Positions 1 through 22,350 of a DNA stretch of 22,350 nucleotides are shown here, one piece after another. Where the stretch lies: the UHGV virus genome UHGV-0185671; one strand, written 5' to 3'. Below the pieces are notes generated by a model. The model was not told where the DNA came from. It saw only the letters and a list, made by a program, of their open reading frames with translations, and searched no databases. Each line of letters begins with the position of its first letter. Position 1 is the first letter of the stretch. This stretch comes from a virus. Position numbers and translations under genes: made by a program.

Positions 1-1086
1 GTGGATTACCCCCAAACGAATCGGAAAATCGATACTGGAAAAACTCTAACTCGGTGGCCAGTTTTTGTTGACCACTTCATTAAGCATCACACGGCTGATG
101 GCGTTGAAGATGGCATTTCAATCTGCTACTTCAAACCATACTCGCAAGGCCGTGCTCGCTGGCAGGGTGACACAATCCACGGCGTGTGGTTTGACGAAGA
201 ACCACCATACAGCATTTATGGCGAAGGCCTTACCCGTACCAACAAATACGGGCAATTCTCAATTCTGACGTTTACCCCGCTGATGGGGATGTCTGATGTC
301 GTTACCAAGTTCCTGAAGAACCCCAGCAAGTCGCAGAAAGTGGTCAACATGACCATCTATGACGCTGAGCACTATACCGACGAGCAGAAAGAGCAAATCA
401 TCGCATCCTATCCCGAGCATGAGAGAGAGGCGCGTGCTCGCGGTATTCCTACGATGGGTAGTGGTCGAATCTTCCAGATACCGGAAGAGACGATTAAGTG
501 TCAGCCATTCGAGTGTCCTGATCACTTCTACGTAATTGGCGGGATGGATTTCGGATGGGATCACCCGCAGGCGCAGGTTCAGCTTTGGTGGGATAAGGAT
601 GCAGACACAATCTACGTTTCACGCGTGTGGAAGGCGAAAGAAAAAACAGCCGTTCAGGCGTGGGGAGCCGTTAAATCATGGGCGCATAAAGTGCCAACCG
701 CATGGCCTCATGACGGAAACCAGCACGAGAAGGGCGGCGGTGAGCAGCTTAAAGGGCAGTACGCGGACGCTGGTTTTATGATGTTGCAGGAGCATGCGAC
801 ATGGCCTGATGGCGGTAATGCTGTTGAGCCTGGAATCACTGAATTGCGCGACATGATGCTTGATGGTCGCTTCAAAGTATTCAACACCTGTGAGCCATTC
901 TTTGAGGAGTTTCGCCTCTATCACCGTGATGAAAACGGGAAGATCGTCAAGCTTAACGACGACGTTCTCTCAGCCGTTCGCTATGCATACATGATGCGCC
1001 GCTTCGCAAAAATGATGCGCGACATCAAAAAACCAAAAGAGAAAAAGATACCAGCCCCAATCAGGCCCATCGCACGGAGAACTTAA
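1..1086 (+). CDS. Terminase large subunit, C-terminal 361 aa (5'-truncated by window edge); P22 gene 2-like
   Basis: Open frame from base 1 ending immediately before the portal gene; position and synteny as in P22 (terminase-portal-scaffold-coat). Identity is from synteny and recalled similarity, not a search. Confidence 0.8.
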   Translation: MDYPQTNRKIDTGKTLTRWPVFVDHFIKHHTADGVEDGISICYFKPYSQGRARWQGDTIHGVWFDEEPPYSIYGEGLTRTNKYGQFSILTFTPLMGMSDVVTKFLKNPSKSQKVVNMTIYDAEHYTDEQKEQIIASYPEHEREARARGIPTMGSGRIFQIPEETIKCQPFECPDHFYVIGGMDFGWDHPQAQVQLWWDKDADTIYVSRVWKAKEKTAVQAWGAVKSWAHKVPTAWPHDGNQHEKGGGEQLKGQYADAGFMMLQEHATWPDGGNAVEPGITELRDMMLDGRFKVFNTCEPFFEEFRLYHRDENGKIVKLNDDVLSAVRYAYMMRRFAKMMRDIKKPKEKKIPAPIRPIARRT

Positions 1087-3252
1087 ATGGCCGACGAAAA
1101 CAGACTCAATTCCATTCTGTGTAAGTTTGACGCAGACTGGATGGCGAGCGATGAAGCCAGAACCGAGGCGACAAATGACCTGTATTTTAGCCGAGTGTCG
1201 CAATGGGATGACTGGCTATCAAACTACACCACCCTGCAATATCGCGGACAATTCGATGTTGTTCGCCCGGTGGTCAGGAAACTGGTCGCAGAGATGCGCC
1301 GGAACCCTATCGACGTTCTATTCAGACCAAAAGACGGCGCTAATCCTGATGCTGCCGATGTGTTGATGGGAATGTATCGTACTGATATGCGCCATAACAC
1401 GGCAAAGATTGCTGTTAACGTTGGCGTTCGTGAGCAGATAGAGTCTGGCGTTGGTGCATGGCGTCTGGTCACGCAGTACGAAGACAACGATCCAACAAGC
1501 AACAATCAGGTAATCCGACGCCTGCCAATCCATGAAGCCTGCTCACACGTCATATGGGACGCAAACAGCAAGCAGATGGATAAGAGCGACGCTAAGCATT
1601 GCACGGTGATTAACGCCTTGTCGCGCAATGGCTGGAAAGAGTTCGCAGAGGATTACGGTATTGATCCGGACGCCTTGCCATCTTTCCAGAATCCGAACGA
1701 TACATGGCTGTTTCCGTGGGTATCGAATGATGTCGTCTACGTCGCTGAGTATTACGAGGTCGAAGAGAAGAAAGAGAAAGTCTTCATCTATCGCGACCCG
1801 CTGACAGGTGAGCCGGTCAGCTATTACCAGCAGGATATTAAAGACGTTATCGACGACCTGGCTAATCGTGGATTCATTAAGGTAGCAGAGCGCAAGGTGA
1901 AGCGTCGGCGTGTGTATAAGTCGATCATCACCTGCACGCAGATACTGAAAGACCGAGAGAAGATAGCCGGAGAGCATATCCCAATCGTTCCAGTGTATGG
2001 CGAATGGTCATTTGCTGGTGACAAGGAGTGCTACGAAGGCGTGGTAAGGCTGACGAAAGACGGCCAACGCCTTCGTAACATGATCATGTCATTCAACGCC
2101 GATATTGTTGCTCGGTCACCGAAGAAGAAACCGACCTTCTTCCCTGAGCAAATAGAAGGCTACGAATACATGTACGGTGGAAATGACGACTATCCGTACT
2201 ATCTGCAGAACAGGACCGATGAAAACGGTAACGACCTGCCGATTGGTCCAATCTCCTACATGGAAAACCCTGAAGTGCCGCAAGCCAACGCTTACATGCT
2301 TGAGGCAGCCACTAACGCAGTGAAAGAGGTGGCTAGTCTTGGCGTGGATGCGCAGGCGGCAAATGGTCAGGTCGCTTTCGATACCGTCAATCAACTGAAC
2401 ATGCGGGCAGACCTTGAGACATACGTGTTTCAGGATAACCTGGCTACCGCAATGCGACGTGATGGCGAGATTTATGCCTCAATGGTCAATGATATTTATG
2501 ACGTTCCTCGTCATGTAACGCTGACACTTGAAGATGGAAGCGAGAAAGACGTTCAACTCTATGCGCAAGTTGTCGATTACCAGTCCGGCAATGTGGTCAC
2601 ACTCAACGATATTCGCGGTCGCTATGAGTGCTATACAGACGTCGGACCATCCTTCCAGAGCATGAAGGAACAGAATCGCGCAGAGATTCAGGAGTTGCTA
2701 ACCAAGGTTCCGCAAGGTACTCCAGAGTTCCAGATGCTGATGCTGCAATACTTCACGCTGCTTGACGGTAAAGGCGTCGAGATGATGCGAGAGTACGCGA
2801 ACAAGCAACTGGTGATGATGGGGCTGAAGAAACCAGAAACACCTGAAGAGATGGAGATGGTACAACAGGCGCAACAGCAGCCGCAGCAGCCATCAGCAGA
2901 GCAAATTCAGGCGCAGGGTATCCTTCTGCAAGGTCAGGCTGAATTGCTCAAGGCAGAGAACCAACAGGCGCAGATTCAGGTTGAAGCTGCCAAGGTTGAA
3001 GCCCAAAACCAGCTCAACGCCGCGAAGATTGCAGAAATCTTCAACAATATGGACCTCGACAAGCAGGCAGAACTGCGTGAGTACCTCAAGCTCGTAGGTC
3101 AATTCCAGCAACAGCGCAGCAAAGATGCTCGTGCTAACGCTGAGCTGCTTCTTAAAGATGCAGACCAGACTCATTCACAACGCATGGATTTCGCGAATCT
3201 TATGCGTCAAGTTCAAATCCCCTCCGGCGGAGTAGCCGAGACACCTCAATAA
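1087..3252 (+). CDS. Portal protein (P22 gp1-like), 721 aa
   Basis: Size close to P22 portal (about 725 aa); Gln/Ala-rich coiled-coil C-terminal barrel region; position between terminase and scaffold. Confidence 0.9.
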
Positions 3253-3265
3253 GAGAGAGTTAATC

Positions 3266-4177
3266 ATGGACCAAACCACCGACATTCAGGCTTCTGAAGA
3301 ATTAACCCTGCCCGGCAATCATGCAGCGGCATCTGCTGATGGCTTAGTTGTCGATAATGCCAACGACAACGCAGGTCAGGAAGAAGGCTTCGAGATTGTC
3401 CTGAAAGACGATGAGAAACCAAAACAAGACCCGGCAACTAATGCTGAATTTGCCCGTCGCCGCATCGAACGCAAACGCCAGCGTGAGCTTGAGCAGCAGA
3501 TGGAAGCGGTTAAGCGAGGGGAGTTGCCGGAGCACCTGCGGGTGAACCCTGAGTTACCAAAACAACCAGACCCTAACGATTATCTTTCCGAAGACGCACT
3601 GGCTAAGTACGACTATGACCAGAGCCGCGCACTGGCTGCCTTCCAGCAGGCAAACAGTGAATGGCAGATCAAGGCTATGGACGCACGAAGCCAGGCTGTC
3701 GCCGAGCAGGGCCGCAAAACTCAGGAGTTCACCCAGCAATCAGCGCAATACGTCGAGGCAGCCCGTAAGCACTACGACGCAGCGGAAAAGCTCAATATCC
3801 CTGACTATCAGGAGAAAGAGGACGCATTCATGCAACTGGTGCCGCCAGCAGTCGGTGCCGACATCATGCGCCTCTTCCCGGAGAAATCCGCTGCACTCAT
3901 GTATCACCTTGGTGCTAATCCTGAGAAAACACGCCAGTTGCTGGCGATGGACGGGCAATCCGCGCTGATTGAACTCACTCGACTGTCAGAACGTTTAACT
4001 CTCAAGCCTCGAGCCAAGCCTGTTTCAGAAGCCCCGTTACCTGATGAACCCATTCAGGGGCACGCTGTTGCTGCAAATATCTCTGCGATTGAAAAGCAGA
4101 TGGAAGCGGCAGCAAACAAAGGGGATGTAGAGACGTACCGCAAGCTCAAGGCGCAACTGAATAAAGGAATTCGATAA
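3266..4177 (+). CDS. Scaffolding protein (P22 gp8-like), 303 aa
   Basis: 303 aa, same length as P22 scaffold; acidic, helix-rich composition; RBS-like GAGAG upstream; sits between portal and coat. Confidence 0.88.
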
Positions 4178-5472
4178 TGGCATTAAATGAAGGTCAACTG
4201 GTCACATATGCTCTGGATGAAATCATCGAAACCGTCCAGAACCTGACGCCAATGGCGTCCAAAGTGACAAAATACACCCCTCCGGCAGAATCCATGCAAC
4301 GTTCAAGCAACACCGTGTGGATGCCTGTTGAGCAGGAAGCGCCAACTCAGACTGGATGGGATTTAACTGGCAACGCTACCGGTATTCTGGAACTGTCCGT
4401 GAAATGCAACATGGGCGATCCAGATAACGATTTCTTCGAGCTTCGTGCAGATGACCTGCGTGATGAGCGTTCTTACCGTCGCCGCATCCAGGCATCCGCC
4501 AAAAAACTGGCGAATAACATTGAGTCAGCAATTGCCAAACAGGCAACTGAAATGGGCTCGCTTGTTGTTCACGATACCCGCGCAATTGGTCCATCTACTG
4601 GCCTGTCTGGTTGGGATTTTGTGTCTGATGCAGAGCGCCTGATGTTCTCCCGCGAACTCAACCGCGACATGGGCATCAGTTACTTCCTGAACCCTGACGA
4701 TTACCGCAAAGCAGGCCGCAACCTGGTAGATGGCGACATCTTCGGGCGAGTTCCTGAAGAAGCGTATCGCAACGGTACTATTCAGCGTCAGATTGCTGGC
4801 TTTGATGAAATTCTTCGCTCACCGAAACTTCCGGCAGTTACCAAGTCAACCGCTACTGGTGTAACTGTTTCTGGTGCGCAGAAGTTTAAGCCGCAGGCAT
4901 ACACCCTTGATACCGATGGTAACAAAGAGAACGTCGACAACCGTGTTGCAACGGTGACCGTATCCTCCACCACCGGATTTAAGCGCGGCGACAAAATCAG
5001 CTTCACTGGTGTGAAGTTCCTGTCTCAGATGGCGAAGAATGTGCTGACTGATGACGCGACTTTCTCAATCACCCGTGTGATCGATAGTACTCACATCGAA
5101 ATCACGCCGAAGCCGATTGCGCTGGATGACGCGTCACTGACAAAAGAAGAGAAGGCTTACGCTAACGTAAACACCTCTCTTGCTGATACCACTCCGGTAA
5201 ACGTTCTGAACGTGGCAACAACCACCGCTAACGTGTTCTGGGCTGATGACTCAATCCGTCTGTTGTCTCAGCCGATCCCGGTAACCCATGAACTGTTTGC
5301 TGGCATGAAAACGTCTTCCTTCAGCATTCCAGGCATTGGTGTTAACGGCATCTTCGCAACGCAGGGTGATATCAACACTCTGTCTGGTAAGTGCCGTATT
5401 GCTGTGTGGTATTCAGCATGTGCTGTACGACCAGAGGCAATTGGTGTTGGTCTGCCTAACCAGACTGCGTGA
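4177..5472 (+). CDS. Major capsid (coat) protein (P22 gp5-like), 431 aa
   Basis: Translation MALNEGQ...GVGLPNQTA closely matches the P22 coat protein as I recall it (start and C-terminus); start overlaps scaffold stop (TAATG). Confidence 0.93.
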
Positions 5473-5478
5473 TAACCA

Positions 5479-5502
5479 GAGGGAGCTTCGGCTCCCTTTT
5501 TT
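5479..5502 (+). terminator. Intrinsic terminator/attenuator downstream of coat gene
   Basis: GGGAGC-TTCG-GCTCCC stem with tetraloop (5481-5496) followed by TTTTTT (5497-5502), 9 nt after the coat stop codon. Confidence 0.7.
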
Positions 5503-5516
5503 ATCTGGAGACAAGC

Positions 5517-5765
5517 ATGACACACATGATCTTTCGTCATGGCGACATGAAGAAGTGGAAAGGCGTTGGCTACGACTTTGAAATCGTGAAAGCCGAAGAG
5601 ATTAAGGAATATCTGGATGCTGGTTGGTTTGCACATCCCGATGACCTTCTGAAGGATGCTGCAGAGCCAGAGCCAGAGCCAGAGCCAGAGCCAGAAGAAA
5701 AACAGCGTAAAAAGCCTGGTCGAAAACCTAAGGCGGCAGCAGATGAACCTGACAACGAAGGGTGA
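5517..5765 (+). CDS. Hypothetical small acidic protein with (Glu-Pro)5 repeat and basic C-terminal tail, 82 aa
   Basis: ATG at 5517 preceded by GGAG (5507-5510); ORF contains tandem hexanucleotide (GAGCCA)x5 at 5664-5693 encoding [10 protein letters not shown]; 3' end overlaps gp4 start by 23 nt. Not part of the canonical P22 gene order as I recall it. Confidence 0.5.
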
Positions 5766-6243
5766 TTTAGTTCTTGCGGCATTACGTAAGCTCGGTGTGG
5801 CATCAAATGCCACGTTAACCGATGTCGAACCGCAGTCCATGGAAGATGGCGTCAATGACCTTGAAATGATGATGGCTGAATGGCTTGGCGGTGATGCGTC
5901 ACCAGGTATCAACGTTGGCTACATTTTCGCTGATGCAGATGTCGCTCCAGATCCTGGCGATGAACACGGCTTATCAAATAACGCTATCAATGCCGTCATT
6001 TTCAACCTTGCCTGCCGCATTGCTCCGGATTATGCGCTGGAAGCGTCTGCAAAACTTATAACCACTGCCAGATACGGGAAAGAGCGACTCGTCAAACTGT
6101 CTGCAATGGACAGAGCAAAAGCCGCAAAATGTAAGTCCGGTTATCCAAACCGTATGCCTGTTGGCAGTGGAAACCAGTTGGCGAAGTGGAACGGTTGGAA
6201 TTACTTCCACCGAAAGGAACCTTGCGATAACGGGAGCGAATAA
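5743..6243 (+). CDS. Head completion / tail adaptor protein (P22 gp4-like), 166 aa
   Basis: Translation from ATG 5743 ([33 protein letters not shown]...) matches the P22 gp4 N-terminus and length (166 aa) as recalled; the longer ORF-track start at 5656 is a repeat-derived extension. Confidence 0.85.
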
Positions 6244-7661
6244 TGCCGATTCAGCAACTTCCGCTTATGAAAGGTGTCGGCAAAGACTTTCGAAACGCCG
6301 ACTATATCGACTATCTGCCAGTGAATATGTTGGCTACACCCAAAGAAATCCTGAACAGCAGCGGATATCTTCGCTCATTCCCGGGCATTGCCAAACGTTC
6401 TGATGTGAACGGCGTATCGCGAGGCGTCGAATACAACATGGCGCAGAATGCTGTTTATCGCGTGTGTGGTGGCAAACTGTATAAGGGCGAAAGTGAGGTC
6501 GGTGATGTTGCCGGAAGTGGTCGCGTATCAATGGCGCATGGTCGAACATCACAGGCGGTAGGCGTTAATGGTCAACTGGTCGAGTATCGCTATGATGGCA
6601 CGGTTAAAACCGTCTCAAACTGGCCTACAGACAGCGGATTCACGCAGTATGAGTTAGGCTCAGTCCGCGACATTACGCGCTTACGTGGGCGTTATGCGTG
6701 GTCAAAAGACGGAACTGATTCATGGTTCATCACTGACCTTGAAGATGAATCACATCCTGACCGATACAGCGCACAATATCGTGCCGAGTCTCAGCCGGAC
6801 GGCATCATCGGTATCGGGACATGGCGAGACTTCATCGTCTGCTTTGGTTCATCGACTATTGAATATTTCTCCCTTACTGGCGCAACCACCGTTGGTGCCG
6901 CTTTGTATGTCGCACAACCATCGCTGATGGTGCAGAAAGGTATTGCCGGAACCTACTGCAAAACGCCATTCGCTGATTCTTATGCGTTCATCAGCAATCC
7001 GGCAACGGGTGCGCCGTCTGTATACATCATCGGCTCTGGTCAGGTATCACCAATCGCCAGCGCGAGCATTGAGAAAATCCTTCGTTCCTACACTGCTGAT
7101 GAACTGGCTGATGGTGTGATGGAGTCTCTGCGATTTGATGCGCATGAGCTGCTAATTATCCATCTTCCGCGCCATGTTCTGGTGTACGACGCATCTTCAA
7201 GCGCCAATGGTCCGCAATGGTGTGTGCTGAAAACAGGCCTGTATGACGATGTGTACCGCGCTATCGACTTCATTTACGAAGGCAATCAGATAACGTGCGG
7301 CGATAAGCTGGAGTCCGTGACCGGGAAATTGCAGTTCGATATCAGCAGCCAGTACGACAAGCAACAGGAACATCTGCTGTTTACTCCGCTGTTCAAAGCG
7401 GATAACGCAAGAGTGTTCGACCTTGAGGTTGAATCGTCAACTGGTGTTGCGCAGTACGCCGACCGCCTGTTCCTCTCTGCAACCACTGACGGCATCAATT
7501 ACGGGCGTGAGCAGATGATTGAGCAGAATGAACCGTTCGTTTACGACAAGCGTGTTTTGTGGAAACGAGTCGGGCGCATCAGGAAAAATGTCGGCTTCAA
7601 ATTGCGCGTTATCACGAAGTCACCTGTCACTCTGTCTGGCTGCCAGATAAGGATTGAGTAA
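6243..7661 (+). CDS. Tail accessory factor (P22 gp10-like), 472 aa
   Basis: 472 aa as in P22 gp10; start overlaps gp4 stop (TAATG); synteny gp4-gp10-gp26. Confidence 0.85.
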
Positions 7662-8362
7662 TGGCTGATTCGAATCTCAATGAGCCGGTAACAATTCAGG
7701 CTACACGACTCGATACATCAATCCTTCCACGCAATATATTCAGCCAGTCTTACCTGCTGTATGTCATAAATCAGGGAGCTGATGTCGCTGCAATTGCTGG
7801 GAAGGCAAATCAGGCTGGTCAGGGCGCTTACGATGCCCAGGTAAAAAACGATGAACAGGATGTCGAACTGGCTGATCACGACGCAAGAATCACCGCAAAC
7901 ACAAAAGCGATAAATCTACTTGAGGTCAGGTTAACAACTGCCGAAGGGAAGATAGTCGTACTGCGTAGCGATGTTGATTACTTGCTGGATGAGGTTATCG
8001 ATATTCAGGCGCATCTGGTCACTGTTGACCAAAGACTGGATGACGTAGAAAACGATGTCTCTGGCATTAAGAGTGATTACGTATCGAAAACCGTAACCGA
8101 ATCGCAGTCTCTTGCGTCACCGCTGGATGTAAAAACATCATATTCAGTTGATGGAATTCAGGTTGTTGGAGCAAGAAATACCGGATGGACTGCAGCCACA
8201 GGTACACCTCTTCTTGGCTCATTCAACGCTAACCAGTCATATACGGTCGGCACTACGTACACACAATCCGAAGTCGCGGCTCTCGCTACAGGTTTGCAGC
8301 AGGCGCGGCAGCGTATTCTGGCGCTTGAAACAGCACTTAGATTACATGGGCTGATTGACTGA
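7661..8362 (+). CDS. Tail needle protein (P22 gp26-like), 233 aa
   Basis: 233 aa as in P22 gp26; N-terminus [18 protein letters not shown] and C-terminus [13 protein letters not shown] closely resemble P22 gp26 as recalled; heptad-rich trimeric coiled-coil region. Confidence 0.9.
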
Positions 8363-8817
8363 TGATTACATTCAAACCAACGCGAAACATCGACCTGATA
8401 GAAGCCGTAGGAAATCACCCTGACATTATCGCTGGTAGCAACAACGGTGATGGATACGACTACAAACCTGAATGCCGTTACTTTGAGGTGAACGTGCACG
8501 GGCAGTTCGGCGGAATTGTTTACTATCAGGAGATTCAGCCGCTAACCTTTGATTGCCACGCCATGTACCTGCCAGAGATTCGTGGATTCAGCAAGGAAAT
8601 CGGGCTGGCGTTCTGGCGATACATTCTGACTAACACCACCGTTCAGTGCGTCACATCGTTCGCTGCGCGCAAATTCCGCCACGGTCAGATGTACTGCGCA
8701 ATGATTGGTCTTAAGCGTGTAGGAACCATCAAGAAATACTTCAAAGGCGTGGATGACGTGACGTTTTACAGCGCCACACGCGAAGAACTAATCGACTTCC
8801 TGAATCACGGGAGATAG
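8362..8817 (+). CDS. gp14-like virion protein, 151 aa
   Basis: Occupies the gene 14 position between tail needle and ejection proteins; start overlaps gp26 stop (TGATG). Assignment is by synteny only. Confidence 0.6.
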   Translation: MITFKPTRNIDLIEAVGNHPDIIAGSNNGDGYDYKPECRYFEVNVHGQFGGIVYYQEIQPLTFDCHAMYLPEIRGFSKEIGLAFWRYILTNTTVQCVTSFAARKFRHGQMYCAMIGLKRVGTIKKYFKGVDDVTFYSATREELIDFLNHGR

Positions 8818-8819
8818 CC

Positions 8820-9512
8820 ATGTTATATGCATTTAAGCTGGGCAGAAAACTGCGCGGCGAGGAACCTTATTGCCCTGAAAAAGGCGGGAAAGGTGGCTCC
8901 GATAAAAGCGCAAAGTATGCAGCAGAAGCTCAGAAGTATGCCGCAGACCTGCAAAATCAGCAGTTCAACACCATCATGAACAACCTGAAACCGTTTACTC
9001 CTCTGGCTGAGAAGTATGTCGGCAGCCTCGAGAACTTATCGTCTCTGGAGGGGCAAGGTCAGGCGCTTAACCAGTATTACAACTCTCAGCAGTACAAAGA
9101 CCTTGCAAGTCAGGCTCGTTATCAGAGTCTGGTGGCAGCGGAAGCAACGGGTGGATTAGGTTCCACCGCAACCAGTAATCAGTTAGCAACAATCGCACCA
9201 ACTCTTGGCCAGCAATGGCTATCTGGACAAATGAACAACTACCAGAATCTGGCAAATATTGGTCTTGGCGCTCTTCAGGGACAGGCAAACGCCGGGCAAA
9301 CATATGCCAACAACATGAGCCAGATTTCACAGCAAAGCGCGGCACTGGCGGCGGCAAACGCTAATAGACCTTCCGGCCTTCAATCTGCAATAGGCGGGGC
9401 TGCCTCTGGAGCAATTGCTGGAGCACAGCTTGGCAGCATTGTACCTGGTATTGGTACTGGTATTGGTGCCGCTGTTGGCGGCGGTCTTGGTCTGCTTGGT
9501 TCACTGTTTTAA
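8820..9512 (+). CDS. Ejection (internal virion) protein gp7-like, 230 aa
   Basis: Size (P22 gp7 about 229 aa), Gln/Ala-rich with a Gly-rich hydrophobic C-terminus; synteny with P22 genes 7-20-16. Confidence 0.8.
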   Translation: MLYAFKLGRKLRGEEPYCPEKGGKGGSDKSAKYAAEAQKYAADLQNQQFNTIMNNLKPFTPLAEKYVGSLENLSSLEGQGQALNQYYNSQQYKDLASQARYQSLVAAEATGGLGSTATSNQLATIAPTLGQQWLSGQMNNYQNLANIGLGALQGQANAGQTYANNMSQISQQSAALAAANANRPSGLQSAIGGAASGAIAGAQLGSIVPGIGTGIGAAVGGGLGLLGSLF

Positions 9513-9522
9513 GGGGTAATCA

Positions 9523-10902
9523 ATGGCTACGTGGCAACAGGGTATTAATTCTGGTGGTTTTCTGGCTGGCATCGGTACGCAAAACGAGAATGCACCAAAG
9601 GCAAGCGACATTAACGCAACGCTTGGTCTGATCCGCGAAAACAATGAGTTGGCTCGCTCAGGTGCAAATAACGTTGGTCTGACCGCGTTACGTGGTCTGG
9701 CTGGAGTTGCTGATATTTACAATCAGGAACAGCAACAGAAAGCGATTAGTGCATTCAATAAGGTTCACGCTGATGCATGGGCTTCTGGTGATCCATCGGG
9801 ACTATTTAAGTTTGCCCAGGAAAATCCAGCGTTTGTTGCACAGGCACAACAGGCATTTTCCGGTCTTAATGAGCAGCAACGCAACGATATGGGCGATTTA
9901 GCCATGAGAGCTAACGTCGCTCTTTCTCAGGGACCGGAAGCCTACAGTAAATTCATTACTGACAACAAGGACAGGTTAAATCACGTGGGTGCGAATGCTG
10001 ACTGGATGATTCAGGCTGGTATCCAGAATCCAGAGCAGCTATCACACATGCTGACTACTATGACGCTAGGGGCGCTTGGACCAGAAAAGGCGTTTGCTGT
10101 TCAGGACAAGATGGCTGGTCGTGAAATTGACCGAGGCAGGCTGGCAGAGACAATCCGCAGCAATCAGGCTGGTGAAGCACTAACAGCGCGTGGTCAGAAC
10201 ATCACGATGCGCGGTCAGGATTTAGCGATGCAGAGAGCATCAATGAAAGGGGCTGTTGGGAATAATGAGCGCACAGTTCAACTAGCAGACGGAAGAACTG
10301 TAACCGTAGGCGGGAAGCTTCATGGTGCTGGTGCTAACGCGTTCTACGAAGGTATAGACAATGAGGGGAACATGGTTCGCGTTCCTGCTGGCTCTATTGC
10401 CGCTCCGGCCACGTCGGCAGCAAGCGCGCAGAATTACGCAATGAAGAAAGATCTTGATGCAATTTCTGGTGCATCAATTGACGATCTTGGCTTCATGACT
10501 GGCATTACAGGCTCTTCAGGTTCTCCTGCTCTTGGTGCAGATATTCGTAGCCGTGCATCTGGTGGTTATCAGAGGAAACTATACAACGCTGCACAGCGAA
10601 TCCAAGGAAAGATGCAGAATCAGGGCATTGCAGCAGCCAGAGACATGGGGGCATCTGGTATCAACACCGTTGCAGAAGCAAAGATGTATTTTCAAGGTAT
10701 GCCACAGGTTGATTTCTCAAGCCCTGAAGCACTACAACAATCAATGCGCGACATTCAGCAATATACCGACAATTACAACCAGCAATATAACGTTAATGTC
10801 GGTAATGGCGGGGAAAAATCATCAAGGCAACAGCCAGCTACTCAGCAATCAGCAGGAGGTAGCTACACGTCAAAATCAGGCATTCAATTTACGGTGGAAT
10901 GA
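9523..10902 (+). CDS. Ejection protein gp20-like, 459 aa
   Basis: Position and size (P22 gp20 about 471 aa); synteny. Confidence 0.8.
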
Positions 10903-12731
10903 TGAAAGTAACTGCAAACGGTAAGACATTTACCTTCCCTGATGGTACGAGCACGGAAGATATTGGCACCGCCATTGATGAGTATTTTGCTGGTCAGGCT
11001 GTTCAGCAACAAACAGTTAATCAGGCCAATAATGAACCAGCACGTGAAGAACCATCATTGATGCAACAAGCTGGCGATTTGCTCACTGGTGGTCAAAGTG
11101 CAGGGCAAATTGCTGAACAGGCTGGTCGCGGTCTGGTAAACATACCATTTGACGTATTGCAGGGTGGCGCAAGTCTGATTAATGCAATCAGCCAGGGGCT
11201 TGGTGGCCCCAAGGTTTTGGATGATGTTTATCGTCCAGTAGACAGACCGACAGACCCCTACGCTCAAGCTGGAGAAACAATTGGCGGGTATTTAGTTCCA
11301 GGAGTTGGAACGGCAGGAAGCATGGCTATTGGATCACTGGCAGAGGCCGCAAATCAGAAAGGCGATTTCGCACAAAATGCAGCTAAAAATGCCGGAGTTA
11401 ACCTTGCCGCTCAGGGTGTTCTTTCCGCAGCAGCAAAGGGAATAGGGCGTGGAATTACTGCTGTTCGTGGCGAAATATCACCCGCAGATCAGCAATTGCT
11501 CAAGCGTGCCGCTGCGGCAGATGTACCAGTTATGACATCGGATGTAGTTCCGCCAAAAACAAAACTTGGCAATCAACTGCAGGGTTACTCAGAAGGAGTC
11601 ATCGCTGGGACTGGACCAATGAGAGCCGCACAGCAGGATGCTAGAACCAAGCTTGTTAATCGCTTCACCGAAAAATACGGCGACTACGATCCATCTGTAG
11701 TAGTTGATAGTCTAAAGTCAGGCGTTGCAAGGGAAAAATCGTTAGCCAAGTCAAAACTAAACAACCTGTCAGGAAGAATGGTTGGAAAGCCAGTTGATAC
11801 AAGTGGCGCCATAAGAGCTATAGACGGAGCAGTAAACGAACTTGGGAAACTTAAAGGTGTTTCTGACACCCAGACCATTTCTGCGCTTAATGATTATAAG
11901 AATGCCATTCAGGAGATAACAAATGGAGATGATGCCTTTGAGTTACTTGATAAGCTGAGAACTCAGTTCCGCATTGACGTAAAAGGCGATCGTACAGTTC
12001 TGCCATCAATGTCGCAAACAATGGTCGACAGGGTCTACAACTCGCTAACCAATAGCCTTAGTAAATCTATAGCGAAAGGACTTAGCCCAAAAGATGCTTC
12101 AGCATGGAGAGCAGGAAAAGCTGATTATGCAAAAATGGCAACACATGCAACTCAGACGCGCCTTAAAAACGTTCTAAACAAAGGAGATTTAACTCCCGAG
12201 GCTGTAAATACCATTGTTTATGGACAATATGGGTCAGATATAGCTCGATTGTACGGGAAACTCGATCAAAAAGGTAAAGACATGCTAAGGGCTGCATATA
12301 TCAGCAAAATAGCTGACAAGGTAGGTGACAGCACTCAGAAAATGATGATCGAGCTTGGCAAGCTGCAAAAACAAGCAAATGGTCAGGTGTTTAAAACTGT
12401 ATTTGGCGGGAAGAACGGAAAAGAGATAGAGGGAATGTTATCTATTCTCGATGCTACCAAAAGAGCATCTGAGGCTAATGTTGTGACGAAGACTGGCATG
12501 ACACTCGCGCCTTTGGTAAGGGTTATTGGTAACCTAAAAACCGGAGGCGCGCTATTGGCTGGGGAAACAGGGATTGGCCTTATGTCTAGGGTTTATGAAA
12601 GCACTATGGCTAGGAATGCGCTCTTACGTCTGGCAAACACTAAAGCTGGAACGCCAGCTTATGAAAGAGCGTTAAGCAAAGCTGCAAATGTCATCAGACC
12701 GCTGCTTGCCACTGAGGTAACACAGCAGTGA
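10899..12731 (+). CDS. Ejection protein gp16-like, 610 aa
   Basis: Position and size (P22 gp16 about 609 aa); start overlaps gp20 stop (ATGA); last gene of the rightward virion block. Confidence 0.82.
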
Positions 12732-12748
12732 CTAAATGCCATGGATGG

Positions 12749-13000
12749 CTATTTCCCTAGCACATGAAACAATGTTTGCTTTAATTCCACCCATACAATT
12801 ATGACCACTATAGACAGACAAAAGAAACTGAATGCATTGGCATCACGATCGAAACCTTCTCCGGCACTAAATCCGTAAAAGGTCATAAAAAATATAAAAA
12901 TTGCGCACTTTGCAACGTTTATAAATTTTTTCTTCACGCCAACCTCCTTAGTTTTGTGCAGGATACCAGATGATTTGGAGTGAGATAAAGGTTTGTCCAC
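12749..13000 (-). CDS. Hypothetical small membrane protein, 83 aa
   Basis: Minus-strand ORF with two hydrophobic stretches (AIFIFFMTFYGF; FFCLSIVVIIVWV); AT-rich; convergent with gene 16 and downstream of the PIN gene. Could be a third member of the leftward accessory operon or a sieA-like remnant; weakly supported. Confidence 0.35.
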   Translation of the reverse strand: MDKPLSHSKSSGILHKTKEVGVKKKFINVAKCAIFIFFMTFYGFSAGEGFDRDANAFSFFCLSIVVIIVWVELKQTLFHVLGK

Positions 13001-13064
13001 TTTTGGCTATAGCTTTATGTATCCGTGACGGATGTAATTATCACGGATGCATAAAAATTATATT

Positions 13065-13613
13065 TTAGTGTAATCTCTGATCGTCTGAATCTTGTAAGAA
13101 CTCCATGAGACTTTGAACCGGAATTGGTTCTATTGATGATAATGTGAACACAGGAATATTGAGACTTTTGCAACGCTCAAACACTCCCTTATCATGAGTC
13201 CATACCTCGTCAGCATTAATTGCTCTTGCAATTGCTATTATTTGTCTGTCAAACTTAATTTTGTTTGCTGTACCTTCTGTGCTAATTTTCCTTAATTCTT
13301 TTAATGTTGGTATCGATGCGCATTCAATAGCAGCCAACTCATCAAATGATACAGTCTCGAAGCATGATAACGATTTGATAACATTCAGTTTTTCTTGTTG
13401 GTAATCTTTATGGATTCCAACTAAAAACTCCGCCAATACAGGAGTTGGAACGATGATTGTCCCGTTCTTGTTATCTATCCGATCAACAAGAGCTTCTGCT
13501 CTTCTTTTGGCATCTGGAATCTCAGAACCAAGTATAGGGTCAGATAATCTATAATCGTGTTCTATATCTGATAGTAGGTATACCAGAATATTGGTATCTA
13601 AAATTACTCGCAA
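13065..13613 (-). CDS. PIN-domain nuclease (VapC-like toxin/effector), 182 aa
   Basis: N-terminal MRVILDTNILVYLL beta-strand with Asp6, then Glu62 (VLAEF), Asp122 (FDRQIIAIARA) and Asp141 (WTHDKG), the canonical four-acidic PIN arrangement. TTG start at 13611-13613 with a GAGGA RBS 7 nt upstream; start overlaps the stop of the upstream gene by 10 nt. Confidence 0.75.
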   Translation of the reverse strand: MRVILDTNILVYLLSDIEHDYRLSDPILGSEIPDAKRRAEALVDRIDNKNGTIIVPTPVLAEFLVGIHKDYQQEKLNVIKSLSCFETVSFDELAAIECASIPTLKELRKISTEGTANKIKFDRQIIAIARAINADEVWTHDKGVFERCKSLNIPVFTLSSIEPIPVQSLMEFLQDSDDQRLH

Positions 13614-14323
13614 TTTATCTTCCTCAGAGTCCTAAGGATTGAATCAACATCGCGTTCCTCGGACCACTGATCTCCAGGAACTTGCTTGATAGCATTAATA
13701 GCATCCTTGAGTGATGATTTTTTGAGCAATGCAAATGAAGTTATTTTTAGTTTCTTTAGCTCCCATTTGTTGTTCTTTTTTTCCCAGCACCCATCTCCTT
13801 TAACCCTAATATATTTGAATAGATGGGACCCAAGAGCTGCTGCCAAATCAGGGGTTGCCTCGCACTTGAATGTTTCACCGTTGACTCCCTCAATACGCAC
13901 AGGTATTGAGTTGTCTTTTCCGCCAACACTGTATAGCCTTCCTTGAACTTCTGACGTTTTTGTTATGAGTAAAGGGATTGGCTCCTTTTTTACTCGCGGG
14001 AATGCGATAATGGTTGAGTGGTTTCGTCCGAGTAGTTTCGCTGAAAAACCATCATGTTCCAGTAAATTAACAATTTTTTGATACGCAGGTGATTTCTCTT
14101 TGGCTGAGAGAGAGGCCCTTGCTATGACAGCGTTATAACAAATATCATTATCGACCCATGCATTTAAGTCAGCCGATCCTTCACTTACACAGTCGAAGTG
14201 AACAGAATCTGCAGAACCGTATAGATCTACGAGAGCAGACATATACTTGACCAACTTAGCCATTGACAGCTGGCTAGGGGTGGTTCCGTCAAGTTTTAAT
14301 GTGAGTCCATTGCTTTTTTTCAT
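13604..14323 (-). CDS. Uncharacterised protein partnered with PIN nuclease (candidate sensor/antitoxin), 239 aa
   Basis: ATG at 14321-14323 (minus); long uninterrupted ORF; stop overlaps the PIN start, suggesting translational coupling; no recognisable DNA-binding or catalytic motif by eye; AT-rich relative to flanking virion genes. Confidence 0.65.
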   Translation of the reverse strand: MKKSNGLTLKLDGTTPSQLSMAKLVKYMSALVDLYGSADSVHFDCVSEGSADLNAWVDNDICYNAVIARASLSAKEKSPAYQKIVNLLEHDGFSAKLLGRNHSTIIAFPRVKKEPIPLLITKTSEVQGRLYSVGGKDNSIPVRIEGVNGETFKCEATPDLAAALGSHLFKYIRVKGDGCWEKKNNKWELKKLKITSFALLKKSSLKDAINAIKQVPGDQWSEERDVDSILRTLRKINCE

Positions 14324-14372
14324 TTGTCATCACGCGAGCCAATATCGATATGGTTAACTGTACGTCATAAGC

Positions 14373-14627
14373 CTATAACTTACTTTTGCTATAAATATTT
14401 TTCAGCGTTTCAAAGACCATCTTCTTAACAACGTCAGATTGCTCATCCGCGACTCGCTCAGCTTCGTCTCGATAGCCTACAATTGATGATGGCTTTGAGA
14501 GAGCATCCTGAACGATTTGTAATAACTCAGAGTTCATTGACCTTCCGTTAGCCTCTGCTCTTAATTTCAATTTTTCTCTTACTTCCAAAGGCATACGGAA
14601 GTTAAAGTGCGGATCGTCTCTAGCCAT
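14373..14627 (-). CDS. mnt: Mnt repressor (ribbon-helix-helix), 84 aa
   Basis: Translation MARDDPHFNFRMPLEVREKLKLRAEANGRSMNSELLQIVQDALSKPS... closely matches P22 Mnt as recalled; ATG at 14625-14627 (minus). The longer ORF-track call (to 14918) is an upstream extension across the promoter region. Confidence 0.9.
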   Translation of the reverse strand: MARDDPHFNFRMPLEVREKLKLRAEANGRSMNSELLQIVQDALSKPSSIVGYRDEAERVADEQSDVVKKMVFETLKNIYSKSKL

Positions 14628-14649
14628 GCCATCACCCCAAGTTAGTGTA

Positions 14650-14701
14650 TTGACATGATAGAAGCACTCTACTATATTCTCAATAGGTCCACGGTGGACC
14701 C
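14650..14701 (+). promoter_or_regulatory. immI control region: Pant promoter (-35 TTGACA 14650-14655), Arc operator (ATGATAGAAGCACTCTACTAT, 14655-14675), Mnt operator palindrome (GGTCCACGGTGGACC, 14686-14700); divergent Pmnt overlaps
   Basis: Sequences seen directly; they match the P22 Arc operator and the symmetric Mnt operator described in the literature on P22 immI. Confidence 0.85.
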
Positions 14702-14717
14702 ATGTTGTGAGGTGAAT

Positions 14718-14876
14718 ATGAAAGGAATGAGCAAAATGCCGCAGTTCAATTTGCGGTGGCCTAAAGAAGTATTGGATTTGGTGCGCAAGGTAGCTGAAGA
14801 GAACGGGCGATCTGTTAACTCTGAGATTTACAAGCGAGTGATGGACAGCCTGAAGAGAGAGGGGATAACGGTATGA
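14718..14876 (+). CDS. arc: Arc repressor (ribbon-helix-helix), 52 aa
   Basis: Translation MKGMSKMPQFNLRWPKEVLDLVRKVAEENGRSVNSEIYKRVM... near-identical to P22 Arc as recalled; GAGGTGA RBS upstream of ATG 14718. Confidence 0.92.
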   Translation: MKGMSKMPQFNLRWPKEVLDLVRKVAEENGRSVNSEIYKRVMDSLKREGITV

Positions 14877-15097
14877 AGGTATCTTATATAGATTGCGACT
14901 TCTGTCATGCATCCACATTGACAGATAAAGAAGCTGTTATGTTCACTAATATTGACAGGAAAGCTATTGGTTATCGAGAAGTCCACATCTGTAATAAGTG
15001 CATTGTTGATGCTTGGGAAGCACTAAACGGTAAAGATAAGAATTTTTATCTCAGAGCAACTGTAGAAGGTAGGCACTTTAAAGAAGTGAAAAGTTGA
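14873..15097 (+). CDS. Hypothetical Cys4 zinc-ribbon protein, 74 aa (insertion between arc and ant)
   Basis: ATG overlaps arc stop (ATGA at 14873-14876); two CxxC pairs (CDFC and CNKC) about 29 residues apart; markedly AT-rich compared with arc and ant. Confidence 0.55.
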   Translation: MKVSYIDCDFCHASTLTDKEAVMFTNIDRKAIGYREVHICNKCIVDAWEALNGKDKNFYLRATVEGRHFKEVKS

Positions 15098-15159
15098 AGC
15101 CCCAACTGCGGTAACAGTCAGGGCTTCGGTTGTCAGTAAATCTTTGGAGAAAAACCAAC

Positions 15160-16062
15160 ATGAATAGTATAGCAATTTTAGAAGCAGTGAACACCTCTTA
15201 CGTACCATTCAACGGTCATCAAATTATCACCGCCATGGCTGCCGGAATTGCATATGTTGCGATGAAGCCAATCGTTGAAAACCTTGGAATGAGCTGGTCA
15301 ACGCAGCAAACAAAACTCATGAAGCAGATTAGCAAATTCAACTGTGTTCATATGAACATGGTTGCCGCTGATGGGAAGCTTCGTAAGCTACTCTGCCTTC
15401 CTTTGAAGAAGTTAAATGGATGGCTGTTCAGCATCAACCCTGAGAAAGTTCGTGCTGACATCCGCGATAAACTGATTCAGTACCAGGAAGAATGCTTTAC
15501 TGTGCTGCATGACTACTGGACAAAGGGAGAGGCAGCAAATGCACGTAAGAAAACATCTGTTGATGACAGGACTCCGCTTCGTGATGCTGTAAATATGTTA
15601 GTCAGCAAAAAGCATCTAATGTACCCAGAAGCTTATGCAATGATTCATCAGCATTTCAATGTGGAAAGTATTGAAGAGCTTGATGCATCTCAGATACCGC
15701 TAGCCGTAGAGTACATCCACAGGGTAGTGCTTGAAGGTGAGTTCATTGGCAAACAAGAGAAGAAAGCAAACGAGCTTTCTGCAAAAGAAGCAAACAGCCT
15801 TGTATGGTTATGGGATTATGCCAACCGTTCACAGGCATTATTCCGCGAACTGTATCCGGCGCTAAAACAAATTCAATCGAACTATTCCGGCAGATGCTAC
15901 GACTACGGTCATGAGTTCTCGTATGTTATCGGAATGGCGAGAGACGTTTTAATCAATCACACACGAGATGTTGATATCAATGAGCCAGACGGACCAACGA
16001 ATCTTTCCGCATGGATGAGACTGAAGAATAAAGAATTACCTCCTTCAGTACATAACTACTGA
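15160..16062 (+). CDS. ant: Antirepressor Ant, 300 aa
   Basis: Translation from ATG 15160 ([29 protein letters not shown]...) matches P22 Ant N-terminus as recalled; GGAG RBS upstream; the ORF-track TTG start at 15130 is rejected. Confidence 0.88.
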
Positions 16063-16081
16063 CAGATAACCAACGCAACGA

Positions 16082-16104
16082 CCCAGCTTCGGCTGGGTTT
16101 TTTT
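16082..16104 (+). terminator. Intrinsic terminator downstream of ant
   Basis: CCCAGC-TTCG-GCTGGG stem-loop (16082-16097) followed by TTTTTTT (16098-16104). Confidence 0.75.
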
Positions 16105-16162
16105 ATGCCCAAAATTCACCGTAGCCATGCTGCGGCGATTCCTTGTATCTGGAGCAAATTAA

Positions 16163-18301
16163 ATGACAGACATTACAGCCAATGTTGTAGTGAGCATGCC
16201 TTCGCAACTCTTCACTATGGCGCGTTCTTTTAAAGCCGTAGCTAATGGCAAAATTTATATCGGTAAAATTGACACTGACCCGGTAAATCCTGATAACCAG
16301 ATTCAGGTCTATGTTGAGAACGAAGATGGCTCTCACGTTCCTGTTGCACAGCCAATCGTCATCAATGCCGCAGGGTATCCAGTATATAACGGACAGATTG
16401 CCAAGTTCGTAACTGTGCAAGGCCATTCTATGGCTGTTTATGATGCGTATGGTACGCAGCAGTTCTATTTTCCGAATGTGCTGAAGTATGACCCTGATCA
16501 GCTACGGCAGCAATTAGAAGACCCGGATGGAGCTAAAAAATATCCTGAATTGCAGATATCTCGGTGGAGGGACGATTGTGATGTAAGAGGGTGGGGGGCA
16601 AAAGGCGATGGTATAACAGATGATACATCTGCATTGATCCTGGCTGCAGAATATGCACGAGAATCATCCAGAACATTACGAGCGGAAGGTAATTTTATTA
16701 TTACGGAGACATTAAATCTTCGTAATGTCAGCCTCGAAATGACCAATGCTGTTTTTACCATATCCCACTCAGGAATAGGAGTATTGCTTGGCGGGAATGC
16801 ATCAAACCCTAACAACCCAAAGCAAAACTTCGGAGCGATTATCAGAAATTCTGGCATTTCATCTGAAACGACACCGGATATTCGTATTATCGGGGCAAAA
16901 GGGCAGCATATTAACATTGAGCGTTGCGACTACTTACAGTTATATGCAAATTATAATGCTTCGGTGGCATCGACGGATTATTCAATAGCATACTCAACCT
17001 TTAACCTGAAAAAGGTCGATACAATTCATTTTCTTGGCGTTGAGAACGGATGGATAAATGAAAATTATTTTTATCTGAATCGTACGAATAATATCATTTT
17101 CGCTGATAATCCATATCATCATAACCACAATAAGTTTTATGGTGGAACTATGGAGGGGGAAGGTAAAATTGACATTCAAAGAGGTGATAACAATCACTTC
17201 TATGGGTTTCGTTTTGAACGATATCCATCATCCCCAACTAACCAACAGTTGATAATTAACTTTGGTGAATATACGTGGAATAACTCAATTGAAGCTACAT
17301 GGCTTTCATCTCCTGCGTATACAAATGAGCCATACAATCCATCACCTTACACTTATGTCGAGGTAACTGATAATGGCAAGGGGAATGCAGTATTTCATAT
17401 TCAGGAAAATATATCCGATGAAGTAACATTGTTTTCTTTAAATGCTAACACCCCATTTATATCTAGTGCTAACAATGGAGAGGTTGGTGCATTAGCATAT
17501 CAAACGGATGTTGATGGTTTATATAATATCCGTCACCTGGTTTCTTCTAAGTTTGCTTTTATGAGGAATTTTGGGCTCTTATGGGAATCTGGAGATATAC
17601 CTGTAAGAAATGGTGATATGTTTACATTCTCAGCAGATGCGGCATCGTTTCGTATTTACCTATATGCATTAGATAGAGATGGGAATGTCATAACCTCACA
17701 AACAGAAGCCATAACTTCTTCTATGCAATGGGATTCTGCCAACCATAGGTATGCCACTGCTGTTAATATTTCTTCAATTAAGATCAGGATTAATAATGAA
17801 GGAGTTCCAGTTAGTGCAGTTCGTTTAGCTGTGTATTCTGGTGGTAATGTAGTGAATACTGCATTTTCATGGCTATGCTTAACTGGGAGATATTACAAAA
17901 ATAGCACATCCTTGCCAAGGAAAAGTAAAAATACTTTTACTTTAAAACAAGGGAAAGCAATTACTTATTATAGTGATACTGATATTAGTATGGCTAACAT
18001 TGGTTCAGGAATTACCTGTTATAAAACCGATTTATCTGAACTCAAAATTAATCTTGTAAGGGGCAGGTATGTAGTGAAATCGATTTCAGGTAGTGAAATA
18101 TATGTATACCAAGGAACAATCACTTATTACCCTCCATTCAGTGATATCAAATTGGTATATACGGATGGGATTGAAAATAAATTATTAGATGTGCAAAGCA
18201 TCTCTTCAGGAAAGATTACTCTTGCAGATACAGTACCATCAGCTATATCTGCAGGCGATTTTGTAGATGTTATTGTTACAAAGACGAAATCTATTTTATG
18301 A
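16163..18301 (+). CDS. Tailspike protein (P22 gp9-like head-binding N-domain fused to a divergent beta-helix receptor-binding/depolymerase domain), 712 aa
   Basis: N-terminal about 115 aa ([17 protein letters not shown]...VLKYDPDQ) matches the conserved P22-family tailspike head-binding domain; downstream [11 protein letters not shown] motif is typical of right-handed beta-helix (pectate-lyase-like) depolymerases; the 3' two-thirds is AT-rich. Confidence 0.88.
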
Positions 18302-18335
18302 TGTGTTTATTTATCCTTATGTTAAAGGAGTGATA

Positions 18336-18623
18336 ATGGATATAACACCCTTCCTTCATGCGCTTTGTGCTGTTGTCGCACAGATACTGGTTGGTCTTTT
18401 TACCGGAAACTGGGTTTACGGAGCGATAGCCGGCTGTACGTTCTTCATTGCGCGTGAACACACCCAGGCAGAATATCGCTGGATTGAAATGTTCGGACAT
18501 GGCAAGCGGATTAACATGCCGTGGTGGGGCGGTTTTGACCCACGCGCGTGGGATGTAGCAAGTCTGATGGATTTTTCTGTGCCGGTGGTGGCGTGTCTGC
18601 TGGTCTGGCTGTTGAGCCGTTAA
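18336..18623 (+). CDS. Hypothetical small membrane protein, 95 aa
   Basis: ATG 18336 preceded by AAGGAG; two hydrophobic segments (LCAVVAQILVGLFTG...; VPVVACLLVWLL); lies immediately after tailspike where P22 carries gtr O-antigen conversion genes. Confidence 0.55.
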   Translation: MDITPFLHALCAVVAQILVGLFTGNWVYGAIAGCTFFIAREHTQAEYRWIEMFGHGKRINMPWWGGFDPRAWDVASLMDFSVPVVACLLVWLLSR

Positions 18624-19082
18624 ACATAAGAATCCGCAGTGTCTTGCCATGACAAGTTACAGCGGATGGCTGGTGAACTATCGATAGTGCGAGTATTGAA
18701 TGATTTCCAGCCGTTACTGATTGTACGCATTTTTGTATGAGAGGATTTGCACCACCTCGCATTGACCATCCATGACTGTACGCCACTATCTCTAGGACTG
18801 CTATGTGACAGCAGCAGACAATGCTGACATCCCTGTGCACCAATCAACACGGAGCAAGCCAGTCAGTTTATGAACGGAGTGAGTTGTCAAAAGTTGTTGC
18901 CTGCTTCCATTGGCATCGGAAATTTTTGAGTGTGCACACTCTAAGCTACTGTTGCTTCATAAGGTTGTATTGATATTACTGATACATTAGGTTATGTTTG
19001 AGAGACAACATTAAGGATTATTTTTACTTTTTGTTTACGACAAATATTATATAATTTTATTAATAACTCTATTTAGTAAGGT

Positions 19083-19859
19083 ATGGTTATGAAATTGTAT
19101 TCTGAAAGCTCAGATGAAAAAGATGCATTATATCTGCTTTCTTATATCAATGATGTTATTTTGCCTGCTTCAGTCGATTTTTTTGAAAAACTAGAAGATA
19201 ATTCCTTGAGATTGCATCACGTTTTTTCATTTAATGCAATTCTTGCTCATGCGACAGATTATATAGTTTATATCGTTAACAAAAAAAACAGCATAAAAAG
19301 GATTGATTTCCTGAAAGGTTTTGATGAAAGATACTCTGTAGATGGTTGTTGTTTTATTAATAATAAATTTGAACTTTTAGATGCTGTGAATAATTCCTTT
19401 AAGCATGTTGAGTTAAAAAAGGAACGATATCCTGAACTGATAAAAAGATATGGCGATCTATCATTCCATTGCTTGAAAGAAGATTCTGGAAAAGTTTTTT
19501 TTAGAACGTCTGGATATCAATTTGATTATTCTAGAGTGGTTCTAAGACCAATTGCTAAAATATTCGATTGTGGACTCAAAGATAATAATGATGTTGATGA
19601 TTTTATAAACGGAAGAATATTTGGGAGTTGTGGTTATGGACATTTTCTATATGACTATGAACCATATGATTCAATTGATAGAATGATAGACTACTGTAAC
19701 GCACAATGTATGGATTGTGGTGAGTATGCGGATGACTGCGATTGTCATAATTATGAATACAATAAAGAAAAAGGCAAATATAATCCTGACTTAGATCCTA
19801 ACTTCGATTTTGATGATGTTATGTCAAATATTAGTGGCACAAGGGAATGGAGTAAGTAA
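19083..19859 (+). CDS. Hypothetical Asp/Cys-rich protein, 258 aa (AT-rich cargo)
   Basis: Long ORF in a very AT-rich block with an AT-rich upstream region; C-terminus has clustered Cys/His/Asp (CGYGHF...CNAQCMDCGEYADDCDCH), suggesting metal binding; no family recognised. Confidence 0.55.
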   Translation: MVMKLYSESSDEKDALYLLSYINDVILPASVDFFEKLEDNSLRLHHVFSFNAILAHATDYIVYIVNKKNSIKRIDFLKGFDERYSVDGCCFINNKFELLDAVNNSFKHVELKKERYPELIKRYGDLSFHCLKEDSGKVFFRTSGYQFDYSRVVLRPIAKIFDCGLKDNNDVDDFINGRIFGSCGYGHFLYDYEPYDSIDRMIDYCNAQCMDCGEYADDCDCHNYEYNKEKGKYNPDLDPNFDFDDVMSNISGTREWSK

Positions 19860-20369
19860 TATTTTTTCTAAAAGGTACATTGATTGATGGAATGATTAGG
19901 CTTTTATTCTAGAGCGATTTAATGGCATCTTTGAGCAGGTGATAGGCGGTACAAAATGATTGATGAACCATTACCGGACGATTGAAGAAACATTTAAGCA
20001 GGTGCTCAAAGAAGTATTCGAGACGTTGGTGTGAAGGCTGATGTTGATGTTAATTTAAAACTCCCCACGGTTCTATTAAAGTAGATAATACTTGCTATTG
20101 ATGTAAGGAGTGTAGGTGCCCGCTATTCGCTCACATCGGATCTTTAGTGGCACATAGCTGTCTGCTATTTGCTAGGAGCGTACGCTGTTATTTTCGTTGT
20201 CCATGTCCGATAACGCAAAATTTTATTTAGTAGATTCACGGGGGGGGTGGCGGGTACTTTCATGACTGGTTGGGGAGTAAATGTAAATTAGAGGGCTGAT
20301 ATAAAACAGTCCGGAATGTAGGGGTATCATCCTACCAATCGAATCAGAACTACTAAGGAAAATAAGGCA

Positions 20370-21188
20370 ATGACTAAACATATTATGCACCCCGACCATG
20401 TCGCTGAGATTTGCAGCCAAATCAAAAAATCAAACAACAGAGATTTTATCTATGATAGCTTTCGCCAATTGCTAAGCCAGTTGCCGATGGGATTTCATGA
20501 TGTAACCGCCACGACTGTATGGCGATCGAGGAAAACTGATGTGGCCCACCAGGAAGGGTTCGATCATGTTACCGATATTATTTATCCACCTGCGCAGTAT
20601 GCCAAAACCGGAAGGCTAAATACGGATGGGGTGTCTATTTTATACGCATCTATCAGCAATCATGGATGCCTGGCAGAAATAGGAGCCCAGCCGGGGGATA
20701 AAGTGCATGTGTCCGCATTCACCCTGAAACCAGAGCAGAGACTGCATTGCGGCTTTTTTGGCGATATTGTTAGGGCACATAAATGGAGTAGCGAAGATTT
20801 TACACAGGTACAAAAAATCCTTGAGCCGTATACGGAAGCGCAAAAAACCAGTATTTTCATGATAGACAGTTTCCTTGCTGAAACACTTGCTGATAGCCGA
20901 GCGAAGGAAAACCATTACCTGCATACCACAACACTTGCTGATGTCATCCGCAATGGGAAAAATGCGTTGGATGCTATCGTTTATCCTGGAGTGGAGTCCT
21001 CCGGCGCCAAGAACTATGCAATCCACTGCGACGCAATGATTAAATTCAATATTGCAGATATGTACCTGCTAGAGATAACCAAAAAGCATCCCTACGGGCT
21101 GTATGAATGGCGGATACTTAAGCAATTAGAAAGCTATGATGATGGCCGAATTATCTGGAAAGAGCCATGCTGTGCGAATGTTGCATGA
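20370..21188 (+). CDS. Probable RES-domain protein (toxin-like NAD-targeting family), 272 aa
   Basis: Motif GRLNTDGVSILYASISNHGCLAEI (Arg82 ... Glu103) resembles the conserved Arg/Glu core of RES domains, with a later Ser-containing segment (YPGVESSG); recognised by eye only. Confidence 0.5.
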   Translation: MTKHIMHPDHVAEICSQIKKSNNRDFIYDSFRQLLSQLPMGFHDVTATTVWRSRKTDVAHQEGFDHVTDIIYPPAQYAKTGRLNTDGVSILYASISNHGCLAEIGAQPGDKVHVSAFTLKPEQRLHCGFFGDIVRAHKWSSEDFTQVQKILEPYTEAQKTSIFMIDSFLAETLADSRAKENHYLHTTTLADVIRNGKNALDAIVYPGVESSGAKNYAIHCDAMIKFNIADMYLLEITKKHPYGLYEWRILKQLESYDDGRIIWKEPCCANVA

Positions 21189-21387
21189 TGTGTTGCTGCG
21201 CGAGGAAAGGTATATGATATTTCTTTTGAGTGCTGTCAGCAGCACTCAATAACTGCGCATAATTGTAGATCCTGTAGAGTGAACTCAGTCCGGATTGTTC
21301 TATCTGAGCAATCGTTAAACCACTTGGTAAGGCTGGTTCCCGCTTCTCGCTCATAACAGACATTCACTTCAGTTATGGCAGAAAGGT

Positions 21388-21624
21388 ATGCGTGCTTGGT
21401 GTGGGGAAGCAGTGAAAGAAAAAGAAGACTGCTGCGCCATTTGTCGTCACTGCTATCTTCTTATTGCTTATGAAGGTCGTAGTGAGGCACACAAAGCTTT
21501 GCGAATTACAAGGCCTTGTGCTTCTCTGGAGTGCGACAGGTTTGATGACAAAAAATTAGCGCAAGAAGACAAAAATCACCTTGCGCTAATGCTCTGTTAC
21601 AGGTCACTAATACCATCTAAGTAG
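21388..21624 (+). CDS. Small hypothetical ORF in lambda b-region-like sequence adjacent to attP arm, 78 aa
   Basis: ORF only; Cys-rich; the surrounding DNA appears to me to be lambda-derived sequence flanking attP. Coding status uncertain. Confidence 0.25.
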   Translation: MRAWCGEAVKEKEDCCAICRHCYLLIAYEGRSEAHKALRITRPCASLECDRFDDKKLAQEDKNHLALMLCYRSLIPSK

Positions 21625-21750
21625 TTGATTCATAGTGACTGCATATGTTGTGTTTTACAGTATTATGTAGTCTGTTTTTTATGCAAAATCTAATTTAATA
21701 TATTGATATTTATATCATTTTACGTTTCTCGTTCAGCTTTTTTATACTAA
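21600..21750. mobile_element. Prophage right attachment site attR: lambda-type attP P-arm plus 15-bp core GCTTTTTTATACTAA (21736-21750) joined to host B-prime sequence
   Basis: Core sequence and upstream arm (arm-type Int sites GGTCACTAAT about 21601-21610 and inverted ATAGTGACTG about 21632-21641, AT-rich spacer) match the lambda attP P arm as recalled; after the core the sequence continues as CTTGAGCGAAACGGG, the E. coli attB right side. Confidence 0.85.
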
Positions 21751-21840
21751 CTTGAGCGAAACGGGAAGGTAAAAAGACAAAAAGTTGTTTTTAATACCTT
21801 TAAGTGATACCAGATGGCATAGCGCCATCTGGCAGAGTGA

Positions 21841-22317
21841 TTAACTAAACATCGCAGTAATCGAGGCGCTTGCCAGAGAATGGAAATGGACGTTAAACCC
21901 GACCATCGCGCCGCTGGCACCTTCATCGACATCAATACGTTCTACATCCAGCGCGTGAACGGTAAAAATGTAGCGATGGGTTTCGCCTTTCGGCGGCGCT
22001 GCACCATCGTACCCGGTTTTACCAAAGTCGGTACGCGTCTGCAAAACGCCGTCTGGCATTGCTACCAGACCAGAGCCAAACCCTTGCGGTAATACGCGGG
22101 TATCAGCGGGTAAGTTAACAACTACCCAGTGCCACCAGCCGGAACCGGTTGGCGCATCCGGGTCGTAACAGGTGACAACAAAACTTTTCGTTCCCGCAGG
22201 AACATCATCCCACGCCAGATGCGGTGAAATATTATCGCCATCGTAACCCATGCCGTTAAAGACATGACGATGTGGCAACTTATCGCCATCGCGCAGATCG
22301 TTACTGATGAGTTTCAT
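21841..22317 (-). CDS. ybhB: Host PEBP-family (UPF0098) protein YbhB, 158 aa
   Basis: Translation MKLISNDLRDGDKLPHRHVFNGMGYDGDNISPHLAWDDVPAGTKSFVVTCYDPDAPTGSGWWHW... matches E. coli YbhB as recalled; gene lies beside attB-lambda in the gal-bio interval. Confidence 0.85.
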   Translation of the reverse strand: MKLISNDLRDGDKLPHRHVFNGMGYDGDNISPHLAWDDVPAGTKSFVVTCYDPDAPTGSGWWHWVVVNLPADTRVLPQGFGSGLVAMPDGVLQTRTDFGKTGYDGAAPPKGETHRYIFTVHALDVERIDVDEGASGAMVGFNVHFHSLASASITAMFS

Positions 22318-22350
22318 GGACCCTCCTTTCTTGTTTGCAGAAAGTGTAGC

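What the first reader, a model, noticed from the sequence alone, without database searches (positions are those of the whole stretch)
12749..13064. Small membrane ORF and 8-bp inverted repeat downstream of the PIN gene
An 83-aa ORF with two hydrophobic segments follows the PIN gene on the same strand. The 64-bp spacer contains a perfect inverted repeat ATCCGTGA ... TCACGGAT (about 13020-13048, 13-nt spacer). The ORF may be a third component (membrane anchor or sieA-like remnant) and the repeat an operator or processing/termination hairpin for the leftward operon.
Basis: partly seen in the sequence, partly recalled or inferred. Interest (0 to 1): 0.4.

Follow-up and report, generated by a model that had tools for sequence, protein, structure and literature searches.

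The report
Small membrane gene in sieA slot
The small ORF is a real, conserved 62-residue two-helix membrane-protein gene in the swappable "sieA" slot of a P22-like prophage; it is independent of the neighbouring PIN nuclease pair, and the inverted repeat is the hairpin at the end of the PIN operon, so this is uncharacterised but fairly ordinary prophage cargo.

Summary
The ORF and the inverted repeat are both real, but their boundaries need correcting.

- **The gene.** It is 62 aa (GTG at 12937, AAGGAGG 5 nt upstream), not 83 aa. It matches phrog_21338 (function unknown) over its full length. It is under purifying selection and is predicted to be an N-in/C-in helical hairpin.
- **The repeat.** It is a 15-nt-arm hairpin (13014-13028 / 13041-13055, one mismatch, 12-nt loop).
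- **Context.** The window is the "ant moron" of a P22-like prophage.
- **Not a third PIN component.**
  - In 5,426 complete E. coli genomes the ORF occurs in 89, the PIN pair in 33, and both in only 5.
  - 19 of 21 viral PIN-pair loci lack the ORF.
  - Distant PIN pairs end in canonical terminators.
- **Not a SieA homologue or remnant.** hhalign gives 0.5% probability against type A SieA. However, the gene sits in the sieA position and uses the same ~40-nt leader, SD and GTG as P22 sieA. That leader fronts at least six unrelated cassette families, most of them membrane or secreted proteins.
- **The hairpin.** It travels only with the PIN module (33 of 33 genomes), where relatives carry terminators. 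It lacks a U-tract, so its function is inferred.
- **Function.** A prophage-expressed, envelope-level (exclusion-like) role is a guess by analogy only.

The parts
12609..12731 (+). Last 41 codons of the gp16-type ejection protein gene (gene spans 10899-12731). This is the left end of the conserved block that travels with the small gene.
   Evidence: In loci whose gp16 centre (11463-12608) is unalignable at the DNA level, blastn homology resumes at 12609 and runs to 12968-12975 at 95.6-97%.
12732..12748 (.). 17-nt gap between the convergent stop codons of gp16 and the small gene. It contains the palindromic CCATCCATGG-type element.
   Evidence: Sequence. The same TA(A/G)CCATCC(A/T)TGGC follows the 62-aa gene in E. 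coli, Salmonella and Serratia loci and the SE1 cassette; P22 has GCCGTCCTTGGC.
12749..12937 (-). Gene for a 62-aa two-TM membrane protein, phrog_21338 family. Start is GTG 12937-12935 and stop is TAG 12751-12749.
   Evidence: Full-length PHROG match, E 6e-45. 62-aa homologues at 77-81% identity in Salmonella and Serratia, and 34-55% identical members. dN/dS 0.19-0.32 in frame against 0.43-1.6 in the other frames. Intact in all 42 loci examined that carry the standard sieA-type leader. TM segments at 5-21 and 36-52, AF2 helical hairpin. Charge pattern +/-/+ in all 11 members.
12938..12974 (-). Conserved sieA-type leader. SD AAGGAGG at 12949-12943; TGGTATCCT (extended -10-like) at 12968-12960; AATCAT at 12975-12970 abuts its upstream edge.
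   Evidence: Nearly identical to the sequence in front of P22 sieA's GTG. Present in front of at least six unrelated cassette families and downstream of 23 distinct upstream flanks. Promoter function is inferred only.
12975..13013 (-). PIN-module-specific part of the spacer, with a candidate -35 (TGGACA, 12999-12994) for the slot gene.
   Evidence: Promoter-like hit TGGACA-18-AATCAT, 9/12. This is weak: 8 hits were found against 5.6 expected in the region. Other PIN-bearing prophages have AACCAT instead of AATCAT.
13014..13055 (.). Hairpin / inverted repeat, 15-nt arms (13014-13028 and 13041-13055), one mismatch, 12-nt loop. The outer end of the stem is 9 nt downstream of the PIN stop codon.
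   Evidence: Occurs only together with the PIN pair (33 of 33 E. coli genomes). Distant PIN pairs have GC-hairpin plus T-run terminators at the equivalent place. No U-tract on either strand and no terminator call. One natural variant (L060) breaks a pair without compensation.
13065..13613 (-). PIN-domain protein gene (182 aa), last gene of the leftward module to which the hairpin belongs.
   Evidence: Pfam PIN E 4e-10; weak VapC-family NCBIfam hits below cutoff; phrog_21691.
13604..14323 (-). 239-aa partner gene. It overlaps the PIN gene by 10 nt and has a predicted OB-fold domain.
   Evidence: Always paired with the PIN gene in 21 of 21 loci. AF2 pLDDT 82. Foldseek hits to the OB folds of Stn1, RPA32, LysRS and Rim1.

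Best explanation
**Context (shown).** The window is the 'ant moron' of a P22-like prophage, the hypervariable cargo region between ejection-protein gene 16 and the tailspike gene.

**The small gene (shown).** The segment 12749-12937 (minus strand) is an autonomous cargo gene for a 62-aa inner-membrane helical hairpin. The predicted topology is N-in/C-in with a short acidic periplasmic loop. It sits in the position that sieA occupies in P22 and is translated from the same ~40-nt leader, Shine-Dalgarno sequence and GTG as P22 sieA. That leader is a shared expression and recombination junction behind which unrelated cassettes are exchanged: SieA, this protein, a different 75-aa 2-TM protein, TM plus coiled-coil proteins, a secreted protein and a soluble protein. 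The gene is not part of the PIN system.

**The hairpin.** Shown: the 15-bp hairpin belongs to the adjacent two-gene module (OB-fold protein plus PIN nuclease) and marks its 3' end. Inferred: it acts as a weak, non-canonical terminator, a 3'-end stabiliser or an insulator between the Pmnt-driven operon and the slot gene.

**Function (inferred by analogy only).** The 62-aa protein is probably expressed from the prophage and acts at the inner membrane. The most likely role is a superinfection-exclusion or other envelope-level protective factor, functionally analogous to SieA.
For: **Context.**
- Synteny gp20, gp16, [slot], PIN pair, Mnt/Arc, Ant.
- Annotated relatives JEP4, phiv205-1, UPF_BP1, SE1 and P22.
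- The region is known to be in rapid flux (PMC2629481).

**Real gene.**
- Full-length phrog_21338 match.
- Length-conserved homologues down to 34% identity.
- dN/dS 0.19-0.32 only in this frame.
- Intact in all 42 loci examined that carry the standard sieA-type leader.
- Conserved positive-inside charge pattern; helical hairpin model.

**Independence from the PIN pair.**
- E. coli genome counts are 89, 33 and 5.
- 19 of 21 PIN loci have no family member.
- Upstream neighbours vary: S24 repressor, Arc, Rap1a-like, others.
- In L052 the gene is the only gene between gp16 and the tailspike gene.

**Shared leader.**
- The leader and start codon match P22 sieA apart from one base just 5' of the GTG.
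- At least six unrelated cassette families sit behind it, four of them with TM segments or an N-terminal hydrophobic (signal-like) segment.

**Hairpin.**
- Stable beyond shuffles.
- Strictly linked to the PIN module.
- Canonical terminators occupy the same position in relatives.

Against: - No expression data exist. Promoter predictions are weak (9/12, near the chance rate), and several upstream flanks have no sigma-70-like match. Transcription could therefore depend on read-through.
- The hairpin has no U-tract and is not called as a terminator. The single arm variant is non-compensatory. The stem is stronger on the plus-strand RNA, where G.U replaces the A/C mismatch.
- The exclusion function rests only on position, membrane location and analogy. 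There is no homology to SieA type A or to any characterised protein.
- One cassette family behind the same leader is soluble, so the slot is not restricted to membrane functions.
Confidence: 0.6

Rival explanations
1. The small membrane protein is a third component of the PIN system (anchor, sensor or effector), co-transcribed with it.
For: Same strand and immediately downstream of the PIN gene, with no canonical terminator between them. Co-occurs with the PIN pair in 5 E. coli genomes and 2 IMG/VR loci.
Against: 28 of 33 PIN-pair genomes lack it and 84 of 89 ORF genomes lack the PIN pair. 19 of 21 PIN loci have no family member. The same PIN module is followed by at least 4 other cassettes. 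Distant PIN pairs are strict two-gene units ending in terminators.
Confidence: 0.04
2. The ORF is a decayed, non-functional remnant of sieA or another gene, conserved only through recent common ancestry.
For: It uses sieA's leader and start. It is usually left unannotated by RefSeq/PGAP and in phage records. Most E. coli copies are more than 95% identical.
Against: There is no nucleotide or protein similarity to P22 sieA beyond the GTG. Homologues at 34-81% identity keep length, TM pattern and charge pattern. dN/dS is 0.19-0.32. No disrupted copy occurs among the 42 loci examined.
Confidence: 0.05
3. The 62-aa protein is a membrane-damaging toxin, holin-like protein or abortive-infection effector rather than an injection blocker.
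For: Its size and N-in/C-in two-TM architecture resemble class II holins and pinholins and some small membrane toxins (own knowledge). It has a very strong SD.
Against: No antitoxin or antisense partner is conserved next to it, and neighbours vary. It lies far from the lysis cassette and sits in a slot that is lysogen-expressed in P22 (PMC10883804). It is intact in 89 E. coli genomes, which argues against constitutive toxicity.
Confidence: 0.12
4. The inverted repeat is a protein-binding operator that regulates the promoter of the slot gene or the PIN operon. It carries three ATCCGT half-sites, including a 13-bp perfect palindrome ATCCGTGACGGAT.
For: Perfect palindrome plus a third half-site. 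The repeat is centred about 25-60 bp upstream of the candidate -35 of the slot gene. It lacks a U-tract, so it makes a poor terminator.
Against: No second copy occurs anywhere in the window, including the Pmnt/Pant region. No DNA-binding regulator is specifically linked to it other than the ubiquitous Arc/Mnt proteins. Relatives carry plain terminators at this place.
Confidence: 0.12
5. The hairpin functions on the plus-strand (late operon) RNA, as a pause site, attenuator or 3'-stabiliser for transcripts leaving gene 16 on the way to the tailspike gene.
For: The stem is perfect on the plus strand, with G.U instead of the A/C mismatch. It folds at -22 against -17 kcal/mol and is followed by an A/U-rich tract with UUUU 10 nt downstream. 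[quoted passage not shown]
Against: The hairpin co-segregates with the PIN module, not with gp16 or the small gene. The U-run is not adjacent to the stem and no terminator is called. The evidence is a single-position asymmetry only.
Confidence: 0.1

Closest known systems
P22 SieA superinfection-exclusion protein (Pfam PF26849, phrog_7745; Leavitt et al. 2024, PMC10883804)
   Same: Same genomic slot, convergent with and next to gene 16 in a P22-like prophage. Same leader, SD and GTG start codon, apart from one base just 5' of the GTG. Both are predicted or known to be small integral inner-membrane proteins.
   Different: No detectable homology to type A SieA: BLASTP E 0.29, hhalign probability 0.5%, no Pfam family returned. 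Types B and C were not compared directly. It is 62 aa against 162-164 aa, with 2 predicted TM segments against 3. The SieA motif FxRYPxEAxxFNK is absent; a superficially similar GEGFDRD loop is not conserved in distant family members. Function is untested.
The 'ant moron' of P22-like phages (Villafane et al. 2008, PMC2629481)
   Same: Same region between genes 16 and 9, with variable gene content and Mnt/Arc/Ant immunity genes. That paper reports ten types in sixteen genomes.
   Different: This combination is not described there, as far as I read: the 62-aa gene plus an OB-fold/PIN pair, and the observation that one ~40-nt leader fronts many alternative cassettes.
Small phage-encoded inner-membrane exclusion proteins such as T4 Imm and HK97 gp15 (own knowledge; gp15 is cited in PMC10883804)
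   Same: Small membrane proteins expressed to block entry of superinfecting DNA. Comparable size and membrane location.
   Different: No sequence relationship was found. A profile search of 1.84 billion representative proteins found only 12 small proteins of this family, and only phrog_21338 is hit in PHROGs. The resemblance is functional analogy only.
Rho-independent terminators downstream of homologous OB-fold/PIN pairs
   Same: Same position, a few to about 35 nt after the PIN stop codon. Stable stem-loop.
   Different: The window's stem is AU-richer, 15 bp with a 12-nt loop, and has no U-tract on either strand. It is not detected by the terminator scan.
VapC-type PIN toxins of type II toxin-antitoxin systems
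   Same: The neighbouring 182-aa protein has a PIN domain and an overlapping upstream partner gene.
   Different: NCBIfam VapC scores are far below cutoff (27 against 140 bits). The partner is a 239-aa OB-fold protein, not a small antitoxin. There is no PADLOC match. This concerns the neighbouring module, not the small ORF.

Membership tests
phrog_21338 (62-aa phage protein family, function unknown) | Full-length match to the family profile | tested here: met
   E 6.1e-45, residues 1-62 aligned on profile positions 1-62 of 62.
SieA (PF26849 / phrog_7745) | Sequence or profile similarity to SieA | tested here: not met
   The Pfam scan returned no family at E <= 0.01. PHROGs hits only 21338. BLASTP against P22 SieA gives E 0.29. 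hhalign family-against-family gives probability 0.5%. A profile search of 1.84e9 proteins returns no SieA-sized protein. Only type A SieA sequences were available for the hhalign test.
SieA (PF26849 / phrog_7745) | Conserved C-terminal cytoplasmic motif FxRYPxEAxxFNK (PMC10883804) | tested here: not met
   The motif is absent. The loop YGFSAGEGFDRD aligns weakly to it, but it lies between the two TM segments and is not conserved in distant members.
SieA (PF26849 / phrog_7745) | Three or more transmembrane segments, about 160-200 aa | tested here: not met
   62 aa. Two hydrophobic segments by a Kyte-Doolittle scan, against three for P22 SieA with the same script. AF2 gives two helices.
SieA (PF26849 / phrog_7745) | Located between the homologues of genes 16 and 9 of a P22-like prophage | tested here: met
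   Convergent with gp16 at 17 nt. Same leader and start as P22 sieA.
SieA (PF26849 / phrog_7745) | Blocks DNA injection by P22-like phages | not testable with these tools
   Needs plating, K+ efflux and lysogenisation assays.
   Both are present in 5 of 33 PIN-pair genomes and 5 of 89 ORF genomes. 19 of 21 IMG/VR PIN loci lack it.
Intrinsic (Rho-independent) terminator | Stable stem-loop directly after the last gene | tested here: met
   -17.1 kcal/mol on the operon strand, z -4.4. The stem starts 9 nt after the PIN stop.
Intrinsic (Rho-independent) terminator | U-rich tract immediately 3' of the stem | tested here: not met
   The minus-strand tail is GCUAUAGCC. The scan reports no terminator there.
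Moron (independently expressed cargo gene in a phage operon) | Present or absent among otherwise syntenic relatives | tested here: met
   The slot holds at least six alternative cassette families. The ORF is in 89 of the 144 E. coli genomes that matched the query containing the leader.
Moron (independently expressed cargo gene in a phage operon) | Own promoter and terminator | tested here: inconclusive
   Only weak sigma-70-like matches and an extended -10-like TGGTATCCT in the leader. In L052 no co-directional upstream gene exists, which implies its own promoter. There are no transcript data.

The most novel reading that the evidence does not exclude
The 62-aa hairpin protein is a new, minimal superinfection-exclusion (DNA-entry-blocking) factor that functionally replaces SieA in many E. 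coli, Salmonella and Serratia P22-like prophages. In addition, the ~40-nt sieA leader is a dedicated cassette-exchange junction, carrying expression signals and a recombination target, behind which prophages shuffle a repertoire of mostly envelope-acting defence genes.
Probability: 0.25. Interest if true: 0.55.

Novelty: new member of a known kind. Interest (0 to 1): 0.3.

Why it matters
If the 62-aa protein does block phage entry, it would be one of the smallest exclusion factors known. It would also be a tractable probe of how P22-type ejection proteins (gp16 and gp20) cross the inner membrane, which Leavitt et al. 2024 leave open.

The shared leader with at least six interchangeable cassette families gives a simple way to mine prophages for new lysogen-expressed cargo: search for the leader and read what follows.

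On the practical side, this gene is left unannotated in most RefSeq genomes and phage records. The hairpin and the PIN pair should be analysed as a separate two-gene unit.

Tried and rejected
- **SieA homology.** A BLASTP alignment of the loop FYGFSAGEGFDRD to the SieA motif region looked suggestive. I rejected it because the loop motif is not conserved in distant members, hhalign gives 0.5% probability, and the profile search of 1.84e9 proteins finds no SieA.
- **Database annotation.** Pfam, NCBIfam, PADLOC and PDB sequence searches of the 62-aa protein and its family found nothing. Rfam found nothing in 12400-14800.
- **Operator idea.** I searched for further copies of the ATCCGT palindrome and half-sites in the window and found none above chance.
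- **Covariation in the hairpin.** All 33 E. coli copies are at least 99% identical. The only variant (L060) breaks a pair, so there is no covariation evidence either way.
- **Lipoprotein reading of K10-C11.** Rejected. There is no lipobox (VAKC), and the Cys is not conserved in distant members.
- **Genome-contig scan for the family.** It returned a single Serratia locus, which was uninformative.
- **Context of the most distant members (P0016-P0022).** These could not be looked up because of tool restrictions. Only L051 and L052 gave distant contexts.
- **Literature.** Searches found no paper on this family.

Full report
**Observation**

The mechanical ORF (12749..13000, minus strand, 83 aa, GTG) and the downstream position relative to the PIN gene (13065..13613, minus strand; Pfam PIN E 4e-10) are as described. 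The perfect 8-bp inverted repeat lies at 13021-13028 / 13041-13048 with a 12-nt gap. It is the core of a longer repeat with 15-nt arms (13014-13028 / 13041-13055, 93% complementary). As RNA it folds at -17.1 kcal/mol on the minus strand and -22 kcal/mol on the plus strand, where the single A/C mismatch becomes a G.U pair. Z-scores are -4.4 and -4.3, and 0 of 200 shuffles fold as well. Both features are therefore real and non-random.

**Where we are**

The neighbours show that this is the immI / 'ant moron' region of a P22-like (Lederbergvirus) prophage:
- gp20-like gene, 9523-10902
- gp16-like gene, 10899-12731
- a leftward Mnt-like gene, a 239-aa gene and the PIN gene
- a divergent promoter pair at about 14650-14683
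- Arc and Ant (P22_AR domains)

This rests, and on the annotated relatives. The region is described in the literature as a moron in rapid flux, with ten types in sixteen genomes (PMC2629481). In P22, the gene convergent with gene 16 at this exact place is sieA.

**True gene boundaries**

DNA homology to phages JEP4, phiv205-1 and UPF_BP1 runs from the gp16 3' end through the ORF and stops at about 12955-12974. The first 21 codons of the 83-aa ORF are not conserved.

Every homologue starts at the codon equivalent to GTG 12937-12935. Some start with ATG at that position (L029 and the Serratia loci). A perfect AAGGAGG lies 5 nt upstream. The 62-aa product matches phrog_21338 end to end (E 6e-45; function unknown).

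**Is it a real gene?**

- Homologues of exactly 62 aa at 77-81% identity occur in Salmonella and Serratia.
- A profile search of 1.84 billion representative proteins finds 12 proteins, all of 61-98 aa, down to 34% identity to the window protein.
- Pairwise dN/dS is 0.19-0.32 in the annotated frame. It is 0.43-1.6 in the two other frames, which also contain stops.
- The numbers of substitutions are small (11-22 per pair), so this is supportive rather than conclusive on its own.
- All 42 loci examined that carry the standard sieA-type leader have an intact 62-codon frame.
- Two hydrophobic segments (5-21 and 36-52) and an AF2 helical hairpin (helices 2-24 and 29-61, pLDDT 71) agree.
- All 11 diverse members show the same charge pattern: N-terminus +1 to +4, loop -1 to -2, C-terminus +1 to +3.
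- By the positive-inside rule this predicts N-in/C-in with an acidic periplasmic loop. That topology is an inference.

**Relation to the PIN pair**

- In 5,426 complete E. coli genomes the ORF is present in 89, the PIN pair in 33, and the two together in 5.
- In IMG/VR, 19 of 21 loci encoding the PIN pair have no member of the 62-aa family within 3 kb.
- The 239-aa/PIN pair is an invariant overlapping two-gene unit in all 21 loci.
- The ten relatives at 54-77% identity lie outside immI-type contexts. Most of them end in canonical GC-hairpin plus T-run terminators a few to about 35 nt after the PIN stop codon.
- Conversely, the 62-aa gene has many different upstream neighbours: S24/C2-type repressor, Arc-like, Rap1a-like, hkcC-type junction and others.
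- In L052 it is the only gene between gp16 and the tailspike gene.

**Relation to sieA**

The sequence GGTATCCTGCACAAAACTAAGGAGGTTGG(C/T)GTG in front of the ORF matches the sequence in front of P22 sieA's annotated GTG, apart from the base just 5' of the GTG. Similarity stops exactly at the start codon.

The coding sequences are unrelated:
- BLASTP gives E 0.29.
- hhalign of the two family alignments gives 0.5% probability. The SieA alignment contained type A sequences only.
- The Pfam scan returned no family, and PHROGs hit only phrog_21338, not the SieA family.
- The SieA motif FxRYPxEAxxFNK (PMC10883804) is absent.

A superficial resemblance of the loop GEGFDRD to that motif does not survive comparison with distant family members. 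The gene is therefore an alternative occupant of the sieA slot, not a SieA homologue or remnant.

**The leader as a cassette junction**

Among the loci gathered, the same leader and GTG precede at least six unrelated cassette families:
- the 62-aa 2-TM protein
- a different 75-aa 2-TM protein (E. coli MLI121)
- 109-aa N-terminal-TM plus coiled-coil proteins, in two versions (SE1, L059)
- a 129-aa protein with an N-terminal hydrophobic, signal-like segment
- a 140-aa soluble protein (E. coli p11A)
- P22 SieA

The leader lies downstream of 23 distinct upstream flanks. On the other side, the conserved block that carries the 62-aa gene begins inside gp16 at 12609, covering its last 41 codons.

The leader contains TGGTATCCT (12968-12960), which resembles an extended -10 element. 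In the window there is also a 9/12 sigma-70-like match, TGGACA-18-AATCAT (12999-12970). Such matches occur at close to the chance rate (8 found against 5.6 expected), and several flanks have none. An autonomous promoter is therefore inferred, not shown. The inference draws on the P22 PsieA annotation and its functional 85-bp fragment, and on L052.

**The hairpin**

The 64-bp spacer containing the hairpin occurs in exactly the 33 E. coli genomes that carry the PIN pair, at 99% identity or more, whatever cassette follows. It therefore belongs to the PIN module.

The outer end of the stem is 9 nt after the PIN stop codon, where relatives carry true terminators. The most economical reading is an operon-end structure: a weak or factor-assisted terminator, a 3' stabiliser, or an insulator in front of the slot gene.

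Evidence against a canonical terminator:
- there is no U-tract on either strand, and no terminator is called
- the only natural variant (L060) breaks a pair without compensation

An operator reading rests on three ATCCGT half-sites, including the 13-bp palindrome ATCCGTGACGGAT. It has no support from additional sites in the window. A plus-strand role in late-operon read-through is suggested only by the G.U against A/C asymmetry. No Rfam family matches.

**Function of the 62-aa protein**

Nothing characterised is homologous to it. The following points motivate the guess that it is a prophage-expressed inner-membrane factor acting at the envelope, most plausibly in superinfection exclusion:
- its constant position next to the ejection-protein genes, even at 45% identity
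- its use of sieA's expression signals
- its membrane topology
- the fact that only about a third of P22-like phages carry sieA, which itself blocks DNA injection at the inner membrane by interfering with gp16/gp20 (PMC10883804)

I put this functional guess at roughly 0.25-0.35. A toxin or holin-like role is a weaker alternative, and a dead remnant is unlikely.

**Verdict**

The 'third component' interpretation is wrong. The 'sieA-like' hint is right about the slot and the expression signals but wrong about homology. The hairpin is best assigned to the end of the PIN operon.

The thing itself is an uncharacterised member of a known kind, namely cargo of the P22-like ant moron. The family is already catalogued in PHROGs without a function. 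It is of moderate to low surprise, with a testable exclusion hypothesis and a useful 'leader plus cassette' search handle.

Noticed in passing
window 13604-14323 (-) and 13065-13613 (-): The PIN gene's 239-aa partner overlaps it by 10 nt. Its AF2 model (pLDDT 82) has a C-terminal OB-fold domain similar to Stn1, RPA32, the LysRS anticodon-binding domain and SSB (Foldseek E 3e-5 to 7e-4; only about 85-130 residues aligned). The pair is a conserved two-gene unit, also found outside P22-like immI regions. Homologues of the 239-aa partner are also named from Pantoea, Enterobacter and Pseudomonas. It has no PADLOC match, so it is a candidate uncharacterised prophage defence or toxin-antitoxin-like module.
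   Followed up: partly
window 12938-12974 (-); P22 locus L005 4829-4870 (-): A ~40-nt leader (GGTATCCTGCACAAAACTAAGGAGGTTGGYGTG) shared with P22 sieA fronts at least six unrelated cassette families. It follows 23 different upstream flanks in the loci collected, and homology between cassettes stops exactly at the GTG. It contains an extended -10-like TGGTATCCT.
   Followed up: partly
L009-L013, L020 (Serratia P22-like prophages), about 4644-4999 upstream of the small gene: In Serratia, the 62-aa gene lies 1-9 nt downstream of a Rap1a-like gene (Pfam PF18602, a type VI secretion immunity family), downstream of an Mnt/Arc gene in several of the loci. This would be an orphan immunity gene carried as prophage cargo.
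   Followed up: no
L052 3890-4189 (IMG/VR UViG_3300011892_000028): A 45%-identical family member is the only gene between gp16 and the tailspike gene. This is a minimal one-gene 'ant moron', and it implies the small gene has its own promoter.
   Followed up: partly
window 10899-12731 (+): gp16 is mosaic. Its ends (10899-11462 and 12609-12731) are about 95-97% identical in loci whose central part (11463-12608) is unalignable at the DNA level. The C-terminal 41 codons co-travel with the small gene. SieA-escape mutations in P22 map to the C-terminal regions of gp16 and gp20 (PMC10883804).
   Followed up: partly
L019 4299-5189 (Salmonella GCA_010566485.1): The S24-type repressor gene plus the 62-aa gene, with the sieA-type leader, occur next to long-tailed-phage genes (tape measure, tail terminator) instead of gp16. 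This suggests transfer of the segment into a different phage type, or an assembly or recombination junction.
   Followed up: no
window 12738-12749: A short palindromic element GCCATGGATGGC (TA(A/G)CCATCC(A/T)TGGC on the minus strand) sits between the convergent stop codons. It recurs after the 62-aa gene in E. coli, Salmonella and Serratia, after the SE1 cassette, and in similar form after P22 sieA.
   Followed up: no
window 14650-14683: Strong divergent promoter-like pair: plus strand TTGACA-17-TATATT (11/12) and minus strand TTGAGA-17-TATCAT (10/12). It lies between the Mnt-like and Arc genes and is the likely Pant/Pmnt equivalent. No terminator-like site is predicted between the Mnt-like gene and the 239-aa/PIN pair, so the pair is probably lysogen-expressed from the Pmnt-like promoter.
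   Followed up: no
window 12749-12937; RefSeq and GenBank records: The 62-aa gene is unannotated in JEP4, phiv205-1 and UPF_BP1, and in most RefSeq E. coli genomes that carry it ('none' under the match). This is a systematic small-gene annotation gap.
   Followed up: yes

Follow-up and report, generated by a model that had tools for sequence, protein, structure and literature searches.

A two-gene cassette of 1.26 kb, encoding a partner protein (gene A) and a PIN-domain nuclease (gene B), occupies the sieA slot in the immI region of a P22-like E. coli prophage, the virus genome UHGV-0185671, of which a stretch of 22,350 nucleotides (the window) was analysed. On balance, the pair is probably a prophage moron that is expressed in lysogens and acts as a toxin-antitoxin-like abortive-infection module against phages. 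A toxin-antitoxin-like or abortive-infection role had been suggested in an earlier note on this DNA. It is consistent with all of the computational evidence and is strengthened by the genomic context, since the cassette moves between slots expressed in lysogens, adjoins toxin-antitoxin and IS elements, and encodes a PIN protein flagged by DefensePredictor.

Organization of the gene cassette

Gene A (13604..14323, 239 aa, ATG start) and gene B (13065..13613, 182 aa, TTG start) are both encoded on the minus strand, and the ORF list contains the two overlapping leftward genes (14323..13604 and 13613..13065) exactly as the earlier note had described them. The junction between them (13604..13625, minus strand) was read directly from the sequence. 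A GAGGA Shine-Dalgarno motif (13625-13621) is followed by a 7-nt spacer and the TTG start codon of gene B (13613-13611), and gene A ends with the stop codon TAA (13606-13604), giving an overlap of 10 nt. Start codon, ribosome-binding site and overlap are thereby those proposed previously. The Shine-Dalgarno motif of gene B lies inside the last codons of gene A and contains the AGG codon of residue Arg234 of protein A. The junction layout is identical in all enterobacterial loci, which together with the overlap supports the translational coupling of the two genes that had been claimed, and the weak TTG or GTG start of the PIN gene is kept across loci. An ATG start in gene A combined with a TTG or GTG start in gene B, whose ribosome-binding site lies inside gene A, suggests a control of stoichiometry such as toxin-antitoxin pairs typically show.

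The GC content of the pair is 39.6%, 6 points below that of the window (45.9%); the AT-richness attributed to the pair is real but modest. Neither gene is likely to be a chance ORF, since the two are paired in every related locus and both show low dN/dS ratios (0.03-0.09 for gene A and 0.03-0.07 for the PIN gene).

Gene B encodes a predicted PIN nuclease

Protein B affiliates to the Pfam family PIN (PF01850, E = 4.1e-10, 40.7 bits, cut-off 23.6) and is identical in 181 of its 182 residues to the RefSeq protein WP_001263856.1. The complete catalytic tetrad assigned to it in the earlier note (D6, E62, D122 and D141) is invariant across 23 aligned PIN homologues with identities of 31-74%, as are the residues E97, R123 and Q124. 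The note had named non-conservation of the acidic residues as a finding that would weaken its claim; all four are retained down to 31% identity. As judged from these residues, the active site of the PIN nuclease is both intact and conserved.

The protein is small and VapC-sized, with extras at its N-terminal and C-terminal ends and without added targeting domains in the Pfam search. Its scores did not reach the curated NCBIfam thresholds for VapC (NF047863, 27.1 versus 140 bits; TIGR00028, 19.9 versus 73.6; NF047959, 14.9 versus 80). A classical VapC encoded on one of the contigs carrying the family had no match to the HMM of the PIN subfamily, and in a profile comparison of this subfamily with classical VapC the alignment was confined to the first strand and is hence of little weight. 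Sequence and profile searches of the PDB with the PIN protein gave no match.

Gene A encodes a protein with predicted RRM-like and OB-fold domains

Protein A matches the PHROG family phrog_19868 over its full length (E = 4.5e-122), which is annotated as of unknown function. It had no match in Pfam, NCBIfam or PADLOC, and sequence and profile searches of the PDB returned only spurious matches to repeat proteins. The family comprises at least 1,553 clusters at 50% identity and has neither a Pfam model nor a named member.

Structure predictions were made for protein A alone, both at full length and for its N-terminal domain, and suggest an architecture of three parts. The first (approximately residues 1-112; 13988..14323, minus strand) is predicted as a ferredoxin/RRM-like fold with the order strand-helix-strand-strand-helix-helix-strand-strand and holds an invariant VHF..V..GSA motif. 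It is followed by an OB-fold of the SSB type (approximately residues 118-200; 13724..13972, minus strand) with an invariant QGRLYSVGGKD loop and two conserved tryptophans, W180 and W187. The third part is a C-terminal helical tail (approximately residues 203-239; 13607..13717, minus strand), modelled with lower confidence (pLDDT 61-70). The statement that protein A has no recognisable domain hence stands at the level of sequence searches and falls at the level of structure prediction. Its size of 239 aa and the lack of a sequence-recognisable domain uphold the distinction that had been drawn from VapB antitoxins. In a structure search of BFVD, phage SSBs matched the OB domain and nothing else of protein A; the full architecture was absent from all entries.

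Within the tail, W220 is invariant in an alignment of 25 closer homologues and variable in a wider alignment of 17 sequences. Residue Arg234 is retained by each of the 38 distinct pairs. Its codon is AGG, doubling as Shine-Dalgarno, in 57 of 60 loci; the three most distant pairs use CGT or CGA. Retention of the arginine solely because AGG serves as ribosome-binding site was partly rejected, since these three pairs keep the residue with another codon and the residue itself is therefore conserved; the role of AGG in ribosome binding explains its conservation in part. The tail is a candidate segment for binding or neutralising the PIN protein.

Neither an NTPase motif or fold (Pfam and structure comparison) nor a DNA-binding domain of the RHH, AbrB, HTH or Phd type (Pfam, NCBIfam and predicted folds) was found in protein A. 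The two predicted fold types are typical of proteins that bind single-stranded nucleic acids and would suit a sensor role, although likeness at the level of OB and RRM folds does not prove nucleic-acid binding. Within the family, the pI of protein A varies between 5.4 and 9.2 and is not consistently basic, so that charge lends no support to such binding.

Genomic context in the window

The gene order in the window is a gene-16-like gene (10899-12731), the pair of genes A and B, mnt (14627..14373), the divergent promoters Pmnt/Pant (14650-14683), arc, sar RNA, ant and tailspike. The sar RNA (15092-15159) corresponds to Rfam RF00262 (94.5 bits). The mnt gene and its promoter span 14373..14683 on the minus strand (Pmnt, 14683..14655); the encoded Mnt matches the Pfam families Arc and Repressor_Mnt, and the promoters scored 10/12 (Pmnt) and 11/12 (Pant). 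In the annotated P22 record, the equivalent place reads 16 - sieA - t_mnt - orf59a - mnt, a match that places the pair in the sieA slot between gene 16 and mnt, where the earlier note had located it. The slot is filled by other genes in P22 and UPF_BP1, and P22 and most P22-like phages have an immI region without the cassette.

Neither a promoter-like nor a terminator-like site was found in the 49 nt between the stop codon of mnt and the start of gene A, and a strong terminator lies downstream of the PIN gene. The cassette is hence probably co-transcribed with mnt in lysogens, with Pmnt as the probable source of transcription. No operator-like inverted repeats were detected upstream of gene A; as protein A also has no classical antitoxin DNA-binding domain, classical autoregulation is unlikely. 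Variable presence in the slot, lower GC content, a co-oriented position directly after mnt or cI and a terminator behind the cassette are all features of a moron, as far as genomic position is concerned.

Linkage and distribution of the cassette

In each of the 57 census loci, genes A and B are immediate neighbours that share a strand and a constant order. The genes are likewise adjacent in about 20 more distant loci, and the arrangement recurs in every distant context examined. The two proteins co-diverge (Mantel r = 0.97, a value reached in 0 of 2000 permutations). Among 5,426 E. coli genomes, 33 carry the cassette, and it is intact in all 33. The pair had no DNA match on plasmids, and no sequenced phage isolate carried the E. 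coli version; the distant version was present in only two isolates, the temperate Pseudomonas phages Ostro and Pacha_bin_1, in both of which the cassette is co-oriented with the repressor gene and directly follows it.

In gammaproteobacterial prophages, the cassette usually lies just 3' of the gene for a cI or Mnt repressor. In 20 loci it immediately follows the gene of an S24 cI/LexA-like repressor in the same orientation, and in 8 loci that of a small HTH cI-like repressor (28 loci after cI-type repressors); in about 11 it follows mnt. This position implies that the cassette is expressed in the lysogen. The prophage slots comprise immI, the position after cI and the gap separating the tail genes I and J of lambda. 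The cassette also adjoins IS1595, and one copy shares an island with genes for an Mrr-type endonuclease and an integrase. On Acidobacteriota-type contigs, it occurs among classical toxin-antitoxin cassettes or beside IS elements, and in the dcw cluster of these contigs it shares the cluster with mazEF and vapBC cassettes. In a distant branch, it is found beside ftsI or other genes of penicillin-binding proteins (PBPs) in four different arrangements. From these locations, the cassette is seen to move as a unit between genomic sites, like a moron or a toxin-antitoxin cassette. A role in replication or recombination, with protein A as an SSB-like protein and the PIN protein as a FEN-like nuclease, was rejected, since the cassette is located in moron slots expressed during lysogeny and outside phages, and not in replication modules.

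The distribution bears on two further explanations. The pair may be a plain addiction-type module of type II toxin-antitoxin systems, in which protein A is an atypically large antitoxin and loss of the cassette kills or arrests the cell, stabilising the prophage or island without any role in phage defence. The arrangement of the two genes, their overlap and the weak start of the nuclease gene fit a toxin-antitoxin pair, as do the scattered, unrelated sites, including mazEF/vapBC hot spots and positions beside IS elements. In two independent assemblies a decay product with a frameshifted PIN gene and an intact gene A was found, which is the order of loss expected for a toxin-antitoxin pair, and the cassette is intact in a degraded prophage remnant. 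These observations equally form part of the case for the preferred defence module. However, addiction leaves unexplained the bias of the prophage copies towards a position behind the repressor gene, which is typical of exclusion and defence morons, and it leaves unexplained an antitoxin with two conserved domains of nucleic-acid-binding type under strong purifying selection. We consider addiction as the sole function rather unlikely, and addiction and defence are not mutually exclusive.

The second explanation is a housekeeping or regulatory function in RNA processing, with the pair cleaving particular transcripts, for example in the control of lysogeny in prophages or of genes for cell division and the cell wall in Acidobacteriota. 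Against the defence reading, a large share of the distant family members listed has a chromosomal setting, e.g. the dcw cluster of Acidobacteriota-type contigs, that does not readily point to defence. The PBP gene neighbours in the distant branch as well as the placement inside the immI and immC regulatory regions of prophages would agree with such a function. It is nevertheless very improbable: the cassette is patchy and rare, as its carriage in E. coli illustrates, it occupies unrelated sites including the tail-gene gap and IS-flanked positions, and immI works without it in P22 and most P22-like phages. The presence of classical toxin-antitoxin cassettes at the same dcw sites suggests that these sites are insertion hot spots.

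Comparison with known systems

The earlier note could not match the pair to a named system, and neither PADLOC nor the literature supplied one. No family of PADLOC-DB v2.0.0 matched protein A, the PIN protein or the small ORF downstream at E <= 1. Literature searches on PIN proteins with prophage exclusion, on defence by OB-fold and PIN proteins, on OB-fold antitoxins, on morons in P22 immI/sieA and on the RefSeq accessions WP_000749484.1 and WP_001263856.1 yielded no account of the pair. The PIN protein is listed, as WP_001263856.1, among the entries of Table S10 of DefensePredictor as a 'Predicted novel defense gene' with mean log-odds of 6.81 (Science 2026), which constitutes an independent machine-learning prediction of a defence role. 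Brenes & Laub (2025; Cell Host Microbe, PMID 40409266) is cited for a validated PIN-domain system in E. coli prophages, and the pair in the window may be identical to that system.

Classical antitoxins of the VapBC type are small proteins with an N-terminal DNA-binding domain; they autoregulate their operon and, by binding it directly, neutralise a toxin that arrests growth. With VapBC and FitAB the cassette shares a PIN nuclease with four conserved acidic residues, a partner gene that lies upstream of the nuclease gene, overlaps it and is translationally coupled to it, and the character of a mobile two-gene cassette beside other toxin-antitoxin cassettes. It differs from them in the size of the partner (239 aa versus 70-100 aa), in the predicted fold of the partner (RRM-like and OB-fold versus RHH, AbrB, HTH or Phd/YefM), in the PIN scores far under the NCBIfam cut-offs for VapC, and in that neither an operator nor a promoter of its own was evident in the window.

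SieA is an inner-membrane protein of about 164 aa, and RexB is likewise a membrane protein. The pair has only the genomic slot in common with SieA of P22; no homology to SieA was detected for A or B (BLASTP, E = 6.8 and E = 47). The resemblance to RexAB of lambda is one of arrangement, since elsewhere the cassette directly follows cI, co-oriented and with a terminator behind it, as in cI-rexA-rexB. In contrast to the membrane proteins SieA and RexB, the pair consists of a predicted soluble nuclease and a protein with folds of nucleic-acid-binding type, and it matched no rex-like or sie-like model in PADLOC and PHROGs.

Among defence systems with a PIN effector, DS-5 is a validated E. coli system composed of a PIN nuclease and a DUF5830/AcrIF4-like partner (DefensePredictor, Science 2026). 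Defence by DS-5 depends on the catalytic residues of its PIN protein and on the partner, whose deletion is not toxic; a PIN protein and its partner therefore need not be a toxin-antitoxin pair. Like the cassette, DS-5 comes from E. coli and consists of two genes, one for a PIN effector and one for a partner other than VapB. It differs in its PIN protein of 376 aa (PF16289, PIN_12) and its partner of 166 aa; DUF5830 had no match in protein A, and PIN_12 reached only 15.4 bits with protein B (cut-off 32). DS-5 has been validated, whereas the pair in the window is only among the predictions of the same study. HEC-03 combines an ABC ATPase, which is thought to sense infection, with a VapC-like PIN protein (Payne et al. 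2024). It thus joins a VapC-like PIN effector with a large partner other than an antitoxin, but its ABC ATPase contrasts with protein A, in which NTPase features are lacking, and the pair in the window had no match to the HEC models of PADLOC. An assignment of the pair to DS-5, DS-3 or HEC-03 was rejected, as sizes, domains and accessions differ.

By a logic like that of DS-5, protein A could instead recruit or activate the PIN protein on the nucleic acid of an invader, e.g. phage ssDNA or RNA, so that both proteins would be needed, the invader would be degraded directly and the host would survive. The predicted OB and RRM-like folds suit binding or guiding on single-stranded nucleic acid, and the strict co-evolution of the two proteins and the precedent of DS-5, in which PIN protein and non-antitoxin partner are both required, are in line with this. 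We hold such a sensor-effector nuclease to be quite unlikely, as the weak start codon and the coupling, which would keep PIN below A, and the decay of the toxin first fit inhibition better than activation, and the VapC-sized PIN protein has no additional domains for targeting.

Proposed mechanism and significance

For the preferred reading as an abortive-infection module, the following course can be proposed. In the uninfected lysogen, protein A would bind protein B and hold it inactive, possibly through the C-terminal tail with its conserved arginine. Upon superinfection, the domains of nucleic-acid-binding type would engage a ligand derived from the phage. This could be ssDNA or RNA arising during replication or recombination, or else a protein of the phage that resembles such a ligand or attaches to it. 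Simple depletion of protein A is another possibility. Freed protein B would then cut RNA (tRNA, rRNA or mRNA), as PIN toxins of the VapC type do, and the resulting stop of translation would abort the infection.

A more far-reaching version, which we put forward tentatively and regard as doubtful, is that the pair represents a new class of toxin-antitoxin immunity based on nucleic-acid sensing. Protein A would be an SSB-like decoy or sensor whose tail holds the PIN RNase inactive, with release once phage ssDNA or RNA, or an SSB-interacting protein of the phage, occupies the OB-fold and the RRM-like domain, and this switch would have been recruited repeatedly behind the repressors of gammaproteobacterial prophages and beside cell-division and PBP genes of Acidobacteriota.

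To our knowledge, the described partners of PIN toxins are small DNA-binding antitoxins, ABC ATPases and the DUF5830 protein, none of which is an OB-fold of the SSB type. If the proposed reading is true, the pair would be a compact and widespread immune or addiction module with a sensor built unlike any described PIN partner, and one of the thousands of DefensePredictor candidates would obtain a function. Its small size and E. coli origin make it readily accessible to experiments. The placement behind cI or mnt would then illustrate, in a simple and testable form, how a temperate phage connects a defence cassette with the lysogeny promoter, and in Acidobacteriota the proximity to ftsI and other PBP genes could hint at a second biological role.

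Position of the gene pair in the immI region

The window derives from a P22-like E. coli prophage and covers its late region, with a gene order that starts with portal, scaffold, coat, gp4, gp10, gp26, gp14, gp7 and gp20. A gene-16-like gene (10899-12731) precedes the pair, which is followed in gene order by mnt (14627..14373, minus strand), the divergent promoters Pmnt/Pant (14650-14683), arc, a complete copy of the sar antisense RNA known from P22 immI (15092-15159, minus strand; Rfam RF00262, 94.5 bits), ant, a tailspike gene with the P22 head-binding domain and host ybhB. At the equivalent place the annotated P22 record reads 16, sieA (with its own promoter), t_mnt, orf59a and mnt, which bears out the earlier description of this place as the sieA slot. 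No likeness to SieA was seen in A or in PIN. Since Salmonella phage UPF_BP1 holds different genes again, the slot is variable.

The upstream partner A (239 aa, 14323..13604) and the PIN-domain nuclease (182 aa, 13613..13065) were called as open reading frames on the minus strand. The GAGGA ribosome-binding site of the PIN gene (13625-13621) is followed by a 7-nt spacer and the start codon TTG (13613-13611), and the stop codon TAA of the A gene (13606-13604) completes an overlap of 10 nt. Both reading frames, the TTG start, the GAGGA site and the 10-nt overlap were found as claimed in the earlier note, as was the AT-richness of the pair (39.6% GC versus 45.9% in the window). The PIN gene starts with TTG or GTG at nearly all loci, and the translational design favours more A than PIN.

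The stop codon of mnt and the start of A are separated by 49 nt devoid of inverted repeats and of promoter-like and terminator-like sites. We therefore infer that the pair is co-transcribed with mnt from Pmnt, i.e. in the lysogen. Mnt (14373-14627, minus strand) matches Arc and Repressor_Mnt and, in addition, PF22513 (E = 5e-8), a model of FitA-like RHH antitoxins, FitA being the partner antitoxin of a PIN toxin. This last match probably reflects only common RHH ancestry. A PIN cassette lacking a DNA-binding component of its own nevertheless has an RHH repressor gene as its immediate upstream neighbour.

Just downstream of the PIN gene lies a 62-aa gene (12749-12937, minus strand, GTG start at 12937; phrog_21338, function unknown) with a strong AAGGAGG site (12950-12943), whose product has two hydrophobic helices. 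It occurs at all cassette-bearing E. coli loci and in UPF_BP1 and is absent beside the cassette elsewhere, and hence belongs to the local slot rather than to the cassette, possibly as an independent exclusion gene acting at the membrane. Two plus-strand genes separate the tailspike gene from ybhB and encode a 258-aa protein without Pfam match (19083-19859) and a 272-aa RES-domain protein (20370-21188; PF08808, E = 1.2e-8). RES is a toxin domain known from Xre-RES toxin-antitoxin systems. No PADLOC model matched either product, and the two genes form a candidate second moron, with a toxin or defence function, at the end of the prophage.

The nuclease and its partner protein

PIN matches the Pfam PIN family above the gathering score (E = 4.1e-10). 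The catalytic tetrad recognized in the earlier note (D6, E62, D122 and D141) is invariant in an alignment of 23 homologues with 31-74% identity, and the same holds for E97 and for R123 and Q124 of the FDRQ motif; the non-conservation that might have weakened the assignment was not found. By these residues, the nuclease has an intact active site.

Protein A had been described as lacking a recognisable domain, and searches of Pfam, NCBIfam and PADLOC indeed gave no match. The PHROG families of both proteins are of unknown function, and no relative of either was detectable in the PDB by sequence and profile search. An AlphaFold2 model of A (25 homologues, pLDDT 82) consists of three parts: an RRM/ferredoxin-like domain, an SSB-type OB-fold and a tail of about 35 residues forming two helices at lower model confidence. 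According to this model, A has two folds typical of single-stranded nucleic-acid binders. A regulatory role in RNA processing is improbable, and an abortive-infection function is preferred for the pair. Within the tail, W220 is invariant in the 25 closer homologues and not in the wider alignment, and Arg234 is invariant in both. The Arg234 codon is AGG in 57 of 60 loci, where it doubles as the Shine-Dalgarno sequence of the PIN gene (13621-13623, minus strand, in the window), and CGT or CGA in the three most divergent pairs, so that the residue itself is conserved. With a rare codon as the core of the Shine-Dalgarno sequence, this position is under a dual coding and ribosome-binding constraint.

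In a census of the window, 14 loci reached via individual homologues and 42 IMG/VR loci, an A-like gene was followed by the PIN gene on the same strand, overlapping or a few bases apart, in 57 of 57 cases, and PIN homologues down to 33-37% identity had an A-like gene upstream every time. Across 38 distinct pairs, the pairwise identities of A correlated with those of PIN at r = 0.97, a value matched by none of 2000 permutations, and dN/dS was 0.03-0.09 for both. The two genes are strictly linked and co-evolving. In a search with a profile of A, clusters at 90% identity numbered at least 426 and those at 50% identity (E <= 1e-3) at least 1,553, of which 319 had E <= 1e-30. Among the top matches listed, nearly all are full-length (about 230-260 aa), none has a Pfam domain and the source name is always 'hypothetical protein'.

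Genomic context and mobility

In gammaproteobacterial prophages the immediate upstream neighbour of the cassette is the gene of an S24 cI/LexA-like repressor in the same orientation (20 loci) or of a small HTH cI-like repressor (8 loci); in the E. coli P22-like loci it follows Mnt. Further prophage sites are the gap between lambda tail genes I and J and the vicinity of integrases. In Ostro and Pacha_bin_1, two isolated temperate phages of Pseudomonas, cI is followed by A and then by the nuclease gene. In the two loci examined, a strong terminator immediately follows PIN, and in one of them no promoter was found between cI and A. This arrangement of cI, A, PIN and terminator is that of lambda cI-rexAB and places the cassette within reach of lysogenic transcription.

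Outside phages, the cassette occurs on an island that also encodes an Mrr-type endonuclease and an integrase, next to IS1595, and, in Acidobacteriota-type contigs, inside the dcw cluster or at its margin, a region that has received mazEF and vapBC cassettes as well. On these metagenome contigs (L063-L071 and L073-L076) the distant branch of the cassette neighbours PBP genes in four arrangements: between ftsL and ftsI, between ftsI and murE, between ftsI and gcvT with a frameshifted PIN gene, and beside IS1595 with a class A PBP gene two genes on. The PBP/dcw neighbourhood may reflect a hot spot for insertion or a functional connection with cell division or the cell wall. In two independent assemblies (L073, 4754-5400, and L074) the frameshift lies just before the FDRQ motif and removes the last two catalytic Asp of PIN with A intact, a toxin-first decay pattern seen in this single case. 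The cassette is mobile in the manner of toxin-antitoxin systems; that it is purely an addiction module of this type seems unlikely to us, and a role in abortive infection is favoured instead.

Among 5,426 complete E. coli genomes, 33 carry the cassette, with at least 99% identity, always intact and always chromosomal; none was found on plasmids. In strain 19AR1724 (NZ_CP195804.1, 500-18600) it resides in a prophage remnant at the ybhC-ybhB site, in which a truncated coat gene abuts early-region genes beside int/xis and the immI region with the pair is still intact.

Proposed function and relation to known systems

The earlier reading of the pair as a toxin-antitoxin-like or abortive-infection system is consistent with all computational evidence available. 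With somewhat better than even confidence, we propose from its sequence and context a lysogen-expressed, toxin-antitoxin-like abortive-infection module directed against phages. A would keep PIN inactive, the conserved tail being a candidate for inhibition; infection would lift this inhibition by ligand binding to the OB-fold and RRM-like domains or by loss of A, and the freed PIN would cut RNA and abort the infection.

In its predicted working the cassette most closely resembles VapBC. However, the putative antitoxin A is neither small nor DNA-binding, and PIN scores far below the curated VapC thresholds. The cassette likewise differs from the validated PIN defence systems DS-3 (one protein whose PIN domain is split), HEC-03 (ABC ATPase and PIN) and DS-5 (a 376-aa PIN protein with a DUF5830 partner). 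That the pair acts, like DS-5, as sensor and effector without toxicity is a rather doubtful alternative, less likely still than pure addiction, and the toxic module is preferred. The cassette matched no PADLOC model, in keeping with the earlier note, which assigned it to no named system.

The window nuclease is identical in 181 of 182 residues to WP_001263856.1, which is listed among the 'uncharacterized clusters' in Table S10 of the DefensePredictor study with a mean log-odds of 6.81, with neither HHblits nor Foldseek connecting it to a known defence protein, and is not among the systems cloned by its authors (Science 2026, PMC13092281). The PIN gene has thus been flagged computationally and, as far as we checked, not studied. 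The main uncertainty about novelty is the PIN-domain system from E. coli prophages that Brenes and Laub (2025) are cited as validating.

Based on the modelled folds, the pair is a putative PIN-based toxin-antitoxin/defence cassette with a previously undescribed RRM-like and OB-fold partner. PIN defence candidates of this sort are numerous; this one is distinctive in being small, widely distributed, equipped with an unusual partner and wired to lysogeny repressors, and further in its association, in another phylum, with ftsI and other PBP genes.

Follow-up and report, generated by a model that had tools for sequence, protein, structure and literature searches.

Genes and control elements at the locus

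The analysed DNA, a stretch of 22,350 nucleotides from the UHGV virus genome UHGV-0185671 (the window), encodes all the parts of a P22-type immI region, i.e. mnt, arc, ant, sar and the divergent Pant/Pmnt promoters. In textbooks, the immI of P22 stands as a model of regulation by Arc, Mnt, Ant and sar, and it is usually drawn with two cistrons. The mnt repressor gene of the window (84 aa) lies on the minus strand at 14373..14627 and was recognized through the Pfam families Arc (E 5.7e-27) and Repressor_Mnt (E 4.8e-13). The divergent Pant/Pmnt promoter-operator region at 14650..14683 has promoter-like sites on the plus strand (TTGACA-17-TATATT, 11/12) and on the minus strand (10/12), and is identical to the annotated P22 region. 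The plus strand then carries the arc repressor gene (14718..14876, 52 aa, identified by Pfam Arc with E 1.7e-27 and by alignment to P22), an ORF with four cysteines in a zinc-finger arrangement that we call orf74 (14873..15097), and the antirepressor gene ant (15160..16062, 300 aa, P22_AR_N E 3e-44 and P22_AR_C E 3e-29), whose RBS GGAG is at 15146-15149. A terminator scan found an intrinsic terminator 3' of ant (16080..16099, plus strand), where epsilon34 also has an annotated terminator, and the tailspike gene runs from 16163.

The sar antisense RNA gene occupies 15092..15159 on the minus strand, as indicated by Rfam RF00262 (94.5 bits, 68/68 positions) and by the epsilon34 annotation. Its promoter Psar was placed by position at 15166..15194 (minus strand), transferred from the epsilon34 annotation via a near-identical alignment, and a simple consensus promoter scan gave no match for it. 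The earlier sequence-only reading of this DNA had pointed out a stem between the stop codon of orf74 and the ant RBS. The stem is present at 15096..15127, with the arms GAAGCCCC...GGGCTTC, but it is not a feature of the insert, and its interpretation as a novel element is rejected: it is the canonical sar terminator, positions 33-64 of the Rfam sar model, and is base-for-base the same as in P22. Psar and the region of the ant RBS are also conserved in comparison with P22 and epsilon34, and hence the control of ant by sar looks intact and unrelated to the insert.

Two minus-strand signals in this part of the window were set aside. The program-made ORF list contains a 181-aa ORF at 14373-14918, in which mnt is prolonged through Pant and arc into the beginning of orf74. 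This results artificially from the use of the first in-frame start, and the real mnt is its 84-aa C-terminal part according to Pfam. A promoter-like site inside orf74 (14908..14881, 9/12) was also rejected, as such sites are fewer in the region than expected from shuffled sequences.

A third cistron between arc and ant

All the parts of the P22 and epsilon34 module, i.e. mnt, Pant/Pmnt, arc, sar, Psar and ant, are present in the window at 92-95% DNA identity. Alignment to either phage reveals ~212 extra bases in the window between arc and ant, with the left breakpoint in the last arc codons and the right one at AAAGTTGAAGCCCC. A megablast search with positions 14600-15250 against 50,697 phage records matched 52 P22-like records, none of which covers the middle of the query. 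The window thus has a third cistron, the 225-nt orf74, between arc and the sar hairpin, whereas in P22 arc leads straight into the sar/ant intercistronic region. The two forms of Arc differ at the C-terminus, which reads ...DSLKREGITV in the window and ...SFKKEGRIGA in P22, and arc of the window stops by overlap with the start of the next gene while arc of P22 has its own TAA.

The coordinates given by the sequence-only reading for a 74-aa ORF with two CxxC pairs, coupled to arc by an ATGA overlap and located 5' of ant, are confirmed, as is its view of the ORF as an extra gene relative to the canonical P22 immI. The ATG start of orf74 overlaps the arc stop codon (14873-14876), and a Shine-Dalgarno sequence GAGGGG lies within arc, 8 nt 5' of this ATG. 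The four Cys codons are at 14894-96, 14903-05, 14990-92 and 14999-15001 (C8xxC11 ... C40xxC43). At its other end orf74 shares its last 6 nt with the 3' end of sar, and its stop codon TGA (15095-15097) provides the first two bases of the sar hairpin stem. The distance to ant, which is in another reading frame, is 62 nt. With 36.0% GC orf74 is lower than arc (46.5%) and ant (43.2%), but to call it much more AT-rich is too strong, since 10% of all the 225-nt windows along the stretch (mean 45.9% +/- 6.6) have a GC content as low or lower.

We collected homologues of orf74 and found that their length is constant at 74-75 aa, with a stop codon in all of them. In 11 sequences with 42-84% identity to the protein of the window, all four Cys are invariant, and so are D9, F10, S14, T15, N26, I39, R67, F69 and K73; the conservation of the Cys residues proposed as a check on the initial idea is therefore observed down to 42% identity. 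The dN/dS ratio of orf74 is 0.116-0.156 at dS 0.72-0.85. These data indicate that orf74 is almost certainly a genuine protein-coding gene. One could instead regard it as an ORF that arose by chance, a gene in decay, or sequence retained only as a spacer or as the N-terminal portion of ant, as its copies are annotated only as hypothetical, the gene is absent from all the 50,697 phage records (tblastn, no match at E<=1) and one copy, P0007, is frameshifted. Such a non-functional origin is very improbable given the purifying selection, the ligands and core residues kept invariant across saturated synonymous divergence, the constant length, and a frame and stop codon separate from those of ant. 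The idea of an N-terminal extension of ant, which had been named as a possible refutation, is rejected for the same locus on its own grounds: orf74 has a different frame and its own stop, and Ant is complete with its full 300 aa and both the P22_AR_N and P22_AR_C domains.

Distribution of orf74

We found orf74 in 23 of 5426 complete E. coli genomes, 700 of which match this immI stretch, and its annotation in these genomes is always hypothetical. The family is very small: a set of 5.8 billion proteins contains 15 clusters of it at 90% identity, a set of 1.84 billion contains five representatives, and the named sources are Escherichia, Salmonella and Citrobacter only. Every examined locus has the same order, i.e. 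arc, a 4-nt overlap, an ORF of 74-75 aa, ~63 nt and ant, and lies inside a P22-like late region. Overall, only a minority of the P22-like prophages have an arc-orf74-ant operon, with orf74 as the cistron in the middle. A pattern scan of genome contigs for orf74 gave no match. Neither did searches of NCBIfam and of PADLOC, a library of defence systems and not of counter-defence, and PHROGs gave chance-level matches only. In the literature we found no paper on orf74 or its accession.

Several copies start with GTG and overlap the arc stop by GTGA (L006:3935-4159, P0005, P0006, P0014, P0021 and P0025). Public records call the GTG-start copies 52-aa proteins beginning at Met23, by which the first CxxC pair is lost; the Salmonella copies have such a GTG start and are mis-called as 52 aa in this way. 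The same orf74 as in the window is present in a prophage of E. coli Ecol_AZ146 (L001), where a frameshifted ISEc52 transposase at L001:66-1235 breaks the region upstream of the ejection-protein genes, and hence this prophage copy may be defective.

The arc-ant junction as a polymorphic slot

A search with the alternative Arc type seen 5' of some orf74 copies brought up other small genes at the same place. Altogether four unrelated ORFs of 57, 73, 74 and 89 aa occupy the arc-ant junction in different P22-like phages and prophages. Among the 5426 complete E. coli genomes the counts are 93 for orf57, 51 for orf73, 23 for orf74 and 14 for orf89, so that at least 181 genomes hold one of the four cargos at this junction. 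The loci of the other cargos are L027:1650-1823, L028:1623-1844, L029:1050-1319 and L030:1050-1319. orf73 (phrog_11805) is found in the phages Emek and vB_EcoP-611R6, orf57 (phrog_17642) in the phage phiv205-1, and orf89, for which a transmembrane helix and a coiled coil are predicted, in EC.P3 and S.Kent 1-2-1. These three share with orf74 the position, both flanking linkers, the start and stop geometry and a GC content of 36-40%, but they have no sequence similarity to orf74 or to each other and no Cys4 motif. orf57 and orf73 have PHROG entries and are present in sequenced phages; orf74 is missing from both collections.

The left linker is the 3' end of arc (14845..14876 in the window, plus strand), with the Shine-Dalgarno sequence at 14859-14864 and the ATGA at 14873-14876. 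Common to the four cargos is ...GACAGCCTGAAGAGAGAGGGG.T..CGGT followed by (A/G)TGA, which encodes the Arc C-terminus ...DSLKREG... and includes the Shine-Dalgarno sequence; this C-terminus is common to every locus with an occupied slot. The right linker, TGA followed by AGCCCCAACTGC...CAGGGCTTCGG, is the sar hairpin. In P22 and epsilon34 the slot is empty, and arc ends with ...RIGA-TAA, 6 nt before the TGA of the right linker. The junction is thus very likely a polymorphic cargo slot between two conserved linkers, and a literature search found no description of a slot between arc and sar. The word inserted, used for orf74 in the sequence-only reading, is therefore only half right: the gene is extra in comparison with P22, while P22 could be either an insertion-free ancestor or a deletion.

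The last codons of all the four cargos are AAA-xxx-TGA (15078-15097 in the window, with equivalents in L027-L029), and on the opposite strand these bases also serve the sar terminator, as its U-tract and the beginning of its stem. Since the AAA matches the U-tract, the invariance of K73 reflects a constraint on the linker DNA and is not evidence about the protein. The antisense RNA gene thus dictates the C-terminal Lys of four unrelated cargo proteins. Mosaic exchange at the slot can be seen directly by comparing L002 with L011, whose arc DNA is nearly identical while their orf74 DNA is heavily diverged inside conserved flanks, with saturated synonymous sites; the encoded proteins are 81% (L002) and 47% (L011) identical to that of the window.

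Fold and family of the orf74 protein

The Pfam family zf-C4_ClpX (PF06689), i.e. the N-domain of ClpX, is the only family matched by all eight of the eight tested members, every score being below the threshold; the protein of the window has 18.9 bits (E 0.0015) against a gathering threshold of 27 bits. Using hhalign, we aligned the family profile to residues 1-60 of E. coli ClpX with a probability of 93% and a score of 37.3, and C8, C11, C40 and C43 of orf74 were paired with C15, C18, C37 and C40 of ClpX. Two hundred shuffles of ClpX with the ligand Cys fixed scored 13.2 +/- 3.0 with a maximum of 26.7, and the scores of the other sequences used as controls (YacG, rubredoxin, L31, Ogr, the TraR of the F plasmid and P1 Icd) were 8.5-15.5. 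The similarity to ClpX therefore goes further than the Cys ligands.

In an AlphaFold2 model based on an 8-sequence alignment the pLDDT is 74-86 over residues 1-50 and drops under 50 over residues 56-74; we describe the protein as a finger of about residues 1-55 with a low-confidence tail of ~19 residues. In this medium-confidence model a knuckle is followed by a beta-hairpin (23-28/35-40) and a helix (41-52) that starts from the second CxxC. The earlier description of a Cys4 zinc ribbon holds for the four cysteines but probably not for the ribbon: in the model the second CxxC sits on the N-terminus of helix 41-52 and not on a beta-hairpin knuckle, which speaks for a ClpX-N-like treble clef. 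Our analysis suggests that orf74 is probably a free-standing remote homologue of the ClpX N-domain with a treble-clef-like fold. As in that domain (PDB 2DS5-2DS8), the four Cys form two CxxC pairs. The differences are that orf74 is only 74 aa in total and lacks the AAA+ module, that a 10-residue hairpin insertion brings the CxxC pairs to 28 residues apart in comparison with 18 in ClpX, and that it has the extra tail.

The best match of the model in BFVD, a weak one, is A0A8S5SHE7 (E 0.016), a phage protein of 63 aa whose name refers to a Clp ATP-binding subunit, and another weak match is A0A9E7CCK4 (65 aa, E 0.32). The names of the two are 'ATP-dependent Clp protease ATP-binding subunit' or 'Clp protease', and they look like further free-standing phage proteins similar to the ClpX N-domain. 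Searches of the PDB sequences by phmmer and hmmsearch gave chance matches only (endothelin, TCR alpha chains), and Foldseek found no PDB match under E 1.4.

Other known fingers were considered and rejected. The TraR/DksA C4 finger (CxxC-x17-CxxC) had no Pfam match and an hhalign probability of 0.3% against TraR of the F plasmid, and similarity to the Ogr, YacG, rubredoxin and L31 fingers was rejected by hhalign. Homology to Icd of P1 was rejected too, with an hhalign probability of 0.1%. The arrangement in P1/P7 (c4-icd-ant) is analogous in position only: Icd (73 aa) has nearly the same length and is encoded directly 5' of an antirepressor gene, and its immunity operon is under antisense-RNA control. 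However, Icd lacks the Cys4 motif. Its gene shares 4 nt with ant1 and, according to the P1 annotation, is apparently needed for ant to be expressed, while orf74 overlaps the upstream arc and is separated from ant by the 62-nt gap with the sar target.

Small Cys4 proteins encoded in the regulatory regions of phages often bind DNA or RNA, and orf74 ends inside the sar hairpin, so one may think of a nucleic-acid-binding zinc finger that regulates Pant, sar or the translation of ant in cis or in trans. We consider this improbable. The finger core is acidic to neutral (pI 4.8-7.7 in 9/11 members), which argues against nucleic-acid binding, and there is no similarity to the Ogr, TraR/DksA or YacG types. 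The unrelated cargos end at the same sar hairpin, hence that geometry is a property of the slot and not of orf74. The ClpX ZBD is not known to bind nucleic acids.

A possible ClpX docking-domain mimic

The N-domain of ClpX is a dimeric docking site for the adaptors SspB, RssB and trigger factor (TF), and for substrates including lambda-O, MuA, UmuD', FtsZ and the antitoxin MqsA (PMC8808172, PMC7804408). Residues L12, L13 and F17 line the pocket for SspB, MqsA, TF and lambda-O, and these interactions are weakened by the changes L12S, L13A/D and H23A, and by mutations at F16/I46, the last two positions being counted from the residue after the initiator Met (PMC8808172, PMC7804408); F17 is numbered as F16 in PMC7804408 for this reason. 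In our alignment L12, L13 and F17 of ClpX correspond to Y5, I/L6 and F10 of orf74. Among the members F10 never varies, Y5 hardly does, and position 6 holds either Ile or Leu throughout. This conservation of the pocket residues suggests that orf74 has retained the ligand class.

From its position in the operon we infer that orf74 would be transcribed from Pant like arc and ant. It would then be made in a brief burst after infection until Arc represses Pant, and possibly again from late read-through transcripts; late read-through transcription has been described for the P22 ant moron (PMC2629481). Its output would be tied to the translation of arc through the overlap, and sar would still target the ant RBS only. 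The protein may act through protein-protein binding, imitating the ClpX docking domain in soluble form and capturing the adaptors or degrons that otherwise dock on ClpX (SspB/RssB-type tails, or signals of the lambda-O/MuA/UmuD'/MqsA type). Ligands diverted in this way from ClpXP would change its choice of substrates and leave some phage or host protein stabilised early in infection. The pocket residues, the acidic to neutral core and an allele distribution that does not follow Ant or Arc make a docking-domain mimic, i.e. a ClpXP decoy, the best-supported mechanism, though we propose it only tentatively. For the explanation as a whole (gene, slot, ClpX-like fold and decoy) we estimate a probability of roughly 0.35, the mechanistic step being the limiting one. 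The C-terminal F69-K-E-V72 of orf74 resembles the ZBD-binding consensus LKxh (PMC7226468), and is only a weak lead since the AAA codon and the following bases belong to the linker common to all the cargos.

Two other readings are close rivals of the decoy. The protein could be a partner in the immunity circuit, with Ant, the C2-type repressor, Arc or Mnt as its ligand, and adjust anti-repression through e.g. the stability, titration or timing of Ant. The strict linkage of orf74 to arc and ant in every locus would fit such a role, as would a stoichiometry tied to Arc by translational coupling, and in ClpX the N-domain fold serves for protein binding and dimerisation (PMC8808172). We nevertheless regard it as rather unlikely. 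One orf74 allele type is found with Ant proteins of differing N-domains (P22_AR_N or KilA-N), with an Ant that has no P22_AR_C match, and with two Arc types, and this independence of the allele from the Ant N-domain and the Arc type argues against a dedicated partner of Ant or Arc. Moreover, three unrelated proteins replace orf74 at the junction, and most immI regions, that of P22 included, work with an empty slot.

In the second rival reading, orf74 is an accessory, moron-like factor for anti-defence or host takeover with a target other than ClpXP, and the ClpX-like fold is merely a scaffold. The slot is polymorphic, with four unrelated AT-rich cargos swapped between conserved linkers, the alleles of orf74 are deeply diverged, its presumed transcription from Pant would take place within minutes of infection, and the surrounding 'ant moron' is hypervariable (PMC2629481). 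Against this, the pocket residues common to ClpX and orf74 are conserved, and there is no match in PADLOC or the other libraries, a weak point in the case of PADLOC because of its scope. We judge this second reading possible but doubtful.

The decoy, if true, would add a novel means to those by which phages interfere with host proteolysis; e.g. labile antitoxins or a phage replication or immunity protein could be spared degradation in the first minutes. The protein would also be a compact tool from nature with which ClpXP degradation that depends on the N-domain could be blocked. We speculate, with considerable reserve, that P22-like phages exchange small early-burst effector genes via this slot, whose linkers contribute the start and stop of translation and the sar terminator, and that orf74 may be the first phage-encoded soluble decoy of the ClpX docking domain.

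Other genes near immI

The 'ant moron' of the window also contains, between the gene-16 homologue and mnt, a PIN-domain ORF (PF01850, E 4e-10) at 13065-13613 on the minus strand, which overlaps by 10 nt a 239-aa ORF at 13604-14323 on the same strand; the latter has no Pfam or PADLOC match. The pair is also present in the prophage L001 and may be a toxin-antitoxin or defence pair. On the 3' side of the tailspike gene we observed a 258-aa ORF without a family match and then a RES-domain ORF (PF08808, E 1e-8), at 19083-19859 and 20370-21188, both on the plus strand.

Follow-up and report, generated by a model that had tools for sequence, protein, structure and literature searches.

RAZR (PD-T7-4), a ring-activated zinc-finger RNase, joins an N-terminal Cys4 zinc ribbon to a C-terminal DUF4145 HEPN domain with the catalytic residues R146/H154, and its activators are ring-forming phage proteins (portal, Erf-like) (Zhang et al., Nature 2026, PMC13017515). 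The protein family analysed here, represented by an AT-rich ORF in a P22-like prophage, differs from RAZR in three respects: the domain order is reversed, with a predicted helical part at the N-terminus and a Cys4 segment at the C-terminus; its motif lacks the arginine of the catalytic R146/H154 pair; and its Cys4 segment is well conserved, whereas in RAZR no part varies more than the zinc finger. Neither DUF4145 nor the PADLOC PD-T7-4 model matched the ORF protein (PADLOC cut-off E <= 1). The HepT-type toxins of the MNT-HEPN (type VII) toxin-antitoxin systems (PDB 8xdj, 7ae2, 5yep, 1ylm) differ as well: their Rx4H arginine and AMPylated tyrosine are both absent from the ORF family, which has no MNT partner and possesses an additional 130-residue C-terminal region with the Cys4 motif.

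The single-gene HEPN abortive infection families AbiV, AbiJ/Taranis, Esos, ApeA and DS-11 are likewise small stand-alone genes carried by prophages, PICIs, integron cassettes and defence islands, and none of the corresponding PADLOC and Pfam models matched the ORF protein at E <= 1. Because no cluster of 7PET (pandemic) size was found, the family is probably not among the 16 cassette systems of V. cholerae N16961 such as Esos. Homologues do occur at exactly the loci that hold P2 GpA-GpQ and P4 hotspot cargo, although the carrier in the window is P22-like and neither P2 nor P4. In earlier work, six of eight randomly chosen P4 loci of unassigned function protected against phage (Rousset et al. 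2022, PMC9122126; NAR 2026, PMC13586616). None of the systems that have been validated and named (Crouga, Bandua, Aernus, Toga, Reve, Hailong) is this family; no name, model or experiment that matches it was found in Rousset 2022, the NAR 2026 study of P2/P4, DefensePredictor and the integron-cassette preprint, and its peptides are absent from the supplementary text of the DefensePredictor screen.

The window, by which we mean the whole stretch of 22,350 nucleotides that was analysed, covers the late half of a prophage of the P22-like (Lederbergvirus) type. Behind the genes for portal, coat and ejection proteins come an immI-like region encoding Mnt and the antirepressor Ant, the tailspike gene, a membrane ORF, the AT-rich ORF, a RES-domain ORF and finally the chromosome. 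The prophage/chromosome junction lies at about 21340, and since the flank from there to 22350, including ybhB (21841-22317, minus strand), has 96.2% identity to E. coli K-12, the host is an Escherichia. The AT-rich ORF is found at the right end of the prophage, next to ybhB and about 1.5 kb from attR; lying between the tailspike gene and attR, it thus occupies a cargo (moron) slot. None of the 5,426 complete E. coli genomes contains the cargo segment (18800-21400).

Several neighbours in the window deserve a brief description. The 712-aa tailspike (16163-18301) is a mosaic: its N-terminal head-binding part, at 44.6% GC, has matches in E. coli P22-like phages as far as about 16500, and its receptor-binding part, at 36% GC, has no close match in the phage collection. 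The 118-aa membrane ORF (18267-18623, plus strand) matches phrog_1443 from residue 24 on, so that it probably starts near 18336, outside the tailspike gene. Between the ejection genes and mnt, where sieA is located in P22, a region of 36-40% GC (13065-14323, minus strand) holds two overlapping ORFs, one of 182 aa with a PIN domain (Pfam PIN 4e-10) and one of 239 aa without Pfam or PADLOC match; together they may be another module, either a second moron or toxin-antitoxin-like. On the other side of the AT-rich ORF, after 510 bp of non-coding DNA and on the same strand, a 272-aa RES-domain ORF (20370-21188, plus strand; Pfam RES 1.2e-8) ends about 150 bp from the prophage/chromosome junction. 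With no Xre/DUF2384 antitoxin upstream and no PADLOC match, it is possibly a RES toxin or defence gene of a solitary or non-canonical kind.

The AT-rich ORF itself spans 19083..19859 on the plus strand and has 258 codons in the ORF listing of the window. Its true start is probably the ATG at 19089, giving a protein of 256 aa (coding sequence 19089..19859), because the ATG at 19083 is an ATA in the closest non-identical orthologue, that of Klebsiella, because an AAGG Shine-Dalgarno sequence (19079-19082) stands 6 nt 5' of the ATG at 19089, and because the 114 homologues recovered by a word-index search are typically 256 aa long. Residue numbers below follow the 258-aa numbering. An AT-rich upstream region (18964..19088, plus strand) travels with the ORF and is 83% identical to the Klebsiella island; the sigma-70-like hexamers TTTACT...TATTAT/TATAAT that it contains at 19023-19054 are a candidate promoter, at the level of consensus only.

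The composition of the ORF agrees with what the earlier note had remarked, namely that it is AT-rich relative to the virion genes and that its product is rich in cysteine and aspartate. Its GC content is 30.6%, with 21.8% at third codon positions, against 49.9% for the virion genes (1-12731) and 52% for the chromosomal ybhB, and the protein, with 3.9% Cys, 12.1% Asp and a net charge of about -15, is very acidic. The ORF shares 92% amino-acid and 83% nucleotide identity with the Klebsiella orthologue, and in this pairwise comparison dS is 0.51 and dN 0.041, or a dN/dS of 0.08. Among the 114 homologues, more than 100 diverged ones keep an uninterrupted full-length frame, and 19 columns are invariant in a family alignment of 40 sequences. 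Because the frame is kept in so many homologues and dN/dS is so low, the comparison indicates that the ORF is a functional gene under strong purifying selection and no chance ORF; a frame not conserved in any relative, which the earlier note had named among the findings that would refute its reading, was not what the comparison showed. An IS or pseudogene fragment was ruled out, as there is no transposase domain, the frame is intact and selection is purifying.

Part of the history of this copy can be read from its relationship with the Klebsiella island. The window and the island have a segment of 1.15 kb in common (18964-20113, 83% identity), which comprises a promoter region of about 125 bp, the ORF and the first ~53 codons of an Mrr gene. 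In Klebsiella an intact Mrr_cat gene follows the family gene; in the window only a decayed 5' remnant of this restriction-endonuclease gene is left (19953..20113, plus strand), about 53 codons with in-frame stops, reading MIDEPLPDD*RNI*AGAQ... versus MIDDPLPDDWRELQAGVQ... in Klebsiella. Judging from this alignment, the Mrr stub marks the end of the transferred segment. Mrr was rejected as a partner, the pairing being confined to the Klebsiella lineage and the Mrr gene being dead in the window; that the ORF stayed intact while its Mrr neighbour decayed argues that it works on its own.

The family could not be connected to any described one, and here the impression of the earlier note that it belongs to no recognisable family was borne out by all searches of Pfam, NCBIfam, PHROGs, PADLOC and PDB profiles. 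The ORF protein and 40 homologues had no significant match in Pfam, NCBIfam, PHROG or PADLOC, and no member matched the Pfam HEPN families; matches of some members to NADase_NGA, Rubredoxin and PBDC1 (E >= 0.004) were treated as chance. The 114 homologues of the word-index search, mostly 60-70% identical to the ORF protein and every one annotated 'hypothetical', come from Kangiella, Pseudoalteromonas, Serratia, Citrobacter, E. coli, Acinetobacter, Vibrio, Shewanella, Psychrobacter and Campylobacterota. Searching 1.84 billion representative proteins exhaustively with an HMM brought up no more than 56 clusters, of which about 20 are full length, and no remote relative with a known domain, barring one doubtful protein. 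The latter (P0111, 247 aa, from a Logan contig) has family residues 40-171 fused to a C-terminal LHH (HNH/EndoVII-type) nuclease domain (Pfam 1.9e-6); as it is known from one short contig, the fusion is probably a chimera or rearrangement, and it may be a genuine domain swap. Two other distant members (P0184, 353 aa, and P0185, 361 aa) carry some 100 extra N-terminal residues without recognisable domain.

The family is also rare and scattered. A scan of the 185,579 species genomes of GTDB yielded 33 loci, with a patchy distribution in Gamma- and Betaproteobacteria, Campylobacterota, Bacteroidota, Planctomycetota (Phycisphaerales) and others; six IMG/VR contigs carry a member, as does one of the 72,556 plasmids of PLSDB, and there are zero homologues in 50,697 GenBank phage genomes. 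Among 5,426 complete E. coli genomes, six have a P4-linked homologue and none has the copy of the window. Across its hosts the main clade keeps a GC content of 30-37% with flanks at 41-58%. The recent foreign origin that had been suggested for the ORF thus holds as regards a foreign, AT-rich gene and is doubtful as regards recency, the nearest copy outside the prophage having only 83% DNA identity. Taken by their distribution and composition, the members form a small, compact, unnamed and horizontally mobile family.

Computed with the family alignment, the AlphaFold2 model of the protein is a single confident globule (pLDDT 89.9, pTM 0.87) made of five helices (12-123), a three-stranded sheet (131-148), more helices and a Cys-rich segment between 205 and 221. 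HEPN proteins are built on a four-helix up-down bundle and are metal-independent endoribonucleases, usually dimeric. The five helices form a predicted all-helical N-terminal domain with what may be a weakly HEPN-like fold (about residues 12-125; 19122..19457, plus strand); the C-terminal region (residues 126-258; 19458..19856, plus strand) is predicted to hold the sheet, the further helices and a Cys4 knuckle. When the C-terminal half was modelled alone, pTM reached only 0.43, and so, in the models, this region packs on the N-terminal domain and has no independent fold.

The block of highest conservation in the family is AVNNSFKHVE, with the lowest column entropy (0.42 bits). Its core, N103-N104-S-F-K107-H108 (19389..19406, plus strand), in which N103, K107 and H108 are invariant, is located in the model at the end of helix 4, ahead of helix 5. 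The spacing of N103-N104-x-x-K107-H108 is that of the HEPN R-N-x3-H motif, but an invariant Asn stands in place of the Arg; the family thus has the His and the second-position Asn and does not conform to the Rx4-6H catalytic motif of HEPN proteins. In a 142-aa HepT-like toxin, RNxxxH occupies positions 100-105, numerically near 103-108 here, a likeness of numbering only and not of residue-level superposition. Beyond this block, H56, D59, R73, D148 and R151 are invariant polar residues in the alignment of 40. Foldseek of the model against the PDB gave nothing significant; HEPN proteins were the sole consistent structural neighbours, with non-significant scores (HEPN toxins at E 6.8-8.4 only). 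There was no match to the model in BFVD, no significant one in PDB sequence-profile searches with full-length and C-terminal profiles (best E 1.2, and in one of these searches no match at all at E <= 10), and hhalign of the family against a purpose-built PF08780 HepT-like profile found no similarity (probability 0.4%).

The second conserved element lies in the C-terminal region, where a Cys/His/Asp metal-binding cluster had been proposed. The cysteines C209, C212, C219 and C221 are invariant in the 40 homologues and C205 is nearly so, forming a putative zinc knuckle C209-x2-C212-x6-C219-x-C221 (19707..19745, plus strand) that is kept in distant members too; H222 and the remaining five cysteines of the window copy are not conserved. 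The proposal is therefore retained for the Cys4 motif but not for the histidine, which is variable and stands outside the conserved motif. The Cys4 segment would fit a structural zinc knuckle built of two knuckles, CxxC ... CxC.

Relatives of the ORF are carried by several unrelated kinds of element. In P2-like prophages of Serratia the homologue is inserted between portal Q and GpA, adjoining a SmaI-type restriction-modification system; the GpA–GpQ interval is the main defence hotspot of P2 (PMC9122126, PMC13586616). In P4-like satellites of E. coli, Klebsiella and Salmonella it is found between the alpha primase gene and att, a minor P4 defence hotspot that accounts for 7% of systems (PMC13586616). 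The Vibrio cholerae homologue is a single-gene superintegron cassette between VCR attC repeats. At this locus (L022) the repeats are at 108-230, 1023-1147 and 1621-1743, and the next cassette encodes a 167-aa protein with no assigned function. On Rep3 plasmids of Acinetobacter the gene has as its neighbour either a type II CBASS or an M78+Beta_protein pair. In these Acinetobacter loci (L010-L014), which fall into two plasmid/contig backgrounds, one with the type II CBASS and the other with M78+Beta_protein and a P4 cII-like gene, the gene always lies 3' of a gene for a 188-aa serine resolvase, which suggests a resolvase-linked mobile module.

Other copies reside in islands and integrative elements. 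The chromosomal island of Klebsiella has, besides Mrr_cat directly downstream, SIR2_2+DUF4365, HNH_2, AbiTii, integrases and IS elements upstream of the gene; a Citrobacter integrative element combines the homologue with EcoRII restriction-modification, an AAA_13 ATPase and HNH. The homologue adjoins a NERD-domain gene in Shewanella (with a JetD-like gene near), M78+DUF4411 in A. baumannii and an MNT/HEPN toxin-antitoxin pair in Campylobacterales. The 29 further GTDB loci are mixed: PtuA-, AriA- and GajA-like ATPases, MADS genes, AbiLi, HNH, relaxases, integrases and GpA occur, housekeeping genes make up many of the neighbours, and those that match defence models are in the minority. By this survey of neighbourhoods, location in defence hotspots or beside defence systems of unrelated elements is recurrent, and weaker in the 29 GTDB loci. 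An all-against-all comparison of neighbour ORFs within 7 kb at 42 loci detected no family common across lineages, which indicates that family members act without a conserved partner gene. The stand-alone moron or defence gene that the earlier note had imagined is thereby upheld as to its independence and its defence-type settings, with the defence function itself inferred from genomic context only.

Because a strongly conserved, unnamed family moves alone between hotspots of phages, satellites, plasmids and integrons, the ORF most likely encodes a new, putative single-gene anti-phage defence factor, a proposal to which genomic context alone has led us. More specifically, it is plausible, if somewhat short of an even chance, that the protein is a stand-alone accessory (moron) protein for anti-phage or inter-element defence that acts as a phage-triggered HEPN-like RNase. 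The many housekeeping neighbours in the GTDB loci, the zero count in phage genomes and an acidity that would also fit a DNA-mimic counter-defence protein are points against it. The same defence-type settings would be expected if the gene served defence by another chemistry, the helical domain being a ligand- or nucleotide-binding or scaffold module and the effector lying elsewhere (a zinc-dependent nuclease, an NAD-consuming, a membrane or another toxic activity). The missing HEPN arginine, a HEPN likeness without profile or Foldseek support and the invariant H56, D59, R73, D148 and R151 outside the NNxxKH motif are consistent with such a protein, as are weak sub-threshold NADase_NGA matches of three members (best E 0.014). 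However, the NADase matches are no better than chance, the N-x3-H spacing of HEPN motifs persists in the best-conserved block, and HEPN proteins are the only structural neighbours that recur; we therefore regard another chemistry as possible but unlikely.

A function outside defence has also to be weighed. A very acidic protein borne by prophages, satellites, plasmids and integrons, and encoded in Klebsiella directly upstream of an Mrr-type restriction gene, could be a counter-defence or other fitness factor of mobile elements, either a DNA mimic or inhibitor directed against host restriction or a zinc-finger regulator. Yet the gene is found as well in chromosomal islands and in cassettes without phage or plasmid backbone, its positions are those of late or cargo genes and not of early or leading-region ones, no phage genome of the GenBank set contains it, it was kept intact in the window although its Mrr neighbour decayed, and P2 rarely carries anti-defence genes and P4 carries none (PMC13586616), all of which make this role distinctly improbable. 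Still less can be said for a two-gene system in which the ORF would be the antitoxin or sensor of the downstream RES protein, in place of the usual Xre partner. The RES ORF does follow on the same strand without an Xre-type antitoxin, and a metagenome contig has the same pair; but 98.6% identity over 3.2 kb shows the contig to be this very prophage, no RES protein appears in any other setting, clustering of neighbours at the 42 loci reveals no common partner, a dead Mrr fragment separates the two genes and their GC contents differ (31% for the ORF, 45% for RES). With no Xre/DUF2384-type domain in the ORF protein either, an antitoxin role was rejected on the co-occurrence data and the pair as a whole is very improbable. 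Finally, AT-richness and rarity in E. coli might suggest an ORF that is spurious or degenerating, either a selfish or addictive element or a passenger that decays without benefiting its host, but this is scarcely credible given the dN/dS, the frame kept in diverged homologues and the 19 invariant residues; a junk ORF is essentially refuted by these conservation data.

We thus return to the phage-triggered HEPN-like RNase and propose a model by analogy with RAZR (PD-T7-4), itself a single-protein zinc-finger/HEPN RNase. The N-terminal helical domain would be a divergent HEPN-like module whose active or ligand site is formed by the invariant N-N-x-x-K-H block together with H56, D59, R73 and R151. 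The Cys4 zinc knuckle would hold together the C-terminal region, which may act as the regulatory, trigger-sensing part of the protein. The protein would be harmless until activated by a phage component; once activated, it would cleave RNA, and the infection would be aborted. It is tempting to speculate that we are dealing with a new single-protein immune module, with an Arg-less HEPN-like or wholly new NNxxKH active site and a Cys4 sensor, directly activated by the phage, free of partner or antitoxin and moving as a single cassette, but we consider this stronger proposal doubtful.

If the defence function is confirmed, an unnamed single-gene system of 256 aa would be added to the anti-phage repertoire, from a family that DefenseFinder- and PADLOC-style tools currently overlook. 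This family circulates in pathogens of the Enterobacterales (Klebsiella, Enterobacter, Morganella, E. coli, Serratia), in Vibrio and in Acinetobacter, and it does so in four kinds of vehicle: a P22-like prophage, the P2 and P4 hotspots, an integron cassette and plasmids. Because it is small and free of partners, the gene is easy to test and is a potential tool. If the HEPN assignment is true, the Arg-less motif would probe the limits of divergence of the HEPN catalytic motif; if defence is not borne out, the gene would be an ordinary orphan moron. For now, the family is best filed as putative single-gene defence cargo with a nuclease-like domain.

Follow-up and report, generated by a model that had tools for sequence, protein, structure and literature searches.

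The window, the whole 22,350-nt stretch of DNA analysed here, carries close to the attR end of a prophage a stand-alone gene for a 272-a.a. protein, and we are highly confident that this protein is a RES-fold enzyme. Comparison of the DNA with related loci showed that the gene moves as a unit, one gene with a short leader and no partner. Judged by its sequence, the protein lies outside the antiphage RES-domain proteins (aRES; Osterman et al., bioRxiv 10.64898/2026.01.28.702374, January 2026) as they have been defined, and belongs to a shorter, homologous and likewise stand-alone sister family. As to its function, we lean towards a prophage-borne, phage-triggered NAD+ phosphorylase that would cause abortive infection, a short relative of aRES. 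The features on which this description is built are collected in Table 1.

Table 1 Position and basis of the features recognised at the RES locus
Feature	Position	Strand	Basis and remarks
Conserved 5' leader	20285..20369	+	blastn matches to L007, L008 and L009 starting at 20285-20289; invariant columns
Stand-alone RES-domain protein gene	20370..21188	+	272 a.a.
N-terminal helix-loop-helix	20391..20474	+	a.a. 8-35; secondary structure of the model; family matches start at about a.a. 8-12
RES catalytic core	20502..21026	+	a.a. 45-219; Pfam, conservation in 127 sequences, hhalign to aRES
Helical insertion	20763..20954	+	a.a. 132-195, between the E and S motifs; helices of the model, conservation
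C-terminal beta-hairpin module	21045..21161	+	a.a. 226-264; strands of the model at 226-240, 244-257 and 260-264
Conserved 3' tail	21189..21247	+	homology with L007 and L040 to 21246, with L015 to 21361

The open reading frame runs from an ATG start to a TGA stop codon. The original prediction had read it as a RES-domain gene from the motif GRLNTDGVSILYAS together with CLAE, and both were located in the 272-a.a. product, at a.a. 81-94 and 100-103, respectively. The assignment to the RES family withstood a Pfam search, in which PF08808 (RES) matched a.a. 50-219 with 35.5 bits (E=1.2e-8) against a gathering cut-off of 23.2 bits. In addition, the best matches of a confident AlphaFold model of the protein were all five solved RES toxins, and this comparison places the model in the RES/ART-like fold. 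Fold comparison is the only link between the family and the structures of toxin-antitoxin RES proteins: HMM profiles of 16, 37 and 127 sequences retrieved no RES toxin from the PDB, and weak matches to EngB and a xylanase were dismissed as chance. PADLOC and PHROGs both lacked models for the RES protein and for ORF258, the gene upstream of it.

We next turned to the active site, using an alignment of 127 family members for the conservation counts. The set in the window protein consists of R52, R54, R82, Y92, E103 and N215, with G207 at the position of the motif Ser. R82 (in GRLN), Y92, E103 and G131 were invariant in all 127 sequences; R52 was kept in 126, R54 in 122 and N215 in 123, and D166, Y183 and Y205 were each retained in 90-99%. 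The order and spacing of R82-Y92-E103 match those of R47-Y58-E69 in MbcT, and the catalytic residues of the window protein map to R27/R47/Y58/E69 of that toxin. The Arg and Glu of the R-E-S triad are present, along with the NAD-binding Arg and Tyr; the Ser is not, its place being taken by Gly207 in YPGVES. Across the family this position is Ser in 110/127 sequences (consensus YPS) and Gly in 14/127, and YPGVES is kept in two clades that share just 30-36% identity. In MbcT, R27, R47 and Y58 are essential and E69 contributes, whereas S126 is dispensable for toxicity (PMC6436930). Judged by these residues, the window protein belongs to the RES family, with the motif Ser as the one exception.

Three additions distinguish the protein from the short RES toxins, one N-terminal, one inserted within the core and one C-terminal, and all are conserved family-wide (Table 1). 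The N-terminal helix-loop-helix, which the short RES toxins of toxin-antitoxin systems lack, seems to be placed where NatT, a RES protein that is non-toxic on its own, has the N-terminal 'Flap' described for it (PMC11535050). The helical insertion, of about 60 residues with near-invariant D166 and Y183, is common to aRES according to hhalign, and it brings the E-to-S spacing to 104 residues, compared with 57 in MbcT (R47-E69-S126). In the C-terminal beta module, G243, Y245 and W263 are near-invariant, and family matches reach to about a.a. 263-265.

Before 2024, no RES protein had been linked to immunity (PMC11535050). aRES proteins are defined by a length of 300-600 a.a. and by the combination of a RES domain with PF18870 (HEPN/RES NTD1), the Pfam N-terminal domain common to HEPN and RES proteins; they are stand-alone, non-toxic until infection, and act by NAD+ depletion and growth arrest (10.64898/2026.01.28.702374). 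Their product, ADPR-1P, is not usable by the phage NARP1 NAD+-repair pathway, and phages counter aRES with aRad1 and NARP1-AP (10.64898/2026.01.28.702374). We compared the family alignment with the aRES of E. coli UC5, whose sequence was taken from Table S4 of the same study, by hhalign. The two aligned with a probability of 97.1% (E=5e-11) over window a.a. 45-210 and aRES a.a. 175-337, the helical insertion included. The residues replaced in the aRES mutants R182A/R184A/R215A/Y225A/E236A/S334A, in which mutation abolished defence (10.64898/2026.01.28.702374), correspond to R52, R54, R82, Y92, E103 and G207 of the window protein; five of the six are thus kept, since S334 alone differs (Gly207).

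The likeness extends beyond the residues. Like aRES, the window gene stands alone with no operon partner, its family occurs in defence islands and mobile elements, and its RES domain is specifically related to that of aRES. However, at 272 a.a. the protein falls outside the range of 300-600 a.a., and it has no PF18870: only a 44-residue helical hairpin precedes the core, compared with the 131 positions of the PF18870 model. A search for PF18870 found no match in the window protein (E<=1) or in any of the 127 family members (E<=0.01), by a method less sensitive than the hhsearch used by the aRES authors. The N-terminal part of aRES, about 170-174 residues, has no counterpart in the window protein. 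The sole carrier of PF18870 that we found, in combination with RES, was P0041, the weakest match of the profile search.

We propose that the lysogen would produce the RES protein in an inactive form, which may be held by its own N-terminal helical hairpin, helical insertion and C-terminal beta module. Such a self-held state is feasible for RES enzymes, because NatT has its Flap and both NatT and aRES are non-toxic alone. Infection by a second phage would then switch the protein on; the active form would phosphorolyse NAD+ to nicotinamide along with ADP-ribose-1''-phosphate, like MbcT, NatT and aRES, and with NAD+ lost, growth would stop and the infection would be aborted, so that the lysogen population and the resident prophage would be protected. 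The proposed scheme of one protein, infection-triggered destruction of NAD+ and growth arrest is shared with the DSR1/DSR2 SIR2, TIR and SEFIR systems. In contrast to these, the window protein has an ART-like RES fold, unrelated to SIR2 or TIR, would be expected to yield ADPR-1''-phosphate rather than ADPR, and is far smaller, without a large sensor domain. An unlikely alternative is that the enzyme, like ParT, ADP-ribosylates a protein, either a host protein (e.g., Prs) or a phage protein, and spares the NAD+ pool; an exclusion or defence role could be compatible with this chemistry as well. Against it, the closest relatives of known chemistry are aRES, which make ADPR-1P and deplete NAD+, and the catalytic residues shared by MbcT and aRES are all retained in the window protein except the Ser.

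Known RES toxins come with a second gene. The RES-Xre toxins (MbcT Rv1989c, P. putida RES, ParT, VPA0770 and NatT) have about 145-250 a.a., compared with 272 here, and their systems include an Xre, MbcA, ParS or NatR-type antitoxin, whereas the window gene has none of these. Further differences are the inserted helices and the C-terminal beta module that the window protein adds, the replacement of the motif Ser by Gly, and a similarity to these toxins that is below HMM detection in the PDB. An adjacent Xre-HTH/DUF2384 antitoxin gene, the mark of a type II RES-Xre system, was not found, and from its gene content the locus is not a RES-Xre toxin-antitoxin system.

We examined how much DNA accompanies the gene at other loci. 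Homology with the closest loci is limited to 20285..21246, which comprises the 85-bp leader, the gene and 58 bp of the 3' tail; in the copy of Citrobacter sp. OP27 (90% identical) it is wider, covering 20186..21361. The leader contains an invariant stretch, TATCATCCT, with a -10-like TATCAT at 20325..20330, and a Shine-Dalgarno sequence, TAAGG, lies immediately 5' of the ATG of the RES gene. A simple sigma-70 scan called no promoter in the leader, and a sigma-54 or strong sigma-70 promoter was discarded as unsupported by the scan; we infer that the leader may nevertheless serve as a promoter. Reading of the tail revealed a hairpin at 21228..21247 with an 8-bp stem and a 4-nt loop, without a U-tract, and it was not called as a terminator. 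The gene is also flanked by a 13-nt imperfect direct repeat, CAGTCCGGAATGT at 20307..20319 and CAGTCCGGATTGT at 21286..21298, with a spacing of 979 bp; this repeat, of which L015 shows little conservation, is probably due to chance.

The genomic contexts retrieved comprise about 14 independent loci, and the neighbours differ at each of them, including integrases, ICE transfer genes, the hyc operon and defence genes. The conserved block is one gene with short flanks and has no recurrent neighbour, which supports the suggestion made earlier that the gene is an orphan. The statement that the nearest upstream gene is 510 bp away proved exact, because that gene ends at 19859. The absence of an Xre/DUF2384-type antitoxin was likewise confirmed: no ORF of at least 60 a.a. 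lies wholly within the 510-bp gap, and when this gap and the 3' flank were searched in six frames against Pfam, no HTH, Xre, DUF2384 or antitoxin family was found. At the RES locus, Rfam gave no RNA family, and a search for tandem and dispersed repeats gave no ToxI-like repeats. A small gene of 76-86 a.a. located 3' of the clade-2 homologues was considered as a partner and rejected; it encodes a weakly DUF3742-like membrane protein and belongs to the ICE backbone, because it is also found beside a second TraG_N gene in L024. From these comparisons, we consider it very probable that the RES gene is genuinely partner-less.

The locus could still be a toxin-antitoxin module whose antitoxin escaped recognition, a small RNA or micro-peptide encoded in the leader, in the region of the 3' hairpin or antisense to the gene, and its role would then be to stabilise the prophage or ICE through addiction, not phage defence. 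Each of the five RES proteins with a solved structure is the toxin of a two-gene module, the leader and the 3' hairpin are conserved and travel with the gene, and many homologues have an open frame in antisense. However, that frame is not conserved, being interrupted or missing in L008, L009, L010 and L012, an Xre/DUF2384-type protein would not fit into the short conserved flanks, and the searches of the gap and 3' flank for Pfam antitoxin or HTH families, Rfam families and ToxI-like repeats were all negative. The non-toxicity of aRES and NatT alone also speaks against such a module, and we regard it as quite improbable.

Known defence genes lie directly beside the homologues in five or so independent contexts. 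They are Mokosh MkoA (2178 bits) and an NsnA/GmrSD-like gene in L009, AbiGi and AbiEi/AbiEii in L010, Upx (2412 bits) in L007 and L040, an OLD/Gabija-like ATPase in L015 and, by Pfam annotation, an OLD-like TOPRIM ATPase in L024. In the remaining contexts, the gene is found in a prophage, in ICEs and in integrase islands. The proposal of a toxin-like defence gene is supported, and the defence function itself is what we infer.

The family is large, and the window gene is under selection. Its close members form 17 clusters of 62-91% identity in a collection of 5.8 billion proteins, and come from Photorhabdus, Salmonella, Citrobacter, Klebsiella, Xenorhabdus and metagenomes. An exhaustive HMM search of 1.84 billion cluster representatives found 938 relatives with E<=1e-3, of which 269 reached E<=1e-10; their matches are near full-length, their lengths nearly all fall within 265-330 a.a., and PF08808 matched 121 of the 127 family members. 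The dN/dS against the four closest homologues was 0.15-0.19, indicating that the gene is functional and maintained by selection, and the reading frame is unbroken in every homologue. It is very unlikely that the gene is instead a decaying orphan toxin from a RES-Xre pair, silenced or made catalytically dead by the change from Ser to Gly. The missing antitoxin, the Gly in the motif, the failure to detect a consensus promoter and the absence of the gene from 5,426 complete E. coli genomes would fit decay; the purifying selection and the intact frames just described do not, nor do the near-invariance or invariance of the other catalytic residues, the retention of YPGVES across distant clades, or the recurrence of the solitary layout in the contexts retrieved and of a uniform length among the 938 cluster representatives.

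A sister clade of 30-36% identity (265-289 a.a.; L021-L027, from Klebsiella variicola, Salmonella and metagenomes) occupies a constant slot as ICE cargo, with a divergent PF12835 Integrase_1 gene about 1 kb upstream and the DUF3742-like and TraG_N genes on the other side. An Integrase_1 gene likewise precedes the clade-1 copy of Salmonella (L001), and these arrangements suggest that it was from this ICE lineage that the RES family spread. Among more distant relatives, one of 27% identity (L035) lies in the P2-like phage P88_4B11 (LR595891.1, 24164..24990), in the accessory region that separates tail gene D from the integrase gene; it is annotated as two CDS of 81 and 192 a.a. and may be frameshifted or mis-annotated. 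Another (L038) is a 415-a.a. 'RES family NAD+ phosphorylase' on a conjugative plasmid of Pantoea ananatis (NZ_CP022431.1, 8929..10176), where its gene adjoins repA; it aligns to window a.a. 29-221 with 27% identity and is probably an aRES-type protein with a long N-terminus.

Within E. coli, the RES unit had no match in the 5,426 complete genomes even by sensitive blastn, and the phage and plasmid collections contained only distant relatives of the gene. The whole cargo segment, 18800..21340 with ORF258, the gap and the RES gene, had no megablast match in the same genomes or in 50,697 phage records. Only L028, a metagenome contig (98.6%), and L039, an IMG/VR provirus (100%), carry near-identical copies of it; the IMG/VR contig UViG_3300045988_151600 is 100% identical to the window over 15370..21840. 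With the 37-sequence alignment, a single peptide pattern scan yielded six genome loci and two viral loci. Since it is unmatched in complete E. coli genomes and has only distant relatives in the phage and plasmid collections, the gene is, on this sampling, a rare acquisition in E. coli, and its source was probably the pool of Enterobacterales ICEs or islands.

ORF258, a 258-a.a. gene at 19083..19859 on the same strand, had been described as unrelated to the RES gene, and we agree that it is an unrelated gene, acquired separately. Four lines of evidence speak against it as a partner: no other RES locus has a homologue of it; its GC content is 27-32%, compared with 44-46% for the RES gene; its homologues stand alone elsewhere, e.g., in P4-like satellites, where the homologue is the terminal gene; and the two genes co-occur elsewhere only in L028, which is the same prophage (98.6% identical). 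The absence of homologues, the GC content and the solitary homologues led us to reject ORF258 as a partner. We also dropped the idea that its homologue occupies the P4 defence hotspot; the published hotspot lies between psu and int. A two-gene system of ORF258 and RES, e.g., a HEPN-like sensor or effector acting with the RES protein, would draw on their adjacency on one strand in the window and L028, a weak HEPN-like fold in ORF258 and the occurrence of PF18870 in both HEPN and RES proteins, but it is highly improbable in the face of this evidence and of the non-conserved 510-bp spacer.

The prophage itself is a P22-like podovirus, of which the window holds the right half: by annotation, the portal and injectosome genes, Mnt/Arc and Ant, as well as a tailspike that has the head-binding domain of P22. 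It is inserted at the lambda attB of E. coli, with the RES gene at the attR end. The description of the gene as cargo next to attR is accurate, because a lambda P-arm-like stretch (21340..21755, 93-94% identity) precedes a lambda att core, GCTTTTTTATACTAA at 21736..21750, and E. coli ybhB, at 98.8% identity, then follows the core. In P22, the attR moron position carries the O-antigen conversion genes. The ybhB flank (21760..22350) matched 5,417 complete E. coli records at 95-99% identity and none at >=99%; with this ceiling of 98.8%, the host may belong to an Escherichia lineage that is less sampled.

Other cargo was seen elsewhere in the prophage. Three minus-strand genes at 12749..14323 lie between the injection genes and mnt, where P22 has sieA. 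They encode an 82-a.a. protein (phrog_21338), a 181-a.a. PIN-domain protein (PF01850, E=4e-10) and a 238-a.a. protein (phrog_19868), the last gene overlapping the PIN gene by 10 nt. PADLOC gave no match for these genes; the arrangement could represent a PIN toxin or defence pair. Directly 3' of the tailspike gene, with an overlap of 35 nt, a plus-strand gene (18267..18623) encodes a 118-a.a. hydrophobic protein (phrog_1443), which matched neither PADLOC nor Pfam.

As stand-alone RES defence is already in the literature, the finding is not categorically new; it is a distinct architectural variant with a predicted function, outside the published aRES definition. A tentative wider reading is that the window protein represents a large family of minimal (about 270 a.a.) stand-alone RES NAD+ phosphorylases, which would serve as single-gene antiphage or superinfection-exclusion systems without the aRES N-terminal domain. 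On the same tentative footing, sensing and autoinhibition would reside in the RES domain's own insertions, and the catalytic Ser would be dispensable. If this were true, no smaller immune protein that depletes NAD+ would be known, and the protein would offer a tractable system in which to study the antitoxin-free silencing of a RES enzyme. Should the family prove active, RES-based immunity would be wider than the published aRES definition, and a search filtered for 300-600 a.a. and PF18870 would therefore have missed about 900 clusters. The N-terminal domain would be dispensable for the silencing or sensing of RES, and the 272-a.a. protein would offer a model for RES enzyme activation, with a P22-like prophage bearing the RES gene at the attR moron position as a concrete example.

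Follow-up and report, generated by a model that had tools for sequence, protein, structure and literature searches.

The DNA analysed here, called the window, is the whole 22,350-nt stretch of virus genome UHGV-0185671. It carries a P22-like virion module, an immI region, a tailspike gene followed by cargo genes, a lambda-type attachment site and host chromosomal DNA that includes ybhB. The phage genes, given in window coordinates, are the following.

1–12731, plus strand: P22-like late operon, comprising the 3′ part of terL, portal, scaffold, coat, gp4, gp10, gp26, gp14, gp7, gp20 and gp16 (open reading frames, megablast, E9 RefSeq annotation)
12749–14323, minus strand: variable cargo of three genes where P22 has sieA/orf59a (PHROGs, Pfam, P22 layout)
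14373–16062: immI region, with mnt (minus strand), arc, a 74-aa ORF, the sar antisense RNA and ant (Pfam and Rfam)
15092–15159, minus strand: sar antisense RNA (Rfam RF00262, 94.5 bits)
16163–18301, plus strand: tailspike, whose N-terminal head-binding domain is of the P22 type and whose receptor-binding part has a low GC content (Pfam Head_binding, 3.9e-67)
18336–18623, plus strand: 95-aa membrane protein (phrog_1443, 3e-57)
19083–19859, plus strand: 258-aa cargo protein with a Cys/His- and Asp-rich C-terminus (ORF; GC 0.27–0.33)
20370–21188, plus strand: solitary RES-domain cargo protein of 272 aa (Pfam PF08808, E 1.2e-8, 35.5 bits against a cut-off of 23.2)

The P22-like virion module

The late operon includes the genes of the ejection proteins gp7, gp20 and gp16. 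When positions 65–16500 were compared by megablast, identity was 95% to the E. coli Lederbergvirus phages APC_JM3.2, IME10 and CurroJimenez/Bas106, and about 80% to P22. Within immI, Pfam matches were obtained to Arc, Repressor_Mnt, P22_AR_N and P22_AR_C. The gene order of P22 (BK000583), that is, gene 16, the sieA slot, mnt-arc-sar-ant, gene 9, the moron slot and attP, is reproduced in the window. A Lederbergvirus virion module is recognised by homologous and syntenic head, ejection and tailspike genes and by the location of immI between genes 16 and 9, and all of these are found here. A first-pass annotation of this DNA had proposed a P22-like virion module, and the Lederbergvirus matches, the Pfam domains, the Rfam sar hit and the synteny with P22 bear this out. 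The tailspike region from 16800 to 18400 has a GC content of 0.34–0.37.

Between arc and ant lies a Cys-rich ORF of 74 aa (14873–15097, plus strand). P22 is without it: there, sar and ant come immediately after arc.

The three genes in the sieA slot encode a membrane protein of 83 aa (phrog_21338), a PIN-domain protein of 182 aa (13065–13613, minus strand; Pfam PIN 4e-10, phrog_21691) and a protein of 239 aa (13604–14323, minus strand; phrog_19868), whose gene overlaps the PIN gene by 10 nt. PHROGs assigns no function to any of these three families. The PIN-domain and 239-aa proteins may form a toxin/antitoxin-like or exclusion cassette, for which they are candidates.

The attachment site and its junction with the host chromosome

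To the right of the RES gene, the window contains the following features. Those from the P1 arm site to the common core were assigned by exact match to lambda.

21340–21515, plus strand: diverged homologue (about 85%) of lambda b-region DNA left of attP (lambda alignment)
21516–21750, plus strand: lambda-identical segment, which spans tI/sib, the whole P arm of attP and the common core
21555–21590, minus strand (the strand of int transcription): tI terminator/sib retroregulation hairpin, identical to lambda 27543–27578
21599–21613, plus strand: P1 arm site
21618–21630, plus strand: H1
21631–21644, plus strand: P2 arm site
21644–21656, plus strand: X1
21664–21678, plus strand: X2, overlapping the Fis site
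21696–21708, plus strand: H2
21734–21740, plus strand: core-type site C, CAGCTTT
21736–21750, plus strand: 15-bp common core GCTTTTTTATACTAA
21734–21754, plus strand: recombinant core region C-O-B′, the phage/host junction (lambda and K-12 alignments)
21748–21754, plus strand: B′ core-type site TAACTTG, which follows K-12 attB
21751–21840, plus strand: host intergenic DNA, the B′ arm of attB (K-12 alignment)
about 21802–21824: ybhB terminator, a hairpin 3′ of the ybhB stop codon, ccagatggca-n-gccatctgg, read directly from the sequence
21841–22317, minus strand: ybhB, host gene for a PEBP-family "kinase inhibitor" (ORF, Pfam PBP 3e-42, annotation)

The region 21190–21850 was compared with phage sequences by megablast. 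Nucleotides 27324–27742 of lambda (J02459) align with 21340–21754 of the window (93.3% identity over about 415 nt, E 5e-174). The differences in this 420-column alignment, 22 mismatches and 3 gaps, all lie left of 21516. From there to the end of the core both sequences are the same, as lambda 27504–27738 and window 21516–21750 align without gaps at 235 of 235 positions, and the first mismatch found leftward from the core is at 21515. Lambda-like DNA starts at 21340, and b-region homology therefore extends for about 400 nt leftward from the core. In the attP comparison, an identity of 205/205 was obtained for lambda, HK629, HK630 and others. A chance resemblance to the lambda att site is ruled out by the 235/235 identity together with the E value of 5e-174. 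Among the records that are 100% identical to lambda across attP is MW057783.1, a sequence of 48,361 bp named "Campylobacter phage CJLB-4", which looks like contaminating lambda DNA that was submitted under another name.

As 21516–21750 is identical to lambda without gaps, the P-arm sites P1, P2, H1, H2, X1 and X2 (Fis) stand at lambda spacing. The Int-binding features "int 1" and "int 2" of the lambda record map onto P1 and P2, and the core is likewise covered. The names of the IHF (H1, H2), Xis (X1, X2) and Fis sites are used here as we take them to stand in the established attP map (Landy, 1989).

On the minus strand, the RNA of the sib/tI segment is predicted to fold into a hairpin of 22 pairs (−24.3 kcal/mol, z −4.4) that is followed by a run of U residues. 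The records of HK97 and HK022 annotate the homologous stretch as the sib site. Location of the sib/tI hairpin distal to attP is a feature of the lambda-type integration module, and in the window the hairpin is found in this position, on the attR side.

Past the core, the lambda C′ site TAAGTTG is absent and the sequence of K-12 attB begins; identity between 21736–22350 and K-12 (NC_000913) is 98.0%. Phage homology stops, and homology to K-12 attB starts, exactly at the core (21736–21750). The alignments identify the right end of the prophage as a lambda attR (P-O-B′) joined to the Escherichia chromosome at ybhB. The first-pass annotation had described this end as a lambda attP P arm and core followed by host sequence and ybhB, and the alignments agree with that description in every part, with 235/235 identity to lambda and with K-12 attB from 21751 onward. 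The comparison with lambda attP and K-12 attB that it proposed thus gave a lambda-like site whose core coincides with the host junction, and not the divergent site or displaced core that would have spoken against the claim. The interval 21600–21841, to which it had assigned the attachment site, begins at the P1 site and ends at the first base of the ybhB ORF, which belongs to the stop codon. Insertion at the lambda attB is established on the ybhB side by the B′ site TAACTTG and by ybhB itself at 21841–22317; the window covers this side of attB only, and ybhC and attL lie outside it. The right prophage boundary is in this way fixed to the base, with the core at 21736–21750.

No tRNA gene or fragment of one was detected in the window, and the junction is the intergenic core of lambda, not one derived from a tRNA 3′ end. 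Integration at a tRNA gene was rejected because the window holds no tRNA gene. The statement in the earlier annotation that P22 itself uses a tRNA gene is correct: the gene is thrW (PMC2629481), and the attP and int of P22 are its own and different. Its description of the phage as a mosaic is equally apt, as one prophage combines a lambda-type attachment site with a virion module of the P22 type.

Cargo between the tailspike and attR

A cargo of about 3 kb, made up of three plus-strand genes, separates the tailspike gene, which ends at 18301, from the lambda-like DNA, which starts at 21340. In P22, gtrCBA occupies the corresponding interval from gene 9 to attP. The gene calls (18336–18623, 19083–19859 and 20370–21188) match the cargo region of 18336–21190 previously delimited. 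To have called it the usual moron slot is fair, as the gtrCBA genes of P22 and the morons of E. coli E9, Huey and phiHS3 occupy the same position. The genes found in this slot in relatives are one for an O-antigen polymerase in E9 and a UmuD-like gene in Huey; for phiHS3, an O-antigen ligase has been described (bioRxiv 10.64898/2026.05.19.726188). A scan of 18200–21900 for promoters and terminators gave counts not above those in shuffled sequence.

The 95-aa gene directly follows the tailspike gene, and a longer reading of it overlaps the tailspike stop codon. In many unrelated prophages of E. coli, DNA about 89% identical to it adjoins the 3′ end of tail-fibre genes, which makes it a small mobile gene associated with receptor-binding proteins. 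NCBIfam gave no match to its product.

The 258-aa protein gave no match in Pfam, PADLOC, PHROGs, NCBIfam or PDB sequences. Its gene is probably an independent moron, since it was not found beside the RES homologues in the four other contexts inspected. Neither this gene nor the RES gene had a megablast match among 5,426 complete E. coli genomes.

For the RES protein, 17 clusters of homologues were found, all of them from Enterobacterales (Photorhabdus, Salmonella, Citrobacter, K. aerogenes and Xenorhabdus), and some of these clusters carry the NCBI name "RES family NAD+ phosphorylase". The protein itself had no match in PADLOC, PHROGs or NCBIfam, and a match to EngB among PDB sequences (E 0.003) was judged spurious. 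Taking into account that RES domains occur in type II toxin–antitoxin pairs of the Xre-RES type, the neighbourhood of the gene was inspected. No Xre/DUF2384-type antitoxin gene is located 5′ of it: the gap of 510 nt upstream contains no plus-strand ORF of 40 aa or more, and the 258-aa protein encoded beyond that gap is without a Pfam domain. Likewise, no Xre-type neighbour was found for the homologues in four contexts (Salmonella, Photorhabdus and two metagenome contigs), where they are solo genes beside integrases, a GmrSD_N-domain gene, a NERD/helicase giant gene or a DUF4365-TPR gene. Islands flanked by integrases are thus among these contexts, and the GmrSD_N and NERD/helicase neighbours are of a defence type. 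A classical Xre-RES pair was rejected because no antitoxin gene accompanies the RES domain. Tentatively, the 258-aa protein and the solitary, NAD+-targeting RES protein can be put forward as candidates for an undescribed prophage function in abortive infection or exclusion, a reading to which we give a rather low probability. The cargo genes are the only parts of the window with discovery potential.

Origin of the prophage end and comparison with known systems

Fourteen contigs were retrieved by searching for exact copies of the RES protein. Across the cargo, attR and host DNA, the sequence is 100% identical in seven metagenome assemblies (ENA, JGI, Logan) that come from different projects and assemblers. 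Exact full matches to the window were found in metagenome assemblies only, and not in isolate genomes. In all the long contigs that contain the prophage, the sequence breaks off in terL, no more than about 35 nt from window position 1; three independent contigs (L006, L007 and L008) begin near window positions 1–40. This shared break suggests a boundary, due to a repeat or to strain variation, that is common to co-resident P22-like phages.

In the longer contigs, the host flank reads ybhB-bioA-bioB-bioF-bioC-bioD-uvrB. Among 5,426 complete E. coli genomes, none exceeds 97.7% identity to this ybhB-bioABFCD-uvrB segment over its 7.3 kb (11382–18657 of contig L006); identity to the type strain of E. 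albertii is 87.7% at the DNA level. When GTDB genomes were scanned with BioA, E. albertii was the sole Escherichia among the matches listed. Given how densely E. coli has been sampled, the flank appears unusually divergent for this species. It may come from a divergent or under-sampled Escherichia lineage, or represent an introgressed allele or a passenger brought with the prophage by lateral transduction, which is a weaker possibility than the one raised for the cargo genes. P22-like phages package by headful, and the neighbouring bio-uvrB region is therefore a possible candidate for lateral transduction, a process that has been reported for phiHS3 (bioRxiv 10.64898/2026.05.19.726188).

The same architecture occurs elsewhere. 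In E. coli E9 (NZ_CP104500), the interval from ybhC to ybhB is occupied by a P22-like prophage that is complete. Its integrase of 356 aa is identical to lambda Int at 351 of 356 positions, and the prophage also has an excisionase and an attL (B-O-P′) with the lambda P′ arm. The isolated Lederbergvirus Huey (PQ850609), which forms turbid plaques on K-12 (PMC11990801), combines a tailspike and a moron with a lambda-type attP, an Int (353/356 versus lambda) and Xis; in its attP the core is identical, P1, H1, P2 and X1 are conserved, and the P′ arm is that of lambda. In the GenBank record of Lederbergvirus vB_EcoP-720R6 (ON470605), the tailspike gene, attR, ybhB and bioABFCD follow each other in this order. 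Finally, the P22-like phage phiHS3 has been reported to lysogenise upstream of ybhC and to excise, with lateral transduction (bioRxiv 10.64898/2026.05.19.726188).

A lambda-type P arm adjoins ybhB in 1,913 of 5,426 complete E. coli genomes (about 35%). To count those in which it stands with a P22-like phage, a composite probe was used, of which about 50% was virion DNA (genes at 6243–11462 and the ant/head-binding region, 15090–16501) and about 50% host-side DNA (attR-ybhB together with 5.8 kb from the bio-uvrB flank). The probe was covered to at least 80% in one place in 44 of the 5,426 genomes. The P22-like virion module and attR-ybhB-bio were found in one place in at least 60 of them, which is a lower bound and corresponds to about 1% of complete genomes; all 60 rows carry P22-type virion genes and bioA. 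The association of a P22-like virion with a lambda att site at ybhB is already known from RefSeq genomes, GenBank phages and recent literature. That P22-like lambdoid phages swap integration specificities has been established (PMC2629481), and Bobay et al. (2013; PMC3603311) offer nothing specific to the ybhB att site.

Taken together, we consider it about 90% probable that the window is the right-hand 22 kb of a P22-like lambdoid prophage that carries a lambda int-xis-attP-sib cassette and occupies the attB at ybhC/ybhB. Nothing in the window contradicts this explanation. P22-like phages are lambdoid phages, and integration cassettes are routinely swapped among them. Int, with IHF bending the P and P′ arms into an intasome, would have exchanged strands between attP and attB within the 15-bp core, to leave attR (P arm, core and B′) at the tailspike/cargo end and attL (B, core and P′, with int and xis) at the opposite end. 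Integration would also part sib/tI, on the attR side, from int, on the attL side. As sib/tI is moved away from int, the int mRNA of an induced prophage should escape RNase III-dependent decay, as occurs in lambda, and after infection sib would limit the synthesis of Int from the early leftward operon. Int and Xis, together with Fis and IHF, would then excise the phage by means of the intact P1, P2, X1, X2, H1 and H2 sites and attL. The genes between the tailspike and attR would be strain-specific morons located in the slot of P22 gtrABC.

A left prophage end with lambda-type int, xis and attL, and the ability to excise, are very likely in view of attR and of the relatives, since the interval from the tailspike to attR shows no sign of a second element or of a remnant. 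A quite different history would be that attR is what remains of an earlier lambda-like prophage, to which P22-like DNA was joined by homologous recombination or tandem insertion; the element would then be compound or defective and lack a matching lambda-type integrase. The left prophage end lies outside both the window and the contigs, donors are common (the 35% of complete E. coli genomes with a lambda-type P arm at ybhB), and the lambda-like b-region homology reaches 400 nt left of the core, all of which would fit such a remnant. Nonetheless, the interval from the tailspike to attR is free of lambda structural, tail-fibre and b-region genes, of IS elements and of a second att site, and the genes stand in exactly the order of an intact P22-like phage. 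Moreover, lambda Int and attP are known from complete P22-like prophages and from a free phage, so that no special history is needed, and even under a remnant the cassette would have come by recombination, which is the way mosaics arise anyway. We therefore regard a remnant as improbable. Far less probable still is that the junction was created during metagenome assembly, by fusion of a P22-like contig with the attR of an unrelated lambda lysogen. The restriction of exact window matches to metagenome assemblies would allow for this, but the seven assemblies from different projects and assemblers, identical over cargo, attR and host DNA, exclude a chimera for practical purposes because they are independent, and the same join is present in isolate genomes and in a GenBank phage record.

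With a swapped lambda cassette as the preferred explanation, the integration specificity of this prophage is that of lambda, and the window illustrates the exchange of modules among lambdoid phages in its standard form. Competition of the prophage with phages of the lambda family for attB is to be expected, as is excision by a lambda-type Int/Xis. The module swap is real, and it is ordinary: it provides a clean annotation and leaves current understanding unchanged.

Compared with lambda (J02459), the window shares sib/tI, P1, H1, P2, X1, X2/F, H2, C and the core at 100% identity, and a lambda lysogen has the same host site (attB, ybhC/ybhB) and the same P-O-B′ junction. Left of about 21516 identity drops to about 85%, and the likeness to lambda ends at 21340. 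Instead of the head and tail genes of lambda, the phage in the window carries a podovirus virion module of the P22 type. P22 (BK000583), the type Lederbergvirus, has the same gene order from the terminase to att, but nucleotide identity to the window is only about 80%. The P22 map shows a distinct attP next to a different int, whereas the att site of the window is that of lambda; furthermore, the moron slot of P22 is occupied by gtrCBA, and its gene 16 is followed by sieA, whereas the window has other genes in both slots. The prophage of E9, Huey, vB_EcoP-720R6 and phiHS3 share both architecture and integration site with the prophage of the window, and the virion module of E9 is 95–96% identical. 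The cargo of E9, Huey and phiHS3 differs from the 95-aa, 258-aa and RES genes found here, as does the receptor domain of the tailspike. In Huey, the P arm is only 86% identical to that of the window, whereas the latter is 100% lambda.
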